64,000 bases of DNA, taken from the IMG/VR virus record IMGVR_UViG_3300025597_000009, positions 1-64,000 of that record; one strand, 5' to 3'. This stretch comes from a virus. Its lineage: Duplodnaviria; Caudoviricetes. The notes beneath the pieces were generated by a model. It worked only from the letters and a program-made list of their open reading frames with translations, had not been told where the DNA came from and did not search any database. The translations under genes were made by a program, and so were the position numbers. This document shows, piece after piece, positions 1 through 64,000 of this stretch (positions are counted from its first letter, which is position 1; each line of letters starts with the position of its first letter).

Positions 1-2
1 CT

Positions 3-191
3 GCAATTGGTAAAACACTGTATATCCGAGCACAGCAAGGAGGATCAGGAAGCTATACGATTACCTTCCCAGGTGCTGTAACCTTTGGTAGTACACCAAG
101 CTGGAACACCACTGTAGGCAAGATCAACACCTTCGCTATGGTTGCTTACTCCAGCACAGTGATTGAAGCTAACTCAACCAAGTATCCATAA
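3..191 (+). CDS. 3' end of tail fibre/tail-spike-like protein (truncated by window edge)
   Basis: Open frame from nt 3: AIGKTLYIRAQQGGSGSYTITFPGAVTFGSTPSWNTTVGKINTFAMVAYSSTVIEANSTKYP*. The QQxxSGSxTITFP motif is typical of phage tail-fibre C-terminal domains. Confidence 0.55.
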   Translation, partial: AIGKTLYIRAQQGGSGSYTITFPGAVTFGSTPSWNTTVGKINTFAMVAYSSTVIEANSTKYP

Positions 192-193
192 TT

Positions 194-493
194 ATGATTG
201 CTGTAACAAAAGAAATGATGTCTCCTACAGAGCTATTATTGGGACCAATTAGTGCACTTCCTTCCAATGCTCCTGTAGGAGCATGGATTACCGTGTATTT
301 CTATAATCATACCGATACTAAACAGGTACAACTGGAATGGTCTCAAAACCAGGTTAGTTGGTCTACTGCTACAATTCCCAATCAGTTTTCCTATTACATC
401 CAAGGTTTAGTGGAGAATCAAACCTACTATATCCGAGCAAAATATGTGGGTACATCCACCTATACAAGTACAATATCTTCAATAGCAACCTAA
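194..493 (+). CDS. Fibronectin type III-like virion accessory protein
   Basis: Beta-rich, with FN3-like C-terminal signature IQGLVENQTYYIRAKY. Confidence 0.5.
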   Translation: MIAVTKEMMSPTELLLGPISALPSNAPVGAWITVYFYNHTDTKQVQLEWSQNQVSWSTATIPNQFSYYIQGLVENQTYYIRAKYVGTSTYTSTISSIAT

Positions 494-539
494 CTCAACT
501 AAGTACCCATAATTTTTTACTATTAAATTATATAACACA

Positions 540-992
540 ATGAATATTGAACTAAATATAACATCGACAAGAATTATTAATGAAGAAGAAGGTTATGTTT
601 TAACAGAACAAGATGCATTAGACTTACAAACTGAATATCAACGAATTTGTGCTTTTTGGTCAAAACTAACCCAAGATGAAATAGATGCCTTAGTAGCAGA
701 CAACACAGTAACTACACAAATTGAAACAAATAATAATCAAGCTGCTAGAGGTGCTTATTACACAGGTAGATCTGAATTCAGACAAGTATATGTACACACA
801 CTAACGGATCAAGTTTTAATTCTACCAGATGGGTCTACTGCTATAGGCCATGATTGGATTACCATTGAACCTAGTGCTAGTGAAGTATATAATATGCTGG
901 CTTATGGGTTAAATCAATCAGTAGCTGCGCAAACAGCTATTGTTACTGTTAATGGGGGAACATTTCCAGAAGTTTTAGCACCTAAAGTTTAA
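540..992 (+). CDS. Hypothetical protein, possibly tail fibre assembly
   Basis: 150 aa acidic ORF in tail-gene context. Confidence 0.45.
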   Translation: MNIELNITSTRIINEEEGYVLTEQDALDLQTEYQRICAFWSKLTQDEIDALVADNTVTTQIETNNNQAARGAYYTGRSEFRQVYVHTLTDQVLILPDGSTAIGHDWITIEPSASEVYNMLAYGLNQSVAAQTAIVTVNGGTFPEVLAPKV

Positions 993-1005
993 TACTTTCT
1001 AAATC

Positions 1006-1440
1006 ATGGTAACTGTACCCTTTAATGCAACTAGATGCCAACGGCATTTACCTGTAGATATTTGGGGAGGGTTAGAAAAAAGGGATCAGTTTATTCTCCT
1101 GGATGATTTAGAAGTAGAATTACCAGATCAAAGATGGATTATTATTCCTAAAGGATTTGTATCGGATGGGGCTAGTATTCCTCCTTTACTTTGGAGCATC
1201 CTCCCATTTTTTGACAATCGAATTGAAATTGTTTGGGTGCTACATGATTATTTGTATATCCACTGGGAAAAAACACAAATTATAACAACTAACCCAAGAC
1301 TTTATGCAGATAAAGTAATGTATACAATGAGCAAACAATATGATCCTGCTAAATTATTCAGGCATAAACTTTATTACATGGGAGTACGATTAGGAGGGAA
1401 AGCCAACTGGGAAAAATTTCGAAAAATAGCACAACTATAA
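1006..1440 (+). CDS. DUF1353 family protein
   Basis: IPKGFVSDGASIP, VLHDYLY, ADKVM and YMGVRLGG motifs. Confidence 0.85.
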   Translation: MVTVPFNATRCQRHLPVDIWGGLEKRDQFILLDDLEVELPDQRWIIIPKGFVSDGASIPPLLWSILPFFDNRIEIVWVLHDYLYIHWEKTQIITTNPRLYADKVMYTMSKQYDPAKLFRHKLYYMGVRLGGKANWEKFRKIAQL

Positions 1441-1447
1441 CATCAAT

Positions 1448-1759
1448 ATGATTCACATACAGAAAGAAATGATGCAAATAGCCTTTGTTCCTACAGCAAA
1501 TATTGATTCAATGAATGTATATGGTTGGGCTCCAGGTTCTGGATCACGATCTGTTAGTTTTTCTAATACGTCAACAGGAAATGCAAATCAGTATGAGCAT
1601 GTTATTAATGGAACTAGTTATGGAGTTAAATCAGGTTCTGGTGGGGTAACAACTATAACACTTAATGTGCCTAGTAGTTTTACTTTTGTAGCAAGAGTAT
1701 TTTATAATGGTACACTATTACAAAGTAAAACATATAGTGGTAATTTAACTCCCTATTAG
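1448..1759 (+). CDS. Hypothetical beta-rich virion-associated protein
   Basis: 103 aa Ser/Thr/Gly-rich ORF closing the + strand block. Confidence 0.5.
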   Translation: MIHIQKEMMQIAFVPTANIDSMNVYGWAPGSGSRSVSFSNTSTGNANQYEHVINGTSYGVKSGSGGVTTITLNVPSSFTFVARVFYNGTLLQSKTYSGNLTPY

Positions 1760-1820
1760 ACAGACCGTTACTCTAATAACCAAAACTAATTAGTTAGAAG
1801 ACCTTTATAGTTTCTTATTG

Positions 1821-1828
1821 TAGCTTTG
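1821..1828 (+). promoter_or_regulatory. Bacteroidota-type -7 promoter element
   Basis: TAGCTTTG matches TAnnTTTG; intergenic, upstream of ORF 1918. Confidence 0.45.
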
Positions 1829-1917
1829 ATTAGTAATCACCTACCTCACTCCCCAACCAAACAATCGAGTTTGAGTCTGTAGGTGGTTACCTCTTTTATT
1901 CTGGTTTACTTAACATT

Positions 1918-2193
1918 ATGGAAAAAACAATTGACTATTCAGAATTTAGACAGTCCTTAGAGTGGAACCCACAAGATGACTTTTTGATAAAAGGATACGA
2001 ACTTCAAACCTTAGTTGATATAGCTAATTTATTCAGACCCTTTATACAATCTGTAGATAGTGTAGTCCAAAAAAGTGTAGTAGATGGTAAAATTACAGCT
2101 ATCTTTTATGATAAAGATGGCAATAAGATTGACCCTGAACAAACACAAGCGTTGCTTAACCTAGTTAAAGAGCAGCTAGGACAACGAACCTAA
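1918..2193 (+). CDS. Hypothetical protein
   Basis: 91 aa ORF with its own putative promoter. Confidence 0.6.
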   Translation: MEKTIDYSEFRQSLEWNPQDDFLIKGYELQTLVDIANLFRPFIQSVDSVVQKSVVDGKITAIFYDKDGNKIDPEQTQALLNLVKEQLGQRT

Positions 2194-2248
2194 ATAAAAA
2201 AAAGTGTAGGGGAAGGTTTGTAATTAGGCCTTCCCTTTTTTATACTTA
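2194..2248. terminator. Bidirectional intrinsic terminator at the strand switch
   Basis: A-run, then GGGAAGGTTT-gtaatt-AGGCCTTCCC hairpin, then T-run, between convergent genes. Confidence 0.6.
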
Positions 2249-2514
2249 CCAAGTAGTTCAATAAGATCAATATCCAATACCTCAATAACTGTAGTACTTT
2301 GTTTGTTTAGGAACTCAGTAGACAGTTCTGTTTTTAGTTGATAAGCTTTTGTTCTACAAGTAAAGAAACTTCGGTTAAACGTTGTACTTACTCTTTCTAC
2401 AGCTTTGGCATCAATTTTAAATACTTGAGTTGAATCTTGATAAATGCATTGCTTTAGGGCATGCAACTCCTCCTGAGAGAATGGATTGTGTTTAGGTCCA
2501 ATCTTACGTGTCAT
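2224..2514 (-). CDS. Myb/SANT-like HTH protein (paralog of 2619..2981)
   Basis: FSQEELHALKQCI...VSTTFNRSFFTCRTKAYQL pattern. Confidence 0.55.
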   Translation of the reverse strand: MTRKIGPKHNPFSQEELHALKQCIYQDSTQVFKIDAKAVERVSTTFNRSFFTCRTKAYQLKTELSTEFLNKQSTTVIEVLDIDLIELLGKYKKGKA

Positions 2515-2544
2515 ACTGTTGAGCTTCTAGGCAGTTGTAGACTA

Positions 2545-2552
2545 CAAAGCTA
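2545..2552 (-). promoter_or_regulatory. Bacteroidota-type -7 promoter element
   Basis: TAGCTTTG on the minus strand, ~30 nt upstream of the ATG at 2514. Confidence 0.4.
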
Positions 2553-2618
2553 ATCAATAAGCATGAACATGGTATATTAAAAACACAACCATACTCATAC
2601 TTATTGATTATCAACAGA

Positions 2619-2981
2619 TTACACAGCAATCAAACTACTAGCATCTACTGAGATTATCAAGTTCCCTTCTTTAATTTCCAATTTCTCTATGGGTAAGTGA
2701 AACTGCAAGGGCTTGACAGATGGCTGTATCTGGGGTACTATTGGTAACTGTTGACCTTCAAGTTTGACTCTAAGCTTATCTGCTTTAATTCTACACCCAT
2801 TAAAACTCCTGTTTAGTTTAAGGGCAACATTTTTAACTAGATCCTGCTTAACAGATAACTGACCAATAGAATTTCTTACAATACATTTTTGAAGTTCATT
2901 CACTTCTGCTTTAGACCAATAGTTCCGATTCAGTGTTTTAGTACTCATGGTTGATTTTTTAAAGAAAATAATCTCTTTCAT
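2619..2981 (-). CDS. Myb/SANT-like HTH protein
   Basis: WSKAEVNELQKCI...VALKLNRSFNGCRIKADKL; likely starts at the second Met (MSTK). Confidence 0.55.
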   Translation of the reverse strand: MKEIIFFKKSTMSTKTLNRNYWSKAEVNELQKCIVRNSIGQLSVKQDLVKNVALKLNRSFNGCRIKADKLRVKLEGQQLPIVPQIQPSVKPLQFHLPIEKLEIKEGNLIISVDASSLIAV

Positions 2982-2987
2982 AGTAAA

Positions 2988-3014
2988 TAAAAAACCCAGG
3001 TTATTAGCCTGGGT
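2988..3014 (-). terminator. Intrinsic terminator
   Basis: ACCCAGG-ctaataa-CCTGGGT followed by a U-run on the minus strand. Confidence 0.55.
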
Positions 3015-3049
3015 ATATACATAAACTTAAGTAGTTGCTTTAATAAGCG

Positions 3050-3253
3050 TTACATTGTTGTTAGTTGCTGGGCTGGTTTCAAAAATAGAATACCATTATC
3101 CCAATCAATTCCAGGAATAACCGCATCCACTTCTACATGAGGTTTAGCTCTGGCAAAGAAAGGTTTATCTGCTTTTTCAACTGGGATAGCTACTTTGAAC
3201 TTTCGATCAGTAGGAAGTTTTTGTAGGGCTTCAATAAGCTCTAGATGATCCAT
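3050..3253 (-). CDS. Hypothetical protein
   Basis: Co-oriented, tightly packed ORF. Confidence 0.6.
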   Translation of the reverse strand: MDHLELIEALQKLPTDRKFKVAIPVEKADKPFFARAKPHVEVDAVIPGIDWDNGILFLKPAQQLTTM

Positions 3254-3265
3254 ATTAGATTTAGT

Positions 3266-3493
3266 TTAGTAATGTTTATCACCAGGTAAAGCACCAATTC
3301 TAGGATTGCTTCCATACTTGGTAGTTTCTCTTAAAACCCTAAGCAATTTGACTTCTACAGTTCTGTACTGTGCTGCTTTTTCATAATCTCGTTCTTTCAC
3401 AAAATCTCTTTTATAAGCTGTAGCTTTTAGCAACTCAATAAGTACATCTTGATCAGAATACTCAGGGTCAGCGTTAACTATTTTTACTTCCAT
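3266..3493 (-). CDS. Small protein with UvrB/UvrC (UVR) motif
   Basis: KRDFVKERDYEKAAQYRTVE resembles the UVR coiled-coil motif. Confidence 0.5.
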   Translation of the reverse strand: MEVKIVNADPEYSDQDVLIELLKATAYKRDFVKERDYEKAAQYRTVEVKLLRVLRETTKYGSNPRIGALPGDKHY

Positions 3494-3738
3494 TAGAATT
3501 CATGAAAGGATCTTTCACCTTGCCGATAATAAGTACCACCAATAAATGTGTAGTCTAGCTTACTATTTTCAAACCAAAAATGGATATAATGTCTCCGACT
3601 ATTTGGTTTAAACCATTTGCAATTTGACCTTGCTTGCCACACCTTGATTACTAGATAATCATCATCGGGAGTTCTTATCCTTTCAAAACTAATTCCATTA
3701 CTATCCAGGTAGGCAATCAGCTTCTCTAAATCGGTCAT
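3493..3738 (-). CDS. Hypothetical protein
   Basis: Stop/start overlap with neighbour. Confidence 0.6.
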   Translation of the reverse strand: MTDLEKLIAYLDSNGISFERIRTPDDDYLVIKVWQARSNCKWFKPNSRRHYIHFWFENSKLDYTFIGGTYYRQGERSFHEF

Positions 3739-3739
3739 A

Positions 3740-5131
3740 TCATATTGTACTGGCAGCAGTTTCCAAGTCCACTACTTCCTTGTCTAACTGCTTAGATTCC
3801 CATTCCAGGAACTTAAAGCTCTTCATCTTGTAGATGTTACAAATACCTGCTATATCCTGTCTGATACAGATTCCTTCATCAGGAAGGCCATCTGCCAGTT
3901 CATATTCTAGGTATTTGTCACATAGAGCTACACCAAAGTTAGCAGCCCAATCAGCATTGATTTTTAGTTCAGGAAATAAATCCTTAACCAGCCCTGAATA
4001 CAGCTCAGGTACAGTAAGTAGCCTATTAGCTTCACAGAAAGCTTTTACCTGTTCCCAGCTGTATTCCACTACTAATCCATCTGGACTAGTCATAGTAATT
4101 CGGTAAACAACAAAAACACACTCAAAAGGTTTCATGCCATACGTGTAAGGTTCAGCAATGTGATTACCTGCTGGAGTGTAACCTAAAACCTCCCCATAAA
4201 TAGAAATACCAGGAGTTAATACTGACTTATATTCCTCGAACACTGACCCATATACGTTGTCATTTTGAGCACCCAAATATTGATTGTCATAATCATTAAG
4301 TACTTTTCGTCGAGAAGCATACATTTTCTTATACCTAACATTAGATATTCTTGCTAGATCAAGGTTATCAAGAAGTTTTTCAAACCAGGAGAGCTTCCGG
4401 TCACACAGCAAATTTGATAGAATGACACTGGTGCCATGCAATTTCTGTGTAATAGTGATAAAACTGTTGGGTCCAAGCTCATTGATCCTACTTCCCAAGA
4501 ATGGTGTATTGAAGTGGAATCTGAATTGGTCAGGTAAGAGCAAAGAGTTACTGTCTGTTGTTCTGATGGTTCTTTCTGGTGCTGGCTTAACTGGTTTATC
4601 GCGTGTTCTAGGGACATACTTGGTACAAATCTCAGTGTTGACAATACAATCAAACTCCAGCCCATTCCATTCTTTCTTCAGTTGTTTAGCATTGTCAGCC
4701 ATTTCCAGATGATATTTTTCCAATTGCAACTCATTCAAGGTTACAGCAAGTACATCATCTAGTTTAACTAAGAAACCATAGCTAGGCTGTTGTCTAATCT
4801 TCAATGCTTTGACTCTACCCGTATGTTCAAAGAAACCAGTCTTAGAGCTATCAGCATTCAGTGTAGAGTCTTTAAACAGGTTTAGCTCACCTAGTAAGTC
4901 TTTATCAATTTGGCTTTCTAGGGGAAAGTAAACCATCAAGTCTCCTTTCTTGGCATAGTCTTTAGTTAACCAAACTGGTTGGTTATTGACTAGCCAGCCT
5001 TTAAGGTTCTTAGCTGATGGATGCGTTATAAACTGATCCAATGCAATCACCTTAGCCACATAGTTAGGACTATAGGTGTCACTCAACGAAAACAGATTAG
5101 TTATCATTTGTTTTACTGTAAAAATTTGCAA
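3740..5131 (-). CDS. ATP-dependent RNA ligase (DRB0094/Rnl5-like, with N-terminal OB fold)
   Basis: Motif I TQKLHGTS, IYGEVLG, FVVYRI, DEGICIR, IYKMKS. N-terminal HPSAKNL...GDLMVYFPLES...RVKALKIR...SYGFLV. Confidence 0.85.
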   Translation of the reverse strand: MQIFTVKQMITNLFSLSDTYSPNYVAKVIALDQFITHPSAKNLKGWLVNNQPVWLTKDYAKKGDLMVYFPLESQIDKDLLGELNLFKDSTLNADSSKTGFFEHTGRVKALKIRQQPSYGFLVKLDDVLAVTLNELQLEKYHLEMADNAKQLKKEWNGLEFDCIVNTEICTKYVPRTRDKPVKPAPERTIRTTDSNSLLLPDQFRFHFNTPFLGSRINELGPNSFITITQKLHGTSVILSNLLCDRKLSWFEKLLDNLDLARISNVRYKKMYASRRKVLNDYDNQYLGAQNDNVYGSVFEEYKSVLTPGISIYGEVLGYTPAGNHIAEPYTYGMKPFECVFVVYRITMTSPDGLVVEYSWEQVKAFCEANRLLTVPELYSGLVKDLFPELKINADWAANFGVALCDKYLEYELADGLPDEGICIRQDIAGICNIYKMKSFKFLEWESKQLDKEVVDLETAASTI

Positions 5132-5481
5132 TACCTAAAAACAGCTTTGGTAAGCCTTTCAAGCGTGATTCCTGGCATCTCACTGGATTCATATAGGTTA
5201 GTTGAGTGTTTGTTTACACGTATATAGCCAGCAGGGTTACCACATTTGTACACATGCTCTGATAATGGTAGTTTATTACCAGAAAGCTTATCAAAATCAA
5301 AGCCCCAACCAATAGAGAATGGATAGTTGTTATCAGTTGGGACACCTACCATTAATACTGGAGGATTCAACTTAAATTTCACTTGGTTAGCCTCTAAGAA
5401 ATACCATTTACGAACTATTTGTTCACTAAATTCAAAACCTAGAGACTCAATAAATGCTACTAGTACTTGTTTATTATCCAT
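5113..5481 (-). CDS. Small 'LGF' paralog family protein
   Basis: N-terminus MDNKQVLVAFIESLGF. Confidence 0.6.
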   Translation of the reverse strand: MDNKQVLVAFIESLGFEFSEQIVRKWYFLEANQVKFKLNPPVLMVGVPTDNNYPFSIGWGFDFDKLSGNKLPLSEHVYKCGNPAGYIRVNKHSTNLYESSEMPGITLERLTKAVFRYCKFLQ

Positions 5482-5486
5482 AGGAA

Positions 5487-5780
5487 TCAGATTAGTTTTT
5501 TATTGGTTACCATCATTAATAAGCCATTAAGTAGCTTAGTTGGGTCTTCATACAAACCTCCATATTCACAGCCATCTATAGTCCTCATATCTAGTCTGTA
5601 AAGTTGAAGTAAACTAGCTGGAGTAGGTAGTCTTATCTCAACATACTTGGTATCAACTAATGAAATGAATTTGTATTGATTAGGGTTAGTTAATCGCCAA
5701 TACGCATAGAAAGTTGTGTTGTGGTTAATTAGCTCAAAGCCTAATTGCGTTAGTGCATCAATTAATTGCTCTCTTTCCAT
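5487..5780 (-). CDS. Small 'LGF' paralog family protein
   Basis: MEREQLIDALTQLGF. Confidence 0.6.
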   Translation of the reverse strand: MEREQLIDALTQLGFELINHNTTFYAYWRLTNPNQYKFISLVDTKYVEIRLPTPASLLQLYRLDMRTIDGCEYGGLYEDPTKLLNGLLMMVTNKKLI

Positions 5781-6069
5781 GCTCTAGTAATTCAATTACC
5801 CTAGTGAGGAGATTACTATAATTACCTGGCTCAAACATTTCATGTTTATAACCAGTTTTACTATTTACTTCTTTAAAGTATAGACTAAGTGTAAGTTTCT
5901 GTTCCTTTTCAGAAATAGGCACCTTAATAAAAGCATCTTTAATAGTTTGGTTTGTTGACCACTTCATCTCTATTACTTCCAAATCAAACCATTCTACAAC
6001 GTCATAAAACTTACAATCTTTCACAAAGCCATATTGGAGTAATTTATCTATTAACACTTCTCTTGTCAT
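5758..6069 (-). CDS. Small 'LGF' paralog family protein
   Basis: MTREVLIDKLLQYGF. Confidence 0.6.
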   Translation of the reverse strand: MTREVLIDKLLQYGFVKDCKFYDVVEWFDLEVIEMKWSTNQTIKDAFIKVPISEKEQKLTLSLYFKEVNSKTGYKHEMFEPGNYSNLLTRVIELLEHGKRAIN

Positions 6070-6355
6070 GTCTTACTAATTTAAAAAGGGCAGGTAATAC
6101 TTTTTCATAAGCACCAATTCCTAACGTTAATTGCTTGTACCTGCCAGGATCATTACTTGTAAGATAATAGATAATAAGTGACTCAGTTTTCTCAAAAGTT
6201 TTAGTGGGTATTCTAATTTCAATATGAGTTACCCAGTGGCTATTCATCCATTTTGCATTGACTTCTTCCAGAACAAGCCAATCAGCTAATGTACTTGGCT
6301 GATCTTGTTTAAGTCCAAGTTGTGTCAACTGAAAAATCAAGTTTGATCTAAGCAT
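6044..6355 (-). CDS. Small 'LGF' paralog family protein
   Basis: MLRSNLIFQLTQLGL. Confidence 0.6.
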   Translation of the reverse strand: MLRSNLIFQLTQLGLKQDQPSTLADWLVLEEVNAKWMNSHWVTHIEIRIPTKTFEKTESLIIYYLTSNDPGRYKQLTLGIGAYEKVLPALFKLVRHDKRSVNR

Positions 6356-6359
6356 GAGA

Positions 6360-6662
6360 TTAGTAAAACACTTTAAAATTTGAGATATTATTTTCAGTCA
6401 AAGCTTTTATTAACATACCAAAAGCTATTTCTGGCTTTTGTGTTGCAAACTTTAGTCCACCCTTACTACTGCCTCTAAAAAGATATACCTGAAATTCTTC
6501 TAAAGTTCTACTATATCTAAAAGATACTTCTTCAAAGTCTTTTAGGGTAGCCCATTTATGGTGTTGAGGATAAATACACCACCAAGTAGTGGTTAATTCT
6601 TCTTTGTGGAAGCCGAGTAATTGTAATTCTTTTTCGTAGGGATTTACTACTTGGTGGTGCAT
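6360..6662 (-). CDS. Small 'LGF' paralog family protein
   Basis: YEKELQLLGF...WW...KW. Confidence 0.55.
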   Translation of the reverse strand: MHHQVVNPYEKELQLLGFHKEELTTTWWCIYPQHHKWATLKDFEEVSFRYSRTLEEFQVYLFRGSSKGGLKFATQKPEIAFGMLIKALTENNISNFKVFY

Positions 6663-6665
6663 AGG

Positions 6666-6929
6666 TTATTTAGCTTTTCCAGCTTGTTGTTTTAGATTGT
6701 TAATGCCTACATTAAGGGTATGATTAGCTGCACTTAGTTTTTTATTCTTTTCCATAAGTGCATCATTCTGCTCTCTTAATGCCTGAACTTTTTTAGCTTT
6801 AGCTGAATTGTCTTCCTTTAATTTAGAGACTTCTTGTTCTAAACCTGTTACTTGCTTGAGCAAGAACTTATTGTGTTTAGTCATCAGCTTAAACTTGACT
6901 GGCAAGGGTAATTCGTGGAAGCTACTCAT
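6666..6929 (-). CDS. Coiled-coil protein
   Basis: Heptad repeats; LREQNDAL is shared with the neighbour. Confidence 0.55.
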   Translation of the reverse strand: MSSFHELPLPVKFKLMTKHNKFLLKQVTGLEQEVSKLKEDNSAKAKKVQALREQNDALMEKNKKLSAANHTLNVGINNLKQQAGKAK

Positions 6930-7144
6930 ACATCACAATGTTCTAATGATTCTAGCAAATGCTGCTGAAGTAGTGCATTTAATCCTTCAAGTGTTTTTAC
7001 TCTATCCTTTAGAGATCTAACCTGGGTAATAAGCTTTTCATTTTTAGTCTCTAAGGCTTTATTCTGCTCTCTTAGCTTACCTATTCTGGCTTCCTGCATT
7101 TCAATTAATTGCAGATTTTCCAGCACTGATTTGTGGTTAAACAT
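6926..7144 (-). CDS. Coiled-coil protein
   Basis: Heptad repeats; LREQNKAL. Confidence 0.55.
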   Translation of the reverse strand: MFNHKSVLENLQLIEMQEARIGKLREQNKALETKNEKLITQVRSLKDRVKTLEGLNALLQQHLLESLEHCDV

Positions 7145-7160
7145 AACGCTGGTCAGTGAG

Positions 7161-7403
7161 TTAGGTTTGCAAAATGGCTGTAGCCAATGAATCTAGATCT
7201 TTATCTGGCAACTTGTTGAACCAGTCAATAAATCCATTTTCTAAAGACTTGATAAGCATAGGCTTTGTTACTGCACCATATCTTAATTCTTCTAGTACAG
7301 ACAAAGCAACCCCCTTGTACTCAAAACCAGGAGCACCCTTGGCTATTAATCCCAAGGGGTCATGGTGATCCAGGAGATAGTTTAGTTTGTTGTAATCCAG
7401 CAT
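7161..7403 (-). CDS. DUF1871-like protein
   Basis: HDPLGLIAKGAPGFEY motif. Confidence 0.5.
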   Translation of the reverse strand: MLDYNKLNYLLDHHDPLGLIAKGAPGFEYKGVALSVLEELRYGAVTKPMLIKSLENGFIDWFNKLPDKDLDSLATAILQT

Positions 7404-7442
7404 ATTACACTTAGAAATCTATTACGTTTTCCATTTTCATTG

Positions 7443-7664
7443 TCAGGCAGTAACATCTTTTCCGGCAAGGATAGTATCCGGATCTACAACTTCTATATCA
7501 ATGTCAACATAAGTCATTGTAATTGTTTTAGTGTCCGCATTCTTAGCAGCCCACTCTAAAGCAGCATCCCAACCTGACTGATAAGAAAATCTGTTTTGAC
7601 TGGCACAAGCAGAAATACTGTTTTCACGTACATATTCTAATGCCAGCTTTTCTTTTAGCTTCAT
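7443..7664 (-). CDS. Hypothetical protein
   Basis: Packed co-oriented ORF; SYQSGWDAALEWA phage helix motif. Confidence 0.55.
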   Translation of the reverse strand: MKLKEKLALEYVRENSISACASQNRFSYQSGWDAALEWAAKNADTKTITMTYVDIDIEVVDPDTILAGKDVTA

Positions 7665-7972
7665 TGTTTGTTGTTTAGTAATTCATTTTTTATTAAAAAT
7701 TTTTTACACTCATCAATAGCATTCAATAAATCTTCATCAGTTTCAATGCTATCCTGAAACCACAGGAATCCTGTACAATTATCATCTGAATACCGATTAT
7801 TCCAGCAACTATACTGTTTTACTAAATATGAATGAGGTGAATCATGTTCTGCACCTACAACCTCATAACTTAGTAACAAAGAGGTTGGAGTATCATGTTC
7901 TAATTTAAAATCAAACCAAACTCCTTCAATTTGAACTTGAGGTGGTAATTCTTTTAGTTTTTCTACTATCAT
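7661..7972 (-). CDS. Hypothetical protein
   Basis: ATGA overlaps with both neighbours. Confidence 0.6.
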   Translation of the reverse strand: MIVEKLKELPPQVQIEGVWFDFKLEHDTPTSLLLSYEVVGAEHDSPHSYLVKQYSCWNNRYSDDNCTGFLWFQDSIETDEDLLNAIDECKKFLIKNELLNNKQ

Positions 7973-8307
7973 AACTCAATTCGGGGTAATGAAGATACAC
8001 TATAACCTTGAAGTTGATGTGTTAAACGAATAATTTCTGCAAATGCTCTTTGTTTAGCATCAAACATACCAAAAGGCCATGCTGAAATATCTCCATTTTG
8101 ATGGTTAATGTAAATTTTTTGAGAGTTATAAATAACATAATAACCCTCTAACTGCTTCTGTAGTATCTGAATACGTACATGATTTAGCTGATTTTCATTA
8201 TGTATTAACCCAATTGATTTACCTTCAGGTGTAAAGAGTTCTACAGTAGTTCCCCAAATATCTTGCGGAGGAATTACAACTCGATTTTCCATAGTTATAA
8301 AAAACAT
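7969..8307 (-). CDS. Hypothetical protein
   Basis: Packed co-oriented ORF. Confidence 0.6.
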   Translation of the reverse strand: MFFITMENRVVIPPQDIWGTTVELFTPEGKSIGLIHNENQLNHVRIQILQKQLEGYYVIYNSQKIYINHQNGDISAWPFGMFDAKQRAFAEIIRLTHQLQGYSVSSLPRIEL

Positions 8308-8347
8308 AGGTGGTTCGGATTACTCCTCCCCACCTTTATTATGTTAG

Positions 8348-8635
8348 TTAATCAAATACAGCCCGAATGTCATTGTCAAAAGGAGAATACTCAATCTGGT
8401 TAAAGGTGAAGTATTTCCCAGCAGTAAGCACCATGTTGCCATGCTTCTGATCTGTTTCATCTGGCCCATCATGCCTGACTACTCCAGTACCTTTTAAAAG
8501 CAGCTCAATAGCTCCTTCATGTTGTTGATAAGCAAAGTCCTTTGTACATTCCAGGGTATGGGAGTTCAATCCTTCTCCTTGAAGCAGGACTAGTTTTTTA
8601 GCTTTGTTCATTGGATAAATTAAGATTAAAAACAC
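8348..8635 (-). CDS. Small His-rich beta protein (likely start MNKAKK)
   Basis: LLQGEGLNSHTL, VRH, KHG and QIEYSP...RAVFD motifs of a phage family usually found next to DUF6745-like genes. Confidence 0.55.
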   Translation of the reverse strand: MFLILIYPMNKAKKLVLLQGEGLNSHTLECTKDFAYQQHEGAIELLLKGTGVVRHDGPDETDQKHGNMVLTAGKYFTFNQIEYSPFDNDIRAVFD

Positions 8636-10206
8636 GCATTAAACAATTTCAGCAATTTAGTTGCTTCATTTTTTGACAACATTACTTTTGAATGTTTATT
8701 ATAAAAAGACATCCATTCACTAACCACTTTGTTGGTTTTCCACGCTTCAAAATAAGATACAATTGTATTTTCAAAGAGTTTGAAATTAAGTGTATCAGTT
8801 TTTTCTTCAGAAGTGTTTAACCAATTAAATAGTTTATTCCTAAACCGCTCACAGCCTTTGTAACCCCCATCTTGCCATTTCCCACCTTCAAAATAATGAT
8901 TAATAAACATCAAATACATTCTAAGAAGTTGTGGATCATAGCCTAAAGGACTAATCACATTCCCTTTTGACTTTGACATTTTTTCACCATCTGGGCCTAA
9001 AATCATACCTTGGTGTATGACCTTTTTAAAAGGCTCATCAAAATCAATATAACCAATATCATACAAGAATTTACAAATAAATCTTGAATAAATTAAATGC
9101 ATACAGGCATGCTCTGGGCCACCAACATATACATCTACAGGTCTTGATTTATCATACTCAATAGTATAAAAAGAGCTATCTACAAATGTATCCAATGTGT
9201 CTAACTCTCCTTCTATTGGAATAGAGCAACCCCATGTACGCTGTCTGGATACACACCAATCAGTTAGTTTATAGTTTGTAGCTTTCTTAATAAAACTATA
9301 CTGTTGATAATCAGTTAGTATCCTTTTATCATTAGAAAATCCTATTCCATGCCTGTTGGCAAAAGAAGCATCTCTACTGTCATCATTAGGTACTCCCATA
9401 ACATATTGTGTACCATACCCTTCAATTACATATTCAGCTGTGTAAACGGGTATTTGATTACCTTTAATGAGTGGGTGTTCACAATAACCAATAAACTTTT
9501 CTATACCATCTTCTTCTAAAGCTGTTACAATAAAAGCAACATCCAATAAAGTTTCTGGTTTAGTAGTAAAGCAAGTAATACCACTTCCGAAATCAATATT
9601 ATAGCCTTCACTTTTACCAATCCAATTAATCTGTTGTTTTTTTGTAGATATTGGATAATCCACTTTATCCAGATCAGACAGTAATCGTTCAGCATAATCT
9701 GTAATTTTAAAGAACCATTGATTTAGTTCTTTTTTTAGTACAGCAGTGCCACATCTATCACAGGTTTCATTCTTAACTTGCTCTCTAGCTAATACTGTTT
9801 GACAAGAAGGGCAGTAATTTTCTTTTCTAATAGCTTTATAAGCTAAACCATGTGATAATAATTCATTAAATAGCCATTGGGTTCTTTGTTGATACGCTTC
9901 TGAATGGGTAGACAATTTAGTTTGAAATCCAGTACTCATTCGAAGCATCTCATTCTCAAAATTAAGAATATTGGCTTCAGTAATTTCTTTGGGGTTACCT
10001 CCAACAAGCTTTGCATAGTTTTCAGCCGGTAATCCAAAAGAGTCATAACCAAAAGGTTGAAATACAGTATGGCCTAAGTACTTTTGAATTTTACAATAGC
10101 TGTCTACAATGGCATAATTATACCAATGCCCTATGTGTAATCCATATCCACTTGGATATGGAAACATTACTGTAATGTACTTATCCATATTATTACGATT
10201 CAGCAA
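8626..10206 (-). CDS. leuS: Leucyl-tRNA synthetase, class Ia, miniaturised
   Basis: MFPYPSGYGLHIGH, GYDSFGLPAEN, Zn knuckle CPSC/CDRC, QWFFKITDYA, DWCVSRQRTWG, DTLDTFVDSS, GGPEHACMHLIYSRF, KMSKSKGN. Confidence 0.93.
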   Translation of the reverse strand: MLNRNNMDKYITVMFPYPSGYGLHIGHWYNYAIVDSYCKIQKYLGHTVFQPFGYDSFGLPAENYAKLVGGNPKEITEANILNFENEMLRMSTGFQTKLSTHSEAYQQRTQWLFNELLSHGLAYKAIRKENYCPSCQTVLAREQVKNETCDRCGTAVLKKELNQWFFKITDYAERLLSDLDKVDYPISTKKQQINWIGKSEGYNIDFGSGITCFTTKPETLLDVAFIVTALEEDGIEKFIGYCEHPLIKGNQIPVYTAEYVIEGYGTQYVMGVPNDDSRDASFANRHGIGFSNDKRILTDYQQYSFIKKATNYKLTDWCVSRQRTWGCSIPIEGELDTLDTFVDSSFYTIEYDKSRPVDVYVGGPEHACMHLIYSRFICKFLYDIGYIDFDEPFKKVIHQGMILGPDGEKMSKSKGNVISPLGYDPQLLRMYLMFINHYFEGGKWQDGGYKGCERFRNKLFNWLNTSEEKTDTLNFKLFENTIVSYFEAWKTNKVVSEWMSFYNKHSKVMLSKNEATKLLKLFNACF

Positions 10207-10969
10207 CTAACTTCTCTTTGTATTGATCGGCAGTAAGGTGATACCACTTGTCTTGAGGAAGTAATCCTGTACTAGGATCAACTTCAACTAGAAGCAAATC
10301 ACCCTGTCGTTTAATACTTTTTACCTTTTCCCAGGGAACACCAATACGGAATGTCCAGGCAATAGCTTCTACAGCTTTGGCTGGTCTCATCATTGCATTC
10401 CTGTACGCCCAGGATCTCCAATGACTCTTTGATTCTCCTTCTTCGTAGAAAGCATTTCTATCCACAAAAATCCAGTATTCTCTACCTGTTGAAGTACACC
10501 AACACCTTACCAGATATAAAACACCATTACCATCTTGATAGACAACTGGTTTTAATAATACAGAAGCAAGAACACTATATAATTCATACGTATCCTCAAT
10601 AGTTTCTGTGTATGGTTTGTTGTCAGCATCCCATTTGGTATTGGTTTTAATCAGTGTTTCCTTATCTACTAAGGTTAGTTTATCCTTGATCTCATTGATG
10701 TACGTAGCTGGATTCAAACAAGTAAATAGAGCCCTTCTTTTCTCTATATTGTCTTGCTGTAGAATATCTGAAAAACCATAAGGCTGTATTAAATCCCAGG
10801 ATTCAGCCATCAATTCCCAAAGATCAAGAAGGATTCTATCAACAGCTTGATTCTTTTGATACAGCTCCAGAGCCTGATATTTAGTTTTCATGGCTCTCAT
10901 GTACTCCGTTAAGCCAAAATTGTTAACTCCATTGAGTACAAACGTTAGTGTATGCAGGTTGTTGGTCAT
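10193..10969 (-). CDS. DUF6745-like phage protein
   Basis: NIEKRR, VRCWCTSTGREYWIFV, AVEAIAWTF, RQGD motifs; ends in AES. Confidence 0.55.
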   Translation of the reverse strand: MTNNLHTLTFVLNGVNNFGLTEYMRAMKTKYQALELYQKNQAVDRILLDLWELMAESWDLIQPYGFSDILQQDNIEKRRALFTCLNPATYINEIKDKLTLVDKETLIKTNTKWDADNKPYTETIEDTYELYSVLASVLLKPVVYQDGNGVLYLVRCWCTSTGREYWIFVDRNAFYEEGESKSHWRSWAYRNAMMRPAKAVEAIAWTFRIGVPWEKVKSIKRQGDLLLVEVDPSTGLLPQDKWYHLTADQYKEKLVAES

Positions 10970-10971
10970 AA

Positions 10972-11655
10972 TTACCAGTAACTAGTAGTTTTCAGATTCA
11001 TTGTCTTATTAGAAATTTCAATCTCATGATAAATCTCTTTATCTGCTACTTGACCAATTTCCAACTTGATAGGCTCAGTTACCATAAAGTTAGTGTCGAC
11101 ATACAACCTACAACCATCACTGTATTCATAGTCATTGAGTAAGGTTATCAATTGATCTTTTAGACTGTTTTCAAGGCTGATAAACTGAGTAAACCAGGGA
11201 CCATTTTTAATGTTAACTCGAACTCTAATTGTATCATCAGGGTCATAGTCATCAGTAATACGAGCATATACATTCACACTATCAATGAGGCCAGCATAAG
11301 GTTCCTCAATAAAGTCTAGTATTCGTAGCTCATGAGTAGCTATGGTTTCCTGATTTTCTTCATCATACTCATTTCCAGAAAGGATTACTTTAGATTGGTG
11401 TTCATCATATCGGATAGTACCATCACTAGAGAAATCACCAGCCCAACTACCATAAGCTAAAAGCTGTTCACATTCATATTCCAGATAGTTTTGGACAGCT
11501 TGTCTAACTTTCTCATCTATCTCAGGGTGTTCTTCTAATTCAATAGTACAACCACCACTATCATTGCCCCCATTCCAATTTCCAGATAGCTCACATTTGC
11601 TGAGCACATCCTTCAGATTCACTTTGATTGTCTGAGGTTTCTCTTCTGTTACCAT
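10972..11655 (-). CDS. Acidic hypothetical protein (DUF6878-like N-terminus)
   Basis: WNGGNDSG motif; adjacent to the DUF6915 gene. Confidence 0.5.
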   Translation of the reverse strand: MVTEEKPQTIKVNLKDVLSKCELSGNWNGGNDSGGCTIELEEHPEIDEKVRQAVQNYLEYECEQLLAYGSWAGDFSSDGTIRYDEHQSKVILSGNEYDEENQETIATHELRILDFIEEPYAGLIDSVNVYARITDDYDPDDTIRVRVNIKNGPWFTQFISLENSLKDQLITLLNDYEYSDGCRLYVDTNFMVTEPIKLEIGQVADKEIYHEIEISNKTMNLKTTSYW

Positions 11656-12022
11656 TTTCTACTTCTTTTAACCAATGTAATTCTCTTGGGTCTGGATGAT
11701 TAATCCAGGATTCTTTTGTTTCAAATGTTATACATCTTAGCCAATCAGCTGGAGCAGGAGCTTTGCCATTATGGTCTTCCTTGAGGTGTTCAATCAATAC
11801 ATCTCTTACCGAGAGTACACCTCCAGTTTTAGTATTAGGAACAGTATCCCCAAGCAGGTCCACCACTACACTAATAAACCAGAGATTATGAGAGAACATT
11901 CTATGTTGCCACTGAGGAAAATACAGCTTACTACTATCCATTAGTTTATGGAGCTTTAAGGTATCTTCTACATGGCAATTAAACTTCCTGGCTGATATCT
12001 TGGCGTGATCCAGGTAAAACAT
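11591..12022 (-). CDS. DUF6915 family protein
   Basis: HAKISARKF...LHKLMDSSK...HRMFSHN...VRDVLIEHLKED motifs. Confidence 0.7.
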   Translation of the reverse strand: MFYLDHAKISARKFNCHVEDTLKLHKLMDSSKLYFPQWQHRMFSHNLWFISVVVDLLGDTVPNTKTGGVLSVRDVLIEHLKEDHNGKAPAPADWLRCITFETKESWINHPDPRELHWLKEVENGNRRETSDNQSESEGCAQQM

Positions 12023-12023
12023 G

Positions 12024-12410
12024 CTAGAGGTGTTTTTGAGCTTTGTAGGCTTTTTCTTCTTCTCTTAATCGTCTTATTTCAGCTCTAAAGGAAGCTAGTA
12101 AACCATCTTTTCGGTCTTCAAACTCCTTTAGTTTGGCTGCATGTTCTGTATACACTACCTCTTCTTCAGGAGTAAGATTAGAAATAGTAGCTCCTTGAAG
12201 GTAATAAGTCCGGTGATCAAAATCAGGTTGAAAACTTAAATGAGTTTGTCCTTTAGTTTTTAATTCATCCAGGACTCGCTGCATTTCCTCTACACTGATA
12301 AATGGAAAGATGAGATCATAATACTTACCTCCCTGAATAACTTCTGAATTCTCAGCTGGAGTAAACAAAGCCGGTGTAATAAGATCACCCAATTCAATTT
12401 TTACATACAT
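12024..12410 (-). CDS. Hypothetical protein
   Basis: Packed co-oriented ORF. Confidence 0.6.
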   Translation of the reverse strand: MYVKIELGDLITPALFTPAENSEVIQGGKYYDLIFPFISVEEMQRVLDELKTKGQTHLSFQPDFDHRTYYLQGATISNLTPEEEVVYTEHAAKLKEFEDRKDGLLASFRAEIRRLREEEKAYKAQKHL

Positions 12411-12430
12411 AGCACTACTAACGGATGTAT

Positions 12431-12892
12431 TTATACGTTAATAAAATAAGGCATCAAATTCACAGGTCGGTAGTTGATGGACTTTAATACTTTACCATCT
12501 TCTTCCCTATACACAATCCAATATTTCCCATGTTGCTGAATATAAGTAGGTACATTCTTAGCAGCATACATTGTCTGAGTTAGCTTAGCTTCATCTAAAG
12601 AAACACAAGCTTTAGTCATGTTACTCGCATGTACATCATCAAAAGCTGGATCAAATACATGCTGGAAGCCAAACTCCAGCACAGTACCTTTAAGAATGTA
12701 TTCTATGTCACATAACGCATCCAATACTTCTACTTGATTCTTACTTTGGATAGCTGTTTGCAGTTCATTTAATTCCTCCTGCAACAAGCTTAATCTAAGT
12801 AAAGCCCTACTGGGATCAATGTGACCTACTTGGTCTTCAATAGGATGATTAAATGTTTGATGAAATTCGGCAACTTGTTCTAATTGAGTCAT
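12431..12892 (-). CDS. MazG-like nucleoside triphosphate pyrophosphohydrolase
   Basis: VAEFHQTF, LLQEELNEL, EVLDALCDIEY, VHASNMTK, DGKVLKS. Confidence 0.88.
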   Translation of the reverse strand: MTQLEQVAEFHQTFNHPIEDQVGHIDPSRALLRLSLLQEELNELQTAIQSKNQVEVLDALCDIEYILKGTVLEFGFQHVFDPAFDDVHASNMTKACVSLDEAKLTQTMYAAKNVPTYIQQHGKYWIVYREEDGKVLKSINYRPVNLMPYFINV

Positions 12893-13050
12893 GATGGAGT
12901 TACTATTTGAATTCTACCTTCTTCATCTGCACCAAATTCTTCCTGGGCAAATTTGATAGCCTCTTCTTTTGATGTAAATGTGTCCACATTTACCCATTCC
13001 TCTCTATCCAATTGAGGAATATCAACATAGTACTTAATCTCTTCTTCCAT
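12889..13050 (-). CDS. Small acidic protein (53 aa, below the ORF-track cutoff)
   Basis: MEEEIKYYVDIPQLDREEWVNVDTFTSKEEAIKFAQEEFGADEEGRIQIVTPS*; fills the gap with an ATGA overlap. Confidence 0.55.
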   Translation of the reverse strand: MEEEIKYYVDIPQLDREEWVNVDTFTSKEEAIKFAQEEFGADEEGRIQIVTPS

Positions 13051-13054
13051 ACTT

Positions 13055-13528
13055 TTATTCAGGAATATGTCTAGCCAAAAACTCAGATGTAACTTCTACA
13101 TGAGACATATCTTTTACTGAAGCTTTGACAATAACCTCTACTTCTTCTTTGGTATAAAGCCTCTTTCCCTGCTCAACATTAGAGAGTAAGATAGATAAGT
13201 CTATTAGCTTAACATAAGGCTGGGTAAAGAACAGATTTACAAAGGAAAACAATGTATCTAGTTGAAAATCCCTTTCATAGGTTACCACCTCTGTATCAAC
13301 GGATAGCGAAGACTTCACAGGAAGTTGGTTTTCTCTTAATTTTTCAGCTCGTTCATAGATATGCTTATTGGCAGTTAGTAGCTTATCCAGTAAGTTCTTA
13401 TTATAAGACTTATACCAAGCATTATCTTCCTTAAATAGCTTACCAGCTATGTGCAATAAATAAGAACAAACCAGGGCAATTCCATATGCCCTAGTCAGTC
13501 TATTCTTCTCTTTAAGCGTTTGTTCCAT
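13055..13528 (-). CDS. Hypothetical protein
   Basis: Packed co-oriented ORF. Confidence 0.6.
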   Translation of the reverse strand: MEQTLKEKNRLTRAYGIALVCSYLLHIAGKLFKEDNAWYKSYNKNLLDKLLTANKHIYERAEKLRENQLPVKSSLSVDTEVVTYERDFQLDTLFSFVNLFFTQPYVKLIDLSILLSNVEQGKRLYTKEEVEVIVKASVKDMSHVEVTSEFLARHIPE

Positions 13529-14261
13529 GCCTACTTAAAAATAGAGCTTGTTGTAAAATCAAATAATTTAGTAAATCGGTGAATTTCTCCTTAACCATAG
13601 CTTCACTAGCCACTTTACCAGCTTTTAAATCTTGTAGCATATCCCGGTAACTGATCCAATGTTTAAGCATAAAGCCATCCAGAATTTCTTCAGGTAACTC
13701 TCCACTAATCTTTGCTCCTACATCAAAATTGTGCATCATATTATTACCTCTTGAGTACTCTTTATTCTTAGTCCCTAAGGTCTGTTGAATACTTTGTAAA
13801 CAACTCTGTAAATAGGCACTAAACTGCTCTGGATCTCTCAGATTGTAATCTGACTTAACAGGAACAGTAGCTGGCACCACAAAAGTAGGAGTAGCTTGCG
13901 TAGTTAATGTACTATTGGTTGTTACACTGTGAGTGGCTACAGAAGGAGCACCTCCATTCAAATAACTTAGGTAATCTTTGGTTACTGGAGCAAAATACTC
14001 TCCACTAAAAGGTGCTGAATACACTGGATTCTTAGTACCAATGTTGATAAACTCAGGGTTGCTATCCAGGACATAAAACACTTTTTTATTAACTACAATA
14101 AAGGTGAATCTCTTTACTTCATTCTTAAAGAGTTTAACCATATTGGAAGTTCTGTTGTAGTGTCTGTTGTCAATCAAATTATAGTTAAACACTACAGTTT
14201 GATACTGGCTGATACACTCCCTAAACTCCTCTTTTCCAATTGCCTCTGCATCAATCAGCAT
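13512..14261 (-). CDS. Protein with C-terminal DUF1599-like (nucleotide-modification-associated) domain
   Basis: LGTKNKEYS...MHNF...KH...DLLNYLIL helical signature. Confidence 0.6.
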   Translation of the reverse strand: MLIDAEAIGKEEFRECISQYQTVVFNYNLIDNRHYNRTSNMVKLFKNEVKRFTFIVVNKKVFYVLDSNPEFINIGTKNPVYSAPFSGEYFAPVTKDYLSYLNGGAPSVATHSVTTNSTLTTQATPTFVVPATVPVKSDYNLRDPEQFSAYLQSCLQSIQQTLGTKNKEYSRGNNMMHNFDVGAKISGELPEEILDGFMLKHWISYRDMLQDLKAGKVASEAMVKEKFTDLLNYLILQQALFLSRHGTNA

Positions 14262-15144
14262 ACATAATACTTGTTAGTTGAGAAAATTCTTTAAACACAT
14301 TGCTTGTAATTGATTGGTTATTTCTGGCATAATAAGCCGGGTGATATTCTTCCAGAATAGTGTGCCTGGGGGCAATCAATTGTTTAAATCCCTGAGCTTC
14401 CTTACCCCACAAAACCCACACAAAATCAGATTTGCTATTTAACTCATCAATAACCACCTCAATAAAAGGTCTCCATAAAGTAAGATGAGACCTAGGATCA
14501 TCAGTAGTTGTTAAAGCACAGTTGAGTAGCAAGAGTCCTTGATGAATCAGATTACTCAAATCATTAGGTAAACTCCATCTGAAATCCAGCTTATACGATG
14601 ACCTAATTCCATTTTCGAGTACAGCTAGAGAAGCTGGTTTACGTTTCTCATAGGTAGCAAAAGCAAAACCATTAGCCAGATTAGGTTGATTGTAAGGGGA
14701 TAACCCTAGCCAACATCCTTTTAATTGGTCAAAATCAGTCAAAAAAGCATTGAGTATTTGATAATGAGCTGGATAAACAGCTTGATGTTCTCTGGCTTTT
14801 TTAGACTGGTAAATGATCTGTTTAAACTCAGAAGTATACAAATAGGCTTTTAACCTGTTGTACCAACTAGGATGCAACCGTTTTGATAGCTCTGCTGTGT
14901 AAGGATCAAGTTGTACTTCATAATTGACATCAAAGGGAAGATTAATAGATGGGTGTTCAGTGGGTTTCAGGTGATCTGTTAACCACTGGCACGAATATAC
15001 ACAGGTTTTGTTTTGTATTGGATCAACCAATAACACAGATTGATTACTAGAGATGGCTTTTGTTAGTTTACTATACGATAAAGCTGTCCAGTAATTACCA
15101 ATGGCCTCTCCCCTAATCATTTCTGCCTGACTAATATCAATCAT
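14251..15144 (-). CDS. ung: Family-1 uracil-DNA glycosylase-like protein with divergent active site
   Basis: VYP...ILNAF, GLSPY (canonically GQDPY), ANGFAF, PASL, QGLLLLNCALT, HLTLWRPF, VLWGKEAQ, HPA. Confidence 0.8.
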   Translation of the reverse strand: MIDISQAEMIRGEAIGNYWTALSYSKLTKAISSNQSVLLVDPIQNKTCVYSCQWLTDHLKPTEHPSINLPFDVNYEVQLDPYTAELSKRLHPSWYNRLKAYLYTSEFKQIIYQSKKAREHQAVYPAHYQILNAFLTDFDQLKGCWLGLSPYNQPNLANGFAFATYEKRKPASLAVLENGIRSSYKLDFRWSLPNDLSNLIHQGLLLLNCALTTTDDPRSHLTLWRPFIEVVIDELNSKSDFVWVLWGKEAQGFKQLIAPRHTILEEYHPAYYARNNQSITSNVFKEFSQLTSIMYAD

Positions 15145-15359
15145 TAGAAAAGCTTCTGATGTAATAGATCATCAGGAATAATTAACTTGAACACACTAAG
15201 CGGCCAACAAATAGCCTCATTGAAAATCTTAAGTAAATCCCCTACTGTAACTCGCCTAGTGCGAGATTTAACCAGATAGGCATAATACAGGGCAAACACA
15301 ATACCAACAGCTACATACCAAAACATATTAAGAAACAGAAATGTAAGCAAGTACGTCAT
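15144..15359 (-). CDS. Small membrane protein
   Basis: Hydrophobic N-terminus and a WP motif. Confidence 0.55.
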   Translation of the reverse strand: MTYLLTFLFLNMFWYVAVGIVFALYYAYLVKSRTRRVTVGDLLKIFNEAICWPLSVFKLIIPDDLLHQKLF

Positions 15360-15843
15360 TCAGGGTAGCCAGCACATAGGTATTAGGTTCAATGTACCAG
15401 TTTTCTTTAAGAAATTCTTCCTGATCCAATTGAAAGTAAGTAGCAATGAATTGGCCTATAGCTCCTGACCTACAGATACCTGCTGTACAGTGAATAATAA
15501 ACCCTTGAGCATCTTCATTTTCTTTCACAAACTCAATGATTTGTTTAGCCTGGGATTCATCAAATAGCTTAACCCACTCTTTTCTATGTAAGGAGAACCG
15601 ATCAAACTCTTCTTTAGTATAATCATCAAAGACCAGTTGTAGCACATTAGGATGTGTTTGTTTTAACAGAAAGTGATTCTCAGTTTCCTTATTCTCAATT
15701 AGAATGAAGCCATACTTATACTGTTCTACATTGGCATCTGTTATTTGATCCTTAGCTAAGGTTTTCTTGAACTCAAGTCTGGAGAGACATTTGACTTTCA
15801 TAGTGGTTAGTGACAATAGTTTTAGCTTTTTGAATGTCTTCAC
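15328..15843 (-). CDS. Protein tyrosine/dual-specificity phosphatase
   Basis: LVFDD and HCTAGICRS (CX5R) motifs, then PN; probable start MKVK. Confidence 0.85.
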   Translation of the reverse strand: MKTFKKLKLLSLTTMKVKCLSRLEFKKTLAKDQITDANVEQYKYGFILIENKETENHFLLKQTHPNVLQLVFDDYTKEEFDRFSLHRKEWVKLFDESQAKQIIEFVKENEDAQGFIIHCTAGICRSGAIGQFIATYFQLDQEEFLKENWYIEPNTYVLATLNDVLAYISVS

Positions 15844-16174
15844 TCATGTTGCTAACTAGTTTTTTAAGTGTCTGAAATACCTGTTGCTTAGCAGTTTCTA
15901 CATAACCTTCTTCTGCATAGAAACTTAAGTCAATAGTCATATGCATGAACTCACAGGAATAACTAGCGTAGGTCACTATAGCATAATTAACAGTCTGTGT
16001 TGCTGTTCTTTTAATTCGATACTGTGCATCCCACCAACCTCCTACTTTTTCATAGATTTTGGCTTTCTTCGTATAAAGCCCTAGCTGAGTTTCCTGAATA
16101 TCCCCTACTTCATCAGTATGTAGTCGATAACTCAAATTCAACTGGATTAGGTTTACTTGCTTGTACTTGGTCAT
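15773..16174 (-). CDS. Hypothetical protein
   Basis: Co-oriented ORF overlapping neighbours. Confidence 0.5.
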   Translation of the reverse strand: MTKYKQVNLIQLNLSYRLHTDEVGDIQETQLGLYTKKAKIYEKVGGWWDAQYRIKRTATQTVNYAIVTYASYSCEFMHMTIDLSFYAEEGYVETAKQQVFQTLKKLVSNMSEDIQKAKTIVTNHYESQMSLQT

Positions 16175-16934
16175 AATGAAATGGGCTTACATTAACTACA
16201 AATCCAGTGGTATCTTTTTTGGCTCTTCCCTTTGGCCTAAGACCGATAATGACTCCAGTAGAATCAAAATACCTGTCATCAGATAAGTCTCCATCTTCCA
16301 CACGATACCCCATATACGTTGTAGGAAGCTGCTTAAAAACAACTGCTACATTCATACCAGCATCCAGGACACGCACACAATCTGACCAGTTATTTTCTGA
16401 TTTAGAAAAGGTCAGGTGATAGTTAGTACCCTGGTAATAAAACATTCTATCTACATGTTTGGTGTAGTCATATAATATGATGTTTTTGAGTGCCGTTGGA
16501 TACCAGTTAAGTTTTTTATGAAAAAGCAGTAGCCAATCCATATCAGAAGTCCCATTTAGTCTGACAGCATACTGTGTGTTCTCTTTACCTGCCTTTTCAT
16601 TGAGTTTAATTAACTCTTGTTGTAAAAGGCCTAAAAACACATCAGTATGCTTCAGGAATACTTCTGTATTTAATTGTCTGCTCTGCTGAACAGAAGTGAA
16701 TTTCCCAAAACCAGCCGTGTATAAACAGGAGGCAATACAGCCTGGACTAGCTTTAGCACACAGGTTTCTGCCCTTATTATTCTGTTTATAGGGACTTAGG
16801 TTGAGAATAAATGATTTGACAATATTCTTCTTCAACTTGACATTGTTAGCTCCCGGTTGAAGAAGTTTTTTTTTACCAGTGAGTAAATCAGAAAGTCTTT
16901 TTTGAATATCAACAGCCTCTACCATTCTACACAA
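16113..16934 (-). CDS. GP88 family (radical-SAM-like) phage protein
   Basis: CAKASPGCIASCL, VRLNGTSD, YDYTK, YHLTFSKSE, NVAVVF, DGDLSDDR, GLRPKG, TGFV. Confidence 0.8.
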   Translation of the reverse strand: MCRMVEAVDIQKRLSDLLTGKKKLLQPGANNVKLKKNIVKSFILNLSPYKQNNKGRNLCAKASPGCIASCLYTAGFGKFTSVQQSRQLNTEVFLKHTDVFLGLLQQELIKLNEKAGKENTQYAVRLNGTSDMDWLLLFHKKLNWYPTALKNIILYDYTKHVDRMFYYQGTNYHLTFSKSENNWSDCVRVLDAGMNVAVVFKQLPTTYMGYRVEDGDLSDDRYFDSTGVIIGLRPKGRAKKDTTGFVVNVSPFHYDQVQASKPNPVEFELSTTY

Positions 16935-17114
16935 ATATTCGATTTATTCTTCTGAGGACCAATAGCTTACATCAACTTCATTAGGTGTTTCAGAAGATGT
17001 TGTTCTGATTTCAATTTCTAGTTCAGGTGGGATTGGGTGTACACAAGTTACTGTTCCGTCGAGAATCTCAACAGTTATCATTTTGTCAGGCATAGTTTAG
17101 TTTGAATTACAACT

Positions 17115-17723
17115 TTAGCTTAGTTTCAAGGTAAATTCCTCTAAGTGTGGATGTGTCTCCAATTCTTCCAGTTTAGCCACTAGCTTAGCAAATAGGGATT
17201 TATTTGCTACATAGTCTCTTTCTCCAAAGTGTTCATGACAAAAATGGGTAGCACTTTTAACTTGAAAAACTTTATAGTAGCTATTAGCCCTGTTTTTTGC
17301 TTGCAGATACTTAGTCATAGCTTGGCTCATAAACTGTTCTCTTTTTTCAAGTAACCGTGCAGGATCAGGATACTGCCAAATATACGCTACACCTACCAAC
17401 TGACTATTAATAAACAGTTCTGATCCATAAGCAGACTCATCCAGGATTACTACCTGAACATAATCAGGCTGTTTTTGAATAGTTGCTTTGATCTTAGCTG
17501 GCTTTTGTATACTAGACTTAATGCTGCTAATTTTCCAGGTTGTGACACTACCACTACTAGTATCTAATACATCAAGTGAAGTGTATCTTGGAGCTGAACT
17601 ACTAGAAGCTGTATACTTGTTTTCGACAAAGGTTTGTCCATGAAACTTAGGCTTGCCCATTTTTCTGCTTAGGATTAAACCGAATTCCACAATCTTGACA
17701 TTCCCAGAAGCTATCCAATACAT
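17115..17723 (-). CDS. Hypothetical protein
   Basis: Co-oriented ORF; likely start MGKPKF. Confidence 0.55.
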   Translation of the reverse strand: MYWIASGNVKIVEFGLILSRKMGKPKFHGQTFVENKYTASSSSAPRYTSLDVLDTSSGSVTTWKISSIKSSIQKPAKIKATIQKQPDYVQVVILDESAYGSELFINSQLVGVAYIWQYPDPARLLEKREQFMSQAMTKYLQAKNRANSYYKVFQVKSATHFCHEHFGERDYVANKSLFAKLVAKLEELETHPHLEEFTLKLS

Positions 17724-17928
17724 GGAAATGACCTCCAGGCCCTATTACCCCATTATGCTCCCCAATTCGTCTAAATTGGGTATTATTGGTGTTACATAAC
17801 GGACAATCAGGTGTAGAAGAAGTCTTAGGTGGAACAACTTGTTCTTCTTCTAGAGATGTTTGTAAGCTCTTTAAAACAGTCTCAAGGCTTTCTGTTTTTC
17901 TAATTAACTTTAGCTTTTTTAAGCTCAT
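17647..17928 (-). CDS. Zn-ribbon protein
   Basis: CPLC...CQDC. Confidence 0.6.
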   Translation of the reverse strand: MSLKKLKLIRKTESLETVLKSLQTSLEEEQVVPPKTSSTPDCPLCNTNNTQFRRIGEHNGVIGPGGHFHVLDSFWECQDCGIRFNPKQKNGQA

Positions 17929-18096
17929 GATTAATGAAAATTAGTTAGAATGAAAAAAGCAATAGCCCCACTCAATACCAAACCAGTCAGAATAGCTTCT
18001 AAATCACCTTCCAGAACTTTATCTGTAATCTCACCAGCTGTATAACTAGCTGCACAACTACCTACTACTGTGAGTAAATGAATAAGACCTTCCATG

Positions 18097-18573
18097 TTAA
18101 GATTCAGTTAAGTGCTCTTGACAGTAATCACTAACCAGCTCAAACAGGGCTAGTATTTTTAGACTAGCACTTTCAGGGGGAAAGAAGTTGACTTTAGGCA
18201 GTTTAGGATGAGTACCCCCTAATTGCTCTAAAGAAACATACTGTCTGGCAATAGTAAAAGCATATACACATCCATAAGTAGGAGAAGATGAGTCAGTTAA
18301 ATCTAGTTTAGCTTCAATCTTTGCTACTACCTTCATTAGTCTATTCCAATCACTATGAAATCGAAGGTCTTTATGAGATCTTCCCAAATAAGCTTCACTG
18401 CTTTTTAAGTGCTTAGAATAGTCAAACCAAGTTTGATTAGTTGGGTTGTAGGGAACAGTCTTTCTCCACCATCCAGCAAATCTAGGATCACTTACTTCAT
18501 TATTGGGACGATACTCATAACCCATCCAGACAGCAATAGCCTTGTTTCTCTTGATTAATTCCTTATTAGTCAT
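18097..18573 (-). CDS. Hypothetical phage protein
   Basis: NKAIAVWMG...FHSDWNRLMKVVAKIE, a motif common in Bacteroidota phages. Confidence 0.65.
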   Translation of the reverse strand: MTNKELIKRNKAIAVWMGYEYRPNNEVSDPRFAGWWRKTVPYNPTNQTWFDYSKHLKSSEAYLGRSHKDLRFHSDWNRLMKVVAKIEAKLDLTDSSSPTYGCVYAFTIARQYVSLEQLGGTHPKLPKVNFFPPESASLKILALFELVSDYCQEHLTES

Positions 18574-18619
18574 AAAAGAAAGTTAGGAGTAACCTGCTAC
18601 AGCTACTCCCTATTCATTT

Positions 18620-18898
18620 TTAGATAACTACACCAAGGCTAGGCTTTACAGTACTCCCATCAGCCATGAAACTATGAGCCCAAGTTTGAGTATAATGCCC
18701 ACAAGGACAAACCCACCCATCTGCTGTAGCTATTAGTTCTCCATCACCCGTATGTAATCTACGTTCACATATGTCTGCTGGACCAGTGCTACAACAGGTG
18801 AATGGATGAAACCGGCCAGCTTGTTGGAATCGATTTAATTGTTCCACTTGCTCATCTGTGAAAGGAGCTGTCACTTTATCAAACATGTTTAGCTGCAT
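18620..18898 (-). CDS. Small Zn-binding protein
   Basis: HPFTC...WVCPC..YTQTWAH. Confidence 0.6.
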   Translation of the reverse strand: MQLNMFDKVTAPFTDEQVEQLNRFQQAGRFHPFTCCSTGPADICERRLHTGDGELIATADGWVCPCGHYTQTWAHSFMADGSTVKPSLGVVI

Positions 18899-19340
18899 AA
18901 AAATCTTTAGGTAGAATCACATTTCTGGGAGATTCCCATTTAGCAAATAGCTGATCAATTTCAGTCAGTTGAAAACCAGCTAAACCTGTACCCACTTTTG
19001 TTACATAGAAATGTAAATCAGGCCTGAATTGAGCAAATTTGTACAAGGTAAATACCTGACTACTAATAAGGGCCAACATATTTTTCTTATACATTAACCC
19101 ACCACGAGAATATTCATAAAAATCCTTAGTGATGATGGCATAACTTCTTCCCTGAAGACCCATAGGTACTCCAAATTTAGCTCCAAAATGATCCATAGCT
19201 GTTTTAGCTGAACCTGATTTATGGATTCCCTCTGTATTTGAACCAAATACCATGATTTCATAGGGTTCAGTTAAAATAGTGCCATCTAGGAAATCAGGAG
19301 TACTTTTGAATCTAAGTGCTTTTTGTTGTCTGCTAACCAT
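18879..19340 (-). CDS. A1S_2505 family (macrodomain-like) phage protein
   Basis: VFGSNTEGIHKSGSAKTA, FGAKFG, GRSYAIITK, FYVTKVGTGLAG. Confidence 0.8.
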   Translation of the reverse strand: MVSRQQKALRFKSTPDFLDGTILTEPYEIMVFGSNTEGIHKSGSAKTAMDHFGAKFGVPMGLQGRSYAIITKDFYEYSRGGLMYKKNMLALISSQVFTLYKFAQFRPDLHFYVTKVGTGLAGFQLTEIDQLFAKWESPRNVILPKDFYAAKHV

Positions 19341-19377
19341 CTACTTCTTTTCTTTAGCTTGTGTTTGTAGAGTTCAA

Positions 19378-19662
19378 TTAATAGTCTCCACCTGCTCCAG
19401 CTCCTCCACCAAAATCAGAGCCACCAAAATCTACAGTAGGCTCAGGAGTAGATGTGCTATCTACTGTGACAGTTGAATTAGAGTTAGTGTTATCTTCCCA
19501 CCAGGGTGATGTAGCTGGGTAGGAAGGTGTATCATCAGAAGATGAAGAACTTGAAGTATAGCTGCTACTAATGCGTGTGTAATCACGCTGATCTGCCCAA
19601 CTAAGACGATTGTACTCCATAGAACTGATTTGCTTACCAGTTCTGATGTGTTGATAATCCAT
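19378..19662 (-). CDS. Small protein with Ser-rich linker and Gly-rich tail
   Basis: Ends FGGSDFGGGAGAGGDY. Confidence 0.6.
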   Translation of the reverse strand: MDYQHIRTGKQISSMEYNRLSWADQRDYTRISSSYTSSSSSSDDTPSYPATSPWWEDNTNSNSTVTVDSTSTPEPTVDFGGSDFGGGAGAGGDY

Positions 19663-19690
19663 TATTTTTAAATAAGTTAGAAGTTAAAAA

Positions 19691-19876
19691 TTAATCTTGA
19701 TACCCACCAACTAAAACTGGATACCCCATGGTGGATGATGAGGTAGCTACATTGCTGGAGCTGGCCAGCACAACAGAGGAATCATCTATAAAGTGATAAT
19801 ACTGTTTCTCTTTCAGGGGAAGATTAAAATAAGCCGTGGGAGAAATGACTTTCCCAGTTTCATTATGCTTGTACAT
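19691..19876 (-). CDS. Small protein, paralog of 19378..19662
   Basis: Shared YxHxxTGKxISxxxY N-terminus. Confidence 0.55.
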   Translation of the reverse strand: MYKHNETGKVISPTAYFNLPLKEKQYYHFIDDSSVVLASSSNVATSSSTMGYPVLVGGYQD

Positions 19877-19877
19877 C

Positions 19878-20345
19878 TTACTTCAATTTAGATTGCACTA
19901 GCATACCACCCACAAAAGAACCAATTACTAACACTGGATTTTTAATCGATTGCCAGGTATTAATCCAGCTAACCCTCCTGGATATACGTTGAGTGGTTTG
20001 CTTAATAGTTGTAGTTTGTTTTAGCTGAATTTGTTGGTTTTGCTGAAGGGTGATAAGACTACTTTCCATGAGTTTCTGCTGTTCACCCCATTGATTCAAG
20101 GCTGAATCATAGCTAATGTTACAGGCATTTAACTGGCTGGATAAATCTCTGATAAGTAAATAACCTTGATCCAGTAGTCTTTCCTTTTCCAGTAATTTAT
20201 GCATTCTGGCTTTACTCACCAGCGTATCAGTCTGAATTAGTAGTCCAATGGGATCATCAGGGTCTACAACAACCTGACCAGTCACTGGACCACTCAAACA
20301 GCAGAAAAGAACAATTATTTTAATTTTTTGTAGGCAGTTTGCCAT
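19878..20345 (-). CDS. Secreted/membrane coiled-coil protein (spanin-like)
   Basis: N-terminal signal-like stretch with Cys, a coiled coil, and a C-terminal hydrophobic helix. Confidence 0.4.
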   Translation of the reverse strand: MANCLQKIKIIVLFCCLSGPVTGQVVVDPDDPIGLLIQTDTLVSKARMHKLLEKERLLDQGYLLIRDLSSQLNACNISYDSALNQWGEQQKLMESSLITLQQNQQIQLKQTTTIKQTTQRISRRVSWINTWQSIKNPVLVIGSFVGGMLVQSKLK

Positions 20346-20632
20346 TGATCTGCTTTTTTAAGGAGGATACTGTCCTGCTTTTTGAGCAAGTCATTTTCCT
20401 GTTTAAGTTTTAAAATCCAGGTGTTTTGGCTCTTCACAATCCCAAGTAGTTTAGTAAACTGAGCAAGAGAACGGTTTTGAAAACTCATCAAAGAATCCAC
20501 CTGTACTGTCAGCCGGTTAATCTGGGGAGTCGTTAGGTTGCTTGGTTTGAATAGTGTATACAAATTAACACTAACACTAAATAGTAGCACCAGAATTACA
20601 CCAATTTTGGTTAGTCTGTCTTTATTTTCCAT
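20315..20632 (-). CDS. Membrane-anchored coiled-coil protein (i-spanin-like)
   Basis: One N-terminal TM helix plus a coiled coil; overlaps the next gene. Confidence 0.4.
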   Translation of the reverse strand: MENKDRLTKIGVILVLLFSVSVNLYTLFKPSNLTTPQINRLTVQVDSLMSFQNRSLAQFTKLLGIVKSQNTWILKLKQENDLLKKQDSILLKKADQWQTAYKKLK

Positions 20633-20638
20633 TGAGTT

Positions 20639-20908
20639 TTAATGAGAAAGGCATTCAAGTTGCTGAGAATCTTGAATAAGGTAAACACATTTTAGAATTT
20701 CACAATCTTCTTTTATGAAGAGTTTATTGGTAAAACTTGTTATGCCACAGGTAACAGAAGTTTTTAGGTAAATACTCACCAATCTATAATCCTCTTTAAA
20801 AACATTACTTTCAATTACCCAAAACTGTTTCCCTATGTGGTGTCTATACCAGTATTTAGGCCCGGAAGCCCTTATTACTTCAACCAGAAATACTTTACGT
20901 TTTCCCAT
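20639..20908 (-). CDS. Small SH3-like paralog
   Basis: YWYRHHIG...EDCEILKC. Confidence 0.55.
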   Translation of the reverse strand: MGKRKVFLVEVIRASGPKYWYRHHIGKQFWVIESNVFKEDYRLVSIYLKTSVTCGITSFTNKLFIKEDCEILKCVYLIQDSQQLECLSH

Positions 20909-21149
20909 GAAATCGACATTTCAATATTTCACAATCTGATTTCTTAAGCACCTTAGTATGATAGGTTGGGCTCTTCAAATCACTCAGATCAGCCAGCCAC
21001 CAAAATGCTTCCATACCATCATCTACTACAGGAACTACCTGTCCAATTAATTTAGCATACCAGAAAATAGGTCTTTCAGCTTTTGTAATTTCTACAAAAT
21101 GGATTGTTTGATCTGCTGATACGGTAGAAGGTTCATAGCTAAATCTCAT
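20895..21149 (-). CDS. Small SH3-like paralog
   Basis: FWYAKLIG...SDCEILKC. Confidence 0.55.
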   Translation of the reverse strand: MRFSYEPSTVSADQTIHFVEITKAERPIFWYAKLIGQVVPVVDDGMEAFWWLADLSDLKSPTYHTKVLKKSDCEILKCRFHGKT

Positions 21150-21367
21150 ACTAATTTCGGTTTACATTTAAGTACCTCAGCATCTTCAATATCAATACCT
21201 AATCCTGAATGTCTAGTAGAACTAACTAATCTACTTTTCTTGTCAATCATACTTAATACTGAAATAGAGCTTCTGTAAACCAATTGAATGCTTTTTTCTA
21301 GCACAATATCACTTGTAAGATACCCATTAACTTCTACATAAAAACAAGTTGAAAAATCGACTGGCAT
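21146..21367 (-). CDS. Small paralog (degenerate)
   Basis: EDAEVLKC C-terminus. Confidence 0.45.
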   Translation of the reverse strand: MPVDFSTCFYVEVNGYLTSDIVLEKSIQLVYRSSISVLSMIDKKSRLVSSTRHSGLGIDIEDAEVLKCKPKLV

Positions 21368-21387
21368 AGCTAATAAGTGTGCTACTT

Positions 21388-21708
21388 TTATTTTCCTTGG
21401 AAATGGATGCGTTTATCTTCTTTCAAAGAAGAGAGTAAACTGATATAGGTTCTAATCCTAAGTGATAAGGAATTATTCAACCGCTCAGCCAGTAAGTTAG
21501 TGGCAAACTTCTCTTCACTTTTTTTATCTTTCCTATACCACAATTCAGCAGATGCCATTAAAGTACAGGAGTAAGAATACCACTGGTTTAACTCTGCTAA
21601 TTTTTCAGCAACAGCATCTCCATCTGTATAGTCTACCTGACTTTCCAGAACTGTCTGAACTTCCAGTAATCCTTTGCATACTTGCTCGTAGGTTTTAAAT
21701 AAGCTCAT
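21388..21708 (-). CDS. Hypothetical helical protein
   Basis: Packed ORF in the replication module. Confidence 0.6.
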   Translation of the reverse strand: MSLFKTYEQVCKGLLEVQTVLESQVDYTDGDAVAEKLAELNQWYSYSCTLMASAELWYRKDKKSEEKFATNLLAERLNNSLSLRIRTYISLLSSLKEDKRIHFQGK

Positions 21709-22142
21709 TATTTCAGTGTTACAGTTATAGTGTCATCTCCTTGAGTTTTCACTGGTGGGTAATAAGTAATTACCTCTCCACTAGTAGGATCAACTTCCTC
21801 AGTTGGCCCTTTTAATGTTTTCAAATATGTTTCATGTTTTTTGAGCATGTCATTGAGCTTAGTCCAAGTAGGATCAGTACTGAAATCCCAAGTGGTCCTT
21901 CCTTTAGTCCGTTTAAATTCAGCACCAAAGAATGTATCAGTTGTACCCAATTGCTTGGCTACATCTTCTCTAACTCGTTTCTCCAGGATACCCATTACCA
22001 GTTTCATCTTAGAAATTTCAACTAGTACCTGAAATGTATTTTTAGTAGCTATAGCATGATCAGCAAGCTTTTCTCCATAGCTAATTGTTTCAATTCTGTT
22101 TAATTCAAGAATACTATTCTTCTTGGCTAGCTCTTGCTTCAT
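21708..22142 (-). CDS. Conserved Bacteroidota phage protein
   Basis: VDPTSGEV...PPVK...ITVTLK motif. Confidence 0.6.
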   Translation of the reverse strand: MKQELAKKNSILELNRIETISYGEKLADHAIATKNTFQVLVEISKMKLVMGILEKRVREDVAKQLGTTDTFFGAEFKRTKGRTTWDFSTDPTWTKLNDMLKKHETYLKTLKGPTEEVDPTSGEVITYYPPVKTQGDDTITVTLK

Positions 22143-22149
22143 ATCTCTA

Positions 22150-22596
22150 CTACACTAAATCCCTTCTAAAAAACTTACCAAGAACATTATCATTAAAGTA
22201 TTCCTGTTTCCTGAGTACATTATGCTTCACCAAATATTCAACTTCCATATACGTAAGTTCACGTTTGGTTCTGCATAAACATAAAATAACCCTGGTAAAC
22301 TGACTGGAATCTTCTTGACTAACCAGTTTCTTCAATTCCTGATTAGAGCCAAAATATTGTTTCCAATTTGATTCTGTTGTTACTTTTCTTGGTCTACTTT
22401 TAGGCTTATTAAGTAACTCTTTTTTAGTAGGCCTAACTGTTTTTGTACTATAAAAATGCTTTTTGCCTATGTAGTACTGTTTTGAAGTTTTATTTCCTGT
22501 GTATGTAATTAGATATACAAAACCAACATAGCCCTCTGGTACTGTTTGTAATGGAGTCCCATTATAGTACCAAGGGTACTGGACTTTCTTGGGCAT
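22150..22596 (-). CDS. GIY-YIG-like endonuclease
   Basis: GFVYLIT...YYIGKK, ESNWKQYFGSN, FTRVIL, YFNDNVLGKF. Confidence 0.75.
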   Translation of the reverse strand: MPKKVQYPWYYNGTPLQTVPEGYVGFVYLITYTGNKTSKQYYIGKKHFYSTKTVRPTKKELLNKPKSRPRKVTTESNWKQYFGSNQELKKLVSQEDSSQFTRVILCLCRTKRELTYMEVEYLVKHNVLRKQEYFNDNVLGKFFRRDLV

Positions 22597-23596
22597 TTAT
22601 TAGTTGATCGTTGAGTAATTTTTGTAACATATAAGCTCCATAACGTTTACCATAATCCCAAGCATCTTTATACAACTTGTCATAGGTAAACAGAAGCTCA
22701 AATCCTTCTTGTTTTGACCAGATTTCTGCCTGTTTTCTACCTGTTGTGTCATAATCATAGAACAAGTATTTAGTAGGAAATCGGTTAATCGCTTTTAATT
22801 CTTCTTTTGTAAAGGTGTGTGTTTCTGTTAGTACTGTAATGGCATTAAAGCCTAATAGTTGCAGGAGAAACCAGTCTTTAATTGATTTGGTGATTAGAAT
22901 GTAGGAGTTTACTTTAGTAATATACCCCCATCCATATACGCCATTACTGGTTGACTGCCTAAATCGTTGAGTCCTGTCAGGCAATAGAGGTCTGTATATT
23001 TGATACTGATGTACTCCCAGCCTATAGGCAAATGTATATTGTTGCTTTTTTAACCAGAGATTACCATCCCACCACACATCCGACACTGAGTAAATACTAT
23101 GTGTGTTTAGGTTATTCTCTGTAACAACCATATCTGGAAGTTGCCAGAAAGACAACTCAGCTGATGTAATCTTCCTCTTTTTAACCTGAACCTGAGTGGA
23201 GGGCTTGAAAACCTTACCCGGCTGCTTAACTGGTGACCTGGGTTCTAATGCTATTGCACTGCAATCCAGTGTATTTAAGTGGAAATCTTCAATGATGTGA
23301 TCCAATGCTTCTTTAAAACTACATTGGTAGTATTCACACACCATATCAAAACAATCCCACTTTATTCCTCTGGCAAAATCATTGAACAATAGCCAACCTG
23401 AATCTGTATACCAAAACTTACAACCAGGACGCTCATCAGCTCTAAAGGGATTACAAACAGGTACTCCAGGGATGACTTCTAATCCTGTGTAATGTTCTAT
23501 CAGTTGCTCAGGAGACACAAGTTTTAAAATTTGATCTCTACTTACTAACTGATAAGCACTGGTTTGAAACATAAAATAGAGTAGGGAGCACTTCAT
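22562..23596 (-). CDS. DNA primase (crAss-like, TOPRIM)
   Basis: NPFRADERPGC...NDFA zinc-binding-like domain, ITKSIKD, YDYDTTG, KDAWD. Confidence 0.8.
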   Translation of the reverse strand: MKCSLLYFMFQTSAYQLVSRDQILKLVSPEQLIEHYTGLEVIPGVPVCNPFRADERPGCKFWYTDSGWLLFNDFARGIKWDCFDMVCEYYQCSFKEALDHIIEDFHLNTLDCSAIALEPRSPVKQPGKVFKPSTQVQVKKRKITSAELSFWQLPDMVVTENNLNTHSIYSVSDVWWDGNLWLKKQQYTFAYRLGVHQYQIYRPLLPDRTQRFRQSTSNGVYGWGYITKVNSYILITKSIKDWFLLQLLGFNAITVLTETHTFTKEELKAINRFPTKYLFYDYDTTGRKQAEIWSKQEGFELLFTYDKLYKDAWDYGKRYGAYMLQKLLNDQLINAQESPVPLVL

Positions 23597-23620
23597 AGTA
23601 CCCCCTACCTTACTCTTTAC

Positions 23621-24307
23621 TTAAAATGGATTATCAGTAACTTCCTCAAAAGGAATAGTTTCAGCAAAAGCTGGTTCAGCCATAGCAAATACAGGATTAT
23701 CCTGGAAGCTCATAGGCAATCCACCTCCAATGCTATCTTCTGGATCAGGAGCTTTGGCAATCAACTCATAGGTCAAGTTATCTTGGTAAGACCCAGATGT
23801 TGCATACTTGAACTTAGCTGGATTATCCATGGCCAGAATACTAGGTTCATTCTTAGAAACCCGAACAAAAGGATGAATGACTGCTTTAATTTCTTCTAGT
23901 GTCTTCCCTTCAAACTTAGTAGGGTCATATTCCACTTCTGTACCTTTGTAGTCCAGTTTTACCCGGACTTGAACAGGGAATACCTGCTCAGCAAAATAGA
24001 AGTCACAGAAATCTTTCCAAGTACCAAAGTTCTTACCCTCTTCCACTTTCCATCCAGGATGAAGCTGTTGTTTCAGAAAATCTACCTGCTTAACCACAAC
24101 GTCAATCCTTTTCTCAGAACTACCTGCTGGAGAGTAAATGCGTTTCTGTAATTCAACACCATCTACTTCGACAGTAAGTAAAGCAAATTCACTTCCATTT
24201 TCAGACATGAACTCATAGGACTTAACCTGCATCACTGTGCCATACTCTAAATCCTGTGGGAGGTTCAACACAACTGAAGTGTCTTTTGCTTGTTTGGTTG
24301 TAAACAT
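23621..24307 (-). CDS. Putative single-stranded DNA-binding protein
   Basis: Acidic tail ending DNPF; located in the replication module. Confidence 0.5.
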   Translation of the reverse strand: MFTTKQAKDTSVVLNLPQDLEYGTVMQVKSYEFMSENGSEFALLTVEVDGVELQKRIYSPAGSSEKRIDVVVKQVDFLKQQLHPGWKVEEGKNFGTWKDFCDFYFAEQVFPVQVRVKLDYKGTEVEYDPTKFEGKTLEEIKAVIHPFVRVSKNEPSILAMDNPAKFKYATSGSYQDNLTYELIAKAPDPEDSIGGGLPMSFQDNPVFAMAEPAFAETIPFEEVTDNPF

Positions 24308-24349
24308 ATAATTGGTTGTTTATTATAATTGAAAAAAAAACTTGTCAAA

Positions 24350-24376
24350 ATAAAAGGGGAGTGGTTAGCTCCCCCT
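24350..24376 (-). terminator. Intrinsic terminator
   Basis: GGGGAG-ctaacca-CTCCCC followed by TTTT on the minus strand. Confidence 0.55.
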
Positions 24377-24382
24377 GTTCTC

Positions 24383-24814
24383 TTATTCTTTAGCTGTTAT
24401 CTCATATACCTTTATCTTACTCCCTGAATCGTCTAGATCCACTGGTTTCAGATCAAAGTATGTGCTTACTTCTGGAGTAAGGAGATTAGCTAAAAGAGCT
24501 TTTAAGAAGGAAGATCGAAACTGATTGTTATTGGTAGTCTTTAAAAACTTTGGTTGTAAAGCCTTTTCACTACTTTCTGTGTCAGTTTGTACAAGGTATA
24601 CGTTGCCTGTATCATCAGTAGCAGCAGTCCAGCCTTGATGGTCTGTTTGAGATTCTATGAACCTCTTATCAATGGTGAACTTATCCTTGTCTGAATCATA
24701 TCGCAAATCAAATGTAGGAACTACACTTTTCACAGTTAATAACTCTTTTAGGTTAACTGAACCCTTTTTCACATTACTTTTTGGAATGAAAAGTAATTCT
24801 TGTAGTTTTTTCAT
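24383..24814 (-). CDS. Hypothetical protein
   Basis: 143 aa co-oriented ORF. Confidence 0.6.
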   Translation of the reverse strand: MKKLQELLFIPKSNVKKGSVNLKELLTVKSVVPTFDLRYDSDKDKFTIDKRFIESQTDHQGWTAATDDTGNVYLVQTDTESSEKALQPKFLKTTNNNQFRSSFLKALLANLLTPEVSTYFDLKPVDLDDSGSKIKVYEITAKE

Positions 24815-24904
24815 GATTTTTGTCTACTTAGAATTTATGAAGTATCAAATACAATAATAGCATCCATTGTATCTTATGTTTTCAACAATTTTCATTCCAA
24901 AACC

Positions 24905-26586
24905 CTAATCCTCTACTACAGAAGCATCTTGATCTTCTACTTCCACAAAGTTTGACTCATCCATACCTACAGCTGCTGCAATCTCTAGTGAGCTATAGAA
25001 TCCAAGTAATAAATCTGAAGCTACTTTATCTGCTCCATTGCTAAAAGCCCTGGCTGTAAGCATTGCTCGCATTTTGTTATCATAGGGTTTATTATCCCTA
25101 TTTCTTACTGTTTACCATACAGTAAGTTCAGCTTATATCATCAACTAGTAATTTAGTGTACAATTTGGATTTTCTGCCAACTCCAGTAAGTTGTTGAATC
25201 TTACTTCTTGAGTAACCAGCTTTTAGATATTGTTCTACAAGTTCTACTGTATTTCTAGTTAAATGTTGATGGAAGATTCTCTTACTGTTATTTACAACAG
25301 CTTCTTTATTCAACACTATACCTGCTCTCTTTTTTCTACCAGTACGATAACCAGAAACAGTCGTCAATGGTATACCTGTCATATCAGAAACTTCTTTAGG
25401 GCCATAACCCTGCTCAAAGTACTCATAAAGTTTAAGTATTACTTTATCTGAATATTTTGTAGAATTATGGGCTTCTCCTAGTTTGATTGGAGTTAGTCCT
25501 AGTCTAACAGCATGTAAACTATTCTCCTGATAGGTAACCCATTCCAGATTCTCTAATCTGTTGTTTCTTTTATTACCATCTTTGTGATTTACACATAATG
25601 GTTTACCTGTTACTGATTGTGTTAAGAAAACTTCTGCAACTAATCTGTGTACTCTTTTTCTAAGCCTTTTGTTTTGCTTACTTAAATTTACACACTCATA
25701 ACCAGTTGCTATATCTATACTAGTTACTAGTACTACTTGCTTTTTGAAACCTTTTTTAGGTATACTTCTAACTCTACCTAAATTTGAAATTTCATACAAC
25801 CCCTCATAGCCTATAATAGGCTTCCAAATTTCATCACTCATCACTCTAATTTACTAAAAAAGAGTCACTTATACTAGTTGGTAGGCACTCATGGATAGAT
25901 TATTGATTGGTTTATCTCACTATCTAAGCGTTGAACCTTCTCCATACTTATTAACCTTTCAGGAGCTTGGCTGCTGATTACCCAATATTGTATTTTTAAA
26001 ACATTCACACTTACCGTTTCCAGTTATGTTGTAGTATACAATACTATTATGGAGGGTTTCCAGCAATTCACCTACTTAACATTACCTATCACTAAGCAAT
26101 GCCCCCGACTTGAGGATATTTTACCCATCCTGAACCATCTTTAACTAGATCAGCTTTTCTAGCTTCCTTCATACTGAACAAGCCTGTTTCTACCATGGTA
26201 ATACCATTGATATGCCGGGTGAATTCAACTTTGGAAACTTGATCGATTAGCTTTAAACCTTCCTTTTCAAAAGGGAATTGCTCTATTGAACCATCTGAGT
26301 ACAAATAGATACCATCCCAAATAATCTTCCAGGTTACTCCTCCTCTTAATAATAAAGCTTTTTGGCCTTTTACAGAGAGCGTAAGTCTTCCTTTTATATT
26401 TTGAATGTAGCTAAAGGAAGTCATAGGAGTAAGTCCTAATTCTCTTCCATAGGTGGCTACAGTGAATGCCTCTTCAACTGATTTACAAGGAATCGTTTTA
26501 GAGTCAACTAAAGTTTGTAAAAACTGCCCTTGTGTCTGGATAGTCCAGTCCTCTCTAGGCAGCTGCTTTGCTAACTGATTTTGCAT
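24905..26586 (-). CDS. RecT/Red-beta-like ssDNA-annealing recombinase, spliced (exons 26586-26113 and 25069-24905; 212 aa)
   Basis: Exon 1: YGRELGLTPM, IKGRLTLS, ARKADL...GWVKYP. Exon 2: RAMLTARAFSNGADKVASDLLLGFYSSLE. Joining restores the WxKYPxxMLxARA motif. Confidence 0.82.
25070..26112 (-). mobile_element. Group I intron in the recombinase gene
   Basis: Exon ends in U (TATCCT|CAAGTCGGGGG, forming P1 with a G.U pair). Core motifs AATTGCTGGAAA, AATCAGCAGCCAAGC, GTTCAACGCTTAG, GATATAAGCTGAAC. Intron ends in G (ACAAAATG|CGA). Confidence 0.88.
25128..25844 (-). CDS. Intron-encoded NUMOD4/HNH homing endonuclease
   Basis: EIWKPIIGYEGLYEISNLGRVRS, VHRLVAEVF, VNHKDGNKRNNRLENLEW; C-terminal HTH. 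Confidence 0.92.
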   Translation of the reverse strand: MMSDEIWKPIIGYEGLYEISNLGRVRSIPKKGFKKQVVLVTSIDIATGYECVNLSKQNKRLRKRVHRLVAEVFLTQSVTGKPLCVNHKDGNKRNNRLENLEWVTYQENSLHAVRLGLTPIKLGEAHNSTKYSDKVILKLYEYFEQGYGPKEVSDMTGIPLTTVSGYRTGRKKRAGIVLNKEAVVNNSKRIFHQHLTRNTVELVEQYLKAGYSRSKIQQLTGVGRKSKLYTKLLVDDIS

Positions 26587-27670
26587 TAGGAATAAATGAT
26601 ACTGGTTTTTTAGACTGTGTGGTGATTAGATCATGATCCAGATAAAACTGAGTTAAAGCAACGGGATCACTGGGCCTAGGGAGTTCTTCTACATCCAGAT
26701 GGGCATTATCAATGTAAACCCCTACTCCTACTCCTTCTTCTCCATAAGAGCTTTTGACCACTCTCAGGTAACGGAAGTTGTTACCCATGGCTGCTATGTC
26801 ATAGCCATCATAGTCAGCAACCTCATATCGACTAGGATTGTAAATTGAGATTGCACAACTCACATCATCTGGAGTAGTCTTTACCTTAGCTAGATGCTCA
26901 ATCCTAGGGATAAACTTATCATCTACTTTCTTTCCTGAATTGGTATATTGAGAAGTAGTTGATTGCTTATCTGTCTGCTGGATATTAAAGATGGCACACT
27001 TATACACCATTTTAAGGGTTTGTTTGGTATAGTGTTCTGACCACCTCTTAATGCTCTCATACTCACTAGGATCATCCTTTTCTTTCTGAAGGGCATTGAT
27101 TGTATCAACTACCACTACAATCTTCAGATTAGGATTATTTTTCACATACAAGGTAGCTCCATCTACGACTTTCTTACTACCTATTTTAAGTAGTTGACCT
27201 TCTAGATATTTGAAAATAGAGCCTGGAGTTCTGTATTGATCCTGAATTACTACTTTTTGATCTAGTACATCTAACCAGGGTTTGATCAAGGCCAACTCTT
27301 CCAGGGCTGCCTGAGTTAACTGTTGTTTCTTATTTCTGAAATAATCTACACTGTATTGCTTTCCTGTCTTTCTATGAAGTAGATGAGCAAATATCTTGTA
27401 ATAGAGAATCTCAGCACTTAATTCCAGTGAAAAGTAGTAAGTCCTGAAATCATCTTTAGGGTGAGCAAGAATGTGATCAACTAGATCAATAATGGTTAGT
27501 TTGACAGCTAGGCCAGTTTTAGTTGTGCCAGTAGCTCCAAAGATTAAATAAGCTTCTTCTTCCCCAATTCCTCCCAAGTACTCGTTTAGTCGGGGCAGAT
27601 TGATATTCAAGCTAGTAACTTTATTATCAATCCTTCGCTGAATTGCTTTTACAGCCTGTATATAGGACAT
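26555..27670 (-). CDS. DnaB-like replicative helicase
   Basis: Walker A GATGTTKT, YFSLEL, VVVDT, IQQ, RVVKS. Confidence 0.8.
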   Translation of the reverse strand: MSYIQAVKAIQRRIDNKVTSLNINLPRLNEYLGGIGEEEAYLIFGATGTTKTGLAVKLTIIDLVDHILAHPKDDFRTYYFSLELSAEILYYKIFAHLLHRKTGKQYSVDYFRNKKQQLTQAALEELALIKPWLDVLDQKVVIQDQYRTPGSIFKYLEGQLLKIGSKKVVDGATLYVKNNPNLKIVVVVDTINALQKEKDDPSEYESIKRWSEHYTKQTLKMVYKCAIFNIQQTDKQSTTSQYTNSGKKVDDKFIPRIEHLAKVKTTPDDVSCAISIYNPSRYEVADYDGYDIAAMGNNFRYLRVVKSSYGEEGVGVGVYIDNAHLDVEELPRPSDPVALTQFYLDHDLITTQSKKPVSFIPNAKSVSKAAA

Positions 27671-27675
27671 GATGT

Positions 27676-28323
27676 TTACAGGTAACTCTTACTTCTCCTT
27701 CTCTGCTCTGCTTCCTGATACTTCTCTAGCCTTTCCATGATACCCTCAAAATCTCTAAGAAACTGAAATACAGTTAAATTATTACCAAAAACTTCAACAT
27801 ACTCTTCTGTTTTGGTAAGTACATACCCTATATCATGCATATTACCATTTTGACACAAAGCCCAGAATTTAGCTTTGACATCTTCCATGCTATATTGCTT
27901 GTCAATCCATAAGGTGTTGTATTCTTTTCCATTTCTATAGGATGTGTATCCATAGGTAGCCATAAAGTGATTCCACCATTTTTCCCTATCCCCATCAAAG
28001 AGGGTATCCTTAAACTTATCAGTTACTTCAAGTCGGGTTAGATCAATGTACAATTGACCCTCCCTTTTCTTTTTGTAATGAGGATAAGCATCCAGAAAAC
28101 CCCTTGTAACCAAACTGTCGACCATGGTTTCCCAGGTCATTCCAATAGACATAGACCCCTTATCATAAAACATATTATGCTGATAATAATGGGTTGACAG
28201 ACTCATAAAGTCTTTGTCATTGGGTGCACTGTTCCGCACATGGACTGTATAGAGAAAGAGGGCCTCTTCTGCTAATAATTCATGTTGCTTGCAGTATTTT
28301 AATAAACTCGAAAAATTCAACAT
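27676..28323 (-). CDS. Hypothetical replication-module protein
   Basis: Lies between the two helicases. Confidence 0.6.
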   Translation of the reverse strand: MLNFSSLLKYCKQHELLAEEALFLYTVHVRNSAPNDKDFMSLSTHYYQHNMFYDKGSMSIGMTWETMVDSLVTRGFLDAYPHYKKKREGQLYIDLTRLEVTDKFKDTLFDGDREKWWNHFMATYGYTSYRNGKEYNTLWIDKQYSMEDVKAKFWALCQNGNMHDIGYVLTKTEEYVEVFGNNLTVFQFLRDFEGIMERLEKYQEAEQRRRSKSYL

Positions 28324-28345
28324 AAGGTGACTTCACAAAATCCAA

Positions 28346-29704
28346 CTACACCATTTCCTCCAACCACACCAACTCATCAGGACTAGTAATCCAGTTGATA
28401 AAGAGTTGATCTTTTTGAGCACTCATTAACCATCTTTTTTCTTGACTAGGTATGATTTCTCCCTTATGCATAAAATCATCCACATATAAGTTGACCATGG
28501 TACACATCTTATCTGGATTATTAGGATCAGGATTAAGTAATCTACCTGTTTTCTGAATGAATTCTTTAGCCTTAGACGAGAATCCCATGTTCAGGCCAAA
28601 TTGGACATCCTCTACTGTGAAACCTTCCTGCAACGCTTTACAAGAGACTATATGTGGTTTTATATCACTGTAAAAGTCCACTAAAGCTTGCTTTTTCTGC
28701 TTATCTGTTAACTTGTAATGATAAGGCTGAGCCTGACTATCATGAGCTAACAGTTTGTTGACGGTATCTACTGTTGTACAGAATACCAGTGCTTTTTTGC
28801 CCTGCACTTCTCCAAGTATCTGCTTAGCTGCTTCTAGCTTATTGTGAGCATTTTGTAGTAACCGGCTTCGTTTACTAACAACAGCTTGCCATTTTCTAGC
28901 TAATCCAATAACCTGTCCAGGAGTAATACCCAATTCTCTTCCAATCTCAGAAGCCCACTGATTACCTGTCATAGTTAGGGCTCCAAACTTCTTGATTTTA
29001 GTCCCAGCCAAACAATTTGCTATATACATAGCTGTGTATTCAGCACTATACTTACTGAAGTAGTTGATGTAACTGTTGTATTCCTGGTTATAATTCAGGT
29101 AAAGCAGCTTTTCTTCAGCAGTTAAAGAAATAGCCAGATTATAAGACTCATAAGCTGGTACTACTCCTAGTTTATACCCAGTTTTAAGTGGAATATGGAA
29201 TCGATGTTCTACACCAAAGCTTTCCAGATATTCTGTCTCTTTCTGAGTAAGTGTTGCAGATAAGAATAGACCATAATCATAAGTAGTCTTCGGGATCACT
29301 TGGCTAAACCAAGTAGAATTGCCCAGTACCCAGTGGCACTCATCTACAATCAGCATACCAATAGTATCAAAGAATTCAGCTGGTAACTGTTCACTTAATA
29401 CATACGTATTGATGACATAAATGGATACATTGGGTAGACTAGCTGTAGCAATACTCCAATCCTGTTTTAGTTTTAGAGAAGGTACTACAATGACTACTGG
29501 TTTATTATATTTCTGCTGATATAACTTGATTGCATTTACAGATAAATGCGTTTTACCCCCTCTGGTAAAGAGATTAACTAGTAACCTCTTTACCTTCCCA
29601 AAATGTTGAATAATTAGGTGCTGGTATCCACTTTTGCGCTGGTTAACAGTTGGAAATTGTAAAAGGGTAGTAATTTCATTACTAGTTAACTCTCTGGTGA
29701 CCAT
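28346..29704 (-). CDS. Superfamily 2 DEAD/DEAH-box helicase
   Basis: TRGGKT, VPS, DECH, LSAT, LVF, LQEGF, QKTGR. Confidence 0.88.
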   Translation of the reverse strand: MVTRELTSNEITTLLQFPTVNQRKSGYQHLIIQHFGKVKRLLVNLFTRGGKTHLSVNAIKLYQQKYNKPVVIVVPSLKLKQDWSIATASLPNVSIYVINTYVLSEQLPAEFFDTIGMLIVDECHWVLGNSTWFSQVIPKTTYDYGLFLSATLTQKETEYLESFGVEHRFHIPLKTGYKLGVVPAYESYNLAISLTAEEKLLYLNYNQEYNSYINYFSKYSAEYTAMYIANCLAGTKIKKFGALTMTGNQWASEIGRELGITPGQVIGLARKWQAVVSKRSRLLQNAHNKLEAAKQILGEVQGKKALVFCTTVDTVNKLLAHDSQAQPYHYKLTDKQKKQALVDFYSDIKPHIVSCKALQEGFTVEDVQFGLNMGFSSKAKEFIQKTGRLLNPDPNNPDKMCTMVNLYVDDFMHKGEIIPSQEKRWLMSAQKDQLFINWITSPDELVWLEEMV

Positions 29705-30054
29705 GAATAAATTCGTGGTGGCTCAGGCTCCTGGTGAAAACTACCTAGAAATTGAATCATGGGTTTTAGTTGCCAATCCAAGATAGGTACATCCGCCATT
29801 TCTCCATTAGCAGTGTATCCAGCTATGATAGCATTGCCAGTGAATACATTAGAGCTACCCACAAAACAGAACTTAGGAGCTTGGGGATTCTGGAGTAATC
29901 CTTCTTCATCTAACCACATATCAATCCCATTAGCTAGGGTTACTTTTTCAACCAATTCACAACCAATTTCGTTGTACAAGGCGTTTAGGCCTTTATCCAT
30001 TTTAATGGTTGTAACAACCTGATTAACCACATCAATCTTAATTACTCTGAGCAT
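29686..30054 (-). CDS. DUF3846 family protein
   Basis: IGCELVE, MWLDEEGLL, GNAII. Confidence 0.75.
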   Translation of the reverse strand: MLRVIKIDVVNQVVTTIKMDKGLNALYNEIGCELVEKVTLANGIDMWLDEEGLLQNPQAPKFCFVGSSNVFTGNAIIAGYTANGEMADVPILDWQLKPMIQFLGSFHQEPEPPRIYSWSPES

Positions 30055-30104
30055 AAAATTACTTATTTTTCATCTTTAATGTGCTGACCAATAAGCAACT
30101 CTGG

Positions 30105-30506
30105 TTAGTGAGGTTTATGTAATTCATCTAAGCTTTCTTTGATTCGAGCTATTACTTCTTCAGGACTAGGCAGTTGAGGTTCTTCAATTTTTAACTCATT
30201 TCTCTCAAAGTACTTAAGATACTTCCGTTGCACTTCAGCTAGTTCAAGCACCTTTGATTCCAAAGATCTTCTTCCCATAATCAGGCTTAGTCTTTCTGCC
30301 TGAAGTTGCTCAAAGAATACAAACTGGTATTTGTTCCAGAACATTAGGTTAAATAAAATGCTGCAAGCTGTTAATAGGGCAAAGCCAGTGGCCAACCACC
30401 ACATCCAGTTAGGAATTAAGCTATCCCAGTAAATTAACAGGAAACCGGCCATCACTAAAAAAGAAACCAGATGGGCCATTAAAATAGATACTCTAAACAA
30501 CTTCAT
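30105..30506 (-). CDS. Two-TM membrane protein
   Basis: Two hydrophobic helices followed by a coiled coil. Confidence 0.55.
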   Translation of the reverse strand: MKLFRVSILMAHLVSFLVMAGFLLIYWDSLIPNWMWWLATGFALLTACSILFNLMFWNKYQFVFFEQLQAERLSLIMGRRSLESKVLELAEVQRKYLKYFERNELKIEEPQLPSPEEVIARIKESLDELHKPH

Positions 30507-30903
30507 GGACTACTTCTTTTTGATAAAGCTTGATTGTGGTTTTGATGTAAACATGACTTAGCCAGTAACTAAAGGCAAAGTTGCCATGGGGGAATACACC
30601 TTTTCTACTGAAAAAAAGTCTAGCATTTAACTCCTCAGCAGCAGTACGTAGGGTTTTTAACCAAGATTGACTGTATTCTCTATGCTCATTAAAGTTAAGT
30701 AATGCTTTTAGATGTTTATGATAGAACACAGCCAATCCATAATCTTGTTGAATCTCCCTAATGAGCTGCTCTTTATTGGCTGTTGAGCCTTGCATGTCTA
30801 AATAAGGACCAAACTGGGTCCTATATACTTCTTCCAGAATTGAGCTAACGGTCATTAATATACGTTTAAAAGGTAAAGGGATTTTGAATCTGAATTTTAA
30901 CAC
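30493..30903 (-). CDS. Hypothetical protein (likely start MTVSS)
   Basis: Co-oriented ORF. Confidence 0.5.
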   Translation of the reverse strand: MLKFRFKIPLPFKRILMTVSSILEEVYRTQFGPYLDMQGSTANKEQLIREIQQDYGLAVFYHKHLKALLNFNEHREYSQSWLKTLRTAAEELNARLFFSRKGVFPHGNFAFSYWLSHVYIKTTIKLYQKEVVHEVV

Positions 30904-31208
30904 TGACTCCAGAGTTTGTAAACTTTACATGAGACTGAGCAGTAACCATGATTTCTACACCAGACTCCTTGACAAAATCATCCAATAACTGTTGAATCTG
31001 CTTTTCTACTTCTACTTTTTTCTTTTTGATTTCCTGAATGTTCATGCTTATAAAAGGCTAGTAGACCTGGCAAACAGTATTTATTCACCAGGTCTTGGAT
31101 GCGTACTTAGTTTACAGTTGTGAATCAATAACAGAGTATTGGGATAGAAACCTTACAAGGTTCCTTTCCAAACTTCTCTAATTAGCACCTTAAATGGTTG
31201 GTAATTAA

Positions 31209-31469
31209 TTACTTTCTAAAACAACGAGGATAATCAGTAGTACTTCGATTAAAGTCTAAGTACTTAAAATCAATGATATCATAAGGGTTAGTTACCTCAT
31301 CAACTAAGAGAGGTTCTTTTTCTTGTTGAACCCTAACTTTATTTATTCTTCTGAATCTACGAGAGGCTATTTTCTTTTTGCCATGAGAAACATCTGATCC
31401 ACAACCAACCCTTCTATATGATCTACTCATTGACTTATATACCTTAAAGCTTACTAACCATTCCTTCAA
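31209..31469 (-). CDS. Small basic protein (likely start MSRSYRR)
   Basis: MSRSYRR...KKIASRRFRR...YDIIDF, a common phage family. Confidence 0.6.
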   Translation of the reverse strand: MKEWLVSFKVYKSMSRSYRRVGCGSDVSHGKKKIASRRFRRINKVRVQQEKEPLLVDEVTNPYDIIDFKYLDFNRSTTDYPRCFRK

Positions 31470-31977
31470 AATAAGGCTCTATTTCTGCTTTAATTTTTTG
31501 TCTTCGTTCATACAAAACTTCTCTGAAAGCAGACATAAATTCTTTAGGCAAATCATCACATTCCATCTTTAAGAATTGATAAATGTGCTGAATTTCTGGA
31601 CTATTTTCCCGATATACATATTGATAAATGTCCAACGCAGAATCCATAAATCCTATGCCATTGTCCTCAGGATCAAATGTAGTACGAATAGTAATAGCTG
31701 ATTTATTGAGCCCAGCAATATACCCATCCAGTGTTTCTTCCTCTGGATTCACACAATCATTACAGAATATAGTACAATCTGAGGCTAGTTTCAACTTATA
31801 GGCTTCTTGCTCATATGCATCTCCAGTAACTTGGCCATAGATACACTGATTACAATCCAAGCCATTATGCTCTTCTGCATCAAGAGATTCTCGTTGTTCT
31901 GGAGTTATTGTATCTCGTAAATACCACAACTCTTTTACACAATCCTTTAAAAAGGAAGCTTTGGTTATTTTTTGCAT
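31444..31977 (-). CDS. 'CIYG' paralog family protein
   Basis: VKELWYLR...CIYGQVTGDA...IYQFLK. Confidence 0.6.
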   Translation of the reverse strand: MQKITKASFLKDCVKELWYLRDTITPEQRESLDAEEHNGLDCNQCIYGQVTGDAYEQEAYKLKLASDCTIFCNDCVNPEEETLDGYIAGLNKSAITIRTTFDPEDNGIGFMDSALDIYQYVYRENSPEIQHIYQFLKMECDDLPKEFMSAFREVLYERRQKIKAEIEPYFEGMVSKL

Positions 31978-32417
31978 TTGTTGTACATATATTTAGGAAG
32001 TACTTTATCAAAATGGGATGGAAGTTGAAAAGACTTTCCATGAATAAAATCAAAAACCATTTGCATATGCTTATCTAAAGCTGCTATCATATAGACTTCT
32101 AAAGGCGTAACCCCATCTGACTTATAATTGCTTACTTCTGGATCAGAATTTATCCATTCTCTATAAGGATAACCAGTAAGCCTTAAGTCTATTTCCCAAT
32201 CTAATGAATATTGGACTCCAGCTGTTCTTTTGAAAGTACAAGCTACATGATTATAAGCATGTCCAAAAGCCAAACCATAAAGGCAAAAATTAGAAGATTC
32301 TCCCTCAAATTTGCTAAAGTCTAATTTGGCTTTATGTTCAGTAGATAACTGAAATTTAAATGCGCAAATTTCCTTTAATACTTCAGCATAGAACTCTTCT
32401 TCACTAAGTAGCATCAT
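31965..32417 (-). CDS. 'CIYG' paralog family protein
   Basis: LKEICAFK...CLYGLAFGHA...TPLEVYM. Confidence 0.6.
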   Translation of the reverse strand: MMLLSEEEFYAEVLKEICAFKFQLSTEHKAKLDFSKFEGESSNFCLYGLAFGHAYNHVACTFKRTAGVQYSLDWEIDLRLTGYPYREWINSDPEVSNYKSDGVTPLEVYMIAALDKHMQMVFDFIHGKSFQLPSHFDKVLPKYMYNKCKK

Positions 32418-32477
32418 ACAAGAAAAAAATAGAAGAAGACTGTTACAAAATACTCCTATAACAGTCTTCCCATTTAC

Positions 32478-33530
32478 TTAGATGTCAGCTTCAACTAAAG
32501 CACTAGTGGCTGCGCTGACAGCTGTTTCCTTAGCTTTATTTTGCTCATATTCAAGCTCTTTCCGGGTACTTTCCAGCTCCTTAGGCAAAGAATCTGTCTC
32601 ATCTTTCAGATAAGCATACACGCCTTCCATTACTGGCTTAGGAGCAAATTCCATGTAGTACTCAAAAGCTGTGAAATGCTCTTCTGGCTTACCATTTACC
32701 ACCATTGGCTCGATGTTAAACATTTTGTCATAAGTGAACTTAGGGTCTTCCAGCAGTGGAATGGATTCTGTTGGAATTGGATAATTTTCCCAGGCAATAC
32801 TCATGTCAGCACACAAGGTCTTTAATTCAAGTGCACGTTCACTTCTGGAATCACCAGTTGCTTGTCCATACACATCACGGCCAACTAATACAGGTCTAAA
32901 AGTGGCAAAATCTAATTTGCTTTTTTCATCCTGGGTCAAGTTAGTTTTAAGACCCATGATTTCTTTAGTGGCCTGACGAATAAAGTTAGCTTTTGTTTGT
33001 GTAATCTTAGTTGGAGTTGCCATTTTTGTTTGTTTAATTGATTTGTACTTGTAATACTTAATACTGTCTAAAGCAGTCCCTAATTCATCAGATAAAGTAT
33101 CTGTTTCATGTTTTAGGAACTGAAAGATTTCCATCATCATGGGTTTATTTCCATTAGGAAACCAAAACATTACTATTTCTAGTAAAGTCCTGTAAAAATC
33201 TGTTGAATACGGAACACAGTTACTATGTTCCATAAACCATTCCACTTTATCACTAAATTCAGGTAATCCTTTGGGGCTTCTAAAATAGAACTCTCTAGAA
33301 TCTGGCATATATTCAGCATATTGAGCCGCATTTTCTCTAAGCTTTGTACTTGTTTTAGAATGTGCATCCCCTGTCAACAAGCCGTAGATACAGTTGGAAT
33401 CATGTTTCCCATTATAGCTAGATAAAACCAGTTTATCCTGAAGTGTTTCTATGGGAATAGTTTCCCTTAAAAAGATTAATTCTTTTACAACAGCTGTGTA
33501 AAAAACTTGATTACCCAAAGATCCCGTCAT
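32478..33530 (-). CDS. 'CIYG' paralog family protein with two tandem domains
   Basis: CIYGLLTGDA and DVYGQATGDS copies joined in frame. Confidence 0.6.
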   Translation of the reverse strand: MTGSLGNQVFYTAVVKELIFLRETIPIETLQDKLVLSSYNGKHDSNCIYGLLTGDAHSKTSTKLRENAAQYAEYMPDSREFYFRSPKGLPEFSDKVEWFMEHSNCVPYSTDFYRTLLEIVMFWFPNGNKPMMMEIFQFLKHETDTLSDELGTALDSIKYYKYKSIKQTKMATPTKITQTKANFIRQATKEIMGLKTNLTQDEKSKLDFATFRPVLVGRDVYGQATGDSRSERALELKTLCADMSIAWENYPIPTESIPLLEDPKFTYDKMFNIEPMVVNGKPEEHFTAFEYYMEFAPKPVMEGVYAYLKDETDSLPKELESTRKELEYEQNKAKETAVSAATSALVEADI

Positions 33531-34011
33531 ATACCAATTCTTTTTTAACCGATTCTAACTCAGCAGGCAGTAGATTAGCCGTATTTACAATATACTCCAG
33601 GACTGCTTGCCTTTTCTCAGGAGAAGCCCAGATTAAATACATTTCTAGTGGAGTAAAATCTGCTGTCTTATTATATGGCTCAGTACTTCTTCCAATTTCA
33701 GCCTCTGGTTCTTTGGCTAACCAATGTTGAAGTGTTATTCCACTAACTATTTTGGGTTCTATCTCGTTTAATGAGCCGGATTCATTTGACCACCAGTATT
33801 TAGAAATGTTAAATAGCTCTCTGAACTTTGAAGCTATTTCGTCTTCTGCAAACATATAAGGAGACATTGACTCCATAAATTCTTGAACTCCACAATCAGT
33901 TTTAAAATCAGCTATCAGGATTTGTTTGAATTCAGTTATCAATAATTTTCTCAAATAGAAAGCTTCCTGCACAGCTCCTTTGTACAGTTCAGTTTTAGTT
34001 ATTCTTGCCAT
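33511..34011 (-). CDS. 'CIYG' paralog family protein (divergent)
   Basis: MARITKTELYKGAVQEAFYLR...FTPLEMYL. Confidence 0.55.
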   Translation of the reverse strand: MARITKTELYKGAVQEAFYLRKLLITEFKQILIADFKTDCGVQEFMESMSPYMFAEDEIASKFRELFNISKYWWSNESGSLNEIEPKIVSGITLQHWLAKEPEAEIGRSTEPYNKTADFTPLEMYLIWASPEKRQAVLEYIVNTANLLPAELESVKKELVYDGIFG

Positions 34012-34012
34012 T

Positions 34013-37000
34013 TTATTTCTGCCAGTGAGTTGCCATTTTCATGGAAGATTGCATACTAAGTCCAATCAAGTAACTGGACCCAACTTCTTCCATAATTTCC
34101 CTAATTCGTTTAGCAATATCTTCTCGACCTTTTGGGATTTGTACTACAAGTTCATCATGCACACTCAATTTGATACTACAGTCAGGCTGTGTTAGTATAT
34201 AATTATGCACAGCTATAGTAGCTTCTTTTAACATGGAAGCAGCTGAGGCTTGGATCATTTTATTACCCTACTTGCTCTTTATCAAGTAGTTCTGAATATT
34301 TCTATTCAGTTTCGACTATATCACAGCGTAAGTATTTAATTATGTTTTGACTAAAGTCTAATAGTTCTCCAGGCGTTGCATTGTTTTTCATAGTGTTAGC
34401 TTTCATTGAGATAATTCTACAATTATCTGGAGTATATCCAAAATCAAGTCTAACCCTATCAATAGAAGGGGAATTTATTGGTAAGTTAGCTTCATCTAAC
34501 AACGGAATGTTTAATAAAGGGCAGTACTTGGGAATTTTCAAAGATTCAAGTGTTAAACTAAAATCAAGTCCTTTTTCTGCTGCTCTTTTTTTAGCATTTC
34601 TTACCAAAGTGGTCATAATTCTTCTTTTATAGGATTCTTTTCTAAGCTTAGAAAGCCTTTCCTTAAATTCAGTGTCCTTATGAACCCTTTCTCTTCTTTG
34701 TTTATTAATAGCATCTCTTCTACCTGTATTGTGCTCATTATGATAAGCATTAAAACAATCTCTACATTTTCCTGTAGGATAGCTACAATAGCTTTTCTTC
34801 CCTGACTTTAATACATTGTATTTTGTCATTATAGGGAAAGCACTTATTGGTAGTTCCTGTTTACATCTAGTACAAACTTTACTAGTTTTTTCCTTTTTCA
34901 TAACGTCTGAATTGATTCTCAAACTTATAAAATGAGGAATTAACTTTCATAACTATAACTAATTATGCTTACACCCTGGACACTCGTGTTAGGATTATTG
35001 TCTACAATAACTCACCTATTAGTCTGTGAACTTTCCCCATACTTTTATTTGCTTTCAGGGGCTTAGCTGCTGATTATCCAATTTTTCAACTTTTCAAACA
35101 TTCACAATTGCCATTTCTAGCTTTGTTGTAGTGTTAAAAACTCTAAGGATTTTCCAGCAATTCATCCAGTTTTACTTTCCCTATCCATTAAGGAAAATTG
35201 ACACCTTCTTTTTCTACTTCATAGTCCTCAGACATTTTCTTAGTAAACCAATTGAACCGTCTGATTCTATTGATTTTACTACCACATCTGACTTCCATGT
35301 TATTAACTACTTTCCGTTTAATCTTCTGCTGATACTCATGTAGTGCTTTTAGATTGGCTTGTAGCTTAGCTAATACTTTCTTGGCCACAGGCACTTCAAT
35401 GTTAAGAACAGCAGCAATCCTGGCAGCTCCTCCACCAAAGAGAACAATTATGTTATCTCATCAGCTCTTTATCTGATGATTCTACAGTTTCATTTTTAGA
35501 TTATATCTGTAGTTCAGACTATATCATAAGTATTTTAAAGAAAATACTCCCGGACGCTCGTGTTAACTTCATCACTGTTCTAGTGGTATGTTATTAGTCG
35601 TTGAACCTTCTAAGTATCCCTACTTAGCTTGGCTGCTGATTATCTATCTCTAGTTTTCCCAGCAGTTCATCCGGTTTTTTTTGGGCTATCTCACAAGCTA
35701 AATCAAATTTCCTTTTTAAATAATAGGCCGCATCTTTGTAAAGATAATTTATCAATTGCTTAGTTTGCTTCTGGTTCATTTCAAGTCTATAGGTTACTGT
35801 GTTAGTATAAGAAGTTTCTGACCATTTGATTATACTACCTAGATGTAATTCTAAAAAATTACATAATTTATCAAACAACTTTTTTGAACATGAAACAAAC
35901 CCAGACCTATGCTTTGCACTAAAATGCCCATCTCCATCCATTAATCCTCTAACAAAATCCCAAGTAAACTCAAATTCAGGATTTACTATTATGGATTTTT
36001 TAGCGGGTATTCCTAATGAAGTTATAAATTTATGCAAGTCTTTATGGCCAAATAAAACTTCATAACATTCATTAACTTTGTATATACTTATATTCACACC
36101 TAAAAACTTTTGAAATTGTTCAAGAAGTTCTTTATCTTTTTGAACAATAGAAATAGTTTTTTTTGTTGACCCTAAATTCCCATCTGTTACAATTATACCT
36201 AACCAGTACATTGCACTATGGTTCAATTTTGTAAAACAACTTATATCTTGAAGTACTCTATTTTTCCCTCCACTACCTTCTAAAGGTATATTGTGCTTCT
36301 TATAAGTTTTTATTACAAATGGCCTCCCATAACCAAACATAGTACAAATTTGATTAGGGGTGTGACAATAAGCATACTCAAGTATTTTAAGTTCTTTATA
36401 ATTATAAAAGTTAAAATTTAAACTTTTTGAAACTTTTTGTACTTGATGGTAAGAGATGTTAAGTTCCTCTGCAATTGATTTTATTGATGCACCCTTTTCT
36501 AATTTTTCTTTAATTTGATCTAGCATTTTATTCATTATTTACTTATGTAAAAATAATGAATTTTTTGACAATTATTCAACCCAAACAAAACAGGTTTGTG
36601 GGGATCTCTTAGTTCTCCATTTACTTCTTTGCTAACAATGAATGTAGGGTCACCTCTAATGATCCGGTGTGTGTCCTGAGCCAGGAAAGAGTGTAAATCC
36701 ATTCCTTTATTAAAGTTATCCAGTAGGGCTTGATCCTGGCTATAGGAAGCAGCTAACCTTAACTCTTGATTAGATAAATCCACATCCACAAATACATAAT
36801 CCTCAGAGTCAGGAACAAAGCATTGTCTGATCTCTTTAATAGCTGGAAGATTTTGCATATTAGGATTATTGCTGGATAACCGACCAGTAGCAGTAAAGCA
36901 TTGAGAAAAATCAGAATGAATCCTTTTTGTAACTGGATTGATATACTTTAAAAAGTTATCTCCATAAGTACTGATTAGCTTACTATACTCCCTGTGTTTA

Positions 37001-37971
37001 AGCAGAGCTGTAATCAGTGGAGCTAGTTTTCCTTGTGGTTTGTCCCTAACATAAGCTTCCAGAAATTCTGCATTCGTGCTATCCATTGGTTCTCCACATT
37101 TGGCAAAGATGGCTTTCATCTGTGTGGAGGAACTCATGTTAAAATGGGCCATAATCAGCTCAATTCTCTCTTCTACTGTCTCACAGCTGTCAAAGAGTTT
37201 TGCCAGTTTTTTGGTGATGTTTTTAGGTCTATGAATGAAATCCTGATTCAAAGCAGGTACATTCTCAACTAATTGGCGAACCTCTATGGTAATCTGCTGT
37301 TCATACTCAGTAAGTTTCCCTCTAAAGATGGATGTGTTTTTATTCCATTTTTCTACATCCAGAGAAATCCCATTCAGCTCCATCTGGGCTAGTACTGGTA
37401 AGAATTTATTTTCCAGACTAGAACAAGCTTGCAACTTCCATTGTCTAAGCTTTTGCTGCTGTCGGACAAACAGAGGGTATAGATGAATCAAGTCATCATA
37501 GAGATAATCTAGTTGTTCATTGGTAATTACATCTCCTGGTTTCCAGTTGATAAAAGACAATCGAATATCCTTATTCATTTTGATATTGAAATGCCTTTCC
37601 AGACAAGCATCCAAACTATGCTTCAAGTCAGAACCATTATATAAAATCTGAGAGTTAACCATGGTACAATACACATTAGGTAACTCTACTTGATAATGGT
37701 ACTTTAGAATCTTCCAGTCAAACTTGGCATTATGAGCTATCCATAACTTGTCTACTAGCAGTGTAATAGCAGCTTCAATTTCTTTTAGTGTCCAATCATC
37801 TAGCTTGATGATAAAATACCCTGTAGAGCCTCCTAAACCCAATAGAATTGGATGTAAGGTAAACACATCCAATCCATTGGTTTCAAAGTCAAATTCAATG
37901 TAGGGAGAATCTCTAAGGGGCTGTAGCTGTGCTAAGTTGGTTACTAATGTATACTTGTCCAGTTTTGTCAT
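34013..37971 (-). CDS. polA: Family A DNA polymerase with 3'-5' exonuclease, spliced from 3 exons (37971-36579, 35444-35191, 34255-34013; 629 aa)
   Basis: ExoI DFET, ExoII HNAKFD, ExoIII YLYDD, TGRLSSNNPNMQN, motif A DLSNQELR. Splicing restores motif B KPVLFGFLFGGG and NFP|IQASAA; motif C VHDEL. Confidence 0.92.
34256..35190 (-). mobile_element. Group I intron 2 of polA
   Basis: TTTCCT|TAATGGATAGGGAAA (P1). Core GAATTGCTGGAAA, AATCAGCAGCTAAGC, GTTCACAGACTA, GATATAGTCGAAAC. Ends ...AAAATG|ATC CAA. Confidence 0.9.
34302..34922 (-). CDS. Intron-encoded His-Me (HNH-like) homing endonuclease with Zn finger
   Basis: CTRC/CRDC, CPLLNIPL, SPSIDRV..GYTPDNCRIISMKANTMKN. Confidence 0.8.
   Translation of the reverse strand: MRINSDVMKKEKTSKVCTRCKQELPISAFPIMTKYNVLKSGKKSYCSYPTGKCRDCFNAYHNEHNTGRRDAINKQRRERVHKDTEFKERLSKLRKESYKRRIMTTLVRNAKKRAAEKGLDFSLTLESLKIPKYCPLLNIPLLDEANLPINSPSIDRVRLDFGYTPDNCRIISMKANTMKNNATPGELLDFSQNIIKYLRCDIVETE
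35445..36578 (-). mobile_element. Group I intron 1 of polA
   Basis: Exon end TTTGGGT pairs with the guide GCCCAAA located near the end of the ORF. Core GAACTGCTGGGAAA, AATCAGCAGCCAAGC, GTTCAACGACTA, GATATAGTCTGAAC. Ends ...CATAATTG|TTCTC. Confidence 0.9.
35624..36535 (-). CDS. Intron-encoded LAGLIDADG homing endonuclease
   Basis: YWLGIIVTDG and FVRGLMDGDG motifs; N-terminal HTH. Confidence 0.9.
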   Translation of the reverse strand: MNKMLDQIKEKLEKGASIKSIAEELNISYHQVQKVSKSLNFNFYNYKELKILEYAYCHTPNQICTMFGYGRPFVIKTYKKHNIPLEGSGGKNRVLQDISCFTKLNHSAMYWLGIIVTDGNLGSTKKTISIVQKDKELLEQFQKFLGVNISIYKVNECYEVLFGHKDLHKFITSLGIPAKKSIIVNPEFEFTWDFVRGLMDGDGHFSAKHRSGFVSCSKKLFDKLCNFLELHLGSIIKWSETSYTNTVTYRLEMNQKQTKQLINYLYKDAAYYLKRKFDLACEIAQKKPDELLGKLEIDNQQPS

Positions 37972-38308
37972 CTACTACCACATTTTCCAACTCCTCCAAC
38001 AACACTCCCGGTTTTCCAAGATAACAATGGTCTTTATGCACGACAATGACTTCCAATGCCATTTCCAGTTCATCCAAGGCTTCCATATCTTCCTCATCTA
38101 ATGCTTTATGCAATAAGGTTAGATTCTGGTCGACTTGTTCTAATTGGGAACGAGTGGCTACTACAATTACATAATCTTGGTATAAATTGTGAAAAATCAT
38201 TTGATCATACCCAGACATACCAATAATGTCCACATAATCCCCTCTTTTGACTGCTTCTTCAATGTTTGCAAAGCCAGTAAGGGGAACTTCAATTGTATAC
38301 GCTTTCAT
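37913..38308 (-). CDS. Hypothetical protein
   Basis: Co-oriented ORF upstream of polA. Confidence 0.55.
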   Translation of the reverse strand: MKAYTIEVPLTGFANIEEAVKRGDYVDIIGMSGYDQMIFHNLYQDYVIVVATRSQLEQVDQNLTLLHKALDEEDMEALDELEMALEVIVVHKDHCYLGKPGVLLEELENVVVDDKTGQVYISNQLSTATAP

Positions 38309-38504
38309 GTAAATATTCAGGGGTTAAGTCTTCTTCAAATACTTCCTTAGAAATGTACTCAACTACTTCTTCTTCAGGTATAAATGTTCGTTGACCCTTG
38401 ACTCTGAAAGACTCTTTGTGGATGGTAAGTACCTGAAACAAATTACCATCCACTGTTTTAATAAAATCTCCAGGTCTAAGATCACCTTTAAACATCTGTA
38501 GCAA
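38289..38504 (-). CDS. Small KOW/SH3-like protein
   Basis: LRPGDFIKTVDG. Confidence 0.5.
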   Translation of the reverse strand: MLQMFKGDLRPGDFIKTVDGNLFQVLTIHKESFRVKGQRTFIPEEEVVEYISKEVFEEDLTPEYLHESVYN

Positions 38505-38919
38505 ATTCAGTTTTTAGCTTATCGTACTTTTGAGCCATTTCACTCATAATCTGAGTATCCTCTCTATTCAGCATTCTCAGACTCATGAAGATGGGATAGC
38601 CATTGATACTTCTTGGGCCAGCTTCACTGAGGTATTCATAAACCAAGCCTACAGTATTAATGTCTTTATCATTAAAGCACCCAAACATAACAGGCATAAA
38701 AATCGAGGCAAATAGCCTACTATCAGTCTGATCAATACTACGATCTGTAAAGATTTTGCCATCTACCAGATCCATAGCAATCTGCTTTAGTTCTTCATGT
38801 GTTTTAGAAGACACTGGTTTTTTTTCAACTGGTGTAGTATCTTCAGCTGAGTTTTGATTATTTTCTTCTTGATTGTCAATTAGTTGTTTATCCATGATAC
38901 TATCTGTAGCCCTAGCCAA
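38488..38919 (-). CDS. Hypothetical phage protein
   Basis: YEYLSEAGPRSINGYPIFMS conserved-looking motif. Confidence 0.6.
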   Translation of the reverse strand: MARATDSIMDKQLIDNQEENNQNSAEDTTPVEKKPVSSKTHEELKQIAMDLVDGKIFTDRSIDQTDSRLFASIFMPVMFGCFNDKDINTVGLVYEYLSEAGPRSINGYPIFMSLRMLNREDTQIMSEMAQKYDKLKTEFATDV

Positions 38920-38981
38920 AGGACAAGGGAGTAGCCTAATAGTGCTACCACTACTTTTAAAAAGTCAGGAATTTTCTTCAA

Positions 38982-39425
38982 TTAAACTGTGATTTTAGAA
39001 AGCTTATGGGTGTAAGTTTCCTTCTGCTTGATTCGGGTATCTGGATACTTCTTGTCTAGTATAGTCAGGTAAACAGCTTCTGTAGTAATTCTATATTTAG
39101 TAATCCAGAAGGTTTGTAACCGGGAATAATCAGCTACTCCTGTCTTTATTGATTTGTATCCAGCATAACCTCTGTAAGGTTTTACAGTCACTTTATAGTC
39201 TGCCAGCCCATTAGGTGTGTACTTCATACCAAAGCAATTATTATGCTTTGTGCAAAGCTCTGATTTACCATTGGCCGATTCATCTACAAATTGACGTTTA
39301 ACCCATACTTTGTACTTTAATGTAGGATGAGTGTCAATAAGACTAAACACTTCCTGTCTCTTGGTAGGCTCTCTTGCTTCTACCCCAATAAAGTAGAGCA
39401 ATAGAAATGCTGATAGCAATTTCAT
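38982..39425 (-). CDS. GH73 glucosaminidase-like peptidoglycan hydrolase with signal peptide
   Basis: ESANGKSELCTKHNNCFGMK, YAGYKS; N-terminal MKLLSAFLLLYFIGVEA. Confidence 0.7.
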   Translation of the reverse strand: MKLLSAFLLLYFIGVEAREPTKRQEVFSLIDTHPTLKYKVWVKRQFVDESANGKSELCTKHNNCFGMKYTPNGLADYKVTVKPYRGYAGYKSIKTGVADYSRLQTFWITKYRITTEAVYLTILDKKYPDTRIKQKETYTHKLSKITV

Positions 39426-39506
39426 AGTACTAGAAGGATTGGTGAGGTATCAAAAGTAATAGAGGGACTAACAATTGTCGTTCAGAATAACCTAGTTTGA
39501 TTATTG

Positions 39507-39851
39507 CTACGTAACTGTTGCAGTTGGAGTACTCATCAGAAGCTCTCCACATACAATGTGATGATGGGTAAGGGCTTCATTGTAAGTGGTGTATCTCCAT
39601 TGCTGATTAGTATACTCTTCTAACTCTGAGTTAAATACCATAGTCTCAAATACAATGGGATCACCTTCCCCATCAAAAGTAGAAAATCGATGGTCTAATC
39701 CTAGGAATACAGTAGAGACTTCTCCTAATTTTCCTAGATCAGTTTTCTTTACTACTCTTTGATCAGGATTTTGCCACATCCATGTAGACCACTCTTCTAG
39801 TGTACAAGGCACTACCCTATTATCCTCATCCAATTTATAGTATAGACGCAT
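39507..39851 (-). CDS. Hypothetical phage protein
   Basis: VSTVFLGLDH...FETMVF...RYTTYNEALTHH family motif. Confidence 0.65.
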   Translation of the reverse strand: MRLYYKLDEDNRVVPCTLEEWSTWMWQNPDQRVVKKTDLGKLGEVSTVFLGLDHRFSTFDGEGDPIVFETMVFNSELEEYTNQQWRYTTYNEALTHHHIVCGELLMSTPTATVT

Positions 39852-39857
39852 ATTTCT

Positions 39858-40133
39858 TTAAGCAGGTAGTAACTTTCTACCAATAGTAAAGGCACAGATG
39901 GGAGTTTCAGGGTCTTTAGTATCTCCATCAAACTCCACTAAATATAAATCAGTACCTCTTTCAGGTTCTTGTATACTGCCAAGTACTGTGCCTTTAGTAC
40001 CATCTTTATGTCTATCTTCAGGTCCAGAATTTGCCTTTTCAACTCTATTTCCAACTTTGAAGAGGCATTTAGGATCACCTTTTAGTATTTGCTGAAGTAG
40101 TGGATTATCCTCATTCATTTGTATTTTTTGCAT
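39858..40133 (-). CDS. Small SH3-like protein
   Basis: FKVGNRV...GTKGTV...YLVEFD. Confidence 0.55.
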   Translation of the reverse strand: MQKIQMNEDNPLLQQILKGDPKCLFKVGNRVEKANSGPEDRHKDGTKGTVLGSIQEPERGTDLYLVEFDGDTKDPETPICAFTIGRKLLPA

Positions 40134-40428
40134 TGTAGTCGTTGTATTTTCTAAATGGAACTAATGGTTTATTATCAGGAAGGGGTATAAACTGCACTGC
40201 TATCCCTAATTCCTTATACAATTGCAGCTTATCAACTTGATCCCCATACTTGTCATAATACCCTCTACACATTACTTCGAGAGCAGTATTTTGTATAGTA
40301 GCTTTATGACAAACAAAATATCCTTTTTTCTTTAAGCAGCCTTCAATAATATCTTGGGCTCGCTCAGGACTAACTATCCTATCCTCAGAAAACAGACAAT
40401 TCTTACAACGTTTATTGTATACAAACAT
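40111..40428 (-). CDS. Small Cys-rich metal-binding protein
   Basis: CKNCLF, FVCHK, CRG. Confidence 0.6.
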   Translation of the reverse strand: MFVYNKRCKNCLFSEDRIVSPERAQDIIEGCLKKKGYFVCHKATIQNTALEVMCRGYYDKYGDQVDKLQLYKELGIAVQFIPLPDNKPLVPFRKYNDYNAKNTNE

Positions 40429-40602
40429 CTTACATCATGTGGCTACGTTCACGATACAAGATAGTCACAACATGGTTAGCATTATTATAAGCTGTGTGTA
40501 TTTGTTCAATCTGAATTTGAGGGTTTTTGTCTAACCACTCATTTATAGCTCGTTCTGAAGTATAAGCAGAGCTAAGAAATACCTTAATTTTCTGAGGTTC
40601 AT

Positions 40603-41319
40603 TCATTTCTTCTTTTCCTTTCTAAATGAAGATTTAACATCAAATCCATGGCTAACAATCTTCTCCTTATCAGTCAATTGTCTTGGCTGAGGATCTTTGT
40701 CAGTGAGTTGCATACTGATAAACTGCTCCAATTCCTGGTAAGCAGTGAAGGGGTCTTTTACAGTAATGAAATCAACACTAGATTTATCCAGTTGAGGATT
40801 TACTATTAGTAAAGGATCATTTGAAATAGTTGGCCAGCTTACTTTATTAGCTAAAGTTGGATAGGTATATCCCCTGGCAATAGCAAAAACTGGAACTTTG
40901 TACTGTAAGAACAGGTTAACTTGCTCTATTTTAGGTAGAAACTCCTTAAACAGATGGTCTGTTTTCCAACGGAAATACCCAATTTCATCTTCATAAACCT
41001 TTTTGACTTCTTCCAGGTCATAGGTAGTTACTCTATGTATTTCTTTATCACAAACCAAAGTCCTAGTCCAGTCACATATGTCCAATCCTACATGCAGTTG
41101 ACCAGCAAAGCCAATAATGAAAGGAGCAATGTACATGTTCTCTGATCTACCTCTGAATTGTCTGTATCCAGATGCTCCATGTGTAAACTTGTTTAGAAGT
41201 GGTAGTTGTTGTGCAGTAATGATGGATGTGTTTCTGTAATACTTTACTGTATCATCTGGTTTACCCAGTGTATACTGTATTGTATCATAGTAGTCTCTGA
41301 AATCAGAATAAATTTTCAT
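40603..41319 (-). CDS. Conserved hypothetical phage protein
   Basis: MKIYSDFRDYYD...DPFTAYQEL...HGFDVKSSFRK. Confidence 0.7.
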   Translation of the reverse strand: MKIYSDFRDYYDTIQYTLGKPDDTVKYYRNTSIITAQQLPLLNKFTHGASGYRQFRGRSENMYIAPFIIGFAGQLHVGLDICDWTRTLVCDKEIHRVTTYDLEEVKKVYEDEIGYFRWKTDHLFKEFLPKIEQVNLFLQYKVPVFAIARGYTYPTLANKVSWPTISNDPLLIVNPQLDKSSVDFITVKDPFTAYQELEQFISMQLTDKDPQPRQLTDKEKIVSHGFDVKSSFRKEKKK

Positions 41320-41785
41320 AATTATTAGTAGACAGAATTTTGATAATCCTATTACTATAAATATTCCAATCGAGATTGCTTAGCTTACTCATCCTATTAC
41401 CGGCAAAATTGACAATAGCTGGTTTATGCTCTTGGATATAAGCAATGGCTTCTTCTACTGAAGGATTCTCTAAACAAGGCTTTTGACATTGCTTACACAA
41501 CGTAATAGTTTGTTTACTGCCAGGAGAGTTTAAATTACCAAACACAATAGTTAGATCACTATGTTGGATATTTAGCTTAGTTCTAATTGGATAAGATGAA
41601 GACTCACACTCTACTAAACCATATGTAGTTCTAAGTAGAAAGTTAGGCCCACGCTCTGTCTTAAAATCTTTAGGAGCATACCCACCTGTAGTATACCCAA
41701 GTTGATGAGCTATATTTAAAGCAGCTTCATCAATACCTGTCTGACCTCCAGAGATCACCTTCTGAACAATATCACTAACTTTCAT
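41303..41785 (-). CDS. SLOG superfamily (putative molybdenum carrier/YpsA-like) protein
   Basis: KVISGGQTGIDEAAL, GGYAPK, YPIRTKLNIQHSDLT, NFAGNR. Confidence 0.82.
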   Translation of the reverse strand: MKVSDIVQKVISGGQTGIDEAALNIAHQLGYTTGGYAPKDFKTERGPNFLLRTTYGLVECESSSYPIRTKLNIQHSDLTIVFGNLNSPGSKQTITLCKQCQKPCLENPSVEEAIAYIQEHKPAIVNFAGNRMSKLSNLDWNIYSNRIIKILSTNNYENLF

Positions 41786-41860
41786 TGCTTGTTAAGTTTA
41801 GAAATACAAAACAAAAAGCCAGCACCTCACTTGATGCTAGCAATAATCAAACTTGGTTAT

Positions 41861-41868
41861 TATCTTTG
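41861..41868 (+). promoter_or_regulatory. Bacteroidota-type -7 promoter element upstream of attP/integrase
   Basis: TATCTTTG. Confidence 0.35.
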
Positions 41869-41931
41869 TTGAGTTATTGGTGAGCGACTTTAAGAACTCA
41901 TATATAGGGCTATGATTGTCAGTGAGTTAGG

Positions 41932-41959
41932 CCGGGGGTTCGAATCCCTCTCTCTCTGC
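41932..41959 (+). mobile_element. attP core: 3' fragment of a tRNA-Ser-like gene
   Basis: CCGGGGGTTCGAATCCCTCTCTCTCTGC is a T-arm plus 3' acceptor strand with no 5' half; ~160 nt upstream of the integrase. Confidence 0.75.
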
Positions 41960-41971
41960 TGAAGTAACGAT

Positions 41972-42006
41972 AAAACCCTGTAAACTAACCACTTACAGGG
42001 TTTTTT
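41972..42006 (+). terminator. Terminator following the attP tRNA fragment
   Basis: AAAACCCTGTAA-actaaccac-TTACAGGGTTTT followed by a T-run. Confidence 0.7.
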
Positions 42007-42046
42007 GTTTTTCAAGAGTGCCAAAAACTGAGAATGTTAGTGAACT

Positions 42047-42078
42047 ATCTGTGAGTTAAAAATAAAATCTGTGAGTTA
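42047..42078 (+). repeat. Direct repeats, candidate integrase arm-type sites
   Basis: ATCTGTGAGTTA at 42047 and 42067; GTGAGTTA also at 41922, on the other side of the core. Confidence 0.6.
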
Positions 42079-42115
42079 CTCACCAGTGGCATAACTTTTT
42101 AACACTCAGTTTCCT

Positions 42116-43321
42116 ATGGTTCCTTTTTCTTACAGTTTCCTGGTGAGGAAATCTCCCAAAGCAGCAGCTGGATTTGCCACTCTGTATTTACGCATCCAAG
42201 TACAGACACAAAAGATTGAAGTTTCCCTTAAGAGGGATGTGTTACAGCACAGATGGGATATTAAAACCCAACGGCTAAAAGGTAATTCTCCAGATAATAA
42301 AGAAATTAATAGTTATCTGGACCAAGTAGGTACTACCCTTCATCAGCACTACAAAGAACTAGTGCTAAAAAACAAAGAAATTAGTGCAACTAGCCTTAAA
42401 AAAGCTTTTCTGGGTGAGACTGACAATGAAAAAATGCTGGTCAGTCTGTTCAAAGACCACAATGAGCAAATCCACAAACGGATTGGAGTAGATTACAAAT
42501 GGGGTACTTATGAAAGGTATCGGTCTTGTCAGATTCATGTAGAACACTTTCTTAAACTAAAAAAGAAAGTCACAGATATAGCCCTCAAAGACCTGAATCT
42601 TCAATTTGTTACAGACTTTGAGTTATACCTGAAAATTGACAAGAAAAATCAGCACAATACTGCTCATAAGTACTTAATGGTGCTGAAAAAAGTAATTAGG
42701 CTTGCTCTTCTTAATGGTTGGACCAATGTTGATCCTTTTGCCCATTTTAAAATTACTACCAGAGAGGTTAACAGAGATTTCTTAACCAAGACTGAACTAG
42801 CTACTTTAGAACAGAAAGAAATGCCTAATATCAGGCTAAATCAAGTGAAAGATTGCTTTATCTTCAGTTGTTACACTGGGTTAGCATATGCTGATTTGAA
42901 GAAGCTCACCTTGAGTCATATTAAAACTGATGATGAGGGTAGGCAGTGGATCATTATTGCCAGAACCAAAACAGAAAGCCAATCAAAAATCCCCCTTTTG
43001 CCTAAAGTTAAAGAGCTGATTAACAAATATGTGCTGGGAAGTAGAAAGGGTTCTGAATATTTATTACCTGTATTGACCAACCAGAAAATGAACAGCTATT
43101 TAAAGGAAATAGCTGACATTTGCAACATCCATAAAAAACTAACTACACACGTAGCTAGGCATACTTTTGCTACTACTGTCACCTTAACCAATAATGTTCC
43201 CTTGGAAACTGTGAGTAAACTGTTGGGCCACCGGAGTATTCTAATGACCCAACATTATGCTAAGGTGGTAGATGATAAGGTAGCAAAAGATATGGATGAT
43301 TTACTAACTAAGCTACAGTAA
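42116..43321 (+). CDS. int: Tyrosine integrase, Bacteroidota type (arm-binding, SAM-like and catalytic domains)
   Basis: LYLRI...W arm domain, FSCYTGLAYAD, RTKT, NQKMNSYLKEIA, HVARHTFAT, LLGH, TQHYAK. Confidence 0.93.
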   Translation: MVPFSYSFLVRKSPKAAAGFATLYLRIQVQTQKIEVSLKRDVLQHRWDIKTQRLKGNSPDNKEINSYLDQVGTTLHQHYKELVLKNKEISATSLKKAFLGETDNEKMLVSLFKDHNEQIHKRIGVDYKWGTYERYRSCQIHVEHFLKLKKKVTDIALKDLNLQFVTDFELYLKIDKKNQHNTAHKYLMVLKKVIRLALLNGWTNVDPFAHFKITTREVNRDFLTKTELATLEQKEMPNIRLNQVKDCFIFSCYTGLAYADLKKLTLSHIKTDDEGRQWIIIARTKTESQSKIPLLPKVKELINKYVLGSRKGSEYLLPVLTNQKMNSYLKEIADICNIHKKLTTHVARHTFATTVTLTNNVPLETVSKLLGHRSILMTQHYAKVVDDKVAKDMDDLLTKLQ

Positions 43322-43733
43322 CAGAATCAAAGACTGGAACCTCAAACTGAAATGTACCTGATTCAACTAAAGCCTGGGCTGTGTCTTTTGTAACATACAT
43401 ATAGACACCAGGAACAGAAACATGGTATACTGTAATTTTAGGTTCCAGCTTTTCTAATTGCTCTGTAACCATACTGGCAATAATCTTCAATGTTTTTGCC
43501 TTATTTTGGGTATTAAGAAGCAATTGCTCTGCATGTTTGACTTTCTCCTCCTGAGCCTCCTGAAAATCTACTACCTGATCTAATATAGCATGAGCATTAT
43601 TTGGCCCCTCCTCCCAAGTTAAAGCATCCATATCAATGGTTACTTCATTGATGATGTATACTCTTGGATTTACTGTCTCAATGTGAATTGGTTTTGCCAT
43701 AATATATTGGTAGAAATAAAAAGGGCTAGTCAA
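43308..43733 (-). CDS. Hypothetical protein (likely start MAKPIH)
   Basis: Convergent with the integrase; 14-nt overlap. Confidence 0.55.
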   Translation of the reverse strand: MTSPFYFYQYIMAKPIHIETVNPRVYIINEVTIDMDALTWEEGPNNAHAILDQVVDFQEAQEEKVKHAEQLLLNTQNKAKTLKIIASMVTEQLEKLEPKITVYHVSVPGVYMYVTKDTAQALVESGTFQFEVPVFDSVTVA

Positions 43734-43779
43734 GTAATTAGCTCAACTAGCCCTAAGGTTAAACAATAGATTCTGATTA

Positions 43780-44466
43780 TTATACCCAAGCGTCTGCTAC
43801 TGGAATTTCAGTAAGCACTTCTTTATTGTAGGTCCGGTACAATTCATTCAGGAAGGCTGTATAGTCAGCTGTTTTCCGGTTTTTGAAACCATCATGAATG
43901 GTCTTAGTTCCATCAAAACCTTCAACCCACTGGTCTTTAAGAGGAGTGGGTTTAGCTTGAGATTTTGGCAAATCAGCTACACTAGTAGCCTTTACTAAAT
44001 CAACAAACCGAAATTTTAATTTTCGGCCAGTATACAACATAATTCTGTTGTTACTTGGACTACTAATAGGTTCAACAATTACATCACCTGTCTGACTGTT
44101 AATACCTCTTCCTGGCCGCAATTGTTCTTCATATACTTCAATGAGGTCATAGATAAACTCTTCACCCGCATCATTGTAATGACCTAAGGTATTGATGTCC
44201 AGGCCAACTTCTAATTTAATTGCTTCTACAGATTGTTTGGTCATATTTAACCAAACCAATAAACTTTTTGACTCTCTAGTATTGATTCTAGGATCACCCT
44301 GTCGAATAAAAGCCAAATTGTCAAAGTGCATGCCCTGAGGATTGGCTACTTCTTTTCTGAAACCTACACTGACTTCATTGGGATTGTTAGAATTTTCCCG
44401 AATGTCTGAAATAACTACTACTGGTTTTTTGGCTGTTGCTACTGGGGTTGTGTTTTGAGATTCCAT
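43780..44466 (-). CDS. Hypothetical protein
   Basis: 228 aa ORF flanked by intergenic hairpins. Confidence 0.65.
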   Translation of the reverse strand: MESQNTTPVATAKKPVVVISDIRENSNNPNEVSVGFRKEVANPQGMHFDNLAFIRQGDPRINTRESKSLLVWLNMTKQSVEAIKLEVGLDINTLGHYNDAGEEFIYDLIEVYEEQLRPGRGINSQTGDVIVEPISSPSNNRIMLYTGRKLKFRFVDLVKATSVADLPKSQAKPTPLKDQWVEGFDGTKTIHDGFKNRKTADYTAFLNELYRTYNKEVLTEIPVADAWV

Positions 44467-44602
44467 GATTTTTGGAAATGTTTTTGTGATTGTTTTTTAA
44501 TTGTTTTCAAATGCTTAGTTGTCATATAGCTTTAATATATTATAGAAACACTATATGACAAGGAACCCATGCAGTATGGGACAGTAGAGCTATCGCTAGA
44601 AA

Positions 44603-44731
44603 TTATTTGTGTTTAGGACACTTGGTTTGACTGCCCTTAGGAGAATAAGCATCAGCATATCTGGCAGTAACACAGGTTGGTGTACAAGCAGTACTAAGTA
44701 GTAGCACTGACAGGAACAGGAGCATTTTCAT
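44603..44731 (-). CDS. Small lipoprotein (42 aa from MKMLL)
   Basis: MKMLLFLSVLLLSTAC lipobox-like signal; the longer listed 5' extension overlaps a terminator hairpin. Confidence 0.45.
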   Translation of the reverse strand: MKMLLFLSVLLLSTACTPTCVTARYADAYSPKGSQTKCPKHK

Positions 44732-44815
44732 AAAAAAAAATAACCCTGCCAGTAAGTACCAGCAGGGTTGATTGACTTTACTTATAACTTTTAAACAGGC
44801 CAACTTCAGGCTTTG

Positions 44816-44923
44816 CCCAGGGAAAAGGAATCGAACCTCTATACAAACTGATTCAGTTAATGAAAGCCTATTATTGGCTTTTATAAAACCTCAGTTTTGC
44901 TCTACCAGTTGAGCTATCCCCGG
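44816..44923 (-). ncRNA. tRNA-like RNA with expanded anticodon arm
   Basis: Acceptor CCGGGGA/TCCCTGG, D-arm TAGCTCAACTGGTAGAGC, T-arm AGAGG-TTCGATT-CCTTT. 43 nt sit where the 7-nt anticodon loop should be. Confidence 0.75.
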
Positions 44924-44940
44924 AACTTATTCTATCTAAT

Positions 44941-45123
44941 TTAATCTACTACAACTTCTTTGTGCTTGGTCTTACGTGTGTACCTAGGCTTTTTACAAAG
45001 AAAACAGCTACAAGGTCTAGTCTGGTGTTTATAACAGTAATAATTACCATCTCTTAGGTTTAACCTCCTCAGTCTTTGGATGTGTTTTCTCTTGGTTATT
45101 TCTGTTCTTAAGCCTTTGTCCAT
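44941..45123 (-). CDS. Small basic Cys-containing protein
   Basis: PCSCFLC motif. Confidence 0.55.
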   Translation of the reverse strand: MDKGLRTEITKRKHIQRLRRLNLRDGNYYCYKHQTRPCSCFLCKKPRYTRKTKHKEVVVD

Positions 45124-45277
45124 ATTACTAATTTAGCTAAAAAGGAAAAGAAAACCCACCCTTAAAAAGAATGGGCTTATCTGATATATCCACACCATTT
45201 AAATAGAGTAACAGCCATAACTATTACCTCTACAATTTTACTATTTAAGGTATAATATATCAAATAAAGATTAAGAT

Positions 45278-45556
45278 TCATTTTACAAAAGCATGTTTTT
45301 TTACTAATTGAATCGCTTCTTCAAAAGAATAATGCCTACCTCCTAAGTTTAATTTCCTATTAATAGAAGTTTGATTAATAAAAAACCACCAATAAACAGG
45401 TTTATCTGGATAGTTAAGCAACTCAACCCAATTGAGCCTAATGCAAGGAAGTTGAAGTTTAGTTTTTACCTGAGTTTGATTTAACTCCATTGTTACAGAG
45501 TTAAACCATGTAAATCCTAATGCATACAATTCATCAATAAATTCTTCTTTAGTCAT
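45278..45556 (-). CDS. Small 'LGF' paralog family protein
   Basis: MTKEEFIDELYALGF...PCIRL...VYWW...VKKHAF. Confidence 0.65.
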   Translation of the reverse strand: MTKEEFIDELYALGFTWFNSVTMELNQTQVKTKLQLPCIRLNWVELLNYPDKPVYWWFFINQTSINRKLNLGGRHYSFEEAIQLVKKHAFVK

Positions 45557-45840
45557 AGCCGTCTTTTAATAAAAGCGTACTTTTTGACTAGATTCAGTAC
45601 CTCCTCATACTTAAGATAATCCCGAAAACTTATGCTATTACCAGCAAAAAAATCATTAGAATATCCCCACCAATATACATGACTATCATATACATGAAGC
45701 CTAATACAGGGCTGTCTACAGGCACACTTCATATTATTTTCGAGTAATAGTAATGCTGAATTACCAGAGTTATCAGTAAGAAACCCCTCATTATTAAAAC
45801 CTAACTCCTTTAATTGAGTTATCAATTCCTGTTTAGTCAT
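45553..45840 (-). CDS. Small 'LGF' paralog family protein
   Basis: MTKQELITQLKELGF...PCIRL...VYWW...VKKYAF. Confidence 0.65.
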   Translation of the reverse strand: MTKQELITQLKELGFNNEGFLTDNSGNSALLLLENNMKCACRQPCIRLHVYDSHVYWWGYSNDFFAGNSISFRDYLKYEEVLNLVKKYAFIKRRL

Positions 45841-46106
45841 TTGGTATGTGCTGGTTTTAGGATATGTTCCTTTACTACTTCTAAGAAATCTAGGTAGCTA
45901 TATGTTTGGCCAGATATATTATTTATAAAAAGATATTGATCAGAAATTGTCATACTCAAATAAATTCTTAGGTCAGTATCCACTAGAATAGTTGACTTAC
46001 GGCATTTGAACTTTACATTTTCTGGGTCAAGTCTAAATATATTTAGAGAGCCAGAATTTATAAACCCTAACTTCCTTAACTCCTCATATATACTATCGCG
46101 TGTCAT
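45837..46106 (-). CDS. Small 'LGF' paralog family protein
   Basis: MTRDSIYEELRKLGF...VKFKC...NISG. Confidence 0.65.
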   Translation of the reverse strand: MTRDSIYEELRKLGFINSGSLNIFRLDPENVKFKCRKSTILVDTDLRIYLSMTISDQYLFINNISGQTYSYLDFLEVVKEHILKPAHTK

Positions 46107-46381
46107 GATTGTATAGCTAAAGCCTTTTCCAATGCGGCTTTAAGAGTATCTAGCGTATAGACTTTACCCTCAAACTCTCTGTAAGCATAGGTATTATCAT
46201 TAACTACATACGGCCACCAATAGATACAATTAGGAGTCATTAGAGCTACTTCTAATTGGATAGTATGATACAAATTATACTTAACAAGCTTAGTATAAAG
46301 AACATACCTTGTAAGGCTTTGTTTAATAAAACCCAAGCTCTCGAAATATTCTTTAAATTCCTTAGGTATCATGGTTATCAC
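46103..46381 (-). CDS. Small 'LGF' paralog family protein
   Basis: KEFKEYFESLGF...IYWW. Confidence 0.65.
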   Translation of the reverse strand: MITMIPKEFKEYFESLGFIKQSLTRYVLYTKLVKYNLYHTIQLEVALMTPNCIYWWPYVVNDNTYAYREFEGKVYTLDTLKAALEKALAIQS

Positions 46382-46647
46382 GTTTTGATTAGTATGTACT
46401 TCTTTACTACCTCTAAAAAACCTGAATAGTCATACCAACTACCAGAAATATTTGTTCTAAACAAATAGCCATCAGACCAATCTGCATGTAGGTATATTCT
46501 AATTTCTGGAGTGATTAAGATCGTTGTTTTAAGGCATTTGAATTTAACCTTTCTTGGGTTCAGTTTCAATACATCATATTTTTCAGCAGTAACATGCTGT
46601 ACAAATCCCAACTTGCTTAGCTCTGCATATAAAGCTTCCTTTGTCAT
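46378..46647 (-). CDS. Small 'LGF' paralog family protein
   Basis: MTKEALYAELSKLGF...VKFKC...NISG. Confidence 0.65.
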   Translation of the reverse strand: MTKEALYAELSKLGFVQHVTAEKYDVLKLNPRKVKFKCLKTTILITPEIRIYLHADWSDGYLFRTNISGSWYDYSGFLEVVKKYILIKT

Positions 46648-46931
46648 AACACTTCTTTTACTCTTCCAAAGACTTGCTTAGTCCAGCCATTGACGTATCC
46701 ATGATTATTAGCAATTAATAATCCCTTGGTTGGATCAACAGCTTTTACCAAATGAGTAAACAGGTTACCCTTCACTTTGCAAAAAACAACATCACCTACT
46801 TTGACATCTTTCAATTCTACTGGTTCCAGTATGTGTTTCTGTCCAGATTTGATCAAAGGAGTCATAGAGTTCCCTTTCTCTGAGGTTTCAAAAGTCTCCC
46901 CCTTTGCTAACCGCTCAATCTTATAGTTCAT
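46644..46931 (-). CDS. S24/S26 peptidase-like protein
   Basis: KGNSMTPLIKSG, VGDVVFCKV, HLVKA. Confidence 0.7.
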   Translation of the reverse strand: MNYKIERLAKGETFETSEKGNSMTPLIKSGQKHILEPVELKDVKVGDVVFCKVKGNLFTHLVKAVDPTKGLLIANNHGYVNGWTKQVFGRVKEVL

Positions 46932-47149
46932 TATTCACATTCAATAATGAATGCAGTTTCCTGCTGACCATCTATGGTTACTCGGTGAGTTCTAAGTGTC
47001 TCAAAATATTGACCTCCTTTAGTTAAAGGGGCAACCACTCCTTGATTATTAAACCACTCTTCACAGTTTTGTTCTCCTTCTCCAGAAAACCATTGGAGTA
47101 ATACTTGAGCCTGTCTGTCTGATAGGTTTGTAAAAATTGCAACTGCCAT
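46931..47149 (-). CDS. Hypothetical protein
   Basis: WFSGEGEQ motif; stop/start overlap. Confidence 0.55.
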   Translation of the reverse strand: MAVAIFTNLSDRQAQVLLQWFSGEGEQNCEEWFNNQGVVAPLTKGGQYFETLRTHRVTIDGQQETAFIIECE

Positions 47150-47244
47150 AAGCTTGCTAACGATTAAGGATATACGTTAATAAAAAAGTGGTTTAATTGA
47201 AAGTGTGTTGTTACACCAAAAGCTATCTGGCCTTTGTTAAGCTC

Positions 47245-47457
47245 TTACCCTAAATACTTCTGAATCAGGCTCAACTTTTTCCATTTATCTTCAATATTTT
47301 TTGGAAGAGTTGGTAAATTCTGAATTTCCTGTTCTAGTGGTGAAATGTCTTCTGTATCAAAGGCCATTGTAGTAGTTCCAGCCACCTTTGGATTTACTAA
47401 TAAATAATGTCTGTGATTAGTGGCATCACTGATAATACTTCCACTTAAGTAGTACAT
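47245..47457 (-). CDS. Hypothetical protein
   Basis: Co-oriented ORF downstream of tRNA-Tyr. Confidence 0.5.
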   Translation of the reverse strand: MYYLSGSIISDATNHRHYLLVNPKVAGTTTMAFDTEDISPLEQEIQNLPTLPKNIEDKWKKLSLIQKYLG

Positions 47458-47477
47458 AATAGTCGAGGATTTGTTAG

Positions 47478-47562
47478 TGGGTACACTAGGAGTCGAACCT
47501 AGACAAGTTTTAAACTACCAGATTTACAGTCTGGCCCCATTGACCAATATGAGACTGTACCC
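47478..47562 (-). tRNA. tRNA-Tyr (GUA)
   Basis: Acceptor GGGTACA/TGTACCC, anticodon arm CCAGA-CTGTAAA-TCTGG, long variable arm, T-loop TTCGACT; no encoded CCA. Confidence 0.9.
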
Positions 47563-47629
47563 AAAAAACTGCCTATCTTCAATTTGTGCTAGGCAGTAGG
47601 CATTCTAAGTAAACAACAAAATAGTAGCT

Positions 47630-47890
47630 TTATTTTTTAACTGAGCTATGTTTAGGATCAACAATAGCACTCGCAGCAATAGTCATCACTTTATTAGGCT
47701 TGTTTGGATCAACCCACTCATATTTATTTATCTTCCGAGTGCCTGCAATAGCTAATACCAATAAGTCTAAATTGTTCTTACTAGCAGCAAAACTGGAATG
47801 AAAATTATTCAGAATTTGATAAGTTGTGTCCAAAAAATAGATTGTCAACATGATAATAAAAGGTAAGTTTTCTGTAAAAACAATTGCCAC
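47630..47890 (-). CDS. Hypothetical protein (start uncertain)
   Basis: Co-oriented ORF. Confidence 0.4.
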   Translation of the reverse strand: MAIVFTENLPFIIMLTIYFLDTTYQILNNFHSSFAASKNNLDLLVLAIAGTRKINKYEWVDPNKPNKVMTIAASAIVDPKHSSVKK

Positions 47891-47952
47891 TTATATAACC
47901 TTTAGTACAAAGATCAATACTTTCAGGTATAGCTTAAAAATTCTAACAAAAG

Positions 47953-48537
47953 TTAGTTATTAGAGAAAGGAGTTGAATTTTGCTTGTGGGCTACTCTAAA
48001 TTTATTTGCCAATACATTAATAGCCTCTGTAAATAAAGGTCTATTATAGTCTAACTTTTCAACCAATTCCTCATTTTGAGCTATTTTGTCAAGAAACTCT
48101 TCCCGCTTTTCTTCATATTGCTCTGGAGCTTGAACAGCCATAGCCCCTAAACTATAGGTAAATAATATCATAGTAAGCTGTAGAGCTTGATCTGTTAGAA
48201 TACCAGCTCCATTTTTAAATAGATTCCCTTCTTTATCCATAAAGGAAAAACTTTGACTCTCTAGATCAATCATTAGATCGTACATTGCTGCTGAAGGCAT
48301 AAGAGCATTTGGGCTGGGGGCAAAAACAATCAAATTGAGCATTAATTCACTTATATTAGTGAATGCATTGTATTGAAGGGAGCTATTAGTATCTGATTTT
48401 TCTATTTCTTGGAGTGCAAATGCAAGAAAGCCATTTACTTTTTCTTCAAGAGATATTTTACCATTTCCACTAGCTAATAGTGTTTCAAAAGCTTCCTGCA
48501 AATACTCTTTGTTCAGATTCAAATTTAATAATGGCAT
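47953..48537 (-). CDS. Hypothetical helical protein
   Basis: 194 aa ORF. Confidence 0.6.
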   Translation of the reverse strand: MPLLNLNLNKEYLQEAFETLLASGNGKISLEEKVNGFLAFALQEIEKSDTNSSLQYNAFTNISELMLNLIVFAPSPNALMPSAAMYDLMIDLESQSFSFMDKEGNLFKNGAGILTDQALQLTMILFTYSLGAMAVQAPEQYEEKREEFLDKIAQNEELVEKLDYNRPLFTEAINVLANKFRVAHKQNSTPFSNN

Positions 48538-48598
48538 ACAATTAGTTGGAATTTCATAAGGAGTCTAGCCCTATGTAATAGAGAGCCAGACTCCAGGT

Positions 48599-48886
48599 TT
48601 AATTGTGATTGCTTTTTGCATTTCGTGTTATAGTAAGAAGGTTACCAACTTGTTCAGCTTCTTTAAACATCTGCTGGACACCTCCTTTTTTTGTAGCAGC
48701 TACCTGTTTGGTAATGAACATGAAACAGTATGTCTCTACTGCTTTTAGATTAAAATCAGTAGGTTCAGCTTCATAATTCTGAATTGCCTTTTTAATCAGG
48801 TTAACAACTGCCGGTACTGGCAAACTTTCAGCCAGTGTTCCAAGCATTTCCGTAATGGGGTTTTGATTATGCATAGACTGGTGCAA
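48599..48886 (-). CDS. Hypothetical protein
   Basis: Packed ORF. Confidence 0.55.
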   Translation of the reverse strand: MHQSMHNQNPITEMLGTLAESLPVPAVVNLIKKAIQNYEAEPTDFNLKAVETYCFMFITKQVAATKKGGVQQMFKEAEQVGNLLTITRNAKSNHN

Positions 48887-49238
48887 TGGTTCTATGATAG
48901 GTCATCATACAGAATTCATAGTTATTAGGGTCTTCTGTATTGATGTGACCTTTTTGAGATGGATCTTTAATCCGGTATGGTAATTTTGCAACTAGTACCA
49001 CACTTTTATCATCTAATTGGGTCATGTTCCTATTCACTGTTACGCGCTTTCCTGTTAGTTTAGAAATCATATTAGCTACAGCATCATAGCCAACTGAAGA
49101 GCTAACTTCTTCTGCATCTTGCAGAATCATTTTGAATGTATCTTGATCAATTGTTGTTCTCATAAAGATACCATCCTGAGGCATCATTGCTGAGTTCATT
49201 ACATATACTTTGGACATACTCTTATGTAAATAAAACAC
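48867..49238 (-). CDS. DUF1874 (STIV B116-like) protein
   Basis: VYVMNSAMMP, SSVGYDAVA, VTVNR, VAKLPYR. Confidence 0.7.
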   Translation of the reverse strand: MFYLHKSMSKVYVMNSAMMPQDGIFMRTTIDQDTFKMILQDAEEVSSSVGYDAVANMISKLTGKRVTVNRNMTQLDDKSVVLVAKLPYRIKDPSQKGHINTEDPNNYEFCMMTYHRTIAPVYA

Positions 49239-49254
49239 TGAACGTTAATTTCTT

Positions 49255-49587
49255 TCAGTTCTGGAATTTATTTACATAGTTTGTAGCACTGCTCTTGACC
49301 AACTCCCTCTCTAATTCTTTTTGTTCTACAACCATGAACATCGCAGCTAATCCCTGTTTGCCATAGCAAAACATTGTACCCTTCCTTTTTAAGGTTGGAA
49401 TAATTTTAGTAACAATCTCGTATACACTATTGCCTTGACTAACTTCTTCAATGTTTCCAGTTGTTTTATCAATAGCTATGAGAATAAACTTGTCTAACTC
49501 TTCACACTTTTTTACCACCTTGTCGATGTTTAATTCTAGCAGTACTTTAATACCAGCAGGAATATCATCTTCTTCCTCTTCATTCAT
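49255..49587 (-). CDS. Hypothetical protein
   Basis: Packed ORF. Confidence 0.55.
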   Translation of the reverse strand: MNEEEEDDIPAGIKVLLELNIDKVVKKCEELDKFILIAIDKTTGNIEEVSQGNSVYEIVTKIIPTLKRKGTMFCYGKQGLAAMFMVVEQKELERELVKSSATNYVNKFQN

Positions 49588-49650
49588 TGTTTAAAGTTGT
49601 TAAATGAAAAATAGAGCAGAGAATACTATCTCTGCTCCAGTGTAAGACTG

Positions 49651-50964
49651 TTAATCAGCTTTTACACTAAATTCCTGATAAGAACCACCAGATCGAATAC
49701 AAAACTTCTGCATTCCTTCATGATCACCTTCCAGGATAAATCCATGGGTTACCACTTTAGGATACCAGCCTTCTTTAATATGGTCTTGGCCATCATTGAT
49801 AATACAAATCTGTGGTCTATCCCCATTAAAGCTAACCTCACCTTCTTTTGTAGGTACACTACCTTTTTTAATAAATTCAATAGTGTTCTCAATTGCTCGT
49901 TGCATGTCAGTACCTCCTCTACCAAATTGGAAATACTTATTAAACTTTTCCCATACATGCAGACATTCTTCTCTAGTCTTGATAACTAACCAATGAGGGT
50001 CTAGGCGGCTTTCAAATGTGCAAATGTAGAGTTCAGCATTTCCCTGACTTACCTGTTCACACCGATTTAGTAGTAAGGCTTTTACCCACCCAATTTTATC
50101 TGAATCATGCATGGAACCAGAGTCATCAATAAGCAGAATAAGTACTTGCTTATTGAAGCTAATTCTAACCCCCTTTTTGATCTCCAGTTGCTTGGTAGCC
50201 ACTTTATAATTAAAGGTGGGCATAGCTAATTGAATAGCTCCAACTTTTTGTACTTCAGAGTATTGCTGTATACGCAACATCCGTGTCTTCCTGGCACTAG
50301 GATCATCTTCTTTGGATTTTGATCTATATGCTTTGATATTTCCTTTCCTGTTTAAAATGGAAAGCTTTTTCAATACATCCAGATTTTCAGCACCTAGTTG
50401 GCCAGCTCGAACACCATTGAATACAGAGGGATCTTGATCCCCTAGTAAAGCTTTCTCAGTGAAACTGTCAGCTGGCATAATTTTACCAACCATCTCAGCA
50501 TTCTCTTTTAGCTTTTTAGCAATATTGGCTCCTGATTGGTTTCCCTGGAATATAGGAAGTTCTTCTTCTTCAGTAGCTCCTCCTTTACCTTTACGGCCAC
50601 CTGCTCCCTGATTAGAAAGAGAATGGGCAATGTTTAAGGCTTGTTCCAGCGGAGTATCCCCATTGAAAACTGATACATCAATGTTCTTTAAGAATTCCTG
50701 AGCTTTCTTATTGAACTCAAACACACGTTCCTCTGCCTTTTCCTGAGTCTCCCCTTCTTTAGGTTCTACATTATCATAGTTCCAGGTAGAAGGTTTGGTA
50801 AAAGCTTTAGCACGTTCATCTTCAGGAAATGAAGTTAGATTGGCAATATCCTGTACTAATTGTACTGAATATGTACCCTGTAAATTCATTTTCTTCACTA
50901 CATGCTCAATCTCTTTTTTGGATGGAGTGATGTAGTTTTTGTGGGGTACAGTTCGTTGGATCAT
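49651..50964 (-). CDS. vWA-domain protein (partner of the MoxR-like ATPase)
   Basis: MIDAS LIDDSGSM, GGTD, INDG. Confidence 0.85.
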   Translation of the reverse strand: MIQRTVPHKNYITPSKKEIEHVVKKMNLQGTYSVQLVQDIANLTSFPEDERAKAFTKPSTWNYDNVEPKEGETQEKAEERVFEFNKKAQEFLKNIDVSVFNGDTPLEQALNIAHSLSNQGAGGRKGKGGATEEEELPIFQGNQSGANIAKKLKENAEMVGKIMPADSFTEKALLGDQDPSVFNGVRAGQLGAENLDVLKKLSILNRKGNIKAYRSKSKEDDPSARKTRMLRIQQYSEVQKVGAIQLAMPTFNYKVATKQLEIKKGVRISFNKQVLILLIDDSGSMHDSDKIGWVKALLLNRCEQVSQGNAELYICTFESRLDPHWLVIKTREECLHVWEKFNKYFQFGRGGTDMQRAIENTIEFIKKGSVPTKEGEVSFNGDRPQICIINDGQDHIKEGWYPKVVTHGFILEGDHEGMQKFCIRSGGSYQEFSVKAD

Positions 50965-50967
50965 TGA

Positions 50968-53291
50968 TTAGGCTAGTGCTCCTAAGAAGTTCAAATCAGT
51001 ATCAGCATTGGTTTTTTCCAAGGCATTATCCAGACAGGTTTTCTGGTATGTTTTCCAGATTTCCCGAAGTTTTTTGTATTGTGGCTGAAACTCATCTCTG
51101 AAGGATTGATCATCCAGAAACTTAATAACTCTCTCAGCTGCTTTACTGTACTGGATGTACCGGATAGGGGTATTCTTATCCACTGGAGGCAAATCAGAAA
51201 GCTGTTTGTGCATAGCATTAAACTTCTCTCTTTCCTGCCGAATAGCTTCAAATTCTTCCATTTGAGACTCAATCTCATTTACATGGTGAGGATCAAAGCC
51301 AGCTACATACTTCAGCCCAGACAAGCCAGCTGTGTTGTACACAATAGCTGCCTTAACAGCTGTTCTTGGAGAAATGAAATTGTTTCTACTTACTTCAGCC
51401 ACAATTTGGGCAAACGTATGCATGGGTTTTTTGAGCACTTTATCAAACAGGAGTGCATAATCTTCCTGATTGTAAGTTTCCCATTCTACCCGGTGCTCTA
51501 AAGGAAAACGCTCCATCAAGGCTTTGATAGAATCATCCTCAGCAATTTCTTCCCGGCTTCTGTTGGTACAAACTACAATACACTTGGTTTTGATGGGTAC
51601 TTGCTGATTTCCATTTCTGAACTGTTTTGAAGTTAGAATATCCTTGAGCTGTTCTAATACGGCTGTAGGAGCATCCAAACCTTCTTCCAGTATAACATAC
51701 TCATGGCTCATGAAACTCCGTTCAATATTATATTCAATGGCACCATGGTCTTGAAATTCTTTCATTTTCAATCCCCCTAACAAGGATTCTATTGTTGAGC
51801 CCTGGCCAAGTGATTGAATAAACGGCTTTTCATCAATAGCCTTAAAGAATGCTTCACTCATTTCACTTTTCTAATTGTTATTAACCACAGGCTTTTTATC
51901 CTGTGCTCTGGAAGTTTCCCTCATTTTCATCAGTTGGTCATTTCCAACTCAGTATAGCATATATTTTCACCTCCAACTCAATGGTAAGGTGGGGAACACT
52001 CGTGGTAGTATTATAGTCTGTTTTACAGGATCAACTACTATGCGTTACACTACCAATAAATCTTTAAGTTATTGGTTAGCTCGGTATTAGCACTTCACTT
52101 TGAGCCTTCACCGATTTTGCTCCCTCATAATCCAAGATATTTCTATCCTGGACGGCAAATCCAAAATTCTTGAAAAGTTGGTATCTGTTGTACTTTCTAT
52201 CTAAATGCAAAGAACTAGTTTCATATAGCTTTTTTAAAATATCAATACTGTCTGGACAACTATAAGAAGTCTCAAAAACAAAGTGGCTTGCTGTTTCTTC
52301 AGAGTTAGCCAATAAGTAATTTCTTTCCCTATAGTTTAAGACCTTGTTAATACCTTGTAAAACATCTTTAGTGCCTAAAAATTTAACAATTGGTTTGTAT
52401 CCACTTGTGGTATGTGTAAATGTAAAGCAACCATCACCATCAAAGTAACCTCTTACAAAAGCTAGTTGATGTTTATTAGGTAGTTGATTTTCAGACGGAA
52501 ATAGTAAAGTTTCAGATTTTTTAGGAGTACATCCTAAACTAATTAGATCTAATCTCATTTGTTTACTATAAAAACAATATCGAGCAGCTTTCCCATCTTT
52601 AGTTAGATAGATTTTATTATCTGCCTTTATAAATTGCTTAAATTTTAACAAATGGTTCATATCACTAATTTTTAATCCTAGTTCAATAGCATTTGTAGTC
52701 GAATGGATTGCACCATCTGCATACAAAAACCCAAGCCAGTAAGCTTTTTCATCAGTATCAATAGTTGAAAAGAGATTATGTTGAGTTCCTCTTTCATTTT
52801 GTCTATTGATAATCTGTATTCCATTAGCTTTGAGTATTTTAGATATTCTTTCTGGTCTTGTTTTGAACATTTTACCTATTTTTTCCAAACTGTAACCTTG
52901 CTTATAATACTGTATGTATTCTTCAGCTGTACCTAATGTTTGATTTTGTTGATTTAATACACATACCCCCTTACTTCTTAGATACTTATTAATAATGTAA
53001 GGTGAATTCCCAAATTGTTTTACAAGAGAAGCTATACTTCTTTGATTTACAACATACTCATACTCAATTAATTTACCTAACTCCTCTTCCATATCTACAC
53101 ATATTTAACTATATGTAAATATACGAATTTTAGATGTGTTTACCATGTCCACCTTTCCCAAACAAGACTACATTTTCATTTGTTATGTACCCTAGGTGTA
53201 GAATTTCAGCAACTTGATCTACATAAATGAAGTTTTTGTTAAGAGCTTCTTTAACAGCTTCTAATGAAATAGAGGTTCCTTTAGATTTCAT
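50968..53291 (-). CDS. MoxR/RavA-like AAA+ ATPase, spliced (exons 53291-53142 and 51870-50968; 350 aa)
   Basis: Exon 1 MKSKGTSIS...ENVVLFGKGGHG plus exon 2 KSEMSEAFF restore Walker A GKGGHGKS. Also Walker B ILEE, CTN, ALMERF, ISPR. Confidence 0.85.
51871..53141 (-). mobile_element. Group I intron within the Walker A codons of the AAA+ gene
   Basis: Exon ends CATGGT (U); guide TTTGCCGT lies near the ORF end. Core AAAATCGGTGAA, AATACCGAG, GTGTAACGCATAG, ATATGCTATAC. Ends ...ACAATTAG|AAA. Confidence 0.85.
52076..53092 (-). CDS. Intron-encoded LAGLIDADG homing endonuclease
   Basis: YWLGFLYADG and FVRGYFDGDG; two N-terminal HTH repeats. Confidence 0.9.
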   Translation of the reverse strand: MEEELGKLIEYEYVVNQRSIASLVKQFGNSPYIINKYLRSKGVCVLNQQNQTLGTAEEYIQYYKQGYSLEKIGKMFKTRPERISKILKANGIQIINRQNERGTQHNLFSTIDTDEKAYWLGFLYADGAIHSTTNAIELGLKISDMNHLLKFKQFIKADNKIYLTKDGKAARYCFYSKQMRLDLISLGCTPKKSETLLFPSENQLPNKHQLAFVRGYFDGDGCFTFTHTTSGYKPIVKFLGTKDVLQGINKVLNYRERNYLLANSEETASHFVFETSYSCPDSIDILKKLYETSSLHLDRKYNRYQLFKNFGFAVQDRNILDYEGAKSVKAQSEVLIPS

Positions 53292-53475
53292 GAAATTTTT
53301 AATAAACAGTAACTAATTGCCTACCTTTTTAGTACAGTTGTCGGCTGTTCTGTAGAAAGAGAAGAAATTGAGAAAGCTTGTATAATTCTATTCACAAAGA
53401 TCAAGGGTCTTTGCTTTCAAATAAGCTTTCTCTAACAACTTCTGGTTATTGTTATTCTATTGTGATAATAGCCAC

Positions 53476-53841
53476 TTAAAACCAATCATGAGGATCATAG
53501 AGCTGTAGTCTGACAAAAGCATGATGCATGTCTTCTTGATCCTGATAATGGTGAATTTCAGTAACTTGAGTAAGTCTCTCTCGTACACTACCTACATAAC
53601 TAGCTCCCTGATACACATCCAATTCCAGAAAAGGCAATTGTTCAGTAGTAAAGCCAGGATACTTTCTGTCCAGAGGAAACTGATAGACTTCCTCATTACA
53701 CTCATTGAGCACACTGATCTTATCAGCATGTTTTACACATCTTAACATAAGGGTATGATTTATAGGGTTATTAATGAGGAATTCAGTTTCTTGGGATAAA
53801 AAACTTATCTTTAATTTAAAGTCAGGTATCCCTTGATGCAA
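53476..53841 (-). CDS. Hypothetical protein
   Basis: Co-oriented ORF. Confidence 0.5.
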   Translation of the reverse strand: MHQGIPDFKLKISFLSQETEFLINNPINHTLMLRCVKHADKISVLNECNEEVYQFPLDRKYPGFTTEQLPFLELDVYQGASYVGSVRERLTQVTEIHHYQDQEDMHHAFVRLQLYDPHDWF

Positions 53842-54023
53842 GTGTTTTTGGTCTTGTCAAAAAGCTTTCCAAATACATGGTCATTAACTTTCTCAATGAC
53901 CCGAAATGTAAAACCATCTACAGTTACACCTGAGTTTCCTTTAAGAATCTCTTCTTTTTTGGTTAGTAACTGCTTAGCAATTGTGGGTAAAAATGGAAAG
54001 AATTTAGTGCCGTTGTGATGCAT
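53811..54023 (-). CDS. Hypothetical protein
   Basis: Co-oriented ORF. Confidence 0.5.
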   Translation of the reverse strand: MHHNGTKFFPFLPTIAKQLLTKKEEILKGNSGVTVDGFTFRVIEKVNDHVFGKLFDKTKNTCIKGYLTLN

Positions 54024-54104
54024 AAGTCAATAACGGTTATTGATATACGTTTAACAAAGTGTAGAGCTACCCTAAGTGTTTGGCTTAAGATAGCTCTAGT
54101 TCAT

Positions 54105-54734
54105 TTAGGCAGCTACTTTATACAATGTACCCTGAATCTTGAGTGTTTTGATAGTCTGAAGATTCACCTGCCGAATACAATCATGAGGTGTTGTTTTCTT
54201 CTTACTTAACTCAACCACTTTCACATACCCTAACACATTTGGGTCCTGACCAGACAAGTATTGACCATTAAGCACCCTTTCTTCCCCTTTCTTTTTCTTA
54301 AAGGTTACAGTAAAGAAACGGCCACCAGCATTGCTCATCAGCTCAAAAGCCTTTTTCTTGCCAATTTTTATGACTTTAGAAGGTTGTTGAACTGGCAGAG
54401 CAGGAGTAGCTACAGCATTAGCTGCAATAGCTTGACCAAAAGCAGCTTGTACATCAGGAGTTTGCAAATTTGTCATGGTAATGTTTGGGTCTGAATAAAT
54501 TCTGAATACACCTGTATCCTCAAAGGTAAATAGGCCTTGAGCAGTAAATCCTTGCATAAGCTTACTTACCAGTTCCTGAGTCCAATTGTATTCTGGGTGA
54601 TCTTCCCTGAGCTTTAATTTTATCTCCAGGGTGGTTACTCGATTGGTAGCTTTGAGCAGTTGTAAGGCTGCATCTAAACAAAGTTGATCTCTTTTACTCA
54701 TGATTTGAGCCAAATCACTTTTTTTATATGGCAC
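54105..54734 (-). CDS. wHTH-like N-terminal plus SH3/WYL-like C-terminal domain protein (likely start MSKRD)
   Basis: VTTLEIKLKLR...WTQELVS; GRFFTVTFKKKKGEERVLNG...IRQVNLQTI. Confidence 0.55.
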   Translation of the reverse strand: MPYKKSDLAQIMSKRDQLCLDAALQLLKATNRVTTLEIKLKLREDHPEYNWTQELVSKLMQGFTAQGLFTFEDTGVFRIYSDPNITMTNLQTPDVQAAFGQAIAANAVATPALPVQQPSKVIKIGKKKAFELMSNAGGRFFTVTFKKKKGEERVLNGQYLSGQDPNVLGYVKVVELSKKKTTPHDCIRQVNLQTIKTLKIQGTLYKVAA

Positions 54735-55906
54735 TGTGACTCATTATAGGCTATGATTTCTGAATTCAATAGCCCATTACCAGCACTAACAAAGGTGCTG
54801 TCAAATCCACGTTCCTTTAGGTTTTTATAGGTAAGAGCAAATTCATTCCCTCTAAACCATCCCTCATACTTAAAAGGATTTCCCACATGTACTTCATACA
54901 CCAGGATTACCTTGTCTGAGTCATATCCAGTATAACCCAATGATTTAGCCATTGTCTCACTGAAATAATTCCCATCACCATACGCTTTACCACTGAACTG
55001 AAAATTCCCTGTTGGTCTGATCTTTAAACCCTGTTCCAGAATTGGAAGTACTGAAGTACATCTTGTACCATGAATGAGTGTTCTGGTCTGTCTGTTCTCT
55101 TGGGAACTCATCCACTGGTTAAATGCTTCATCTTCCCTGGTTTTCTTCACAGAAAATACAGCATGTACTTTTCCAGATCGTCCATGATAGCCTGAACTGA
55201 AATTTTGATCCAGCAAATACTGAATATCAGCATAATCCTCTGTTTCTTCCATTTCAATTCCCAACATATCCAGTAAGGATTGTTGTAACGTGACCTCTGC
55301 TTGGGTTGCTGGCTTTTTGCTAAGCAGTGCAACCTGTGAGGCAATTGCATCCAGATTATCTTGTTCCTGTTCAAAGACTTTGTCTAGGTTAATATTGGGT
55401 AGTAAGTAATCTCCTACTCTGCCCATGTATCTAGGGATCACTGTGTAGATTTCAATCAGCTTTTTGTTAATTGTCAGGGTATCCAGCCGATTTAAAACAC
55501 TCAACTCATTGATTAGCTTTTGAGCAGCTTCTAACTGATGTTGAGTTACCTGAGTAGCTTTAACTGAGTAGGTTTTTCTAACCAAATTATCCCGATAACT
55601 CTGCATGAGCTTTAAAAACTCAGCTACCTTTCTACTAACAGTGTCACCAATAATTGGCTGAGTATCTGTAACAGGATCATCTACTACAGTTGTAGCTACT
55701 AATTCAGTTACATCTTTGTAACCTTTAGCAATCTTTTCCCTTTTCAGGCTATTCCACTTGCTATAAGGATAAGACTTACTAGTGGATGTGCTTTCTACCC
55801 TGCCATAATTGACAGTAAAATTAGCTCCACCAGTATAGACCATCTCGTAGAATTTATTATTGTTACCACTGGTTACCATTAGTAACTTACAATAATCTTG
55901 TTGCAT
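54698..55906 (-). CDS. WGR-domain PARP-family ADP-ribosyltransferase
   Basis: NNKFYEM...YGRV...KIAKGY (WGR), IYTVIPR helical regulatory segment, LIHGT, GKAYGDGNYFS, KSLGY, NSEIIAYN (H-Y-E triad). Confidence 0.88.
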   Translation of the reverse strand: MQQDYCKLLMVTSGNNNKFYEMVYTGGANFTVNYGRVESTSTSKSYPYSKWNSLKREKIAKGYKDVTELVATTVVDDPVTDTQPIIGDTVSRKVAEFLKLMQSYRDNLVRKTYSVKATQVTQHQLEAAQKLINELSVLNRLDTLTINKKLIEIYTVIPRYMGRVGDYLLPNINLDKVFEQEQDNLDAIASQVALLSKKPATQAEVTLQQSLLDMLGIEMEETEDYADIQYLLDQNFSSGYHGRSGKVHAVFSVKKTREDEAFNQWMSSQENRQTRTLIHGTRCTSVLPILEQGLKIRPTGNFQFSGKAYGDGNYFSETMAKSLGYTGYDSDKVILVYEVHVGNPFKYEGWFRGNEFALTYKNLKERGFDSTFVSAGNGLLNSEIIAYNESQCHIKKVIWLKS

Positions 55907-56001
55907 ATAGTAATTGAAGTTTCTTTTAGAAATTAGAAGAAAAAGTACCCAGCCAGCTTAGCCAGCTGGATAACCCGACTCATAACCTAAATACTCTTGT
56001 C

Positions 56002-58230
56002 TTAATCAGCCAGGAGTTGAGTCACTCCAGCTACATCTTTAGCCCAGTCCAGATCATAGACTTCATTGGCCTCAGCTGGCTCACTGATAATAGTAAGCCC
56101 TTGAGCTAAGGCTTTTATTACTAGTAACTTCTGAATACTGAATTTGGCAGATAGCTTATTGAGCATAGCCTTTACATTGTCCATACCACTTTTACCTGCA
56201 TTACCTGTTTGGGGCATTTCTAGCCAGACAATTTGTTCAGCCTGAAGATCCAGGTAACCAAAAATCAACCCTTGACCTAATTCTGATTTAACAGAAATCA
56301 TCTGCTCTACACAGGAAGGATCAAAAGCAACTCCAGATGCAGTTACTTTCATAGGATTTGTAGAAGCCATCCAACCTACTCTCAGATTCATTTCCAGAGC
56401 ACTCTTATTATAAGCTCTGCAATGGAAGATCACACCAGAGGCCCCATTAGCTTGTAGCTTTTCTACATCCAGGTTAATAAATTCAGCTGTACCAATCTTA
56501 TTAGGAATGTGTTGAATATCCCCTGAATGAGTGGCCCCTGTAATGTTAAGGTGACCGAAGTAGCAGATGTCTGTATGATTTGGATAGACCACATCAGCAT
56601 ACAAATCCATATCTAGGTGTTGAGCTGGTAATCCTTCTCCCCAATTCATAAACAGTCTGACTTGTTTAGATTGTAGTGGGAATCGTTGTCCTTGCAAGAA
56701 ATGAGCTAAGTCCTGTACAGTTTCTGATCTGTCTCCAATGCTAAATGGAATGTACTCAAGATCAGGATGAATGTACATGGTTTTGTTTTCATTAGGAGTA
56801 GCAGCAAATCTCTGGAAGATAGCTTCATCTACTAAGGACTCAACTAGTTCCATGTATTGCTTTCTTTCTGTAGCTGACATAACTGCTACCAATGGATGTG
56901 GGTCAATAGTTTTAGTTAATCCAGCTCCTAATGGTTTTACCACTCTAGTTTGACCAGAAAAGTAAACTTTAGCAGCCTGAGTTAATGTAACAATGAGCCT
57001 CATAGGTAGCTTAGTAAGCACTTCTTTAAACGCATCCATAACTAGGGCAGCATCATACTTCAGCAACAAACTAAATAGCATTCTAGAAAATACTCCTGGA
57101 CGTTGTTTTAGTAAGTGCAATCCTAGAGTAAGACTGTGCTCTTTCATGGCCTTGTTGACCAAATGAGCCCAACCTAAACCAGTACCTTGATTTTGGAAGA
57201 TATACAGCAGATCCTTTAGTCGCTCAAAACCAGCTTGCTTGGCAAACTCATTCAATCTAGCTGCTCTGATGAACCTAACCCACATTTCTCTGTGAGGATT
57301 CATAGAGTCTAATACTGGCCTGATGCCATCAAATTCATTCATCCACTCAGCAATCTTCCTGGCTTCTGGTCTAGAATACTTTAGTTTCAGTTGCTCCTTT
57401 TTATTGGCAACCTCACTAGTATTCACAGAACTCCGGTATCTACTGTAGCCTCTTCTACTATCTCTTGCTGTTTTGTTGAGAATAGTCTTAGGCTTAACAA
57501 TCTGAAGATTACCCGTATGTTTATACCACAGATATCTTAACACATCAGAAGGCAGCTTAAAAAGCTTACTAGCTTCTTTACGTTTACCCAAGGCTACCAA
57601 TTGATCCACCAGGAACATTTTGGTTTCAATCATGCCTACTTCTACCTCTGGTACTGGGTAGATTTCTAGCAAGGTTAACACAGCTTCTTTCTGTGTACCA
57701 TCTAAAGGAGTCTTAGACTTCAACAGATTATCAAAGTAGTTCAGTAACTCCCGGTCTCCCCATAGCTTGAGTATTTTCAGCTTAGAACCCTGGCCTACTG
57801 GAATCTCCATATCAGCCTCAAAAGGAGTACCACAAAAAGGGCAACCATTGTACTTTTCCAGCTCAAACACATTGGCCGGGATAGTGTGTCCACAAACTAA
57901 AGTAGTTCCTGATCCACCAACTAACTGGTTAAACCAGGTAAGCACATGAGCAAACTCACTGTCTTTAGGTGGCACATCCCACTGTTTGATCAGAGGAGTC
58001 CAATTTAATTTGCTGCCTGTAACAGTCCTTACAAAATCCACATACAAATCCTGAAATTCTTCTGTGGTTGTTTTCCAGATAGACAGGGCTTTTGAGTCCA
58101 ATGTATAGCCTAGTTCCTTCAATTTAGCTAGGTTTACAAAGGTGGAGACCCAGTTCTGAACACTGGTAATCTCTTGGGCAGGCACATAGATAGCACCTTG
58201 CCGAATGGCAATTTTGTTGTGTTTTTCCAT
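56002..58230 (-). CDS. Large protein with prokaryotic RING-like Zn finger, helical core and C-terminal TerD-like domain
   Basis: CGH...YNGCPFCG, DVLRY, RPGVFSRML, VRLFMNW, DMDL, HSGDI, TAEFINLD. Confidence 0.75.
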   Translation of the reverse strand: MEKHNKIAIRQGAIYVPAQEITSVQNWVSTFVNLAKLKELGYTLDSKALSIWKTTTEEFQDLYVDFVRTVTGSKLNWTPLIKQWDVPPKDSEFAHVLTWFNQLVGGSGTTLVCGHTIPANVFELEKYNGCPFCGTPFEADMEIPVGQGSKLKILKLWGDRELLNYFDNLLKSKTPLDGTQKEAVLTLLEIYPVPEVEVGMIETKMFLVDQLVALGKRKEASKLFKLPSDVLRYLWYKHTGNLQIVKPKTILNKTARDSRRGYSRYRSSVNTSEVANKKEQLKLKYSRPEARKIAEWMNEFDGIRPVLDSMNPHREMWVRFIRAARLNEFAKQAGFERLKDLLYIFQNQGTGLGWAHLVNKAMKEHSLTLGLHLLKQRPGVFSRMLFSLLLKYDAALVMDAFKEVLTKLPMRLIVTLTQAAKVYFSGQTRVVKPLGAGLTKTIDPHPLVAVMSATERKQYMELVESLVDEAIFQRFAATPNENKTMYIHPDLEYIPFSIGDRSETVQDLAHFLQGQRFPLQSKQVRLFMNWGEGLPAQHLDMDLYADVVYPNHTDICYFGHLNITGATHSGDIQHIPNKIGTAEFINLDVEKLQANGASGVIFHCRAYNKSALEMNLRVGWMASTNPMKVTASGVAFDPSCVEQMISVKSELGQGLIFGYLDLQAEQIVWLEMPQTGNAGKSGMDNVKAMLNKLSAKFSIQKLLVIKALAQGLTIISEPAEANEVYDLDWAKDVAGVTQLLAD

Positions 58231-58237
58231 AAAAGAG

Positions 58238-58295
58238 AAGGTAATTACAGAGCTATAGGAGCTTTTTTAGTGAGAAGTAAGCTCTGTTTGACCTT
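58238..58295 (-). promoter_or_regulatory. Y-RNA-like structured 5' leader of the RING-TerD gene
   Basis: AAGGT-C-AA-ACAGAGCT-TACTTCT...AGCTCTGT-AA-TT-ACCTT; ends 7 nt before the ATG. Confidence 0.75.
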
Positions 58296-58923
58296 ATTTA
58301 TTTTTGATGATTTTAATGGCTTTAATTACCAACTGGATGGTTTCTTTTCTGGCTTCCAAATAACCAGTTCTTATGAATGGTGTAATGAGTGTGTGTTTGG
58401 GGCTACAATACTGTTCTAACTCAACACTTTCAGGGGCATGTACATGGCCCACTAAAGTACCAACAGTAAAAGAACTACAGATATAGACACTCAAGCTAAA
58501 TTCATGCAAAGCCCACATTACAATCTGATCAAATGTAGGAGCTCTAAACATAACGTTAGAGTCTATACGTGGATTGAATGGAGGTAAGAGGTCTTCATTA
58601 CCTAAGTAAATTTCTTTATCCTTCCCAGTATAATAACCCAAAGTAGGCCAGTCAAAACCTAATTTTTTAAACTCCAGTGATTCTTCATAAGAAAGAAAGG
58701 TCTCTCCCAAAGTTGGAATTGGCTCAAAGGTTTCATTAGCTTCTAAATAAGCCATGATTGTTTCATCACTTGGGCTTTCAGGCAGTTCTTTATGATAAAT
58801 CAAGCTATCAATTAGGTTTGCACCATGTTTGACTTTGCTTTCCTTTACTTCTGCAATAATCTGCTCTTGACTTCCATAGTATTTCCTTACCATGTCCAGC
58901 ATTTTGAATTGTCTGATCTTCAT
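58294..58923 (-). CDS. Hypothetical protein
   Basis: FLSYEESLEFKKLGFD...APTFDQIVMW, a Bacteroidota phage motif. Confidence 0.65.
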   Translation of the reverse strand: MKIRQFKMLDMVRKYYGSQEQIIAEVKESKVKHGANLIDSLIYHKELPESPSDETIMAYLEANETFEPIPTLGETFLSYEESLEFKKLGFDWPTLGYYTGKDKEIYLGNEDLLPPFNPRIDSNVMFRAPTFDQIVMWALHEFSLSVYICSSFTVGTLVGHVHAPESVELEQYCSPKHTLITPFIRTGYLEARKETIQLVIKAIKIIKNK

Positions 58924-58929
58924 ATGGAT

Positions 58930-59292
58930 TTAAGCAAATTCTGTTTGACCTTTGTTTAAGAATTTTGAAACTATTTCTGTGTATAAATCAGGCTTTTTTT
59001 GTCCAGTAAATCTACCCCATTGTGTTTGACAATGTGGACATTCCCAAACCAATACTCCATCATAAAAACCTTCATATTCAATTCCAATTAAATCAGAAAA
59101 ATAAGTAGGGTTTTCTGGAGTATAGCCATACATTCCAGCTACTTCAATAATTTGCTCATCAGTCTTATCTTTATAGTGAGCATGATTAGGATTAGTTGGG
59201 TCTTCTTTAACTTCTCTAAAGAATTGTAAAACATCTTTTCTATTAAAGCTGCCTCCACATTCAGGACAATTATCTAGGTTTAAAATGTTCAT
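58930..59292 (-). CDS. Zn-ribbon protein
   Basis: CPEC...IGIE..YDGVLVWECPHC..WGRFTG. Confidence 0.65.
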   Translation of the reverse strand: MNILNLDNCPECGGSFNRKDVLQFFREVKEDPTNPNHAHYKDKTDEQIIEVAGMYGYTPENPTYFSDLIGIEYEGFYDGVLVWECPHCQTQWGRFTGQKKPDLYTEIVSKFLNKGQTEFA

Positions 59293-59651
59293 TATGCAGG
59301 TACATCAGGTGAGAAAATACGGTTTTCAGGCTTACTCCAATCAATCCACTCCATGTCACAATATGGACGATTAGAACCATTAAGTTGTACAGGAATGTAC
59401 ATTCCCCAACTGGGTGTAGGTTGTAAGCAAAGTGCATCATTGGCCAGCATGCCTACAATCAAATCATGACAGGTGTCATCTTCATACTTCTGTTTACCAG
59501 CTTCTGTAAAACAAACCCAGATGCCTTCATTAGGCCCAACAGGTACCAGTAACTGAACTTTACCCAGGTGTCGCTGGTCATAACTAAAAGGGCTGAATGT
59601 TAAACTCCGGCCATCTTTTAGGGTTAGTGTAGCTGTTTCTTGAATGGTCAT
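59292..59651 (-). CDS. Hypothetical protein
   Basis: EGIWV...LANDAL...RP. Confidence 0.6.
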   Translation of the reverse strand: MTIQETATLTLKDGRSLTFSPFSYDQRHLGKVQLLVPVGPNEGIWVCFTEAGKQKYEDDTCHDLIVGMLANDALCLQPTPSWGMYIPVQLNGSNRPYCDMEWIDWSKPENRIFSPDVPA

Positions 59652-59836
59652 TTTAGTTCTTGTTTATGTAAAAACTCAAGAATTTCCTGGTCAGTTGGAT
59701 TCGGTTTTAATAGGCCACTTTTAATGCACAAAAACATAAGTGGGCTATTATGGTATTTGTCTTGTTTGAACTGGGCAACTAGATCTCCTTCTAAATACTC
59801 TCTGATTGAGAATAAGATTTTGAATCTTCTAGTCAT
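59648..59836 (-). CDS. Small protein similar to the N-terminus of 58294..58923
   Basis: RRFKIL...NPTDQEILEFL versus RQFKML...SPSDETIMAYL. Confidence 0.5.
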   Translation of the reverse strand: MTRRFKILFSIREYLEGDLVAQFKQDKYHNSPLMFLCIKSGLLKPNPTDQEILEFLHKQELK

Positions 59837-59853
59837 ACAATAATCAATTGGTT

Positions 59854-60281
59854 ATTAGCACCCTCTTCTCACTATCCTTTTCTGTCAAGCAGTAAGTGTA
59901 GGGTCACGTAGTTATTATATCTCGTTGTAGTAAGGACTGGGAATCCTCTGAGGTGATCGTTCCTCCATAATTAACTACTTGCTGAGAACTCATTAATGTG
60001 GAGTTGGAGTGATTCAGGAGTGTATAGCATTACCTTGTCACCAACTTTGCAAATTTCCCTTTACAGGTACTTTCCTGACATTCTATGCTCTTTCTCAAGG
60101 AGCCCACATTTCTAGGATTTCTCTTTCTGATAGCTACGGGTTTAAATTCTCTAATGTCTTAATATGAAGAGACCTAAGCATTATTAAGTAGACTGCTACT
60201 ACTCAGAAACTCATTAACTAGAGCTAGTATCTTTATTGAAATTAGATTAGTATAATTTCAACCAGGATCAATGTTTAGCCT
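59854..60281 (-). ncRNA. Large structured ncRNA, unit B (428 nt), family unrecognised
   Basis: Shares five ordered sequence blocks and covarying stems with unit A; no ORF of 60 aa or more. Confidence 0.72.
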
Positions 60282-60571
60282 ATTAGCACCCCTTAGTCAC
60301 TGTTACCTTCCATAGAGGAGGTGGTTTACCAGTCGGGTCAAGCTGAGAACTCATTTGTGTTGTATAACGAATGTCTAAACGATACTCATGTTATATTTAC
60401 ATCATTCCTTTCTCAAGGGAACAACACATCCATCATTACTGAAGCTAATCCTCCTTCTCTTCTATTGGCGAAGATTTGTTGGGTTGTCTTTAGCTAGTTT
60501 GTCAATTCAAACTTGGTATCTTTTATCAAGGCTAGATTAGTATAGCCTGACCAGGAATCAATGTTTAGCCT
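60282..60571 (-). ncRNA. Large structured ncRNA, unit A (290 nt), family unrecognised
   Basis: AGGCTAAACATTGAT..., TACTAATC loop, CTTGAGAAA loop, AATGAGTTCTCAGC, GGGTGCTAAT end. Confidence 0.72.
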
Positions 60572-60577
60572 GTTATT

Positions 60578-60714
60578 TTCCATGCTATCTGGACTCGAAC
60601 CAGAATCAATCAGAGGACTTACACCTCAACTTCAGTCCTGTTTAGGTGCTGCTTGGATTTACCCAAGCCCCGTATCTCTACAGGGGGATCTGCCATTCTC
60701 CCATGGACATGGAA
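60578..60714 (-). ncRNA. tRNA-like RNA (~137 nt) with a multi-hairpin insert
   Basis: Terminal stem TTCCATGT/GCATGGAA, D-like GGGAGAATGGCAGATCCC, T-arm TCTGG-TTCGAGT-CCAGA, three internal hairpins. Confidence 0.65.
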
Positions 60715-60720
60715 AAACTC

Positions 60721-61413
60721 TTAATTGACTTTAAATGAAATGTAGTAATGATTATTGTTAACAATTTCAACTCCTGGCACATTATAAATAGACGTTAAGT
60801 TATCTACACCAGCTTGAAATACATCATGCAATTCCTTGTAAGGTTCCGCATCATAATCTACCATTGTTGTGTAATATTTACTAAACTTTTCATGTCCCCA
60901 GGACTCATTCAAGAGAAATCTGCATAATTGATTCTCAGGCTTTATAAAAGCCTGCTCTAAGAAGTAAGTACAAGTTGGGCCAAGAGTGTAAGGCAATGAA
61001 TACTCAGGCTTAAACCGAAGATCAAAATTAATAACTGCCTTAGCTGTCACAATAGCTGGTTTTACACAATCCACTAAAGTAACCTGAGCACAATCAGAAA
61101 AATACTGTACATTATTTACTTTACTAGTTGCAGGATAAGCCTGTTCTAATTCTGCTAAAGCAGCCTCAAAAGCCTCAACAGAAGTACTATAATAAGTTTC
61201 TCCTGTTAAACAGAAAAAGGCTTTTACACTGCTTAAAGGCCCAACAAAGCCTTGTAAAGGCTGTTTGTATAACTGCTTATCTTTGTTAACAAATGAAGCA
61301 GCTAACCGATAGCCACCACCCATAAGCTTTTCAGTTGGTAACCAGATGACTGGTCTAAACTTGTTTTGTTCAGGGCTAAAATTTACTGTTATATTTCCAA
61401 GTAAACTATCCAT
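60721..61413 (-). CDS. Hypothetical protein
   Basis: 230 aa ORF. Confidence 0.6.
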   Translation of the reverse strand: MDSLLGNITVNFSPEQNKFRPVIWLPTEKLMGGGYRLAASFVNKDKQLYKQPLQGFVGPLSSVKAFFCLTGETYYSTSVEAFEAALAELEQAYPATSKVNNVQYFSDCAQVTLVDCVKPAIVTAKAVINFDLRFKPEYSLPYTLGPTCTYFLEQAFIKPENQLCRFLLNESWGHEKFSKYYTTMVDYDAEPYKELHDVFQAGVDNLTSIYNVPGVEIVNNNHYYISFKVN

Positions 61414-61416
61414 GGC

Positions 61417-61869
61417 TTATGCTTCAAAAATAGATAAATACAGTTTTTCAATCTTCTTGTAAATCCACTCATACACATCCCATAACAGCTCACCAAACAT
61501 CCAGTTGAAGGCTGAAAAGGGCTAGAAAAACCACCATCTAAATACATGATCTTTTAGTATAAAATACTTCTTTTCATCTGGCTTTTTCTTTAATTCTTGG
61601 CCTTTGAAGTATGTCCTAACTAAAGAGAAAATGAAGCCTATACTTAAATAATACAGGATATTTTCCACTGTCAAATAACTGAAAATCGGAAAATTACTCC
61701 AGTAATAACAGCAAATCACAAAAGCAATCAGAATACCAAATGCAGTAGCTAAACTGTTGTGCTTATCAGCTACTGCCAATAGCAATACTATAGCTACCAC
61801 TAAGCCAAAAAAGGCAAAAGCACTACCAAACAGGCTAAAAGCCATCCAGGTTTGAAACCAAGTCTCCAT
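61417..61869 (-). pseudogene. Membrane protein interrupted by an in-frame TAG at 61522-61524
   Basis: Frame continues RWWFF*PFSAFNWMFGELLWDVYEWIYKKIEKLYLSIFEA to TAA at 61417, 3 nt before the next ATG. Confidence 0.6.
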
Positions 61870-62282
61870 TAATTGAAAAGGTTTATTAAAAGTTGCAGAA
61901 AATCAATGTGTAAATGATACCTGTTCAGTACAATTAGTAATAGAAGTACTACAGATATATATCCATCAATACTAACAGCAAATCCTTCTTTTTTAATTTT
62001 AAAGATATTCCAAAACAAAATTGACCAGCAGAAAAACACAACAAATAAAAACCATTGACTAGTAAAGAAGCCAATAAACATCCAACACCAATATAAAAAT
62101 ATTAGTCCGGCTATATTTTTATTGGCATTTTGAGCCTTTGTTTTAAGTCGTTCGAGCATAGCTACATGTTTTGCTGGCTCTATTACTGCATGAAACTCAA
62201 ATACTAGAGCTAGACTAGTCCAACCATAAAATAAAAAACTAAGCATGCATGTAAAGGTTAATGACTCCCCAGATAAATTCAC
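61869..62282 (-). CDS. Multi-TM membrane protein
   Basis: Four hydrophobic segments. Confidence 0.6.
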   Translation of the reverse strand: MNLSGESLTFTCMLSFLFYGWTSLALVFEFHAVIEPAKHVAMLERLKTKAQNANKNIAGLIFLYWCWMFIGFFTSQWFLFVVFFCWSILFWNIFKIKKEGFAVSIDGYISVVLLLLIVLNRYHLHIDFLQLLINLFN

Positions 62283-62727
62283 TAAAGGCTGTATTCAAAT
62301 GCCAATTAAAAAATATAGCATTAACAGAAATAATACCTTGAAGTAGTATAATACCAAGTGTATTAAATCCTTGCCAATCATTGGTTAACCACCTGCTATT
62401 AAATTGTCTGGCAGTAATAATATTCGAGATGATGAGTACACCTATATTGCTGTGAAACACAACAAGCAACCCTACTAAATTGAAGTAACGATAGATAGTA
62501 TCTATACTAGGCAATATCCAAGCTAACCCAAATTCAGTATCATCTAGCAGATTAACAATTCTTTCTGGTAGTAATTTATGTCTTATCAAATACGATAAAT
62601 CATAATAAACCATCACACTGTAAGAAGGGTTAATCAGTAAATAGTAGTACCAAATGACAAATAGTAGGCCTACACTACCATAAATAATCTGAAGAGCCCT
62701 CCAGAATAGCATAAAGGATTCAAACAT
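62239..62727 (-). CDS. Multi-TM membrane protein
   Basis: Several hydrophobic segments. Confidence 0.55.
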   Translation of the reverse strand: MFESFMLFWRALQIIYGSVGLLFVIWYYYLLINPSYSVMVYYDLSYLIRHKLLPERIVNLLDDTEFGLAWILPSIDTIYRYFNLVGLLVVFHSNIGVLIISNIITARQFNSRWLTNDWQGFNTLGIILLQGIISVNAIFFNWHLNTAFSEFIWGVINLYMHA

Positions 62728-62766
62728 AATAATGCATGGTTTTTAAGTGAACAATAGAAAAAAAAT

Positions 62767-62892
62767 GGCCAGGTAATCGTGATTGTATTTCAGTCTTTTG
62801 CTCTACCAACTGAGCTATACCAGCGTTAGCTGATACCAGGAATTGAACCTGGGACCCAAAGTTTTTAGAAGTAACATTCACTTGACCTGACC
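62767..62892 (-). ncRNA. Y-RNA-like (YrlA-like) RNA with a circularly permuted tRNA module
   Basis: Bulged-C terminal helix GGTCAGGT-C-AA/TT-ACCTGGCC enclosing T-arm CCAGG-TTCAATT-CCTGG, a closed acceptor-like hairpin, then D-arm GCTCAGTTGGTAGAGC. Confidence 0.8.
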
Positions 62893-62899
62893 AATAAGG

Positions 62900-62971
62900 A
62901 AGTCTGGTAATCAATAATGTAATTACCTGTTTCAAAAAGTTTTTAGAAGTAACATTATTTTGACCAGACTC
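62900..62971 (-). ncRNA. Y-RNA-like RNA, minimal
   Basis: GAGTCTGGT-C-AA-AATAATGT-TACTTCTAAAAAC...ACATTATT-GA-TT-ACCAGACTT. Confidence 0.75.
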
Positions 62972-62973
62972 AG

Positions 62974-63044
62974 TTACCCAGGGAAGATTCGAACTCCCAC
63001 CAAGAGGACCAAAACCTCTTGTGCTACCATTACACCACCGGGTA
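62974..63044 (-). tRNA. tRNA-Gln (UUG)
   Basis: Acceptor TACCCGG/CTGGGTA, anticodon arm AGAGG-TTTTGGT-CCTCT, T-loop TTCGAAT. Confidence 0.92.
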
Positions 63045-63127
63045 GGGTTAATAAAGCAATCATTCAACTATTTTCGTAGTCATCATAGAGTTGTAGAAGT
63101 AAGTTGAATTTGGCCTTATTAATAAGA

Positions 63128-63200
63128 AAATCAGGTAATCCATACACTAATTTCAGTTTACCAATCTGTTTTTAGAAGTAAGTGTGTGTTGACCTGATCT
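63128..63200 (-). ncRNA. Y-RNA-like RNA, minimal
   Basis: AGATCAGGT-C-AA-CACACACT-TACTTCTAAAAAC...AGTGTATG-GA-TT-ACCTGATTT. Confidence 0.75.
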
Positions 63201-63202
63201 TG

Positions 63203-63275
63203 TGAGACCTACAGGATTTGAACCTGTAACCTTCTCATTAAAAGTGAGAAGCTCTACCAATTGAGCTAAGGCCTC
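63203..63275 (-). tRNA. tRNA-Lys (UUU)
   Basis: Acceptor GAGGCCT/AGGTCTC, anticodon arm TCTCA-CTTTTAA-TGAGA. Confidence 0.92.
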
Positions 63276-63361
63276 AGGAAACTCATCTAATTCAAAGAAA
63301 AAGATGAGTAAGCATCTTGTATGAGAAAAAAAACTAATCGGGTTTACCAGTTAAATGGTAG

Positions 63362-63435
63362 TAGGAATACCTGGACTTGAACCAGGGGCCTCAACATTAT
63401 CAGTGTTGTACTCTAACCAACTGAGCTATATTCCT
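63362..63435 (-). tRNA. tRNA-Ile (GAU)
   Basis: Acceptor AGGAATA/TATTCCT, anticodon arm CAACA-CTGATAA-TGTTG. Confidence 0.92.
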
Positions 63436-63504
63436 AGATTTTGTGCATAAATATTCCCCAATACCTATGCACATGTCCTTTTAGTTAACGTCCATTATAA
63501 TGGG

Positions 63505-63578
63505 TAGTGGGTGAGAGGCTCGAACTCCCAACTTCCTGCTTAGAAGGCAGGATTTCTATCCAATTGAATTAACCCACC
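63505..63578 (-). tRNA. tRNA-Arg (UCU)
   Basis: Acceptor GGTGGGT/ACCCACT, anticodon arm CCTGC-CTTCTAA-GCAGG. Confidence 0.9.
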
Positions 63579-63638
63579 AGAAAAAAAACTCTTATAATTC
63601 AAGGTGTATATAAGAGTCTTGTTCACCGTAACTTGAGT

Positions 63639-63723
63639 TTAATCAGGCAATCTACCTGCTAAGTCAAATCCCTATTTTGATGCCTATGCAGGCTAGAAGT
63701 AAGCTAGGTATTGGCCTGATTAA
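63639..63723 (-). ncRNA. Y-RNA-like RNA
   Basis: TTAATCAGGC-C-AA-TACCTAGCT-TACTTCT...AGCAGGTA-GA-TT-GCCTGATTAA; has a compensatory C-G where the other copies have U-A. Confidence 0.72.
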
Positions 63724-63798
63724 TTCATTGAATAACAACTAATTGGGAGTAATTAGCTGTTTAACTATACTATCGTATCACACGCTCACCATGCAATA

Positions 63799-63806
63799 CA
63801 AAGATA
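63799..63806 (-). promoter_or_regulatory. Bacteroidota-type -7 promoter element upstream of the tRNA/ncRNA cluster
   Basis: TATCTTTG on the minus strand, ~75 nt before the first Y-like RNA. Confidence 0.5.
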
Positions 63807-63854
63807 ACCTAGTCTGGTTAGGGTTGATGCTCCTAATAACAAGAGTTGGTTAGT

Positions 63855-64000
63855 CTATTTTTCACCAAACCAGCTAACAATAACTGTACCTACTAATAGT
63901 ATAAACATCCAGGCTGCCATACCTTCTCTAAATTCAGTTGGCCATTGAGCTAATGTAAATGAACCCACATGAACGCATCCAATCAATAGGAGGCAAAGCA
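63855..64000 (-). CDS. 3' end of a small membrane protein (truncated by window edge)
   Basis: ...LCLLLIGCVHVGSFTLAQWPTEFREGMAAWMFILLVGTVIVSWFGEK*. Confidence 0.4.
   Translation of the reverse strand, partial: LCLLLIGCVHVGSFTLAQWPTEFREGMAAWMFILLVGTVIVSWFGEK

Follow-up and report, generated by a model that had tools for sequence, protein, structure and literature searches.

We analyzed a 64,000-nt stretch of a Caudoviricetes record (IMGVR_UViG_3300025597_000009, positions 1 to 64,000; hereafter the window) and find that it encodes a minimal, bacterial-type leucyl-tRNA synthetase (LeuRS; P0002) of 520 amino acids. Sequence comparisons and a structure model suggest that the gene is probably a working minimal LeuRS of a phage-specific lineage, one that would charge host tRNA-Leu and still proofread. 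The miniaturized phage-encoded LeuRS proposed in an initial annotation of this DNA is real, deletions included, as judged from motifs, region lengths, and family conservation. A literature search returned general reports of phage synthetases and no description of a truncated phage LeuRS or of a phage-only LeuRS family.

Gene Boundaries and Genome

The initial annotation placed the open reading frame at 8626–10206, which gives 526 residues when counted from TTG at 10206. This frame does encode a LeuRS of about 520 residues, but its start is the ATG at 10188. Because homologues and the ENA gene call start at this ATG, we define the gene from there (Table 1). The stop codon of the upstream gene lies at 10193–10195, ahead of the ATG (TAA T ATG).

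Table 1. Features of the minimal LeuRS gene, in window coordinates
Feature	Position	Strand	Basis
520-aa minimal LeuRS CDS (stop codon included)	8626..10188	-	ATG start 10188-10186; ORF list, TIGR00396
HIGH signature, residues 18-21, class I Rossmann fold	10126..10137	-	translation; H18, G20, H21 invariant
ZN-1 zinc knuckle CPSC...CDRC (C126, C129, C143, C146)	9751..9813	-	cysteine conservation
Mini-CP1 editing domain, residues ~193-305	9274..9612	-	PF13603 E 1e-20; region lengths; pLDDT 84-97
Threonine-rich editing motif FTTKPET, residues 207-213	9550..9570	-	HMMER alignment to 2v0c/1h3n
Editing-site block GTQYVMGVPNDDSRD, residues 259-273	9370..9414	-	alignments
Junction RQRTWG-CSIPIEGEL-DTLDTF, residues 315-335	9184..9246	-	region counts, HMMER alignment gap
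GPDG at leucine-specific domain site, residues 398-401	8986..8997	-	region lengths
KMSKS loop, residues 403-407	8968..8982	-	translation; M404, S405, K406 invariant
Shortened helical (anticodon-binding-type) tail, residues 441-520	8629..8868	-	model helices, structural alignment ranges

Gene calls on ENA contigs give an identical protein of 520 aa. One of these, from the same phage, spans 149,225 bp and is probably the whole genome of what is a crAss-like phage of roughly 149 kb. It differs from the window at one position in 20 kb and at none within the LeuRS gene, and so represents the same strain, from which no population-level diversity could be obtained for LeuRS. A megablast search of the LeuRS region against 50,697 phage records returned no near match, and no second LeuRS piece was found in the contig. 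The gene encodes 40 leucines (7.7%, the 20th percentile among the ORFs of this phage) and uses all six leucine codons, as does the genome.

Catalytic Core and Structure Model

The TIGR00396 (leuS_bact) profile matched the 520-aa protein with E = 1e-123 and 414.3 bits. This is far beyond chance, although the curated equivalog cutoff of 548.4 is not reached; the missing domains account for the shortfall, not any weakness of the match where the two align. T. thermophilus LeuRS matched with E = 2e-82 (HMMER, 2v0c/1h3n). The HIGH motif, the KMSKS motif, and the zinc knuckle, all described as intact by the initial annotation, are present in the translation, with HIGH and KMSKS in a class I Rossmann fold. 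Residues H18, G20, H21, D49, E56, Y354, G356, G357, H360, H364, M404, S405, and K406 are invariant across the phage family and cellular LeuRSs. In an alignment of 55 sequences drawn from both groups (A1), C126, C143, and C146 of ZN-1 are invariant and C129 is nearly so, while all four are invariant in the phage family (alignment A2). The class I core is complete, comprising HIGH, KMSKS, ZN-1, and the leucine/adenylate pocket.

An AlphaFold (AF2) model of the protein (pLDDT 93.1, pTM 0.88) overlays residues 33–765 of the 860 in E. coli LeuRS, and 518 of its 520 residues align to LeuRS structures with Z scores of 32–37. Structures of tRNA-bound LeuRS also match the model (2bte, rmsd 2.0; 4aq7, rmsd 2.9). 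The core is thus predicted to fold like a bacterial LeuRS. Shared with the canonical bacterial enzymes (4AQ7, 1H3N/2BTE) are HIGH, KMSKS, ZN-1, a CP1 domain at the bacterial position with its editing residues, the stem-contact fold, and, from the anticodon-binding domain, the first helices. The phage protein is, however, 340–360 residues shorter: it has no C-terminal elbow domain, its helical domain is cut short at the end, and the ZN-2/CP2 insert and two CP1 segments are absent.

The Mini-CP1 Editing Domain

CP1 is shrunken yet keeps its editing motifs, as had been proposed. It comprises 116 aligned residues, compared to 114–296 (mostly 150–230) in cellular relatives, and about 80 residues are missing, in two stretches that correspond to T. 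thermophilus residues 265–305 and 358–400. Both stretches singled out by the initial annotation, FTTKPETL and GTQYVMGVPNDDSRD, are present in the translation. The aligned counterpart of T213 is T252 in both the E. coli and the T. thermophilus enzyme, and those of D270, R272, and D273 are D342, R344, and D345 in E. coli numbering. The threonine-rich motif and DDSRD follow ZN-1 as in other CP1 domains, and the GTG motif reads GTQ, with Q261 replacing its third residue.

This change falls at a variable position. The family consensus of the editing block is GYGTgyVMGVP.DDkRD, and the third position of GTG is G, S, A, E, Q, or N. The mini-CP1 otherwise keeps FTTKPET, YGT, VMGVP, and DDxRD in the family, with FTTKP.T at least 90% conserved among CP1-bearing members. 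Mean pairwise identity among the 21 CP1-bearing members is 57% for the mini-CP1 versus 64% for the N-terminal half, and the domain is as conserved as that half. A protein that did not handle aminoacyl-tRNA ends would not be expected to show such conservation.

The CP1s of the phage proteins form a single clade (98) whose tree agrees with that of the core, indicating inheritance of the domain and not a recent capture. At 0.54, the CP1 branch has roughly double the length of the core branch (0.25); together with Q261, this may reflect a weakening of editing. The suggestion that the enzyme may be error-prone is plausible. The editing residues are kept, with GTG to GTQ the only change, and relatives have shed CP1 repeatedly.

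Deletions outside CP1

Cellular LeuRSs carry a 64–92-residue insert (T. thermophilus 437–486) where only 12 residues of the phage protein align, so that an insert of ~50 residues between RQRxWG and DTxDTF is absent. We count nine residues between RQRTWG and DTLDTF, in agreement with the approximately ten given previously. The leucine-specific domain is replaced by GPDG, with five residues separating HQGMIL from KMSKS. Its absence, also pointed out earlier, is correct but not distinctive: the domain is missing from the B. subtilis enzyme and from the nearest cellular relatives, and the site measures only 4–5 residues in every family member as well as in the 14 closest cellular enzymes.

At the C-terminus, 113 residues follow KMSKS, close to the ~115 first reported, versus 213–240 in full-length relatives, which carry 92–110 more residues at this end. 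The structural alignment stops at about residue 765 of 860 in E. coli LeuRS; the last ~95 residues are missing, and the C-terminal tRNA-binding (elbow) domain is absent. Helices in the modeled tail span residues 440–457, 469–481, 485–499, and 506–519. Extra positive charge might make up for the missing RNA-binding domain, but the helical tail is just slightly more basic (+3.0 in the family and +5 here) than in cellular enzymes (+1.1), a difference too small to support this idea. The C-terminal domain is crucial in M. tuberculosis LeuRS. In the E. coli and T. thermophilus enzymes as well, its deletion abolishes aminoacylation and post-transfer editing (PMC3561953), yet hundreds of phage genes without the domain are kept by selection.

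M. mobile LeuRS (3ZIU, 637 aa), the natural LeuRS already characterized as minimal, resembles the phage enzyme in its bacterial-type core and in having G-x-D-G in place of the leucine-specific domain (GKDG vs GPDG), and the phage model superimposes on it with Z 36.2 and an rmsd of 1.8 over 415 residues. This enzyme lacks CP1 and the leucine-specific domain and is active; its GKDG, at the place equivalent to GPDG, supports charging and restores 55% activity to E. coli LeuRS lacking the leucine-specific domain (PMC3643597). The two differ in several respects. CP1 is entirely absent from M. mobile LeuRS (a nonapeptide linker), a state seen in 96 CP1-less relatives of the phage protein, whereas the phage LeuRS keeps a CP1 of ~115 aa with editing residues. 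M. mobile LeuRS is aligned up to residue 544 of 637, and with ~90 residues beyond it appears to keep the C-terminal region missing in the phage LeuRS; it also has the insert after RQRxWG. Finally, M. mobile LeuRS is cellular and essential, whereas the phage LeuRS is an accessory phage gene.

A LeuRS Family on Phage Contigs

The alignment and phylogeny recommended by the initial annotation place the protein in a monophyletic phage family (P0002–P0122; SH-aLRT 100) of at least 117 clusters, with members on IMG/VR and huge-phage contigs of up to 633 kb. Deletions and region lengths are shared across the 117 clusters: a 12-residue link between RQRxWG and DTxDTF, G-x-D-G, and about 113 residues after KMSKS. 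Among 41 members with 55% mean identity, 92 alignment columns are invariant. A comparison with a homologue of 70% identity yields pN = 0.21 and pS = 0.75, the latter saturated (pN/pS about 0.28); the values for CP1 alone are 0.29 and 0.73. The whole protein is under purifying selection.

A conserved mini-CP1 is found in 21 of the 117 clusters and none in the remaining 96, a distribution that involves at least six changes of state, and CP1-bearing forms include the deepest branches. The CP1-less members (396–438 aa; e.g., LR745206.1, 422 aa) fall in the same clade with core identity of up to 74% and are shortened in the same three places: behind RQRxWG, at the site of the leucine-specific domain, and at the C-terminal end. 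They have 1–4 residues in place of CP1, with ...Q..W joined to ..DWCVSRQR, whereas the LeuRS described here retains the ancestral mini-CP1. The family can be read as a stepwise loss of proofreading, in which the ancestral mini-CP1 was lost at least six times, and as a natural experiment on the fidelity that a virus needs.

In a search of one genome per species from 185,579 bacterial and archaeal species, we detected only full-length LeuRSs with at most 40% identity, using query peptides specific to P0002 that divergent members could escape. The nearest cellular enzymes, from uncultured Clostridia, Peregrinibacteria, and Caldisericota, share 35–40% identity (tblastn), and no donor lineage could be named among them. 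A trans-acting partner encoded nearby was rejected, as ORF clustering of 50 family loci revealed no neighbor common to more than nine loci. Synthetases had been called rare in phages, which is true of small phages; this LeuRS family, however, is common in large ones. Truncated LeuRS genes are present in the huge-phage genomes LR745206.1 and LR756501.1 of Al-Shayeb et al. 2020, and the portion of that study considered here does not describe the domain loss (PMC7162821).

tRNAs and Candidate RNA Substrates

No tRNA-Leu was found in the window, the 100.6-kb contig, or the 149-kb ENA contig, which carries five tRNAs. The absence noted for the window therefore extends to about 149 kb, probably the whole genome, and leaves no phage tRNA-Leu for the enzyme to charge, as had been suggested it might. 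Because the phage has no tRNA-Leu gene, a host tRNA is the likely substrate. The LeuRS would then probably supplement or take over a host function and not work with a tRNA private to the phage. A second proposed substrate, the tRNA-like RNA at 44816–44923, has a cloverleaf with an elongated anticodon arm, no anticodon loop, and G or C as discriminator. These features argue against its charging, as bacterial LeuRS normally needs A73 (PMC3643597).

Complete huge-phage relatives carry the LeuRS gene in genomes with 47–62 or more tRNAs, and in LR745206.1 the gene adjoins a tRNA cluster and a GlnRS gene. Here, unlike in the huge phages, the gene resides in a ~149-kb crAss-like genome with few tRNAs. 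Five family-bearing huge-phage genomes encode 26 tRNAs with Leu anticodons, all with A73, and 10 of these have a variable loop of only 4–5 nt; tRNA-Ser and tRNA-Tyr in the same genomes keep long arms. Three short tRNA-Leu genes also occur in Vibrio phage KVP40, which is not known to encode a LeuRS, while one family-bearing phage (G002) lacks them and only long forms occur in XacN1 and Atu_ph07. Given this pattern, the link between short-arm tRNA-Leu and the LeuRS family is not specific, and private pairing with such a tRNA was rejected. The present phage has no tRNA-Leu at all.

Proposed Role and Alternatives

We propose that during infection the LeuRS would activate leucine and charge host tRNA-Leu, either to raise leucylation capacity or in place of the host enzyme. 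With no elbow-binding C-terminal domain, the grip on the tRNA would come from the catalytic core, ZN-1, and the helical tail, which is short and slightly basic. The mini-CP1 would clear mischarged products, perhaps less well because of the change from GTG to GTQ. Fidelity modules could be expendable in a short lytic cycle, which would explain why relatives dropped CP1 altogether. Against this proposal, nothing visibly replaces the missing C-terminal domain. We put at somewhat below even the chance that the enzyme is fully competent and, lacking the elbow domain, binds host tRNA-Leu in a novel manner; no smaller LeuRS in nature would then retain editing. Should the enzyme charge tRNA-Leu, it would be the minimal LeuRS found in nature, and its CP1 of about 115 residues the minimal natural editing domain. 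It would then help explain how tRNA is held and transferred between synthetic and editing sites, and the family would offer compact starting points for synthetase engineering.

An unlikely alternative is a synthetase paralogue with a nontranslational role that makes Leu-AMP and transfers leucine to an acceptor other than tRNA-Leu, or else serves as a source of adenylate or Ap4A. Its acceptor could be the tRNA-like RNA at 44816–44923, the Y-RNA-like elements near 58–64 kb, a protein, or a small molecule. This would accommodate the absence of the elbow-binding domain that canonical bacterial LeuRS needs for charging (PMC3561953), the presence of a tRNA-like RNA in a phage without tRNA-Leu, an RNA ligase gene 3.5 kb from the LeuRS gene, and an HMM score under the equivalog cutoff. 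However, the leucine pocket, ZN-1, and the post-transfer editing site are conserved as in a true LeuRS, and the discriminator of the tRNA-like RNA is not A. Moreover, no neighboring RNA or gene is conserved across the 50 family loci, and the huge-phage relatives keep the gene among ordinary tRNA and synthetase genes. The narrower version, in which the enzyme, stripped of all modules that grip the tRNA-Leu body, acts outside ordinary translation to leucylate another acceptor and the mini-CP1 proofreads or recycles the product, seems slightly less likely again; this acceptor could be a phage RNA whose acceptor end is tRNA-like, such as the tRNA-like RNA or the Y-RNA-like elements. A purely adenylate or Ap4A role appears to fit poorly with the conserved post-transfer editing site.

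The LeuRS could also be a substitute for a host enzyme blocked by host defense, a competitor's inhibitor, or phage shutoff, analogous to the self-immunity LeuRS AgnB2. This is a special case of host tRNA-Leu charging, set apart by its selective reason, and we regard it as improbable. The best structural match to the model is indeed the agrocin-84 immunity LeuRS AgnB2 (5ah5; Foldseek TM 0.88; VIA Z 36.6, rmsd 2.2), but it is tied with ordinary LeuRS structures, all of which have Z scores of 36–37. A reduced or absent CP1 would, in addition, remove the binding site of CP1-directed inhibitors (benzoxaboroles), a point in favor of substitution. The huge-phage study, in the portion considered here, reports phage synthetases and one phage CRISPR spacer against a host synthetase gene (PMC7162821). 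In this phage, however, the gene could be linked to no inhibitor, toxin, or CRISPR array, and its neighbors give no hint of such a role.

Finally, the gene might be a host leuS that was captured and is now decaying or without function, a reading to which the large deletions relative to cellular LeuRS, the score below the curated cutoff, and the GTQ sequence could point. This is very hard to credit given the open frame, the confident model, the invariant columns, a pN far below the saturated pS, deletion boundaries that are identical in over 100 clusters on phage contigs of many different samples, and an identity to the nearest cellular LeuRS of merely 36–40% (tblastn) or 41–51% over matched stretches (phmmer); the gene instead belongs to a conserved phage family.

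Gene and identity of the truncated LeuRS

Counted from a TTG codon, the open frame in the ORF list (8626-10206, minus strand) holds 526 codons. The preceding gene stops at 10193-10195, where the sequence continues as TAA-T-ATG, all homologues begin M-x-KYITVMFPYPSG, and the same product is called from that ATG on ENA contigs; we therefore assign the LeuRS gene the shorter span listed in the table, which encodes a 520-aa protein (P0002). Every motif quoted when the initial annotation proposed a miniaturised leucyl-tRNA synthetase is found in this translation. Pfam matches are tRNA-synt_1, tRNA-synt_1g, and the LeuRS editing domain PF13603, and NCBIfam TIGR00396 (leuS_bact) matches in four pieces (E 1e-123; 414 bits, below its 548-bit cut-off). 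The closest solved structures are the LeuRSs of T. thermophilus, E. coli, Agrobacterium (AgnB2), N. gonorrhoeae, and M. mobile. An AlphaFold2 model built from an alignment of 55 sequences (pLDDT 93.1, pTM 0.88) has no disordered stretches and aligns with LeuRS structures over 518 of 520 residues (Z 32-37), covering residues 33-765 of 860 in E. coli, 33-783 of 878 in T. thermophilus, and 36-544 of 637 in M. mobile.

Features of the window, its contig, and related phage DNA
Feature	Location	Strand	Remarks
LeuRS gene (P0002)	window 8626-10188	-	520 aa
Group I intron	window 35495-35727	-	Rfam RF00028, 58.2 bits
ORF at intron junction	window 35624-36535		
ORF at intron junction	window 36535-37971		matches DNA polymerase PHROGs
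tRNA-like RNA	window 44816-44923	-	Rfam tRNA match, 43.6 bits; missed by ARAGORN
Giant ORF	L305 555-9998		3147 aa
Giant ORF	L307 10342-16443		2033 aa
Giant ORF	L308 591-5615		1674 aa
NODE_45 end gene, two parts	L310 11774-14717; L309 1-1034		1326 codons when joined
Distant truncated LeuRS	L002 (LR756501.1) 2986-4512		508 aa
ORF near mini-LeuRS	L113 790-1632		~280 aa; 8 loci with relatives
tRNA with four-base anticodon	L001 (LR745206.1) 5522-5595		gtag; ARAGORN

Missing regions and the editing site

Two segments are missing from the CP1 editing domain of P0002 (T. thermophilus 265-305 and 358-400), so that 116 residues remain, and the insert between RQRxWG and DTxDTF measures 12 residues versus 64-92 in cellular LeuRSs. 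The chain ends after the fourth helix of an anticodon-binding-type bundle, whereas full-length relatives continue for another 92-110 residues that include the C-terminal tRNA-binding domain. Only five residues, GPDGE, occupy the site of the leucine-specific domain. This site is also just 4-5 residues long in the nearest cellular LeuRSs (14/14), indicating that its loss is older than the phage lineage; the B. subtilis and M. mobile enzymes likewise lack the domain (PMC3643597).

The shortened CP1 (mini-CP1) retains the editing-site blocks FTTKPET, YGT, VMGVP, and DD-x-RD. T213 aligns with T252, and D270, R272, and D273 align with E. coli D342, R344, and D345. The GTG motif reads GTQ, at a position that varies across the family. 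The terminal branch leading to P0002 is about twice as long for CP1 (0.54) as for the core (0.25), a hint that its CP1 is relaxed, not decayed.

A phage family with an apparently ancestral CP1

Sequence comparison places P0002 as a member of a family, not a remnant. The best 120 clusters from a word-indexed search are all 300-558 aa long, with length classes of ~515-558 aa (with PF13603) and ~396-438 aa (without it), and family clusters lie on contigs of up to 633 kb. With clustering at 50%, only four clusters rank above cellular LeuRS, the scores falling from 783 and 473 to 382 bits. Dozens of members are present in IMG/VR, where their contigs span 13-608 kb and four are rated 97-100% complete. 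Truncated LeuRS genes also occur in two published huge phages, LR745206.1 (422 aa, P0002 family) and LR756501.1 (a more distant type). Scanning 185,579 prokaryote species, one genome each, with P0002-specific patterns returned just full-length LeuRSs of ≤40% identity.

A core tree, calculated without the CP1 columns from 117 family clusters plus 14 cellular LeuRSs, groups the family in a single clade (SH-aLRT 100) that includes P0002; this is the phylogeny proposed at first annotation. Mini-CP1 is present in the deepest branches, and its state switches at least 6-8 times. In a CP1-only tree, the phage CP1s are monophyletic (98), and the eight-member clade around P0002 is recovered as in the core tree. 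There is one clear exchange: P0007 has the core of P0008 (tree distance 0.014) and the CP1 of P0009 (0.066), so the module appears to have been swapped between phages by recombination. On the basis of both trees, mini-CP1 is best read as ancestral and inherited, lost repeatedly, and now and then swapped.

The possibility that the gene is a decaying fragment of a host gene, raised at first annotation, is hardly credible. It is contradicted by 92 invariant columns among 41 family members (mean identity 55%) and by a pN of 0.21 against a pS of 0.75 (synonymous sites saturated) between P0002 and a 70%-identical IMG/VR homologue; for mini-CP1 alone, the values are 0.29 and 0.73. Across the 21 CP1-bearing clusters, mean pairwise identity is highest in the second Rossmann half (76%), followed by the N-terminal half (64%), CP1 (57%), and the helical tail (43%). 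A leucine-poor, single-codon pattern is not seen in P0002, whose 40 leucines (7.7%, 20th percentile among the phage's ORFs) use all six codons, as in the genome.

We found no description of a truncated phage LeuRS family in the literature, and JGI annotates members merely as 'leucyl-tRNA synthetase'. Phage-encoded synthetases are known in general (PMC7162821); P0002 adds a CP1-bearing, apparently ancestral form from a mid-size crAss-like phage without tRNA-Leu.

The LeuRS of the 735-kb phage LR756501.1 is 31% identical, lacks CP1 and the C-terminal domain, and retains a CxxC...CxxC insert after RQRxWG; the type recurs in L151, L158, L161, and L164, suggesting that it was trimmed independently or much earlier. 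In one phage group, the ~280-aa ORF near the mini-LeuRS gene resembled, judged by its N-terminal sequence alone, the catalytic core of a class II synthetase, and further synthetases of these phages may be trimmed too.

Phage genome and RNAs

The window belongs to an IMG/VR record (100,586 bp; CheckV completeness 43%) whose genes for a major head protein, a DNA polymerase, and helicases identify it as a phage. The 149,225-bp ENA contig NODE_45 represents the same strain (1 difference in 20 kb). Both its ends lie within a single gene of tandem domains with TQNTQ linkers, and the two parts meet in frame; the contig, broken at a repeat, therefore probably spans the entire genome of ~149 kb, and the CheckV value looks too low. 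A clear CrAss_Ring_2 and a faint CrAss_Ring_1 Pfam match on NODE_45 suggest a large, Crassvirales-like phage. Three giant ORFs left of the window's contig have zero Pfam matches and presumably encode virion or tail proteins. A group I intron lies at the junction of two ORFs, and the DNA polymerase gene there looks as if interrupted by this self-splicing element.

The neighbours of the P0002 gene are small genes of unknown kind, with an RNA ligase 3.5 kb downstream, and no conserved neighbour occurs across 50 family loci.

ARAGORN predicts five tRNAs (Tyr, Gln, Lys, Ile, Arg) over 149 kb. The absence of tRNA-Leu first noted for the window extends to all 149 kb by ARAGORN and, by Rfam (the window and five more stretches), to all but ~5 kb (ENA 129.0-134.5 kb). 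Beyond these five, Rfam adds only the tRNA-like RNA. Its cloverleaf includes the acceptor, D, and T arms; in the anticodon arm, 43 nt that fold into a long hairpin replace the 7-nt anticodon loop, leaving no decoding loop. CCA is not encoded.

Function

We consider it somewhat probable that P0002 makes leucyl-tRNA: leucine would be activated at the intact synthetic site and loaded onto host tRNA-Leu, the phage having none. This product is favoured because the synthetic site is intact and the post-transfer editing site conserved. Of the activities first suggested, an adenylate-only role is disfavoured because a pocket for aminoacyl-A76 would be useless to such an enzyme, and charging of a phage tRNA is not supported, as no tRNA-Leu gene is found in the ~149 kb. 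M. mobile LeuRS functions without CP1 and with G-x-D-G replacing the leucine-specific domain (PMC3643597). The LeuRSs of E. coli and T. thermophilus lose both charging and editing when their C-terminal domain is deleted, and that of M. tuberculosis also depends crucially on it (PMC3561953); P0002 would have to bind tRNA without this domain.

Leucylation of a non-translational acceptor is unlikely. The tRNA-like RNA, earlier put forward as a charging substrate, has G or C as discriminator and would be a poor one under the usual A73 rule (PMC3643597). The variant of the main reading in which P0002 substitutes for a blocked host LeuRS is more doubtful still.

tRNA-Leu in related phages

Short variable loops are frequent among the tRNA-Leu genes of family-bearing huge phages (10 of 26), and all 26 genes have A73. 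Short tRNAs with Leu anticodons (73-77 nt, variable loop 4-5 nt, A73) occur in huge-phage relatives (L227, L228, L236, L202, L248), KVP40 (L295), and LR756501.1 (L298-L301); they occur alongside long-arm isoacceptors of the same anticodon, and tRNA-Ser and tRNA-Tyr there retain long arms. We set aside a tie between mini-LeuRS and these tRNAs, since KVP40, which is not known to have a LeuRS gene, has them and one family-bearing phage has none. In LR745206.1, the tRNA with a four-base anticodon lies within a tRNA-Asp gene run, just downstream of the mini-LeuRS gene.

Follow-up and report, generated by a model that had tools for sequence, protein, structure and literature searches.

Positions 49651 to 63806 of the 64,000-nucleotide stretch of crAss-like phage DNA analyzed here (the window) raise the question of whether the structured RNAs, tRNA genes and protein genes on this one strand also form one functional unit. 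An earlier note had proposed that they do, and most of its inventory was recovered: four minus-strand tRNA genes, Y-like RNAs, membrane proteins, two large noncoding RNAs, a WGR-PARP gene, a MoxR-vWA pair and, elsewhere in the window, an RNA ligase (Rnl2-type; 3854-4459). The unity of the island did not survive. Independent distribution of the components had been named beforehand as the outcome that refutes it, and independent distribution is what the co-occurrence check found. The region is probably a mosaic, made up of four or more independent modules of which only one is a ribonucleoprotein (RNP), Ro60-like and captured by the phage. This module comprises a 742-amino-acid (aa) protein gene (56002-58230) and six small RNAs (58232-63724), all on the minus strand. 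The WGR-PARP gene with a 209-aa partner, an intron-split MoxR ATPase with a vWA protein, and two large structured RNAs, whose family is phage-wide, are separate cargo.

The Y-like RNAs are six covarying copies of a bulged-C hairpin, all on the minus strand, with five set among tRNA genes. In each, the bulged-C helix is conserved (GGYCAA ... AUURCC) and the loop bears a UUACUUC element. A covariance model trained on the six phage copies only (R1) scored copy 1 (63638-63724; loop motif UUACUUCU, in alignment A2) at 66.9 bits, copy 2 (63126-63202) at 80.4 bits, copy 3 (63047-63123) at 79.8 bits, copy 4 (62898-62973) at 79.1 bits, copy 5 (62764-62895) at 73.3 bits and copy 6 (58232-58301) at 64.4 bits. 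Compensatory change was seen in 14 of 20 pairs in the alignment of the six copies, and 92% of cells paired, compared with 26-41% when the partners were slid. For 89 phage and bacterial copies together, 16 of 20 pairs were compensatory, 91.5% of cells paired, and the covariation score was reached by none of 500 shuffles. Copy 6 fills the leader of the 742-aa gene and ends about 2 nt ahead of its ATG. Copy 5 has an insertion that resembles a permuted tRNA, with a T arm, a closed acceptor-like stem and a D arm (a YrlA-type tRNA mimic), and that is followed by a T-run; in a local search copy 5 matched positions 23-88 of the Rfam YrlA model at 32.5 bits (E 9.4e-6), below the gathering score of 69. 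Comparable tRNA-like units are present at the F. johnsoniae locus. Three other viral records, 5-63% complete, contain one Y-like RNA each without the protein.

The tRNA genes among these copies, all on the minus strand, are tRNA-Arg(TCT) (63501-63579), tRNA-Ile(GAT) (63361-63435), tRNA-Lys(TTT) (63202-63275) and tRNA-Gln(TTG) (62973-63044). The promoter element proposed upstream of Y-like copy 1 is a weak candidate: on the minus strand, TATCTTTG (63799-63806) fits TAnnTTTG, the Bacteroidota -7 promoter consensus, but the full -33/-7 pattern (TTTG-N17-23-TAnnTTTG) is absent around it. A single run from 63806 had also been suggested. The features do share a strand, but terminator-like hairpins on that strand lie between units and contradict one continuous transcript. 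Reading of the sequence placed one, with a T8 run, between Y-like copy 1 and tRNA-Arg (63581-63619); a second (12 bp, 6 GC, with a T-run) separates the 742-aa gene from the PARP gene (55946-55972), and others follow the PARP pair (54062-54098) and the vWA gene (49612-49639).

The 742-aa protein had been described as a leader-bearing RING-TerD protein. The leader RNA, the zinc knuckle and TerD were upheld, while a Ro60-like ring between the two domains had been missed. The order is an N-terminal domain, a RING-like zinc knuckle (CxH...CPFC), a Ro60/TROVE-like helical ring of about 320 residues (approximately residues 159-480), TerD (approximately 520-690) and C-terminal helices. The helical domain was folded alone (pLDDT 84) and compared with 48,161 PDB chains. 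Phage phiLo Ro60 ranked first (Z 7.8, 251 residues, rmsd 6.7 Å), D. radiodurans Rsr second (Z 6.8, 267 residues aligned) and Xenopus Ro tenth (Z 5.9, 252 residues aligned), with Z scores of 6-8 lying in the range open to helical repeats by chance and an rmsd of 6.7 Å being large. These three solved Ro60 structures were all in the top ten, and every alignment covered the whole helical domain. The C-terminal domain is TerD and not vWA (Z 12.0 and 11.5; Foldseek E 3e-4). At the sequence level, Pfam gave no link to TROVE and hhalign gave a probability of 0.3-0.5%; a collinear, nonsignificant profile alignment set KYSR / HPK / P-R-L..A-Y against TROVE KY.R / HPK / PfRf..A. Foldseek searches had no Ro60 among their matches. 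The modeled structure suggests a relationship to Ro60 at the level of the fold. A full-length sequence relationship was found to NCBIfam NF041916, the MXAN_6230/SCO0854 RING family (Pfam Prok-RING_4), with an E value of 2e-32 over residues 10-695 and 112 bits against an equivalog cut-off of 600, and an Atlas structural neighbor from this family gave a TM score of 0.70 over the helical domain. No papers on the NF041916 family were found in the literature searched.

In bacterial genomes the RNA is linked to the gene for the protein. Eighty Bacteroidota loci were collected via protein homology, not via the RNA, and R1 gave about 230 matches across them, every one on the gene strand. Nearly all lay upstream of the gene at a distance of no more than about 2 kb, usually with one in the leader. 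R1 was also run on five whole genomes and gave 11 matches, 10 of them directly upstream of the gene. R1 had no match in 21 canonical TROVE loci of Bacteroidota; an Rfam scan of 20 of these found YrlA or Deinococcus Y RNA in 14, below the gathering score. RtcB was encoded near the Ro-like gene in 30 of the 80 loci, an Rnl1-like protein in 16 and Hen1 in 11, and a divergent WYL-WCX regulator was present in 46, including nine non-Flavobacterium loci. Neighbors at non-Flavobacterium loci also included RlaP, Band_7 and RNase_T (two RNase_T matches). Since most of the 80 loci are from Flavobacterium, this neighborhood signal partly reflects shared ancestry. Around the 80 bacterial homologues, out to 10 kb, none of the remaining phage island genes was found. 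The comparative evidence supports the proposal of an RNP-centered system for the Y-like RNA/RING-TerD pair, which is conserved across Bacteroidota beside RNA-repair genes, and not for the rest of the island. The pair reads as a hitherto undescribed relative of the Ro60/Y-RNA particle, carried by a crAss-like phage and originating in Bacteroidota RNA-repair operons, and we read it as a second class of Ro-type RNP, tied to RNA repair and phage captured. RtcB and Rnl1 genes were not found in the 100-kb phage record, which is about 43% complete.

The PARP gene (54698-55906, minus strand) encodes a WGR domain, a helical domain and a PARP-like ADP-ribosyltransferase (ART) domain with H-Y-E residues (Pfam PARP, 64 bits; WGR, 22 bits; alignment to the PARP1 catalytic fragment, E 1e-10). 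A 209-aa open reading frame (ORF; 54105-54734, minus strand), which matches two families without an assigned function, phrog_33401 and phrog_2267, is directly downstream of PARP in eight of nine viral loci (tblastn). Nine related viral contigs have the two genes but no Ro-like gene, Y-like RNA, MoxR or vWA.

The MoxR-like AAA+ gene, also on the minus strand, is split just past its Walker A motif by an intervening sequence (51862-53138). Translation of exon 1 (53139-53291; boundary approximate) ends in Walker A GKGGHGK, and exon 2 (50968-51861) matches Pfam bpMoxR at 39.7 bits over profile positions 57-168 only and NCBIfam RavA at E 4e-6. A group I intron is the probable identity of the intervening sequence, which over positions 51877-51967 shares 94.5% identity with a segment inside the three-piece gyrA coding sequence span of Bacillus phage AR9; Rfam intron models gave no match on 51862-53138. 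The minus-strand ORF within this sequence, at 52076-53092, encodes a homing endonuclease of the LAGLIDADG type (phrog_4645, E 8e-50; Pfam LAGLIDADG_3). This identification replaces the wHTH-SH3 one given to the ORF earlier. The partner of MoxR is a 437-aa protein with a C-terminal vWA domain (49651-50964, minus strand; Pfam VWA_2, 32.7 bits). No viral relatives of the MoxR/vWA pair were found.

The two large RNAs are abutting homologues (59850-60575, minus strand). Unit A (60282-60575, about 290 nt) has conserved blocks and covarying helices in alignment A6, and unit B (59850-60285, about 430 nt) is its tandem paralogue. Members of the family were found in 18 or more further viral contigs, none with a Y-like RNA. 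ROOL and GOLLD are large, ornate, ORF-free RNAs of phage genomes that sometimes lie near tRNA genes. The two RNAs here are likewise ornate, ORF-free and phage encoded, but their units are shorter (290-430 nt) and have different conserved blocks, and no Rfam model, ROOL and GOLLD included, matched them at E<=1. They are members of a phage RNA family absent from Rfam. A tRNA-like RNA had been placed next to them (60572-60715, minus strand). This weak candidate folds well (-49 kcal/mol, z -3.1); a 9-bp stem closes it and one hairpin resembles a T arm. It has no tRNA or other Rfam match, and other contigs do not conserve it upstream of their large RNA. The minus strand also contains three small membrane-protein ORFs (62239-62727, 61869-62282 and 61522-61869) with 2-4 transmembrane-like segments each in a hydropathy scan and no family assigned, of which the 162-aa ORF had no Pfam or PHROG match; a 230-aa ORF (60721-61413) with no match in Pfam, PHROGs or PADLOC; and four small ORFs without an assigned family (62, 119, 120 and 209 aa; 58294-59836), the 120-aa one with CPEC...CPHC.

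That the whole of 49651-63806 is one cotranscribed counter-defense island, in which the RNP, PARP and MoxR/vWA act jointly against host ribotoxins, is very unlikely. ADP-ribosyltransferases, MoxR-vWA pairs and RNA-repair proteins are each known in conflict systems (PMC7824862, PMC7159879), every gene is on one strand, and the phage also encodes the Rnl2-type ligase. Against this, the parts come together neither at the 80 bacterial loci nor at the nine viral loci with PARP, the protein is absent from the three viral records with a Y-like RNA, and none of the 18 contigs bearing the large RNA has a Y-like RNA. A terminator-like hairpin also lies after each of the Ro-like gene, the PARP pair and the vWA gene, and no PADLOC model matched any island protein. 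A reading in which a TerD-type stress protein has the hairpins as cis-regulatory repeats (leader or attenuator) or as a small mobile repeat, with no Ro-type RNP and a generic helical-repeat likeness to Ro60, is scarcely probable. The usual copy in the leader, the modest Z scores and silent sequence profiles, and the usual ties of TerD proteins to stress and metal responses (PMC7824862) fit such an explanation. However, five phage copies are over 4 kb away from the gene, between tRNAs and with their own terminator-like ends; some copies have tRNA-like modules, as in YrlA; all three solved Ro60 clusters are among the ten best of 48,161 chains, aligned over the full domain; and the operon partners are RNA ligases.

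A real RNP could also serve offense or act as a decoy in the phage rather than repair, which we regard as unlikely, if less so. The ring together with its six RNAs might act on host exoribonucleases, titrating or redirecting them in the way that phiLo Ro60 attenuates PNPase, or the RNAs might hijack or saturate a host Ro-like protein and blunt the host RNA-damage response. Binding of host PNPase by phiLo Ro60 and its Y-like RNAs, which lowers PNPase activity (PMC12135203), and the absence of RtcB from the phage record are consistent with this, and the three viral records with one Y-like RNA and no protein fit use of a host protein, although at 5-63% completeness the protein may be missing from these fragments. 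The phage has an RNA ligase, however, and the bacterial neighbors are ligases and end-healing enzymes, not nucleases, except for the two RNase_T matches.

For an RNP tied to RNA repair, analogy with Rsr and Y RNA suggests how it may work. The 742-aa protein would bind the conserved helix of the Y-like RNAs, which may gate the ring or tether it to RNA-processing or repair enzymes, and through the leader copy free protein could feed back on its own synthesis. The phage would have taken up the bacterial module and then multiplied the RNAs among its four tRNA genes. During infection the RNP would probably keep tRNA or rRNA functional or redirect host RNA turnover.

In Salmonella, the bacterial Ro60 protein Rsr and the RNAs YrlA and YrlB are encoded in an rsr-yrlBA-rtcBA operon regulated by RtcR (PMC4201824, PMC7790460). 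The module described here resembles that system in its helical ring protein (by fold search), in several gene-adjacent small RNAs with a conserved bulged helix in each, in one RNA with a T-arm/closed-stem/D-arm tRNA mimic and, in the bacterial loci, in linkage to RtcB and to a divergently encoded ligand-sensing regulator. It differs in having TerD in place of vWA/MIDAS, an extra N-terminal domain and zinc knuckle, and no Pfam TROVE match; in RNAs with GGYCAA and UUACUUC and without the GNCGAA/CGAA motif of canonical bacterial Y RNAs, GNCGAA in those of Rsr (PMC4201824, PMC12135203); in a WYL-WCX regulator in place of the CARF-sigma54 activator RtcR; and in having one RNA in the mRNA leader and up to six RNAs. 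Phage-encoded Ro60 with Y-like RNAs is known from Thermus phage phiLo (PDB 9L5Y, PMC12135203) and from mycobacteriophages, CcrColossus and Bacillus phage G (PMC4201824). Those systems have canonical TROVE plus vWA proteins and RNAs with the CGAA motif, whereas the present protein falls in the RING_SCO0854-like family and its RNAs are interspersed with tRNA genes. As in those systems, the Ro-type protein is phage encoded with Y-like RNAs adjacent, and phiLo Ro60 is the best structural match to its helical domain.

Every gene between 49651 and 63806 of the viral record, whose first 64 kb were analyzed out of 100.6 kb (IMG/VR), lies on the minus strand. In reading order, a TAnnTTTG-type, promoter-like element (63799-63806) comes first and is followed by Y-like RNA 1, a hairpin with a T8 run, tRNA-Arg(TCT), tRNA-Ile(GAT), and tRNA-Lys(TTT). 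Y-like RNAs 2 and 3, tRNA-Gln(TTG), and Y-like RNAs 4 and 5 come next, and then three small membrane proteins, a 230-aa ORF without a known family, a 144-nt structured element with a T-arm-like hairpin, two abutting homologous RNAs of ~290 and ~430 nt, and four small ORFs. Y-like RNA 6 (58232-58301) is the leader of the gene for a 742-aa protein (56002-58230), which we refer to as Ro-like. On its 3′ side are a strong terminator-like hairpin, a WGR-PARP gene, the gene for a 209-aa partner, and a further terminator-like hairpin, then a 53-aa ORF ending in GKGGHGK, a LAGLIDADG endonuclease gene, the rest of a MoxR-type ATPase gene, and finally a vWA protein and another terminator-like hairpin. 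Most of the RNA and protein features that the earlier note had listed were found; its observation was confirmed in part. None of eight island proteins matched a PADLOC model. A 120-aa ORF (58930-59292, minus strand) that lies a short distance upstream of the region of the Ro-like gene has two CxxC pairs (CPEC ... CPHC), had no family match, and is probably a zinc ribbon. Outside the island, on the same strand, an Rfam group I intron match at 35495-35727 scored 58.2 bits, above the gathering score, and the tRNA model matched 108 nt at 44816-44923 (43.6 bits), a stretch not called by ARAGORN that is perhaps a tRNA with an intron or another unusual feature.

The six phage copies of the Y-like RNA share a 5′ strand, GGYCAA with a bulged C, and a 3′ strand, AUURCC. 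All six also have two invariant A-U pairs and a variable second helix, immediately 3′ of which the sequence UUACUUCU is invariant. Compensatory changes occur at 14 of the 20 proposed pairs, with 92% of cells paired, while a control with slid partners gave only 26 to 41%. When bacterial copies were included (89 copies in all), 16 of 20 pairs showed compensatory change and 91.5% of cells were paired. The covariance model and alignment delimit an RNA family missing from Rfam 15. The Rsr-binding motif is GNCGAA(N0-1)G (PMC4201824); it was found in none of the copies, which carry GGYCAA with a bulged C instead. A role of UUACUUCUAA as a mimic of the anticodon loop of tRNA-Arg(UCU), CUUCUAA, was considered and rejected, as bacterial copies keep only UUACUUC and the next bases vary.

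Copy 5 (62764-62895) carries an insert that cmscan aligned to positions 23 to 88 of the YrlA model (RF02553), spanning the T arm, the closed acceptor-like stem, and the D arm, at 32.5 bits, below the gathering score of 69. The T arm, closed stem, and D arm constitute the tRNA mimic of YrlA, and the same module is inserted in this phage copy, where it sits within the putative Ro-binding stem, as it should in a YrlA RNA. The remaining five copies had no YrlA match. Three other viral contigs of 92.7, 48.3, and 4.8 kb each contain one well-scoring Y-like RNA (L257:5279-5347, L253:12914-12989, and L261:1926-1986), with scores of 65, 53, and 38 bits against R1, the covariance model built from the phage copies. 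The Ro-like protein was not found in these three records, which are incomplete. The Y-like RNA of L253 lies directly 3′ of a T-arm-like sequence.

For the 742-aa protein, over 2,000 relatives of ~746 aa and ~45% identity were found, most of them in Flavobacterium or other Bacteroidota; a search of IMG/VR with two peptide patterns returned no relatives. Eighty bacterial loci were retrieved via the protein and then searched with R1, which was built solely from the six phage copies. All 230 matches had the orientation of the gene, nearly every one fell in the 2 kb upstream of it, and in the typical locus one such RNA terminates a few tens of bases 5′ of the start codon. When five of these bacteria were searched genome-wide, 10 of 11 matches were directly upstream of the gene. 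As expected of a Ro60/TROVE-type system, the protein gene is adjacent to small-RNA genes with a conserved bulged helix (six phage and ~230 bacterial copies), which shows strong covariation. The Flavobacterium johnsoniae locus has five RNA units. One of them (L008:9612-9731) is tRNA-like, with an acceptor stem, a D arm, and a T arm, and a circularly permuted Y-like helix stands in for the anticodon arm; its only Rfam match was a weak one to tmRNA (27.7 bits).

The Ro-like protein was then compared with known structures and families. The full-length model has a pLDDT of 75, and the helical middle domain, folded alone from 43 sequences, reached 84. This isolated domain was tested for the HEAT-repeat ring fold of Ro60 in a VIA wide search of 48,161 PDB representatives, in which rank 1 was Ro60 of Thermus phage phiLo (9l5y_B; 251 residues aligned, rmsd 6.7 Å), at a modest Z of 7.8, rank 2 was Deinococcus radiodurans Rsr (2nvo_A; Z 6.8, 267 residues), and rank 10 was Xenopus Ro60 (1yvp_A; Z 5.9, 252 residues), all three Z values being below the VIA safe range for helical repeats. 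Each of these alignments covers the entire helical domain. Foldseek, with either the full model or the helical domain alone, returned none of the three Ro60 structures, and phmmer of the protein against the PDB gave no match. At the sequence level, TROVE (PF05731) was not matched in Pfam at E ≤ 0.01, nor anywhere in the whole viral record at E ≤ 10, and hhalign against 22 Bacteroidota TROVE proteins gave nonsignificant probabilities of 0.3 to 0.5%. The only collinear profile alignment, itself nonsignificant, places the family-invariant KYSR, HPK, and P-R-L..A-Y opposite KY.R, HPK, and PfRf..A of TROVE. KYSR/KY.R and HPK presumably correspond to RNA-contacting residues of Xenopus Ro60.

No vWA domain with a ring-closing MIDAS was found; the C-terminal domain has instead the TerD beta-sandwich fold (VIA 2qz7_B, Z 12.0, and 2kxt, Z 11.5; Foldseek 3ibz, E 3e-4). 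Since Pfam TerD was not matched at E ≤ 0.01, the TerD assignment is at the fold level only. Prok-RING_4 (PF14447) scored 18.7 bits against a cutoff of 27, and NF041916, the MXAN_6230/SCO0854 family RING model, scored 112 bits against a cutoff of 600 yet reached an E value of 2e-32 over the full length. There is just one conserved zinc site, with four ligands (C113, H115, C130, and C133). A literature search on the uncharacterized SCO0854/MXAN_6230 family found no paper. A 695-aa Bacteroidota ORF (G136:C45:96902-97879) matches the C-terminal half of the family only (profile positions 396 to 726; E 3e-23) and may represent a relative that has diverged or bears a different head.

Canonical TROVE loci served as controls. 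Among 301 sampled Bacteroidota genomes, 18 had a canonical TROVE gene and 7 had the new family, with no overlap; both protein classes were present in two of five genomes probed. R1 had no match in 21 canonical TROVE loci, and an Rfam scan of 20 such loci gave matches to YrlA or Deinococcus-type Y RNAs in 14, below the gathering score. Canonical Bacteroidota YrlA candidates reached similar partial scores (36 to 47 bits). Because R1 matches are absent from TROVE loci, where YrlA or Deinococcus-type RNAs are found instead, each protein class has its own RNA class.

In the 80 bacterial loci, RtcB is encoded in 30, downstream and in the same orientation, and an alternative cassette of an Rnl1-like ligase, Hen1, and a 394-aa protein is found in 11 to 16. 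A divergent WYL-WCX regulator is present in 46 of the 80, nine of them non-Flavobacterium. The commonest families among 119 non-Flavobacterium neighbors were WYL/WCX (8), Por_Secre_tail, a secretion-tail domain (6), RtcB (3), and RlaP (3), and Band_7 and RNase_T each occurred twice. Upstream of the F. johnsoniae RNA array, in the interval before the divergent WYL regulator gene, are two near-identical, palindrome-bearing repeats (L008:9340-9480; ACTGCGCAAAATAATTGCGTAGT-like), which may be operators of that regulator.

The large RNAs (59850-60575, minus strand) were followed up with the 15-mer AGGCTAAACATTGAT from their 5′ end, which retrieved 80 viral loci. About half of these were chance matches, and 26 loci (18 distinct) share further blocks (AAAGAUACUAAUCCUGAAUUGACAGG, GAUGUGUUGUUCCCUUGAGAAAGGAA, ACAACACAAAUGAGUUCUCAGC, GACCCUAC, and AGAGGGUGCUAA) and a covarying GNRA hairpin. 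RNAalifold predicted a covarying long-range helix and pairing of the 5′ end with the center. The structured RNA family that includes the large RNAs has no fewer than 18 other distinct members in IMG/VR (among L122-L200) and is the second RNA family delimited here. Rfam 15 has no family for them or for the 144-nt tRNA-like element. tRNA genes were present in 6 of 18 fetched large-RNA loci, and the other large-RNA contigs showed no T-arm element in the upstream position.

The earlier note had read the region as a single candidate system that counters RNA damage and host defense. Were it a single conserved island or operon, its parts should recur together, and their shared strand would favor this; the components do not co-occur in related genomes, and terminator-like hairpins separate the units. 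The PARP (PF00644, 64.4 bits against a cutoff of 26.7) has WGR, helical, and ART parts, and its LIHGTR, GNYFSE, and VYEVHVGN segments align with the H, Y, and E positions of PARP1, so that the H-Y-E triad is present. Nine viral contigs carry PARP relatives of 51 to 59% identity; of the neighbors, only the 209-aa gene is conserved there, and R1 had no match in these contigs. Of the other 21 phage ORFs, none had a relative among the 80 bacterial loci, save for a single marginal AAA+ match. The candidate MoxR-vWA chaperone pair (bpMoxR, 39.7 bits; VWA_2, 32.7 bits) yielded no viral (IMG/VR) relatives of MoxR by the method used. Its MoxR-like gene (50968-53291, minus strand) is split directly after the Walker A lysine by an ~1.28-kb intervening sequence encoding the LAGLIDADG homing endonuclease. 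Walker A (GKGGHGK) lies on exon 1, the 53-aa ORF, and the Pfam match of exon 2 begins at profile position 57; with Walker A on a separate upstream exon, MoxR function is predicted to depend on splicing. The intervening sequence had no Rfam match. A 91-bp part of it (51877-51967) matches, at 94.5% identity, a segment of the three-piece gyrA CDS span of Bacillus phages AR9 and PBS1, which suggests a mobile group I intron core shared across very distant phages. What looks like a 14-kb island is a mosaic, a warning against overreading gene adjacency in phage genomes. The gist of the earlier interpretation is right where the RNA-protein pair is concerned, and the interpretation is wrong when extended to the entire island.

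For that pair, a Ro-type particle is most likely. The ring would bind the conserved bulged helix of the Y-like RNAs, which, one of them a tRNA mimic, could gate the ring or anchor it to enzymes of RNA repair or turnover, and the leader copy may provide feedback on synthesis of the Ro-like protein. What was observed is linkage in the genomes, the structure of the RNAs, and resemblance of the fold; we infer the rest of this account. A nucleotide-like ligand has been proposed for TerD (PMC7159879). Such ligand binding suggests a possible control input for the particle.

Taken jointly, the data give what we consider an even chance that Bacteroidota, and perhaps also Actinomycetota and Myxococcota via the SCO0854 family, contain a second, unrecognized class of Ro-type RNP. 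It would have a TROVE-like ring with TerD, a domain that binds calcium or nucleotide ligands, displacing vWA and its own Y RNA class (the GGYCAA bulged helix and UUACUUC, with tRNA-mimic variants), and it would be wired into WYL-controlled RtcB or Rnl-Hen1 repair operons; phages would capture the whole particle or the RNAs alone to manipulate RNA repair in infection. Such exploitation is suggested by the copy in this phage and by the Y-like RNAs that other phages carry as orphans. Ro60/Y RNA particles are conserved from bacteria to humans, and to our knowledge their bacterial roles are known from two or three species only. If the reading is true, a parallel system with another closing domain, RNA recognition motif, and regulator would reveal the essential features of the particle, and F. 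johnsoniae, which is genetically tractable, would gain a testable RNA-repair operon. The arrangement of the Bacteroidota loci resembles that of the rsr-yrlBA-rtcBA operon (PMC7790460), from which it differs in having WYL where that operon has RtcR.

What the first reader, a model, noticed from the sequence alone, without database searches (positions are those of the whole stretch)
56002..58295. The RING/helical/TerD gene carries the same RNA motif as its 5' leader: candidate cognate RNA-binding protein with autoregulation
Seen: the fifth, minimal copy of the Y-like motif fills the gap between the upstream stop codon (58294-58296) and a point 7 nt before the ATG (58230) of the 742-aa gene, over 4 kb from the other copies. 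The protein has a CGH...CPFC Zn finger, a long helical core and a TerD-like C-terminus. Inference: RNA-binding proteins often repress their own translation through a mimic of their ligand. This links the protein to the four free RNAs as a Ro60-analogous RNP (helical toroid plus TerD in place of vWA), with the free RNAs titrating it.
Basis: partly seen in the sequence, partly recalled or inferred. Interest (0 to 1): 0.82.

Follow-up and report, generated by a model that had tools for sequence, protein, structure and literature searches.

The report
Ro-like protein gene with Y-RNA leader
A phage gene for a ring-shaped, Ro60-like RNA-binding protein starts right after a copy of the small-RNA "handle" that the protein most likely binds. 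The same layout recurs across Bacteroidota bacteria, which points to an undescribed Ro/Y-RNA-type particle that may limit its own production.

Summary
A 54-63 nt hairpin (GGUCAA, 7-bp stem, UUACUUCU loop, stem, A, AUUACC) fills the gap between the upstream stop codon and a point 7 nt before the ATG of the 742-aa gene. Five further copies, not four, lie among tRNAs 4.5 kb upstream.

The protein has a one-zinc RING-like knuckle, an alpha-solenoid and a TerD beta-sandwich. In an unbiased search of 48,161 chains, the three best structural matches of the solenoid were the three Ro60 entries of the PDB.

In 80 Bacteroidota loci holding a 43-46% identical homolog, 344 strict motif hits lie within 1.5 kb upstream on the gene's strand, against 3 elsewhere. 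In about 20 diverse lineages a minimal copy ends 8-33 nt before the ATG, including a 36%-identity homolog. The stems covary strongly. RtcB follows the gene in 29 of the 80 loci. Related hairpins flank 26-27% identical homologs in other phages.

The Ro60-like RNP reading is therefore well supported (about 0.85). Autoregulation through the leader copy is plausible (about 0.45) but untested. The main rival is a co-transcribed, YrlB-like small RNA.

An earlier follow-up in this scan on the same genome (e1-5843642) reached the same RNA-protein link. Neither Rfam nor the searched literature describes it.

The parts
56002..58230 (-). Gene for the 742-aa RING-like / TROVE-like / TerD protein (P0001)
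   Evidence: ORF and translation. More than 3,000 homologs. AF2 model with pLDDT 90.4. NCBIfam NF041916 RING_SCO0854, 112 bits over the full length but below the cut-off.
57832..57894 (-). Zn knuckle, residues 113-133 (CGH...CPFC)
   Evidence: Pfam Prok-RING_4 E 1.7e-3 in P0001, and matched in 52 of 55 family members. C113, C130, P131 and C133 are (nearly) invariant.
56791..57753 (-). Alpha-solenoid, about residues 160-480, TROVE-like
   Evidence: Domain model with pLDDT 93.8. VIA-align wide: ranks 1-3 of 48,161 are Ro60 entries 9l5y_B (Z 8.8, 235 aligned), 2nvo_A (Z 8.0, 243) and 1yvp_A (Z 7.3, 246).
56155..56679 (-). TerD-fold beta-sandwich, about residues 518-692
   Evidence: 2qz7_B Z 12.8 and 2kxt Z 11.2. 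Foldseek probability 1.0 to TerD entries. Pfam TerD matched in 6 of 55 members. D540, D542, G570, D571 and E583 are invariant.
58236..58298 (-). Leader copy F of the Y-like hairpin (helix 58238-58295), minimal form
   Evidence: R1 65.4 bits (it is one of the four sequences R1 was built from). R2 47.4 bits, E 3e-8. Fold energy -14.2 kcal/mol, z -3.2.
58294..58923 (-). Upstream ORF (209 aa, no family hit). Its TAA stop forms the base of the leader helix.
55946..55972 (-). Terminator-like hairpin (12 bp plus a U-run) just after the gene's stop codon
63641..63721 (-). Free copy A
   Evidence: Held out of R1, found at E 2e-7
63129..63199 (-). Free copy B
63050..63120 (-).
62901..62970 (-). Free copy D
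62767..62892 (-). Free copy E, with a tRNA-like module in its loop (T arm, acceptor, D arm)
   Evidence: Held out of R1, found at E 1e-6. Rfam YrlA RF02553 32.5 bits, E 8e-6, below the gathering score of 69.
63799..63806 (-). TATCTTTG, a match to the Bacteroidota -7 promoter box, ahead of the tRNA / Y-like cluster
   Evidence: This is a pattern match only: TAnnTTTG occurs 58 times in the window against 86 expected, so it is not enriched.

Best explanation
The gene encodes a Ro60-like RNA-binding protein. It has a TROVE-like alpha-solenoid, closed or decorated by a TerD beta-sandwich where Ro60 has its vWA domain, and a one-zinc RING-like knuckle near the N-terminus.

Its cognate ligands are the Y-RNA-like hairpins. 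Their conserved handle is GGU, a bulged C, AA paired to UU, then ACC, followed by a covarying stem and a UUACUUC strand. This resembles the Ro60-binding helix of Y RNAs. Five of these RNAs are made from the tRNA cluster.

The sixth copy is part of the protein's own mRNA. It sits between the upstream stop codon and position -7, and no terminator-like site of the canonical kind was found between the upstream ORF and the gene.

Inferred mechanism: when the protein exceeds the free Y-like RNAs, it binds this leader copy. A roughly 85-kDa protein clamped 7 nt from the AUG (mostly 14-22 nt in Bacteroidota, range 8-33) would block 30S loading, so synthesis follows the pool of free RNA.

Shown here: the motif, its structure and covariation, the fold of the protein, and the conserved gene-motif linkage and spacing. 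Inferred: binding, repression and titration.
For: Fold: the helical domain's three best matches among 48,161 chains are the three Ro60 entries, each covering 235-246 of 333 residues; the unrelated repeat proteins that align with comparable rmsd (under 7 Å) cover about 90-110, and the few longer alignments have rmsd of 10 Å or more. The same entries rank 3, 5 and 9 with the whole protein. The C-terminal domain has the TerD fold (Z 12.8).

RNA: 93% of cells are paired against 68% in shuffles. 13 of 16 pairs show double changes. Slid controls give 31-50%.

Linkage: 284 R1 hits, nearly all on the gene's strand within about 800 nt upstream, in 80 Bacteroidota loci. The strict regex gives 344 upstream hits against 3 elsewhere.

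Leader position: the helix ends 8-33 nt (mostly 14-22) before the ATG in 20 diverse lineages. In Flavobacterium the distance from the 3' handle to the ATG is 21-22 nt. A 36%-identity homolog has a copy about 21 nt before its ATG, E 1.5e-9. In another (L090) a single copy follows a TAACTTTG -7 box by about 7 nt, so there the hairpin would be the 5' end of the transcript.

Phage-specific argument: the free copies moved 4.5 kb away into the tRNA cluster, but one copy stayed glued to the ORF.

Subclass: proximal copies are always minimal (50-69 nt, no tRNA module). They are enriched for a G.U in the handle, 12/18 against 9/49, Fisher p 3e-4, not corrected for phylogeny.

Ro-like context: RtcB lies directly downstream in 29 of 80 loci. 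The vertebrate and bacterial Ro-binding motifs GGUCCGA and GNCGAA resemble GGUCAA (PMC4201824).
Against: No binding or expression data exist.

The Z scores to Ro60 (7.3-8.8) lie in the range that helical repeats can reach by chance. Pfam TROVE does not match any of the 55 family members.

In real Ro60 systems, Y RNAs lie just upstream of rsr and are processed from one precursor (PMC4201824). No autoregulation in those systems is known to me.

Rhodococcus phage Weasels2 has three related hairpins downstream of its homolog and none in the 13-nt gap upstream.

About 8 of 70 measured Bacteroidota loci have no copy within 35 nt of the ATG.

The phage leader copy carries the canonical G-C handle, not the G.U form.

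A ribosome terminating on the upstream ORF would melt the base of the helix.
Confidence: 0.45

Rival explanations
1. The copy in front of the gene is one more Y-like small-RNA gene, a minimal YrlB-like member. It is co-transcribed with the protein gene and released by processing or by partial termination. It is bound by the protein in trans like the other copies and does not regulate the mRNA.
For: [quoted passage not shown]

In bacteria the proximal copy is the last unit of a head-to-tail array of 3-9 units, often directly preceded by a tRNA-like module that would attract RNase P or Z.

Several proximal copies are followed by U-runs, which would give a free RNA (L036, L076, L090, L096).

Weasels2 places its copies downstream of the gene.
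Against: This reading does not explain the narrow spacing to the ATG across orders. It does not explain why the phage kept exactly one copy on the ORF after the others moved. It does not explain why proximal copies form a minimal, G.U-enriched subclass.

It is also compatible with feedback, because cleavage and regulation are not exclusive.
Confidence: 0.3
2. The hairpin acts in cis but not as a translational operator. It could be a 5' stabiliser of the mRNA left after tRNA-like punctuation cleavage. It could also be a terminator or attenuator, in which the lower stem plus a U-rich tail (UUCUCUUUU in the phage) stops transcription before the ORF, with or without help from the protein.
For: A U-rich tail follows the phage helix and several bacterial ones. 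The mean is 5.25 T in 10 nt for proximal copies against 4.2 for distal copies.

L090, L092 and L091 have runs of 7, 8 and 7 U directly after the stem, and L096 has a U-rich tail (UUUUCAUUUUU).
Against: The U enrichment is weak in AT-rich genomes, and many proximal copies lack a U-run. The hairpin has a large loop and an interrupted stem, unlike intrinsic terminators. The terminator scan did not call it.
Confidence: 0.12
3. The hairpins are not ligands of this protein. The linkage reflects a shared operon with another factor (for example RtcB or a tRNA enzyme), or the UUACUUC strand works by base-pairing with another RNA.
For: No binding data exist. UUACUUC is the best conserved element, even in Weasels2 where the handle differs. 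tRNA-like modules suggest that tRNA enzymes act on these RNAs.
Against: Among the neighbouring genes examined, only this protein gene travels with the motif across Bacteroidota, two distant phages and 27-36% identical homologs. RtcB is present in only 29 of 80 loci and absent from the phage record. The Ro60-like fold predicts exactly this kind of ligand.
Confidence: 0.08

Closest known systems
Ro60/Rsr with Y RNAs (YrlA, YrlB, Yrn1), including phage Ro60 (mycobacteriophages, Thermus phage phiLo)
   Same: A TROVE-type alpha-solenoid fold. Small RNAs whose 5' and 3' ends form a helix with a bulged C next to a GGUC-like motif. Some of the RNAs carry tRNA-like modules. The RNA genes lie next to the protein gene on the same strand. 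RtcB is a frequent neighbour. The system also occurs in phages.
   Different: There is no detectable TROVE sequence signature. A TerD beta-sandwich replaces the vWA/MIDAS domain. There is an added N-terminal helical domain with a Zn knuckle. The handle is GGUCAA rather than GNCGAA or GGUCCGA. There is an extra invariant UUACUUC strand. The RNAs form arrays of up to 9 units. One minimal copy sits at a fixed short distance from the start codon. The RNAs do not reach the Rfam YrlA threshold.
Autoregulatory leaders that mimic the protein's primary RNA ligand (E. coli thrS operator mimicking the tRNA-Thr anticodon arm; ribosomal-protein leaders such as S15, L1, L20; T4 RegA; MS2 coat operator). From general knowledge.
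   Same: A copy of the ligand's recognition element lies in the protein's own mRNA next to the initiation region. A pool of higher-abundance free ligand could titrate the protein.
   Different: Here the leader element is a full member of the ligand family rather than a partial mimic. Regulation has not been demonstrated. Bacteroidota lack Shine-Dalgarno-dependent initiation, so occlusion would act on the A/U-rich leader.
Pfam PF14447 Prok-RING_4 / NCBIfam NF041916 MXAN_6230/SCO0854 family RING domain-containing protein
   Same: The same superfamily and overall architecture. The NCBIfam model aligns to residues 10-695 of P0001. As I recall it, the Pfam entry text already describes a RING finger fused to Ro/TROVE-like repeats and a C-terminal TerD domain and guesses a role in RNA processing. 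That is from memory and was not checked here.
   Different: P0001 scores below both curated cut-offs (18.7 against 27 bits; 112 against 600 bits). No RNA partner is recorded for either family in what I could search.

Membership tests
Ro60/Rsr (TROVE + vWA) | TROVE domain detectable by sequence (Pfam PF05731) | tested here: not met
   No TROVE hit at E<=1 in any of the 55 family members. A PDB profile search gives no Ro60 hit.
Ro60/Rsr (TROVE + vWA) | HEAT-like alpha-solenoid with the Ro60 ring fold | tested here: inconclusive
   VIA-align wide ranks the three Ro60 entries 1-3 of 48,161 (Z 8.8, 8.0, 7.3; 235-246 residues aligned; rmsd 4.7-6.5). Foldseek finds nothing. The Z values are within the range that helical repeats can reach by chance.
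Ro60/Rsr (TROVE + vWA) | C-terminal vWA domain with a MIDAS site | tested here: not met
   The C-terminal domain has the TerD fold (2qz7_B Z 12.8; 2kxt Z 11.2).
Ro60/Rsr (TROVE + vWA) | Y-type RNA genes adjacent on the same strand | tested here: met
   344 strict motif hits upstream on the same strand against 3 elsewhere in 80 loci. Six copies in the phage, all on the gene's strand.
Ro60/Rsr (TROVE + vWA) | The protein binds the bulged helix of the RNA | not testable with these tools
   Needs EMSA, RIP or a structure.
YrlA RNA (Rfam RF02553) | Score at or above the gathering threshold (69 bits) over the whole model | tested here: not met
   Copy E scores 32.5 bits over the tRNA-like module only, model positions 23-88. 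The leader copy has no YrlA hit.
Prok-RING_4 (PF14447) / RING_SCO0854 (NF041916) | Score above the curated cut-off | tested here: not met
   P0001 scores 18.7 bits against a cut-off of 27, and 112 bits against 600. However, 52 of 55 relatives match PF14447 at E<=1 (best 2e-7). P0001 is therefore a distant member of the superfamily.
TerD domain | TerD beta-sandwich fold | tested here: met
   Z 12.8 with 150 residues aligned, and Z 11.2 with 155. Foldseek probability 1.0. Pfam TerD matched in 6 of 55 relatives.
Ligand-mimic autoregulatory leader | Element in the protein's own mRNA that shares the ligand's recognition features | tested here: met
   The leader copy keeps GGUCAA, the stem, UUACUUCU and AUUACC. 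R2 gives 47.4 bits.
Ligand-mimic autoregulatory leader | Element adjoins or overlaps the translation initiation region | tested here: met
   7 nt in the phage. 8-33 nt, mostly 14-22, in 20 diverse lineages.
Ligand-mimic autoregulatory leader | Protein-dependent repression of its own expression | not testable with these tools
   Needs reporter and toeprint assays.

The most novel reading that the evidence does not exclude
Bacteroidota, and phages of several phyla, carry a second and so far undescribed lineage of Ro-type ribonucleoprotein. It consists of a RING-like / TROVE-like / TerD protein and arrays of Y-like and tRNA-mimic RNAs that share a GGUCAA...UUACUUC handle. The protein's synthesis is set by a built-in copy of that handle in its own 5' leader. 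The phage version would be a self-limiting RNA-surveillance or tRNA-repair module deployed during infection, next to its own tRNAs and a PARP-like enzyme.
Probability: 0.35. Interest if true: 0.85.

Novelty: new variant of a known kind. Interest (0 to 1): 0.72.

Why it matters
Ro60/Y-RNA particles are conserved from bacteria to humans, yet their bacterial roles are known from only a few species. This locus points to a parallel, very widespread system: more than 3,000 proteins and 1,126 clusters at 50% identity. It has a different closing domain and its own RNA family, which is absent from Rfam. In many Flavobacterium and Chitinophaga genomes it is tied to RtcB.

It offers a genetically tractable host (Flavobacterium johnsoniae) and a simple hypothesis that can be falsified: feedback through the leader copy. 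It would also explain what phages gain by carrying Y-like RNAs among their tRNAs.

Tried and rejected
- Foldseek against the PDB found only the TerD domain for the whole protein. It found nothing significant for the helical domain alone (best E 0.039, no Ro60).
- A profile search of PDB sequences gave only weak RING E3 hits.
- Pfam TROVE is not detected in any family member.
- Rfam at gathering thresholds finds only tRNAs, plus one group I intron in the window, in the window and in ten bacterial loci. No existing family covers the hairpin. The leader region gives only noise hits.
- No DNA-level relatives were found in the phage collection. Two scans of IMG/VR with peptide patterns found no relatives, and the first alignment was too diverse to seed a scan.
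- PADLOC gives no defence-system match for the protein or its neighbours.
- There is no RtcB in the (43% complete) phage record.
- The TAnnTTTG promoter pattern is not enriched in the window (58 found against 86 expected), so promoter placement near the gene cannot be argued from it.
- The idea that this protein simply replaces canonical Ro60 is rejected. TROVE is absent from 4 of 5 host genomes tested but present twice in the Raineya genome.
- The U-run or terminator idea has only weak support.
- Literature searches for YrlA, TROVE/TerD/RING/RtcB and SCO0854/MXAN_6230 found no description of this RNP.
- The Atlas structure library was not available.
Full report
**Observation**

The minus strand holds a 742-aa ORF at 56002..58230. 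The preceding ORF (58294..58923) ends in TAA at 58296-58294. The 63 nt between them read GGUCAA, a 7-nt stem arm, UUACUUCU, a 19-nt loop, the complementary arm, A, AUU and ACC. The AA of the stop codon pairs with the UU that follow ACC, so the helix ends 7 nt before the AUG.

The composite pattern GGTCAA-N5-20-TTACTTCT occurs four times against 0.04 expected. With GGYCAA it occurs six times in the whole 100.6-kb virus record, all on the gene's strand. A covariance model built from four copies found the two copies left out, at E 2e-7 and 1e-6. A second model built from 134 sequences (128 bacterial hits plus the six window copies) again finds exactly these six in the window. All six fold into the same shape.

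There are therefore five other copies, not four; 63050-63120 was missed. They are interleaved with tRNA-Arg, Ile, Lys and Gln. One of them (62767-62892) carries a T arm, acceptor stem and D arm in its loop. It gives a partial Rfam YrlA match of 32.5 bits, E 8e-6, below the gathering score of 69.

**The protein**

Pfam gives only a weak Prok-RING_4 hit on residues 112-135. NCBIfam aligns NF041916 (MXAN_6230/SCO0854 RING-domain family) over residues 10-695 at 112 bits, far below its equivalog cut-off.

The family is large. There are 3,379 hits among the 8,000 candidates scored, the closest about 46% identical and mostly from Flavobacterium and other Bacteroidota. There are 1,126 clusters at 50% identity.

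An AF2 model from 55 diverse members has pLDDT 90.4. The C-terminal domain (about residues 518-692) has the TerD fold: 2qz7_B Z 12.8, 2kxt Z 11.2, Foldseek probability 1.0. D540, D542, G570, D571 and E583 are invariant there. Whether they form the Ca2+ site known from TerD is an inference.

The helical core was modelled alone (residues 150-482, pLDDT 93.8) and aligned to all 48,161 PDB representatives. It has the three Ro60 entries as ranks 1, 2 and 3:
- Thermus phage phiLo Ro60, 9l5y_B: Z 8.8, 235 residues aligned.
- D. radiodurans Rsr, 2nvo_A: Z 8.0, 243 residues aligned.
- Xenopus Ro60 with RNA, 1yvp_A: Z 7.3, 246 residues aligned.

All three alignments fall on the TROVE part of Ro60. Other repeat proteins that align with comparable rmsd (under 7 Å) cover only about 90-110 residues, and the few longer alignments have rmsd of 10 Å or more. 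With the whole protein the same three entries rank 3, 5 and 9.

The Z values alone are not decisive for a helical protein. Foldseek and sequence profiles do not see the similarity. I therefore call the core TROVE-like at the fold level, with homology probable but not proven.

Yes. I fetched 80 Bacteroidota loci with homologs of 43-46% identity. The phage-derived model gave 284 hits, nearly all on the gene's strand within about 800 nt upstream. A strict regular expression gives 344 hits in the 1.5 kb upstream on the same strand and 3 anywhere else on either strand. 77 of the 80 loci have 1-9 copies, and the other three have no upstream DNA in the contig.

On the 134 best hits, 93% of cells pair against 68% in shuffles and 31-50% in slid controls. 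13 of 16 pairs show compensatory changes. The handle (G-C, G-C/U, U-A, bulged C, A-U, A-U) hardly varies. This is a genuine structured RNA family. Rfam 15 has no family for it.

The bacterial arrays also contain tRNA-like units with the motif embedded.

RtcB follows the protein gene directly in 29 of the 80 loci, in Flavobacterium and Chitinophaga. This echoes the rsr-Y RNA-rtcBA operons.

More distant relatives show the same link:
- Rhodococcus phage Weasels2 (26% identity) has three hairpins with UUACUUC immediately downstream of the gene. It also has a tRNA cluster upstream and RtcB nearby.
- Rhodobacter phage RcXuper has a partial YrlA hit and a tmRNA in the gap upstream.
- A 27%-identity phage-like contig has two hairpins with a CUUCCUUCU variant upstream.

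Among the neighbouring genes examined, only the protein gene travels with the RNA everywhere.

**The leader copy specifically**

In Flavobacterium the last unit's 3' handle ends 21-22 nt before the ATG. I then took 27 non-Flavobacterium lineages (Chitinophagales, Cytophagales, Sphingobacteriales, Bacteroidales, Saprospirales and others), two Flavobacterium loci and four homologs of 31-36% identity. In 20 of these, a copy's helix ends 8-33 nt, mostly 14-22 nt, before the ATG.

- The spacer is A/U-rich, as expected for Bacteroidota initiation regions.
- Units abut one another, so there is no room for a promoter between the last unit and the ATG. The hairpin must be transcribed as part of the mRNA precursor.
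- In one distant locus (L090) a single copy lies about 7 nt after a TAACTTTG -7 box, so there the transcript would begin with the hairpin.
- Proximal copies are always the minimal form (50-69 nt).
- Proximal copies more often have a G.U in the handle: 12/18 against 9/49, Fisher p 3e-4, not corrected for shared ancestry.
- In the phage the free copies sit 4.5 kb away in the tRNA cluster, yet one copy stayed on the ORF.
- A strong terminator-like hairpin follows the gene, so the gene ends its transcription unit.

**Interpretation**

These facts argue that the proximal copy has a function tied in cis to the gene. The simplest such function is feedback: the protein binds the same handle on its own mRNA and blocks 30S loading, and the free RNAs compete for it.

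None of this is shown, and I put it at about 0.45. The chief rival (0.3) is the documented Ro60 pattern, in which YrlA and YrlB lie upstream of rsr and are cut from one precursor (PMC4201824). On that reading the copy is simply the last small-RNA gene. The tRNA-like unit that often precedes it, and the U-runs that sometimes follow it, fit that reading. The two readings are not exclusive.

Smaller rivals are a cis stabiliser or attenuator (0.12) and a ligand of some other factor (0.08). That the protein and the RNA family form an RNP of the Ro/Y type I hold at about 0.85.

**Comparison with what is known**

It works like Ro60/Rsr with Y RNAs. It fails membership on two defining features that I tested: there is no TROVE sequence signature, and TerD stands in place of vWA. 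The RNAs also fail the YrlA threshold.

It belongs to the Prok-RING_4 / RING_SCO0854 superfamily as a distant member. From memory, the Pfam entry for that family already notes Ro/TROVE-like repeats and a TerD domain and guesses a role in RNA processing. I could not check that text here. I found no paper that names an RNA partner.

A canonical TROVE protein is absent from four of the five host genomes tested but present in one, so the two systems can coexist.

An earlier follow-up in this scan on the same genome (e1-5843642) reported the same RNA-protein linkage. I re-derived it independently here.

**Verdict**

This is a new variant of a known kind of system, of clear interest to RNA biologists and directly testable in Flavobacterium.

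Noticed in passing
window 54698-55906 (-): The gene right after the terminator encodes a WGR + PARP catalytic-domain protein (Pfam PARP E 1.4e-17; phrog_23333). None of the 80 bacterial loci has a relative of it next to the homolog.
   Followed up: partly
window 49651-51861 (-): A MoxR-type AAA+ ATPase (bpMoxR, E 3.7e-10) and a vWA protein (VWA_2, E 1.3e-7) form a pair a few kb downstream of the Ro-like gene. The vWA domain that this Ro-like protein lacks is thus present as a separate gene nearby.
   Followed up: no
window 44816-44923 (-): A 108-nt Rfam tRNA hit (43.6 bits) that ARAGORN does not call. It is a tRNA-shaped sequence with an extra hairpin inserted in the anticodon region. It carries no GGUCAA/UUACUUC motif.
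   Followed up: partly
window 35495-35727 (-): A group I intron (Rfam RF00028, 58.2 bits, above the gathering score) inside the gene run around 34302-36535.
   Followed up: no
L088 (Rhodobacter phage RcXuper) 3011-3544: A phage-encoded permuted (alpha-type) tmRNA (106-108 bits), followed by a partial YrlA-like element (40.7 bits). Both lie in the 1.9-kb gene-free gap upstream of the distant homolog RCXUPER_7.
   Followed up: partly
L087 (Rhodococcus phage Weasels2) 6113-6471: Three hairpins with the UUACUUC loop and a variant handle in the unannotated gap just downstream of gp266. RtcB (gp256) lies 3 kb further on.
   Followed up: partly
L007 3618-3734 and similar units in L015, L035, L074, L075, L080, L067, L056: Bacterial arrays contain 115-131 nt units that score as tRNA (41-55 bits). 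The GGUCAA...UUACUUC element is inserted where the anticodon and variable region would be. This topology differs from the permuted module of phage copy E.
   Followed up: partly
window 52076-53092 (-): A LAGLIDADG-type homing endonuclease ORF (phrog_4645, E 8e-50) lies between the PARP gene region and the MoxR/vWA pair.
   Followed up: no
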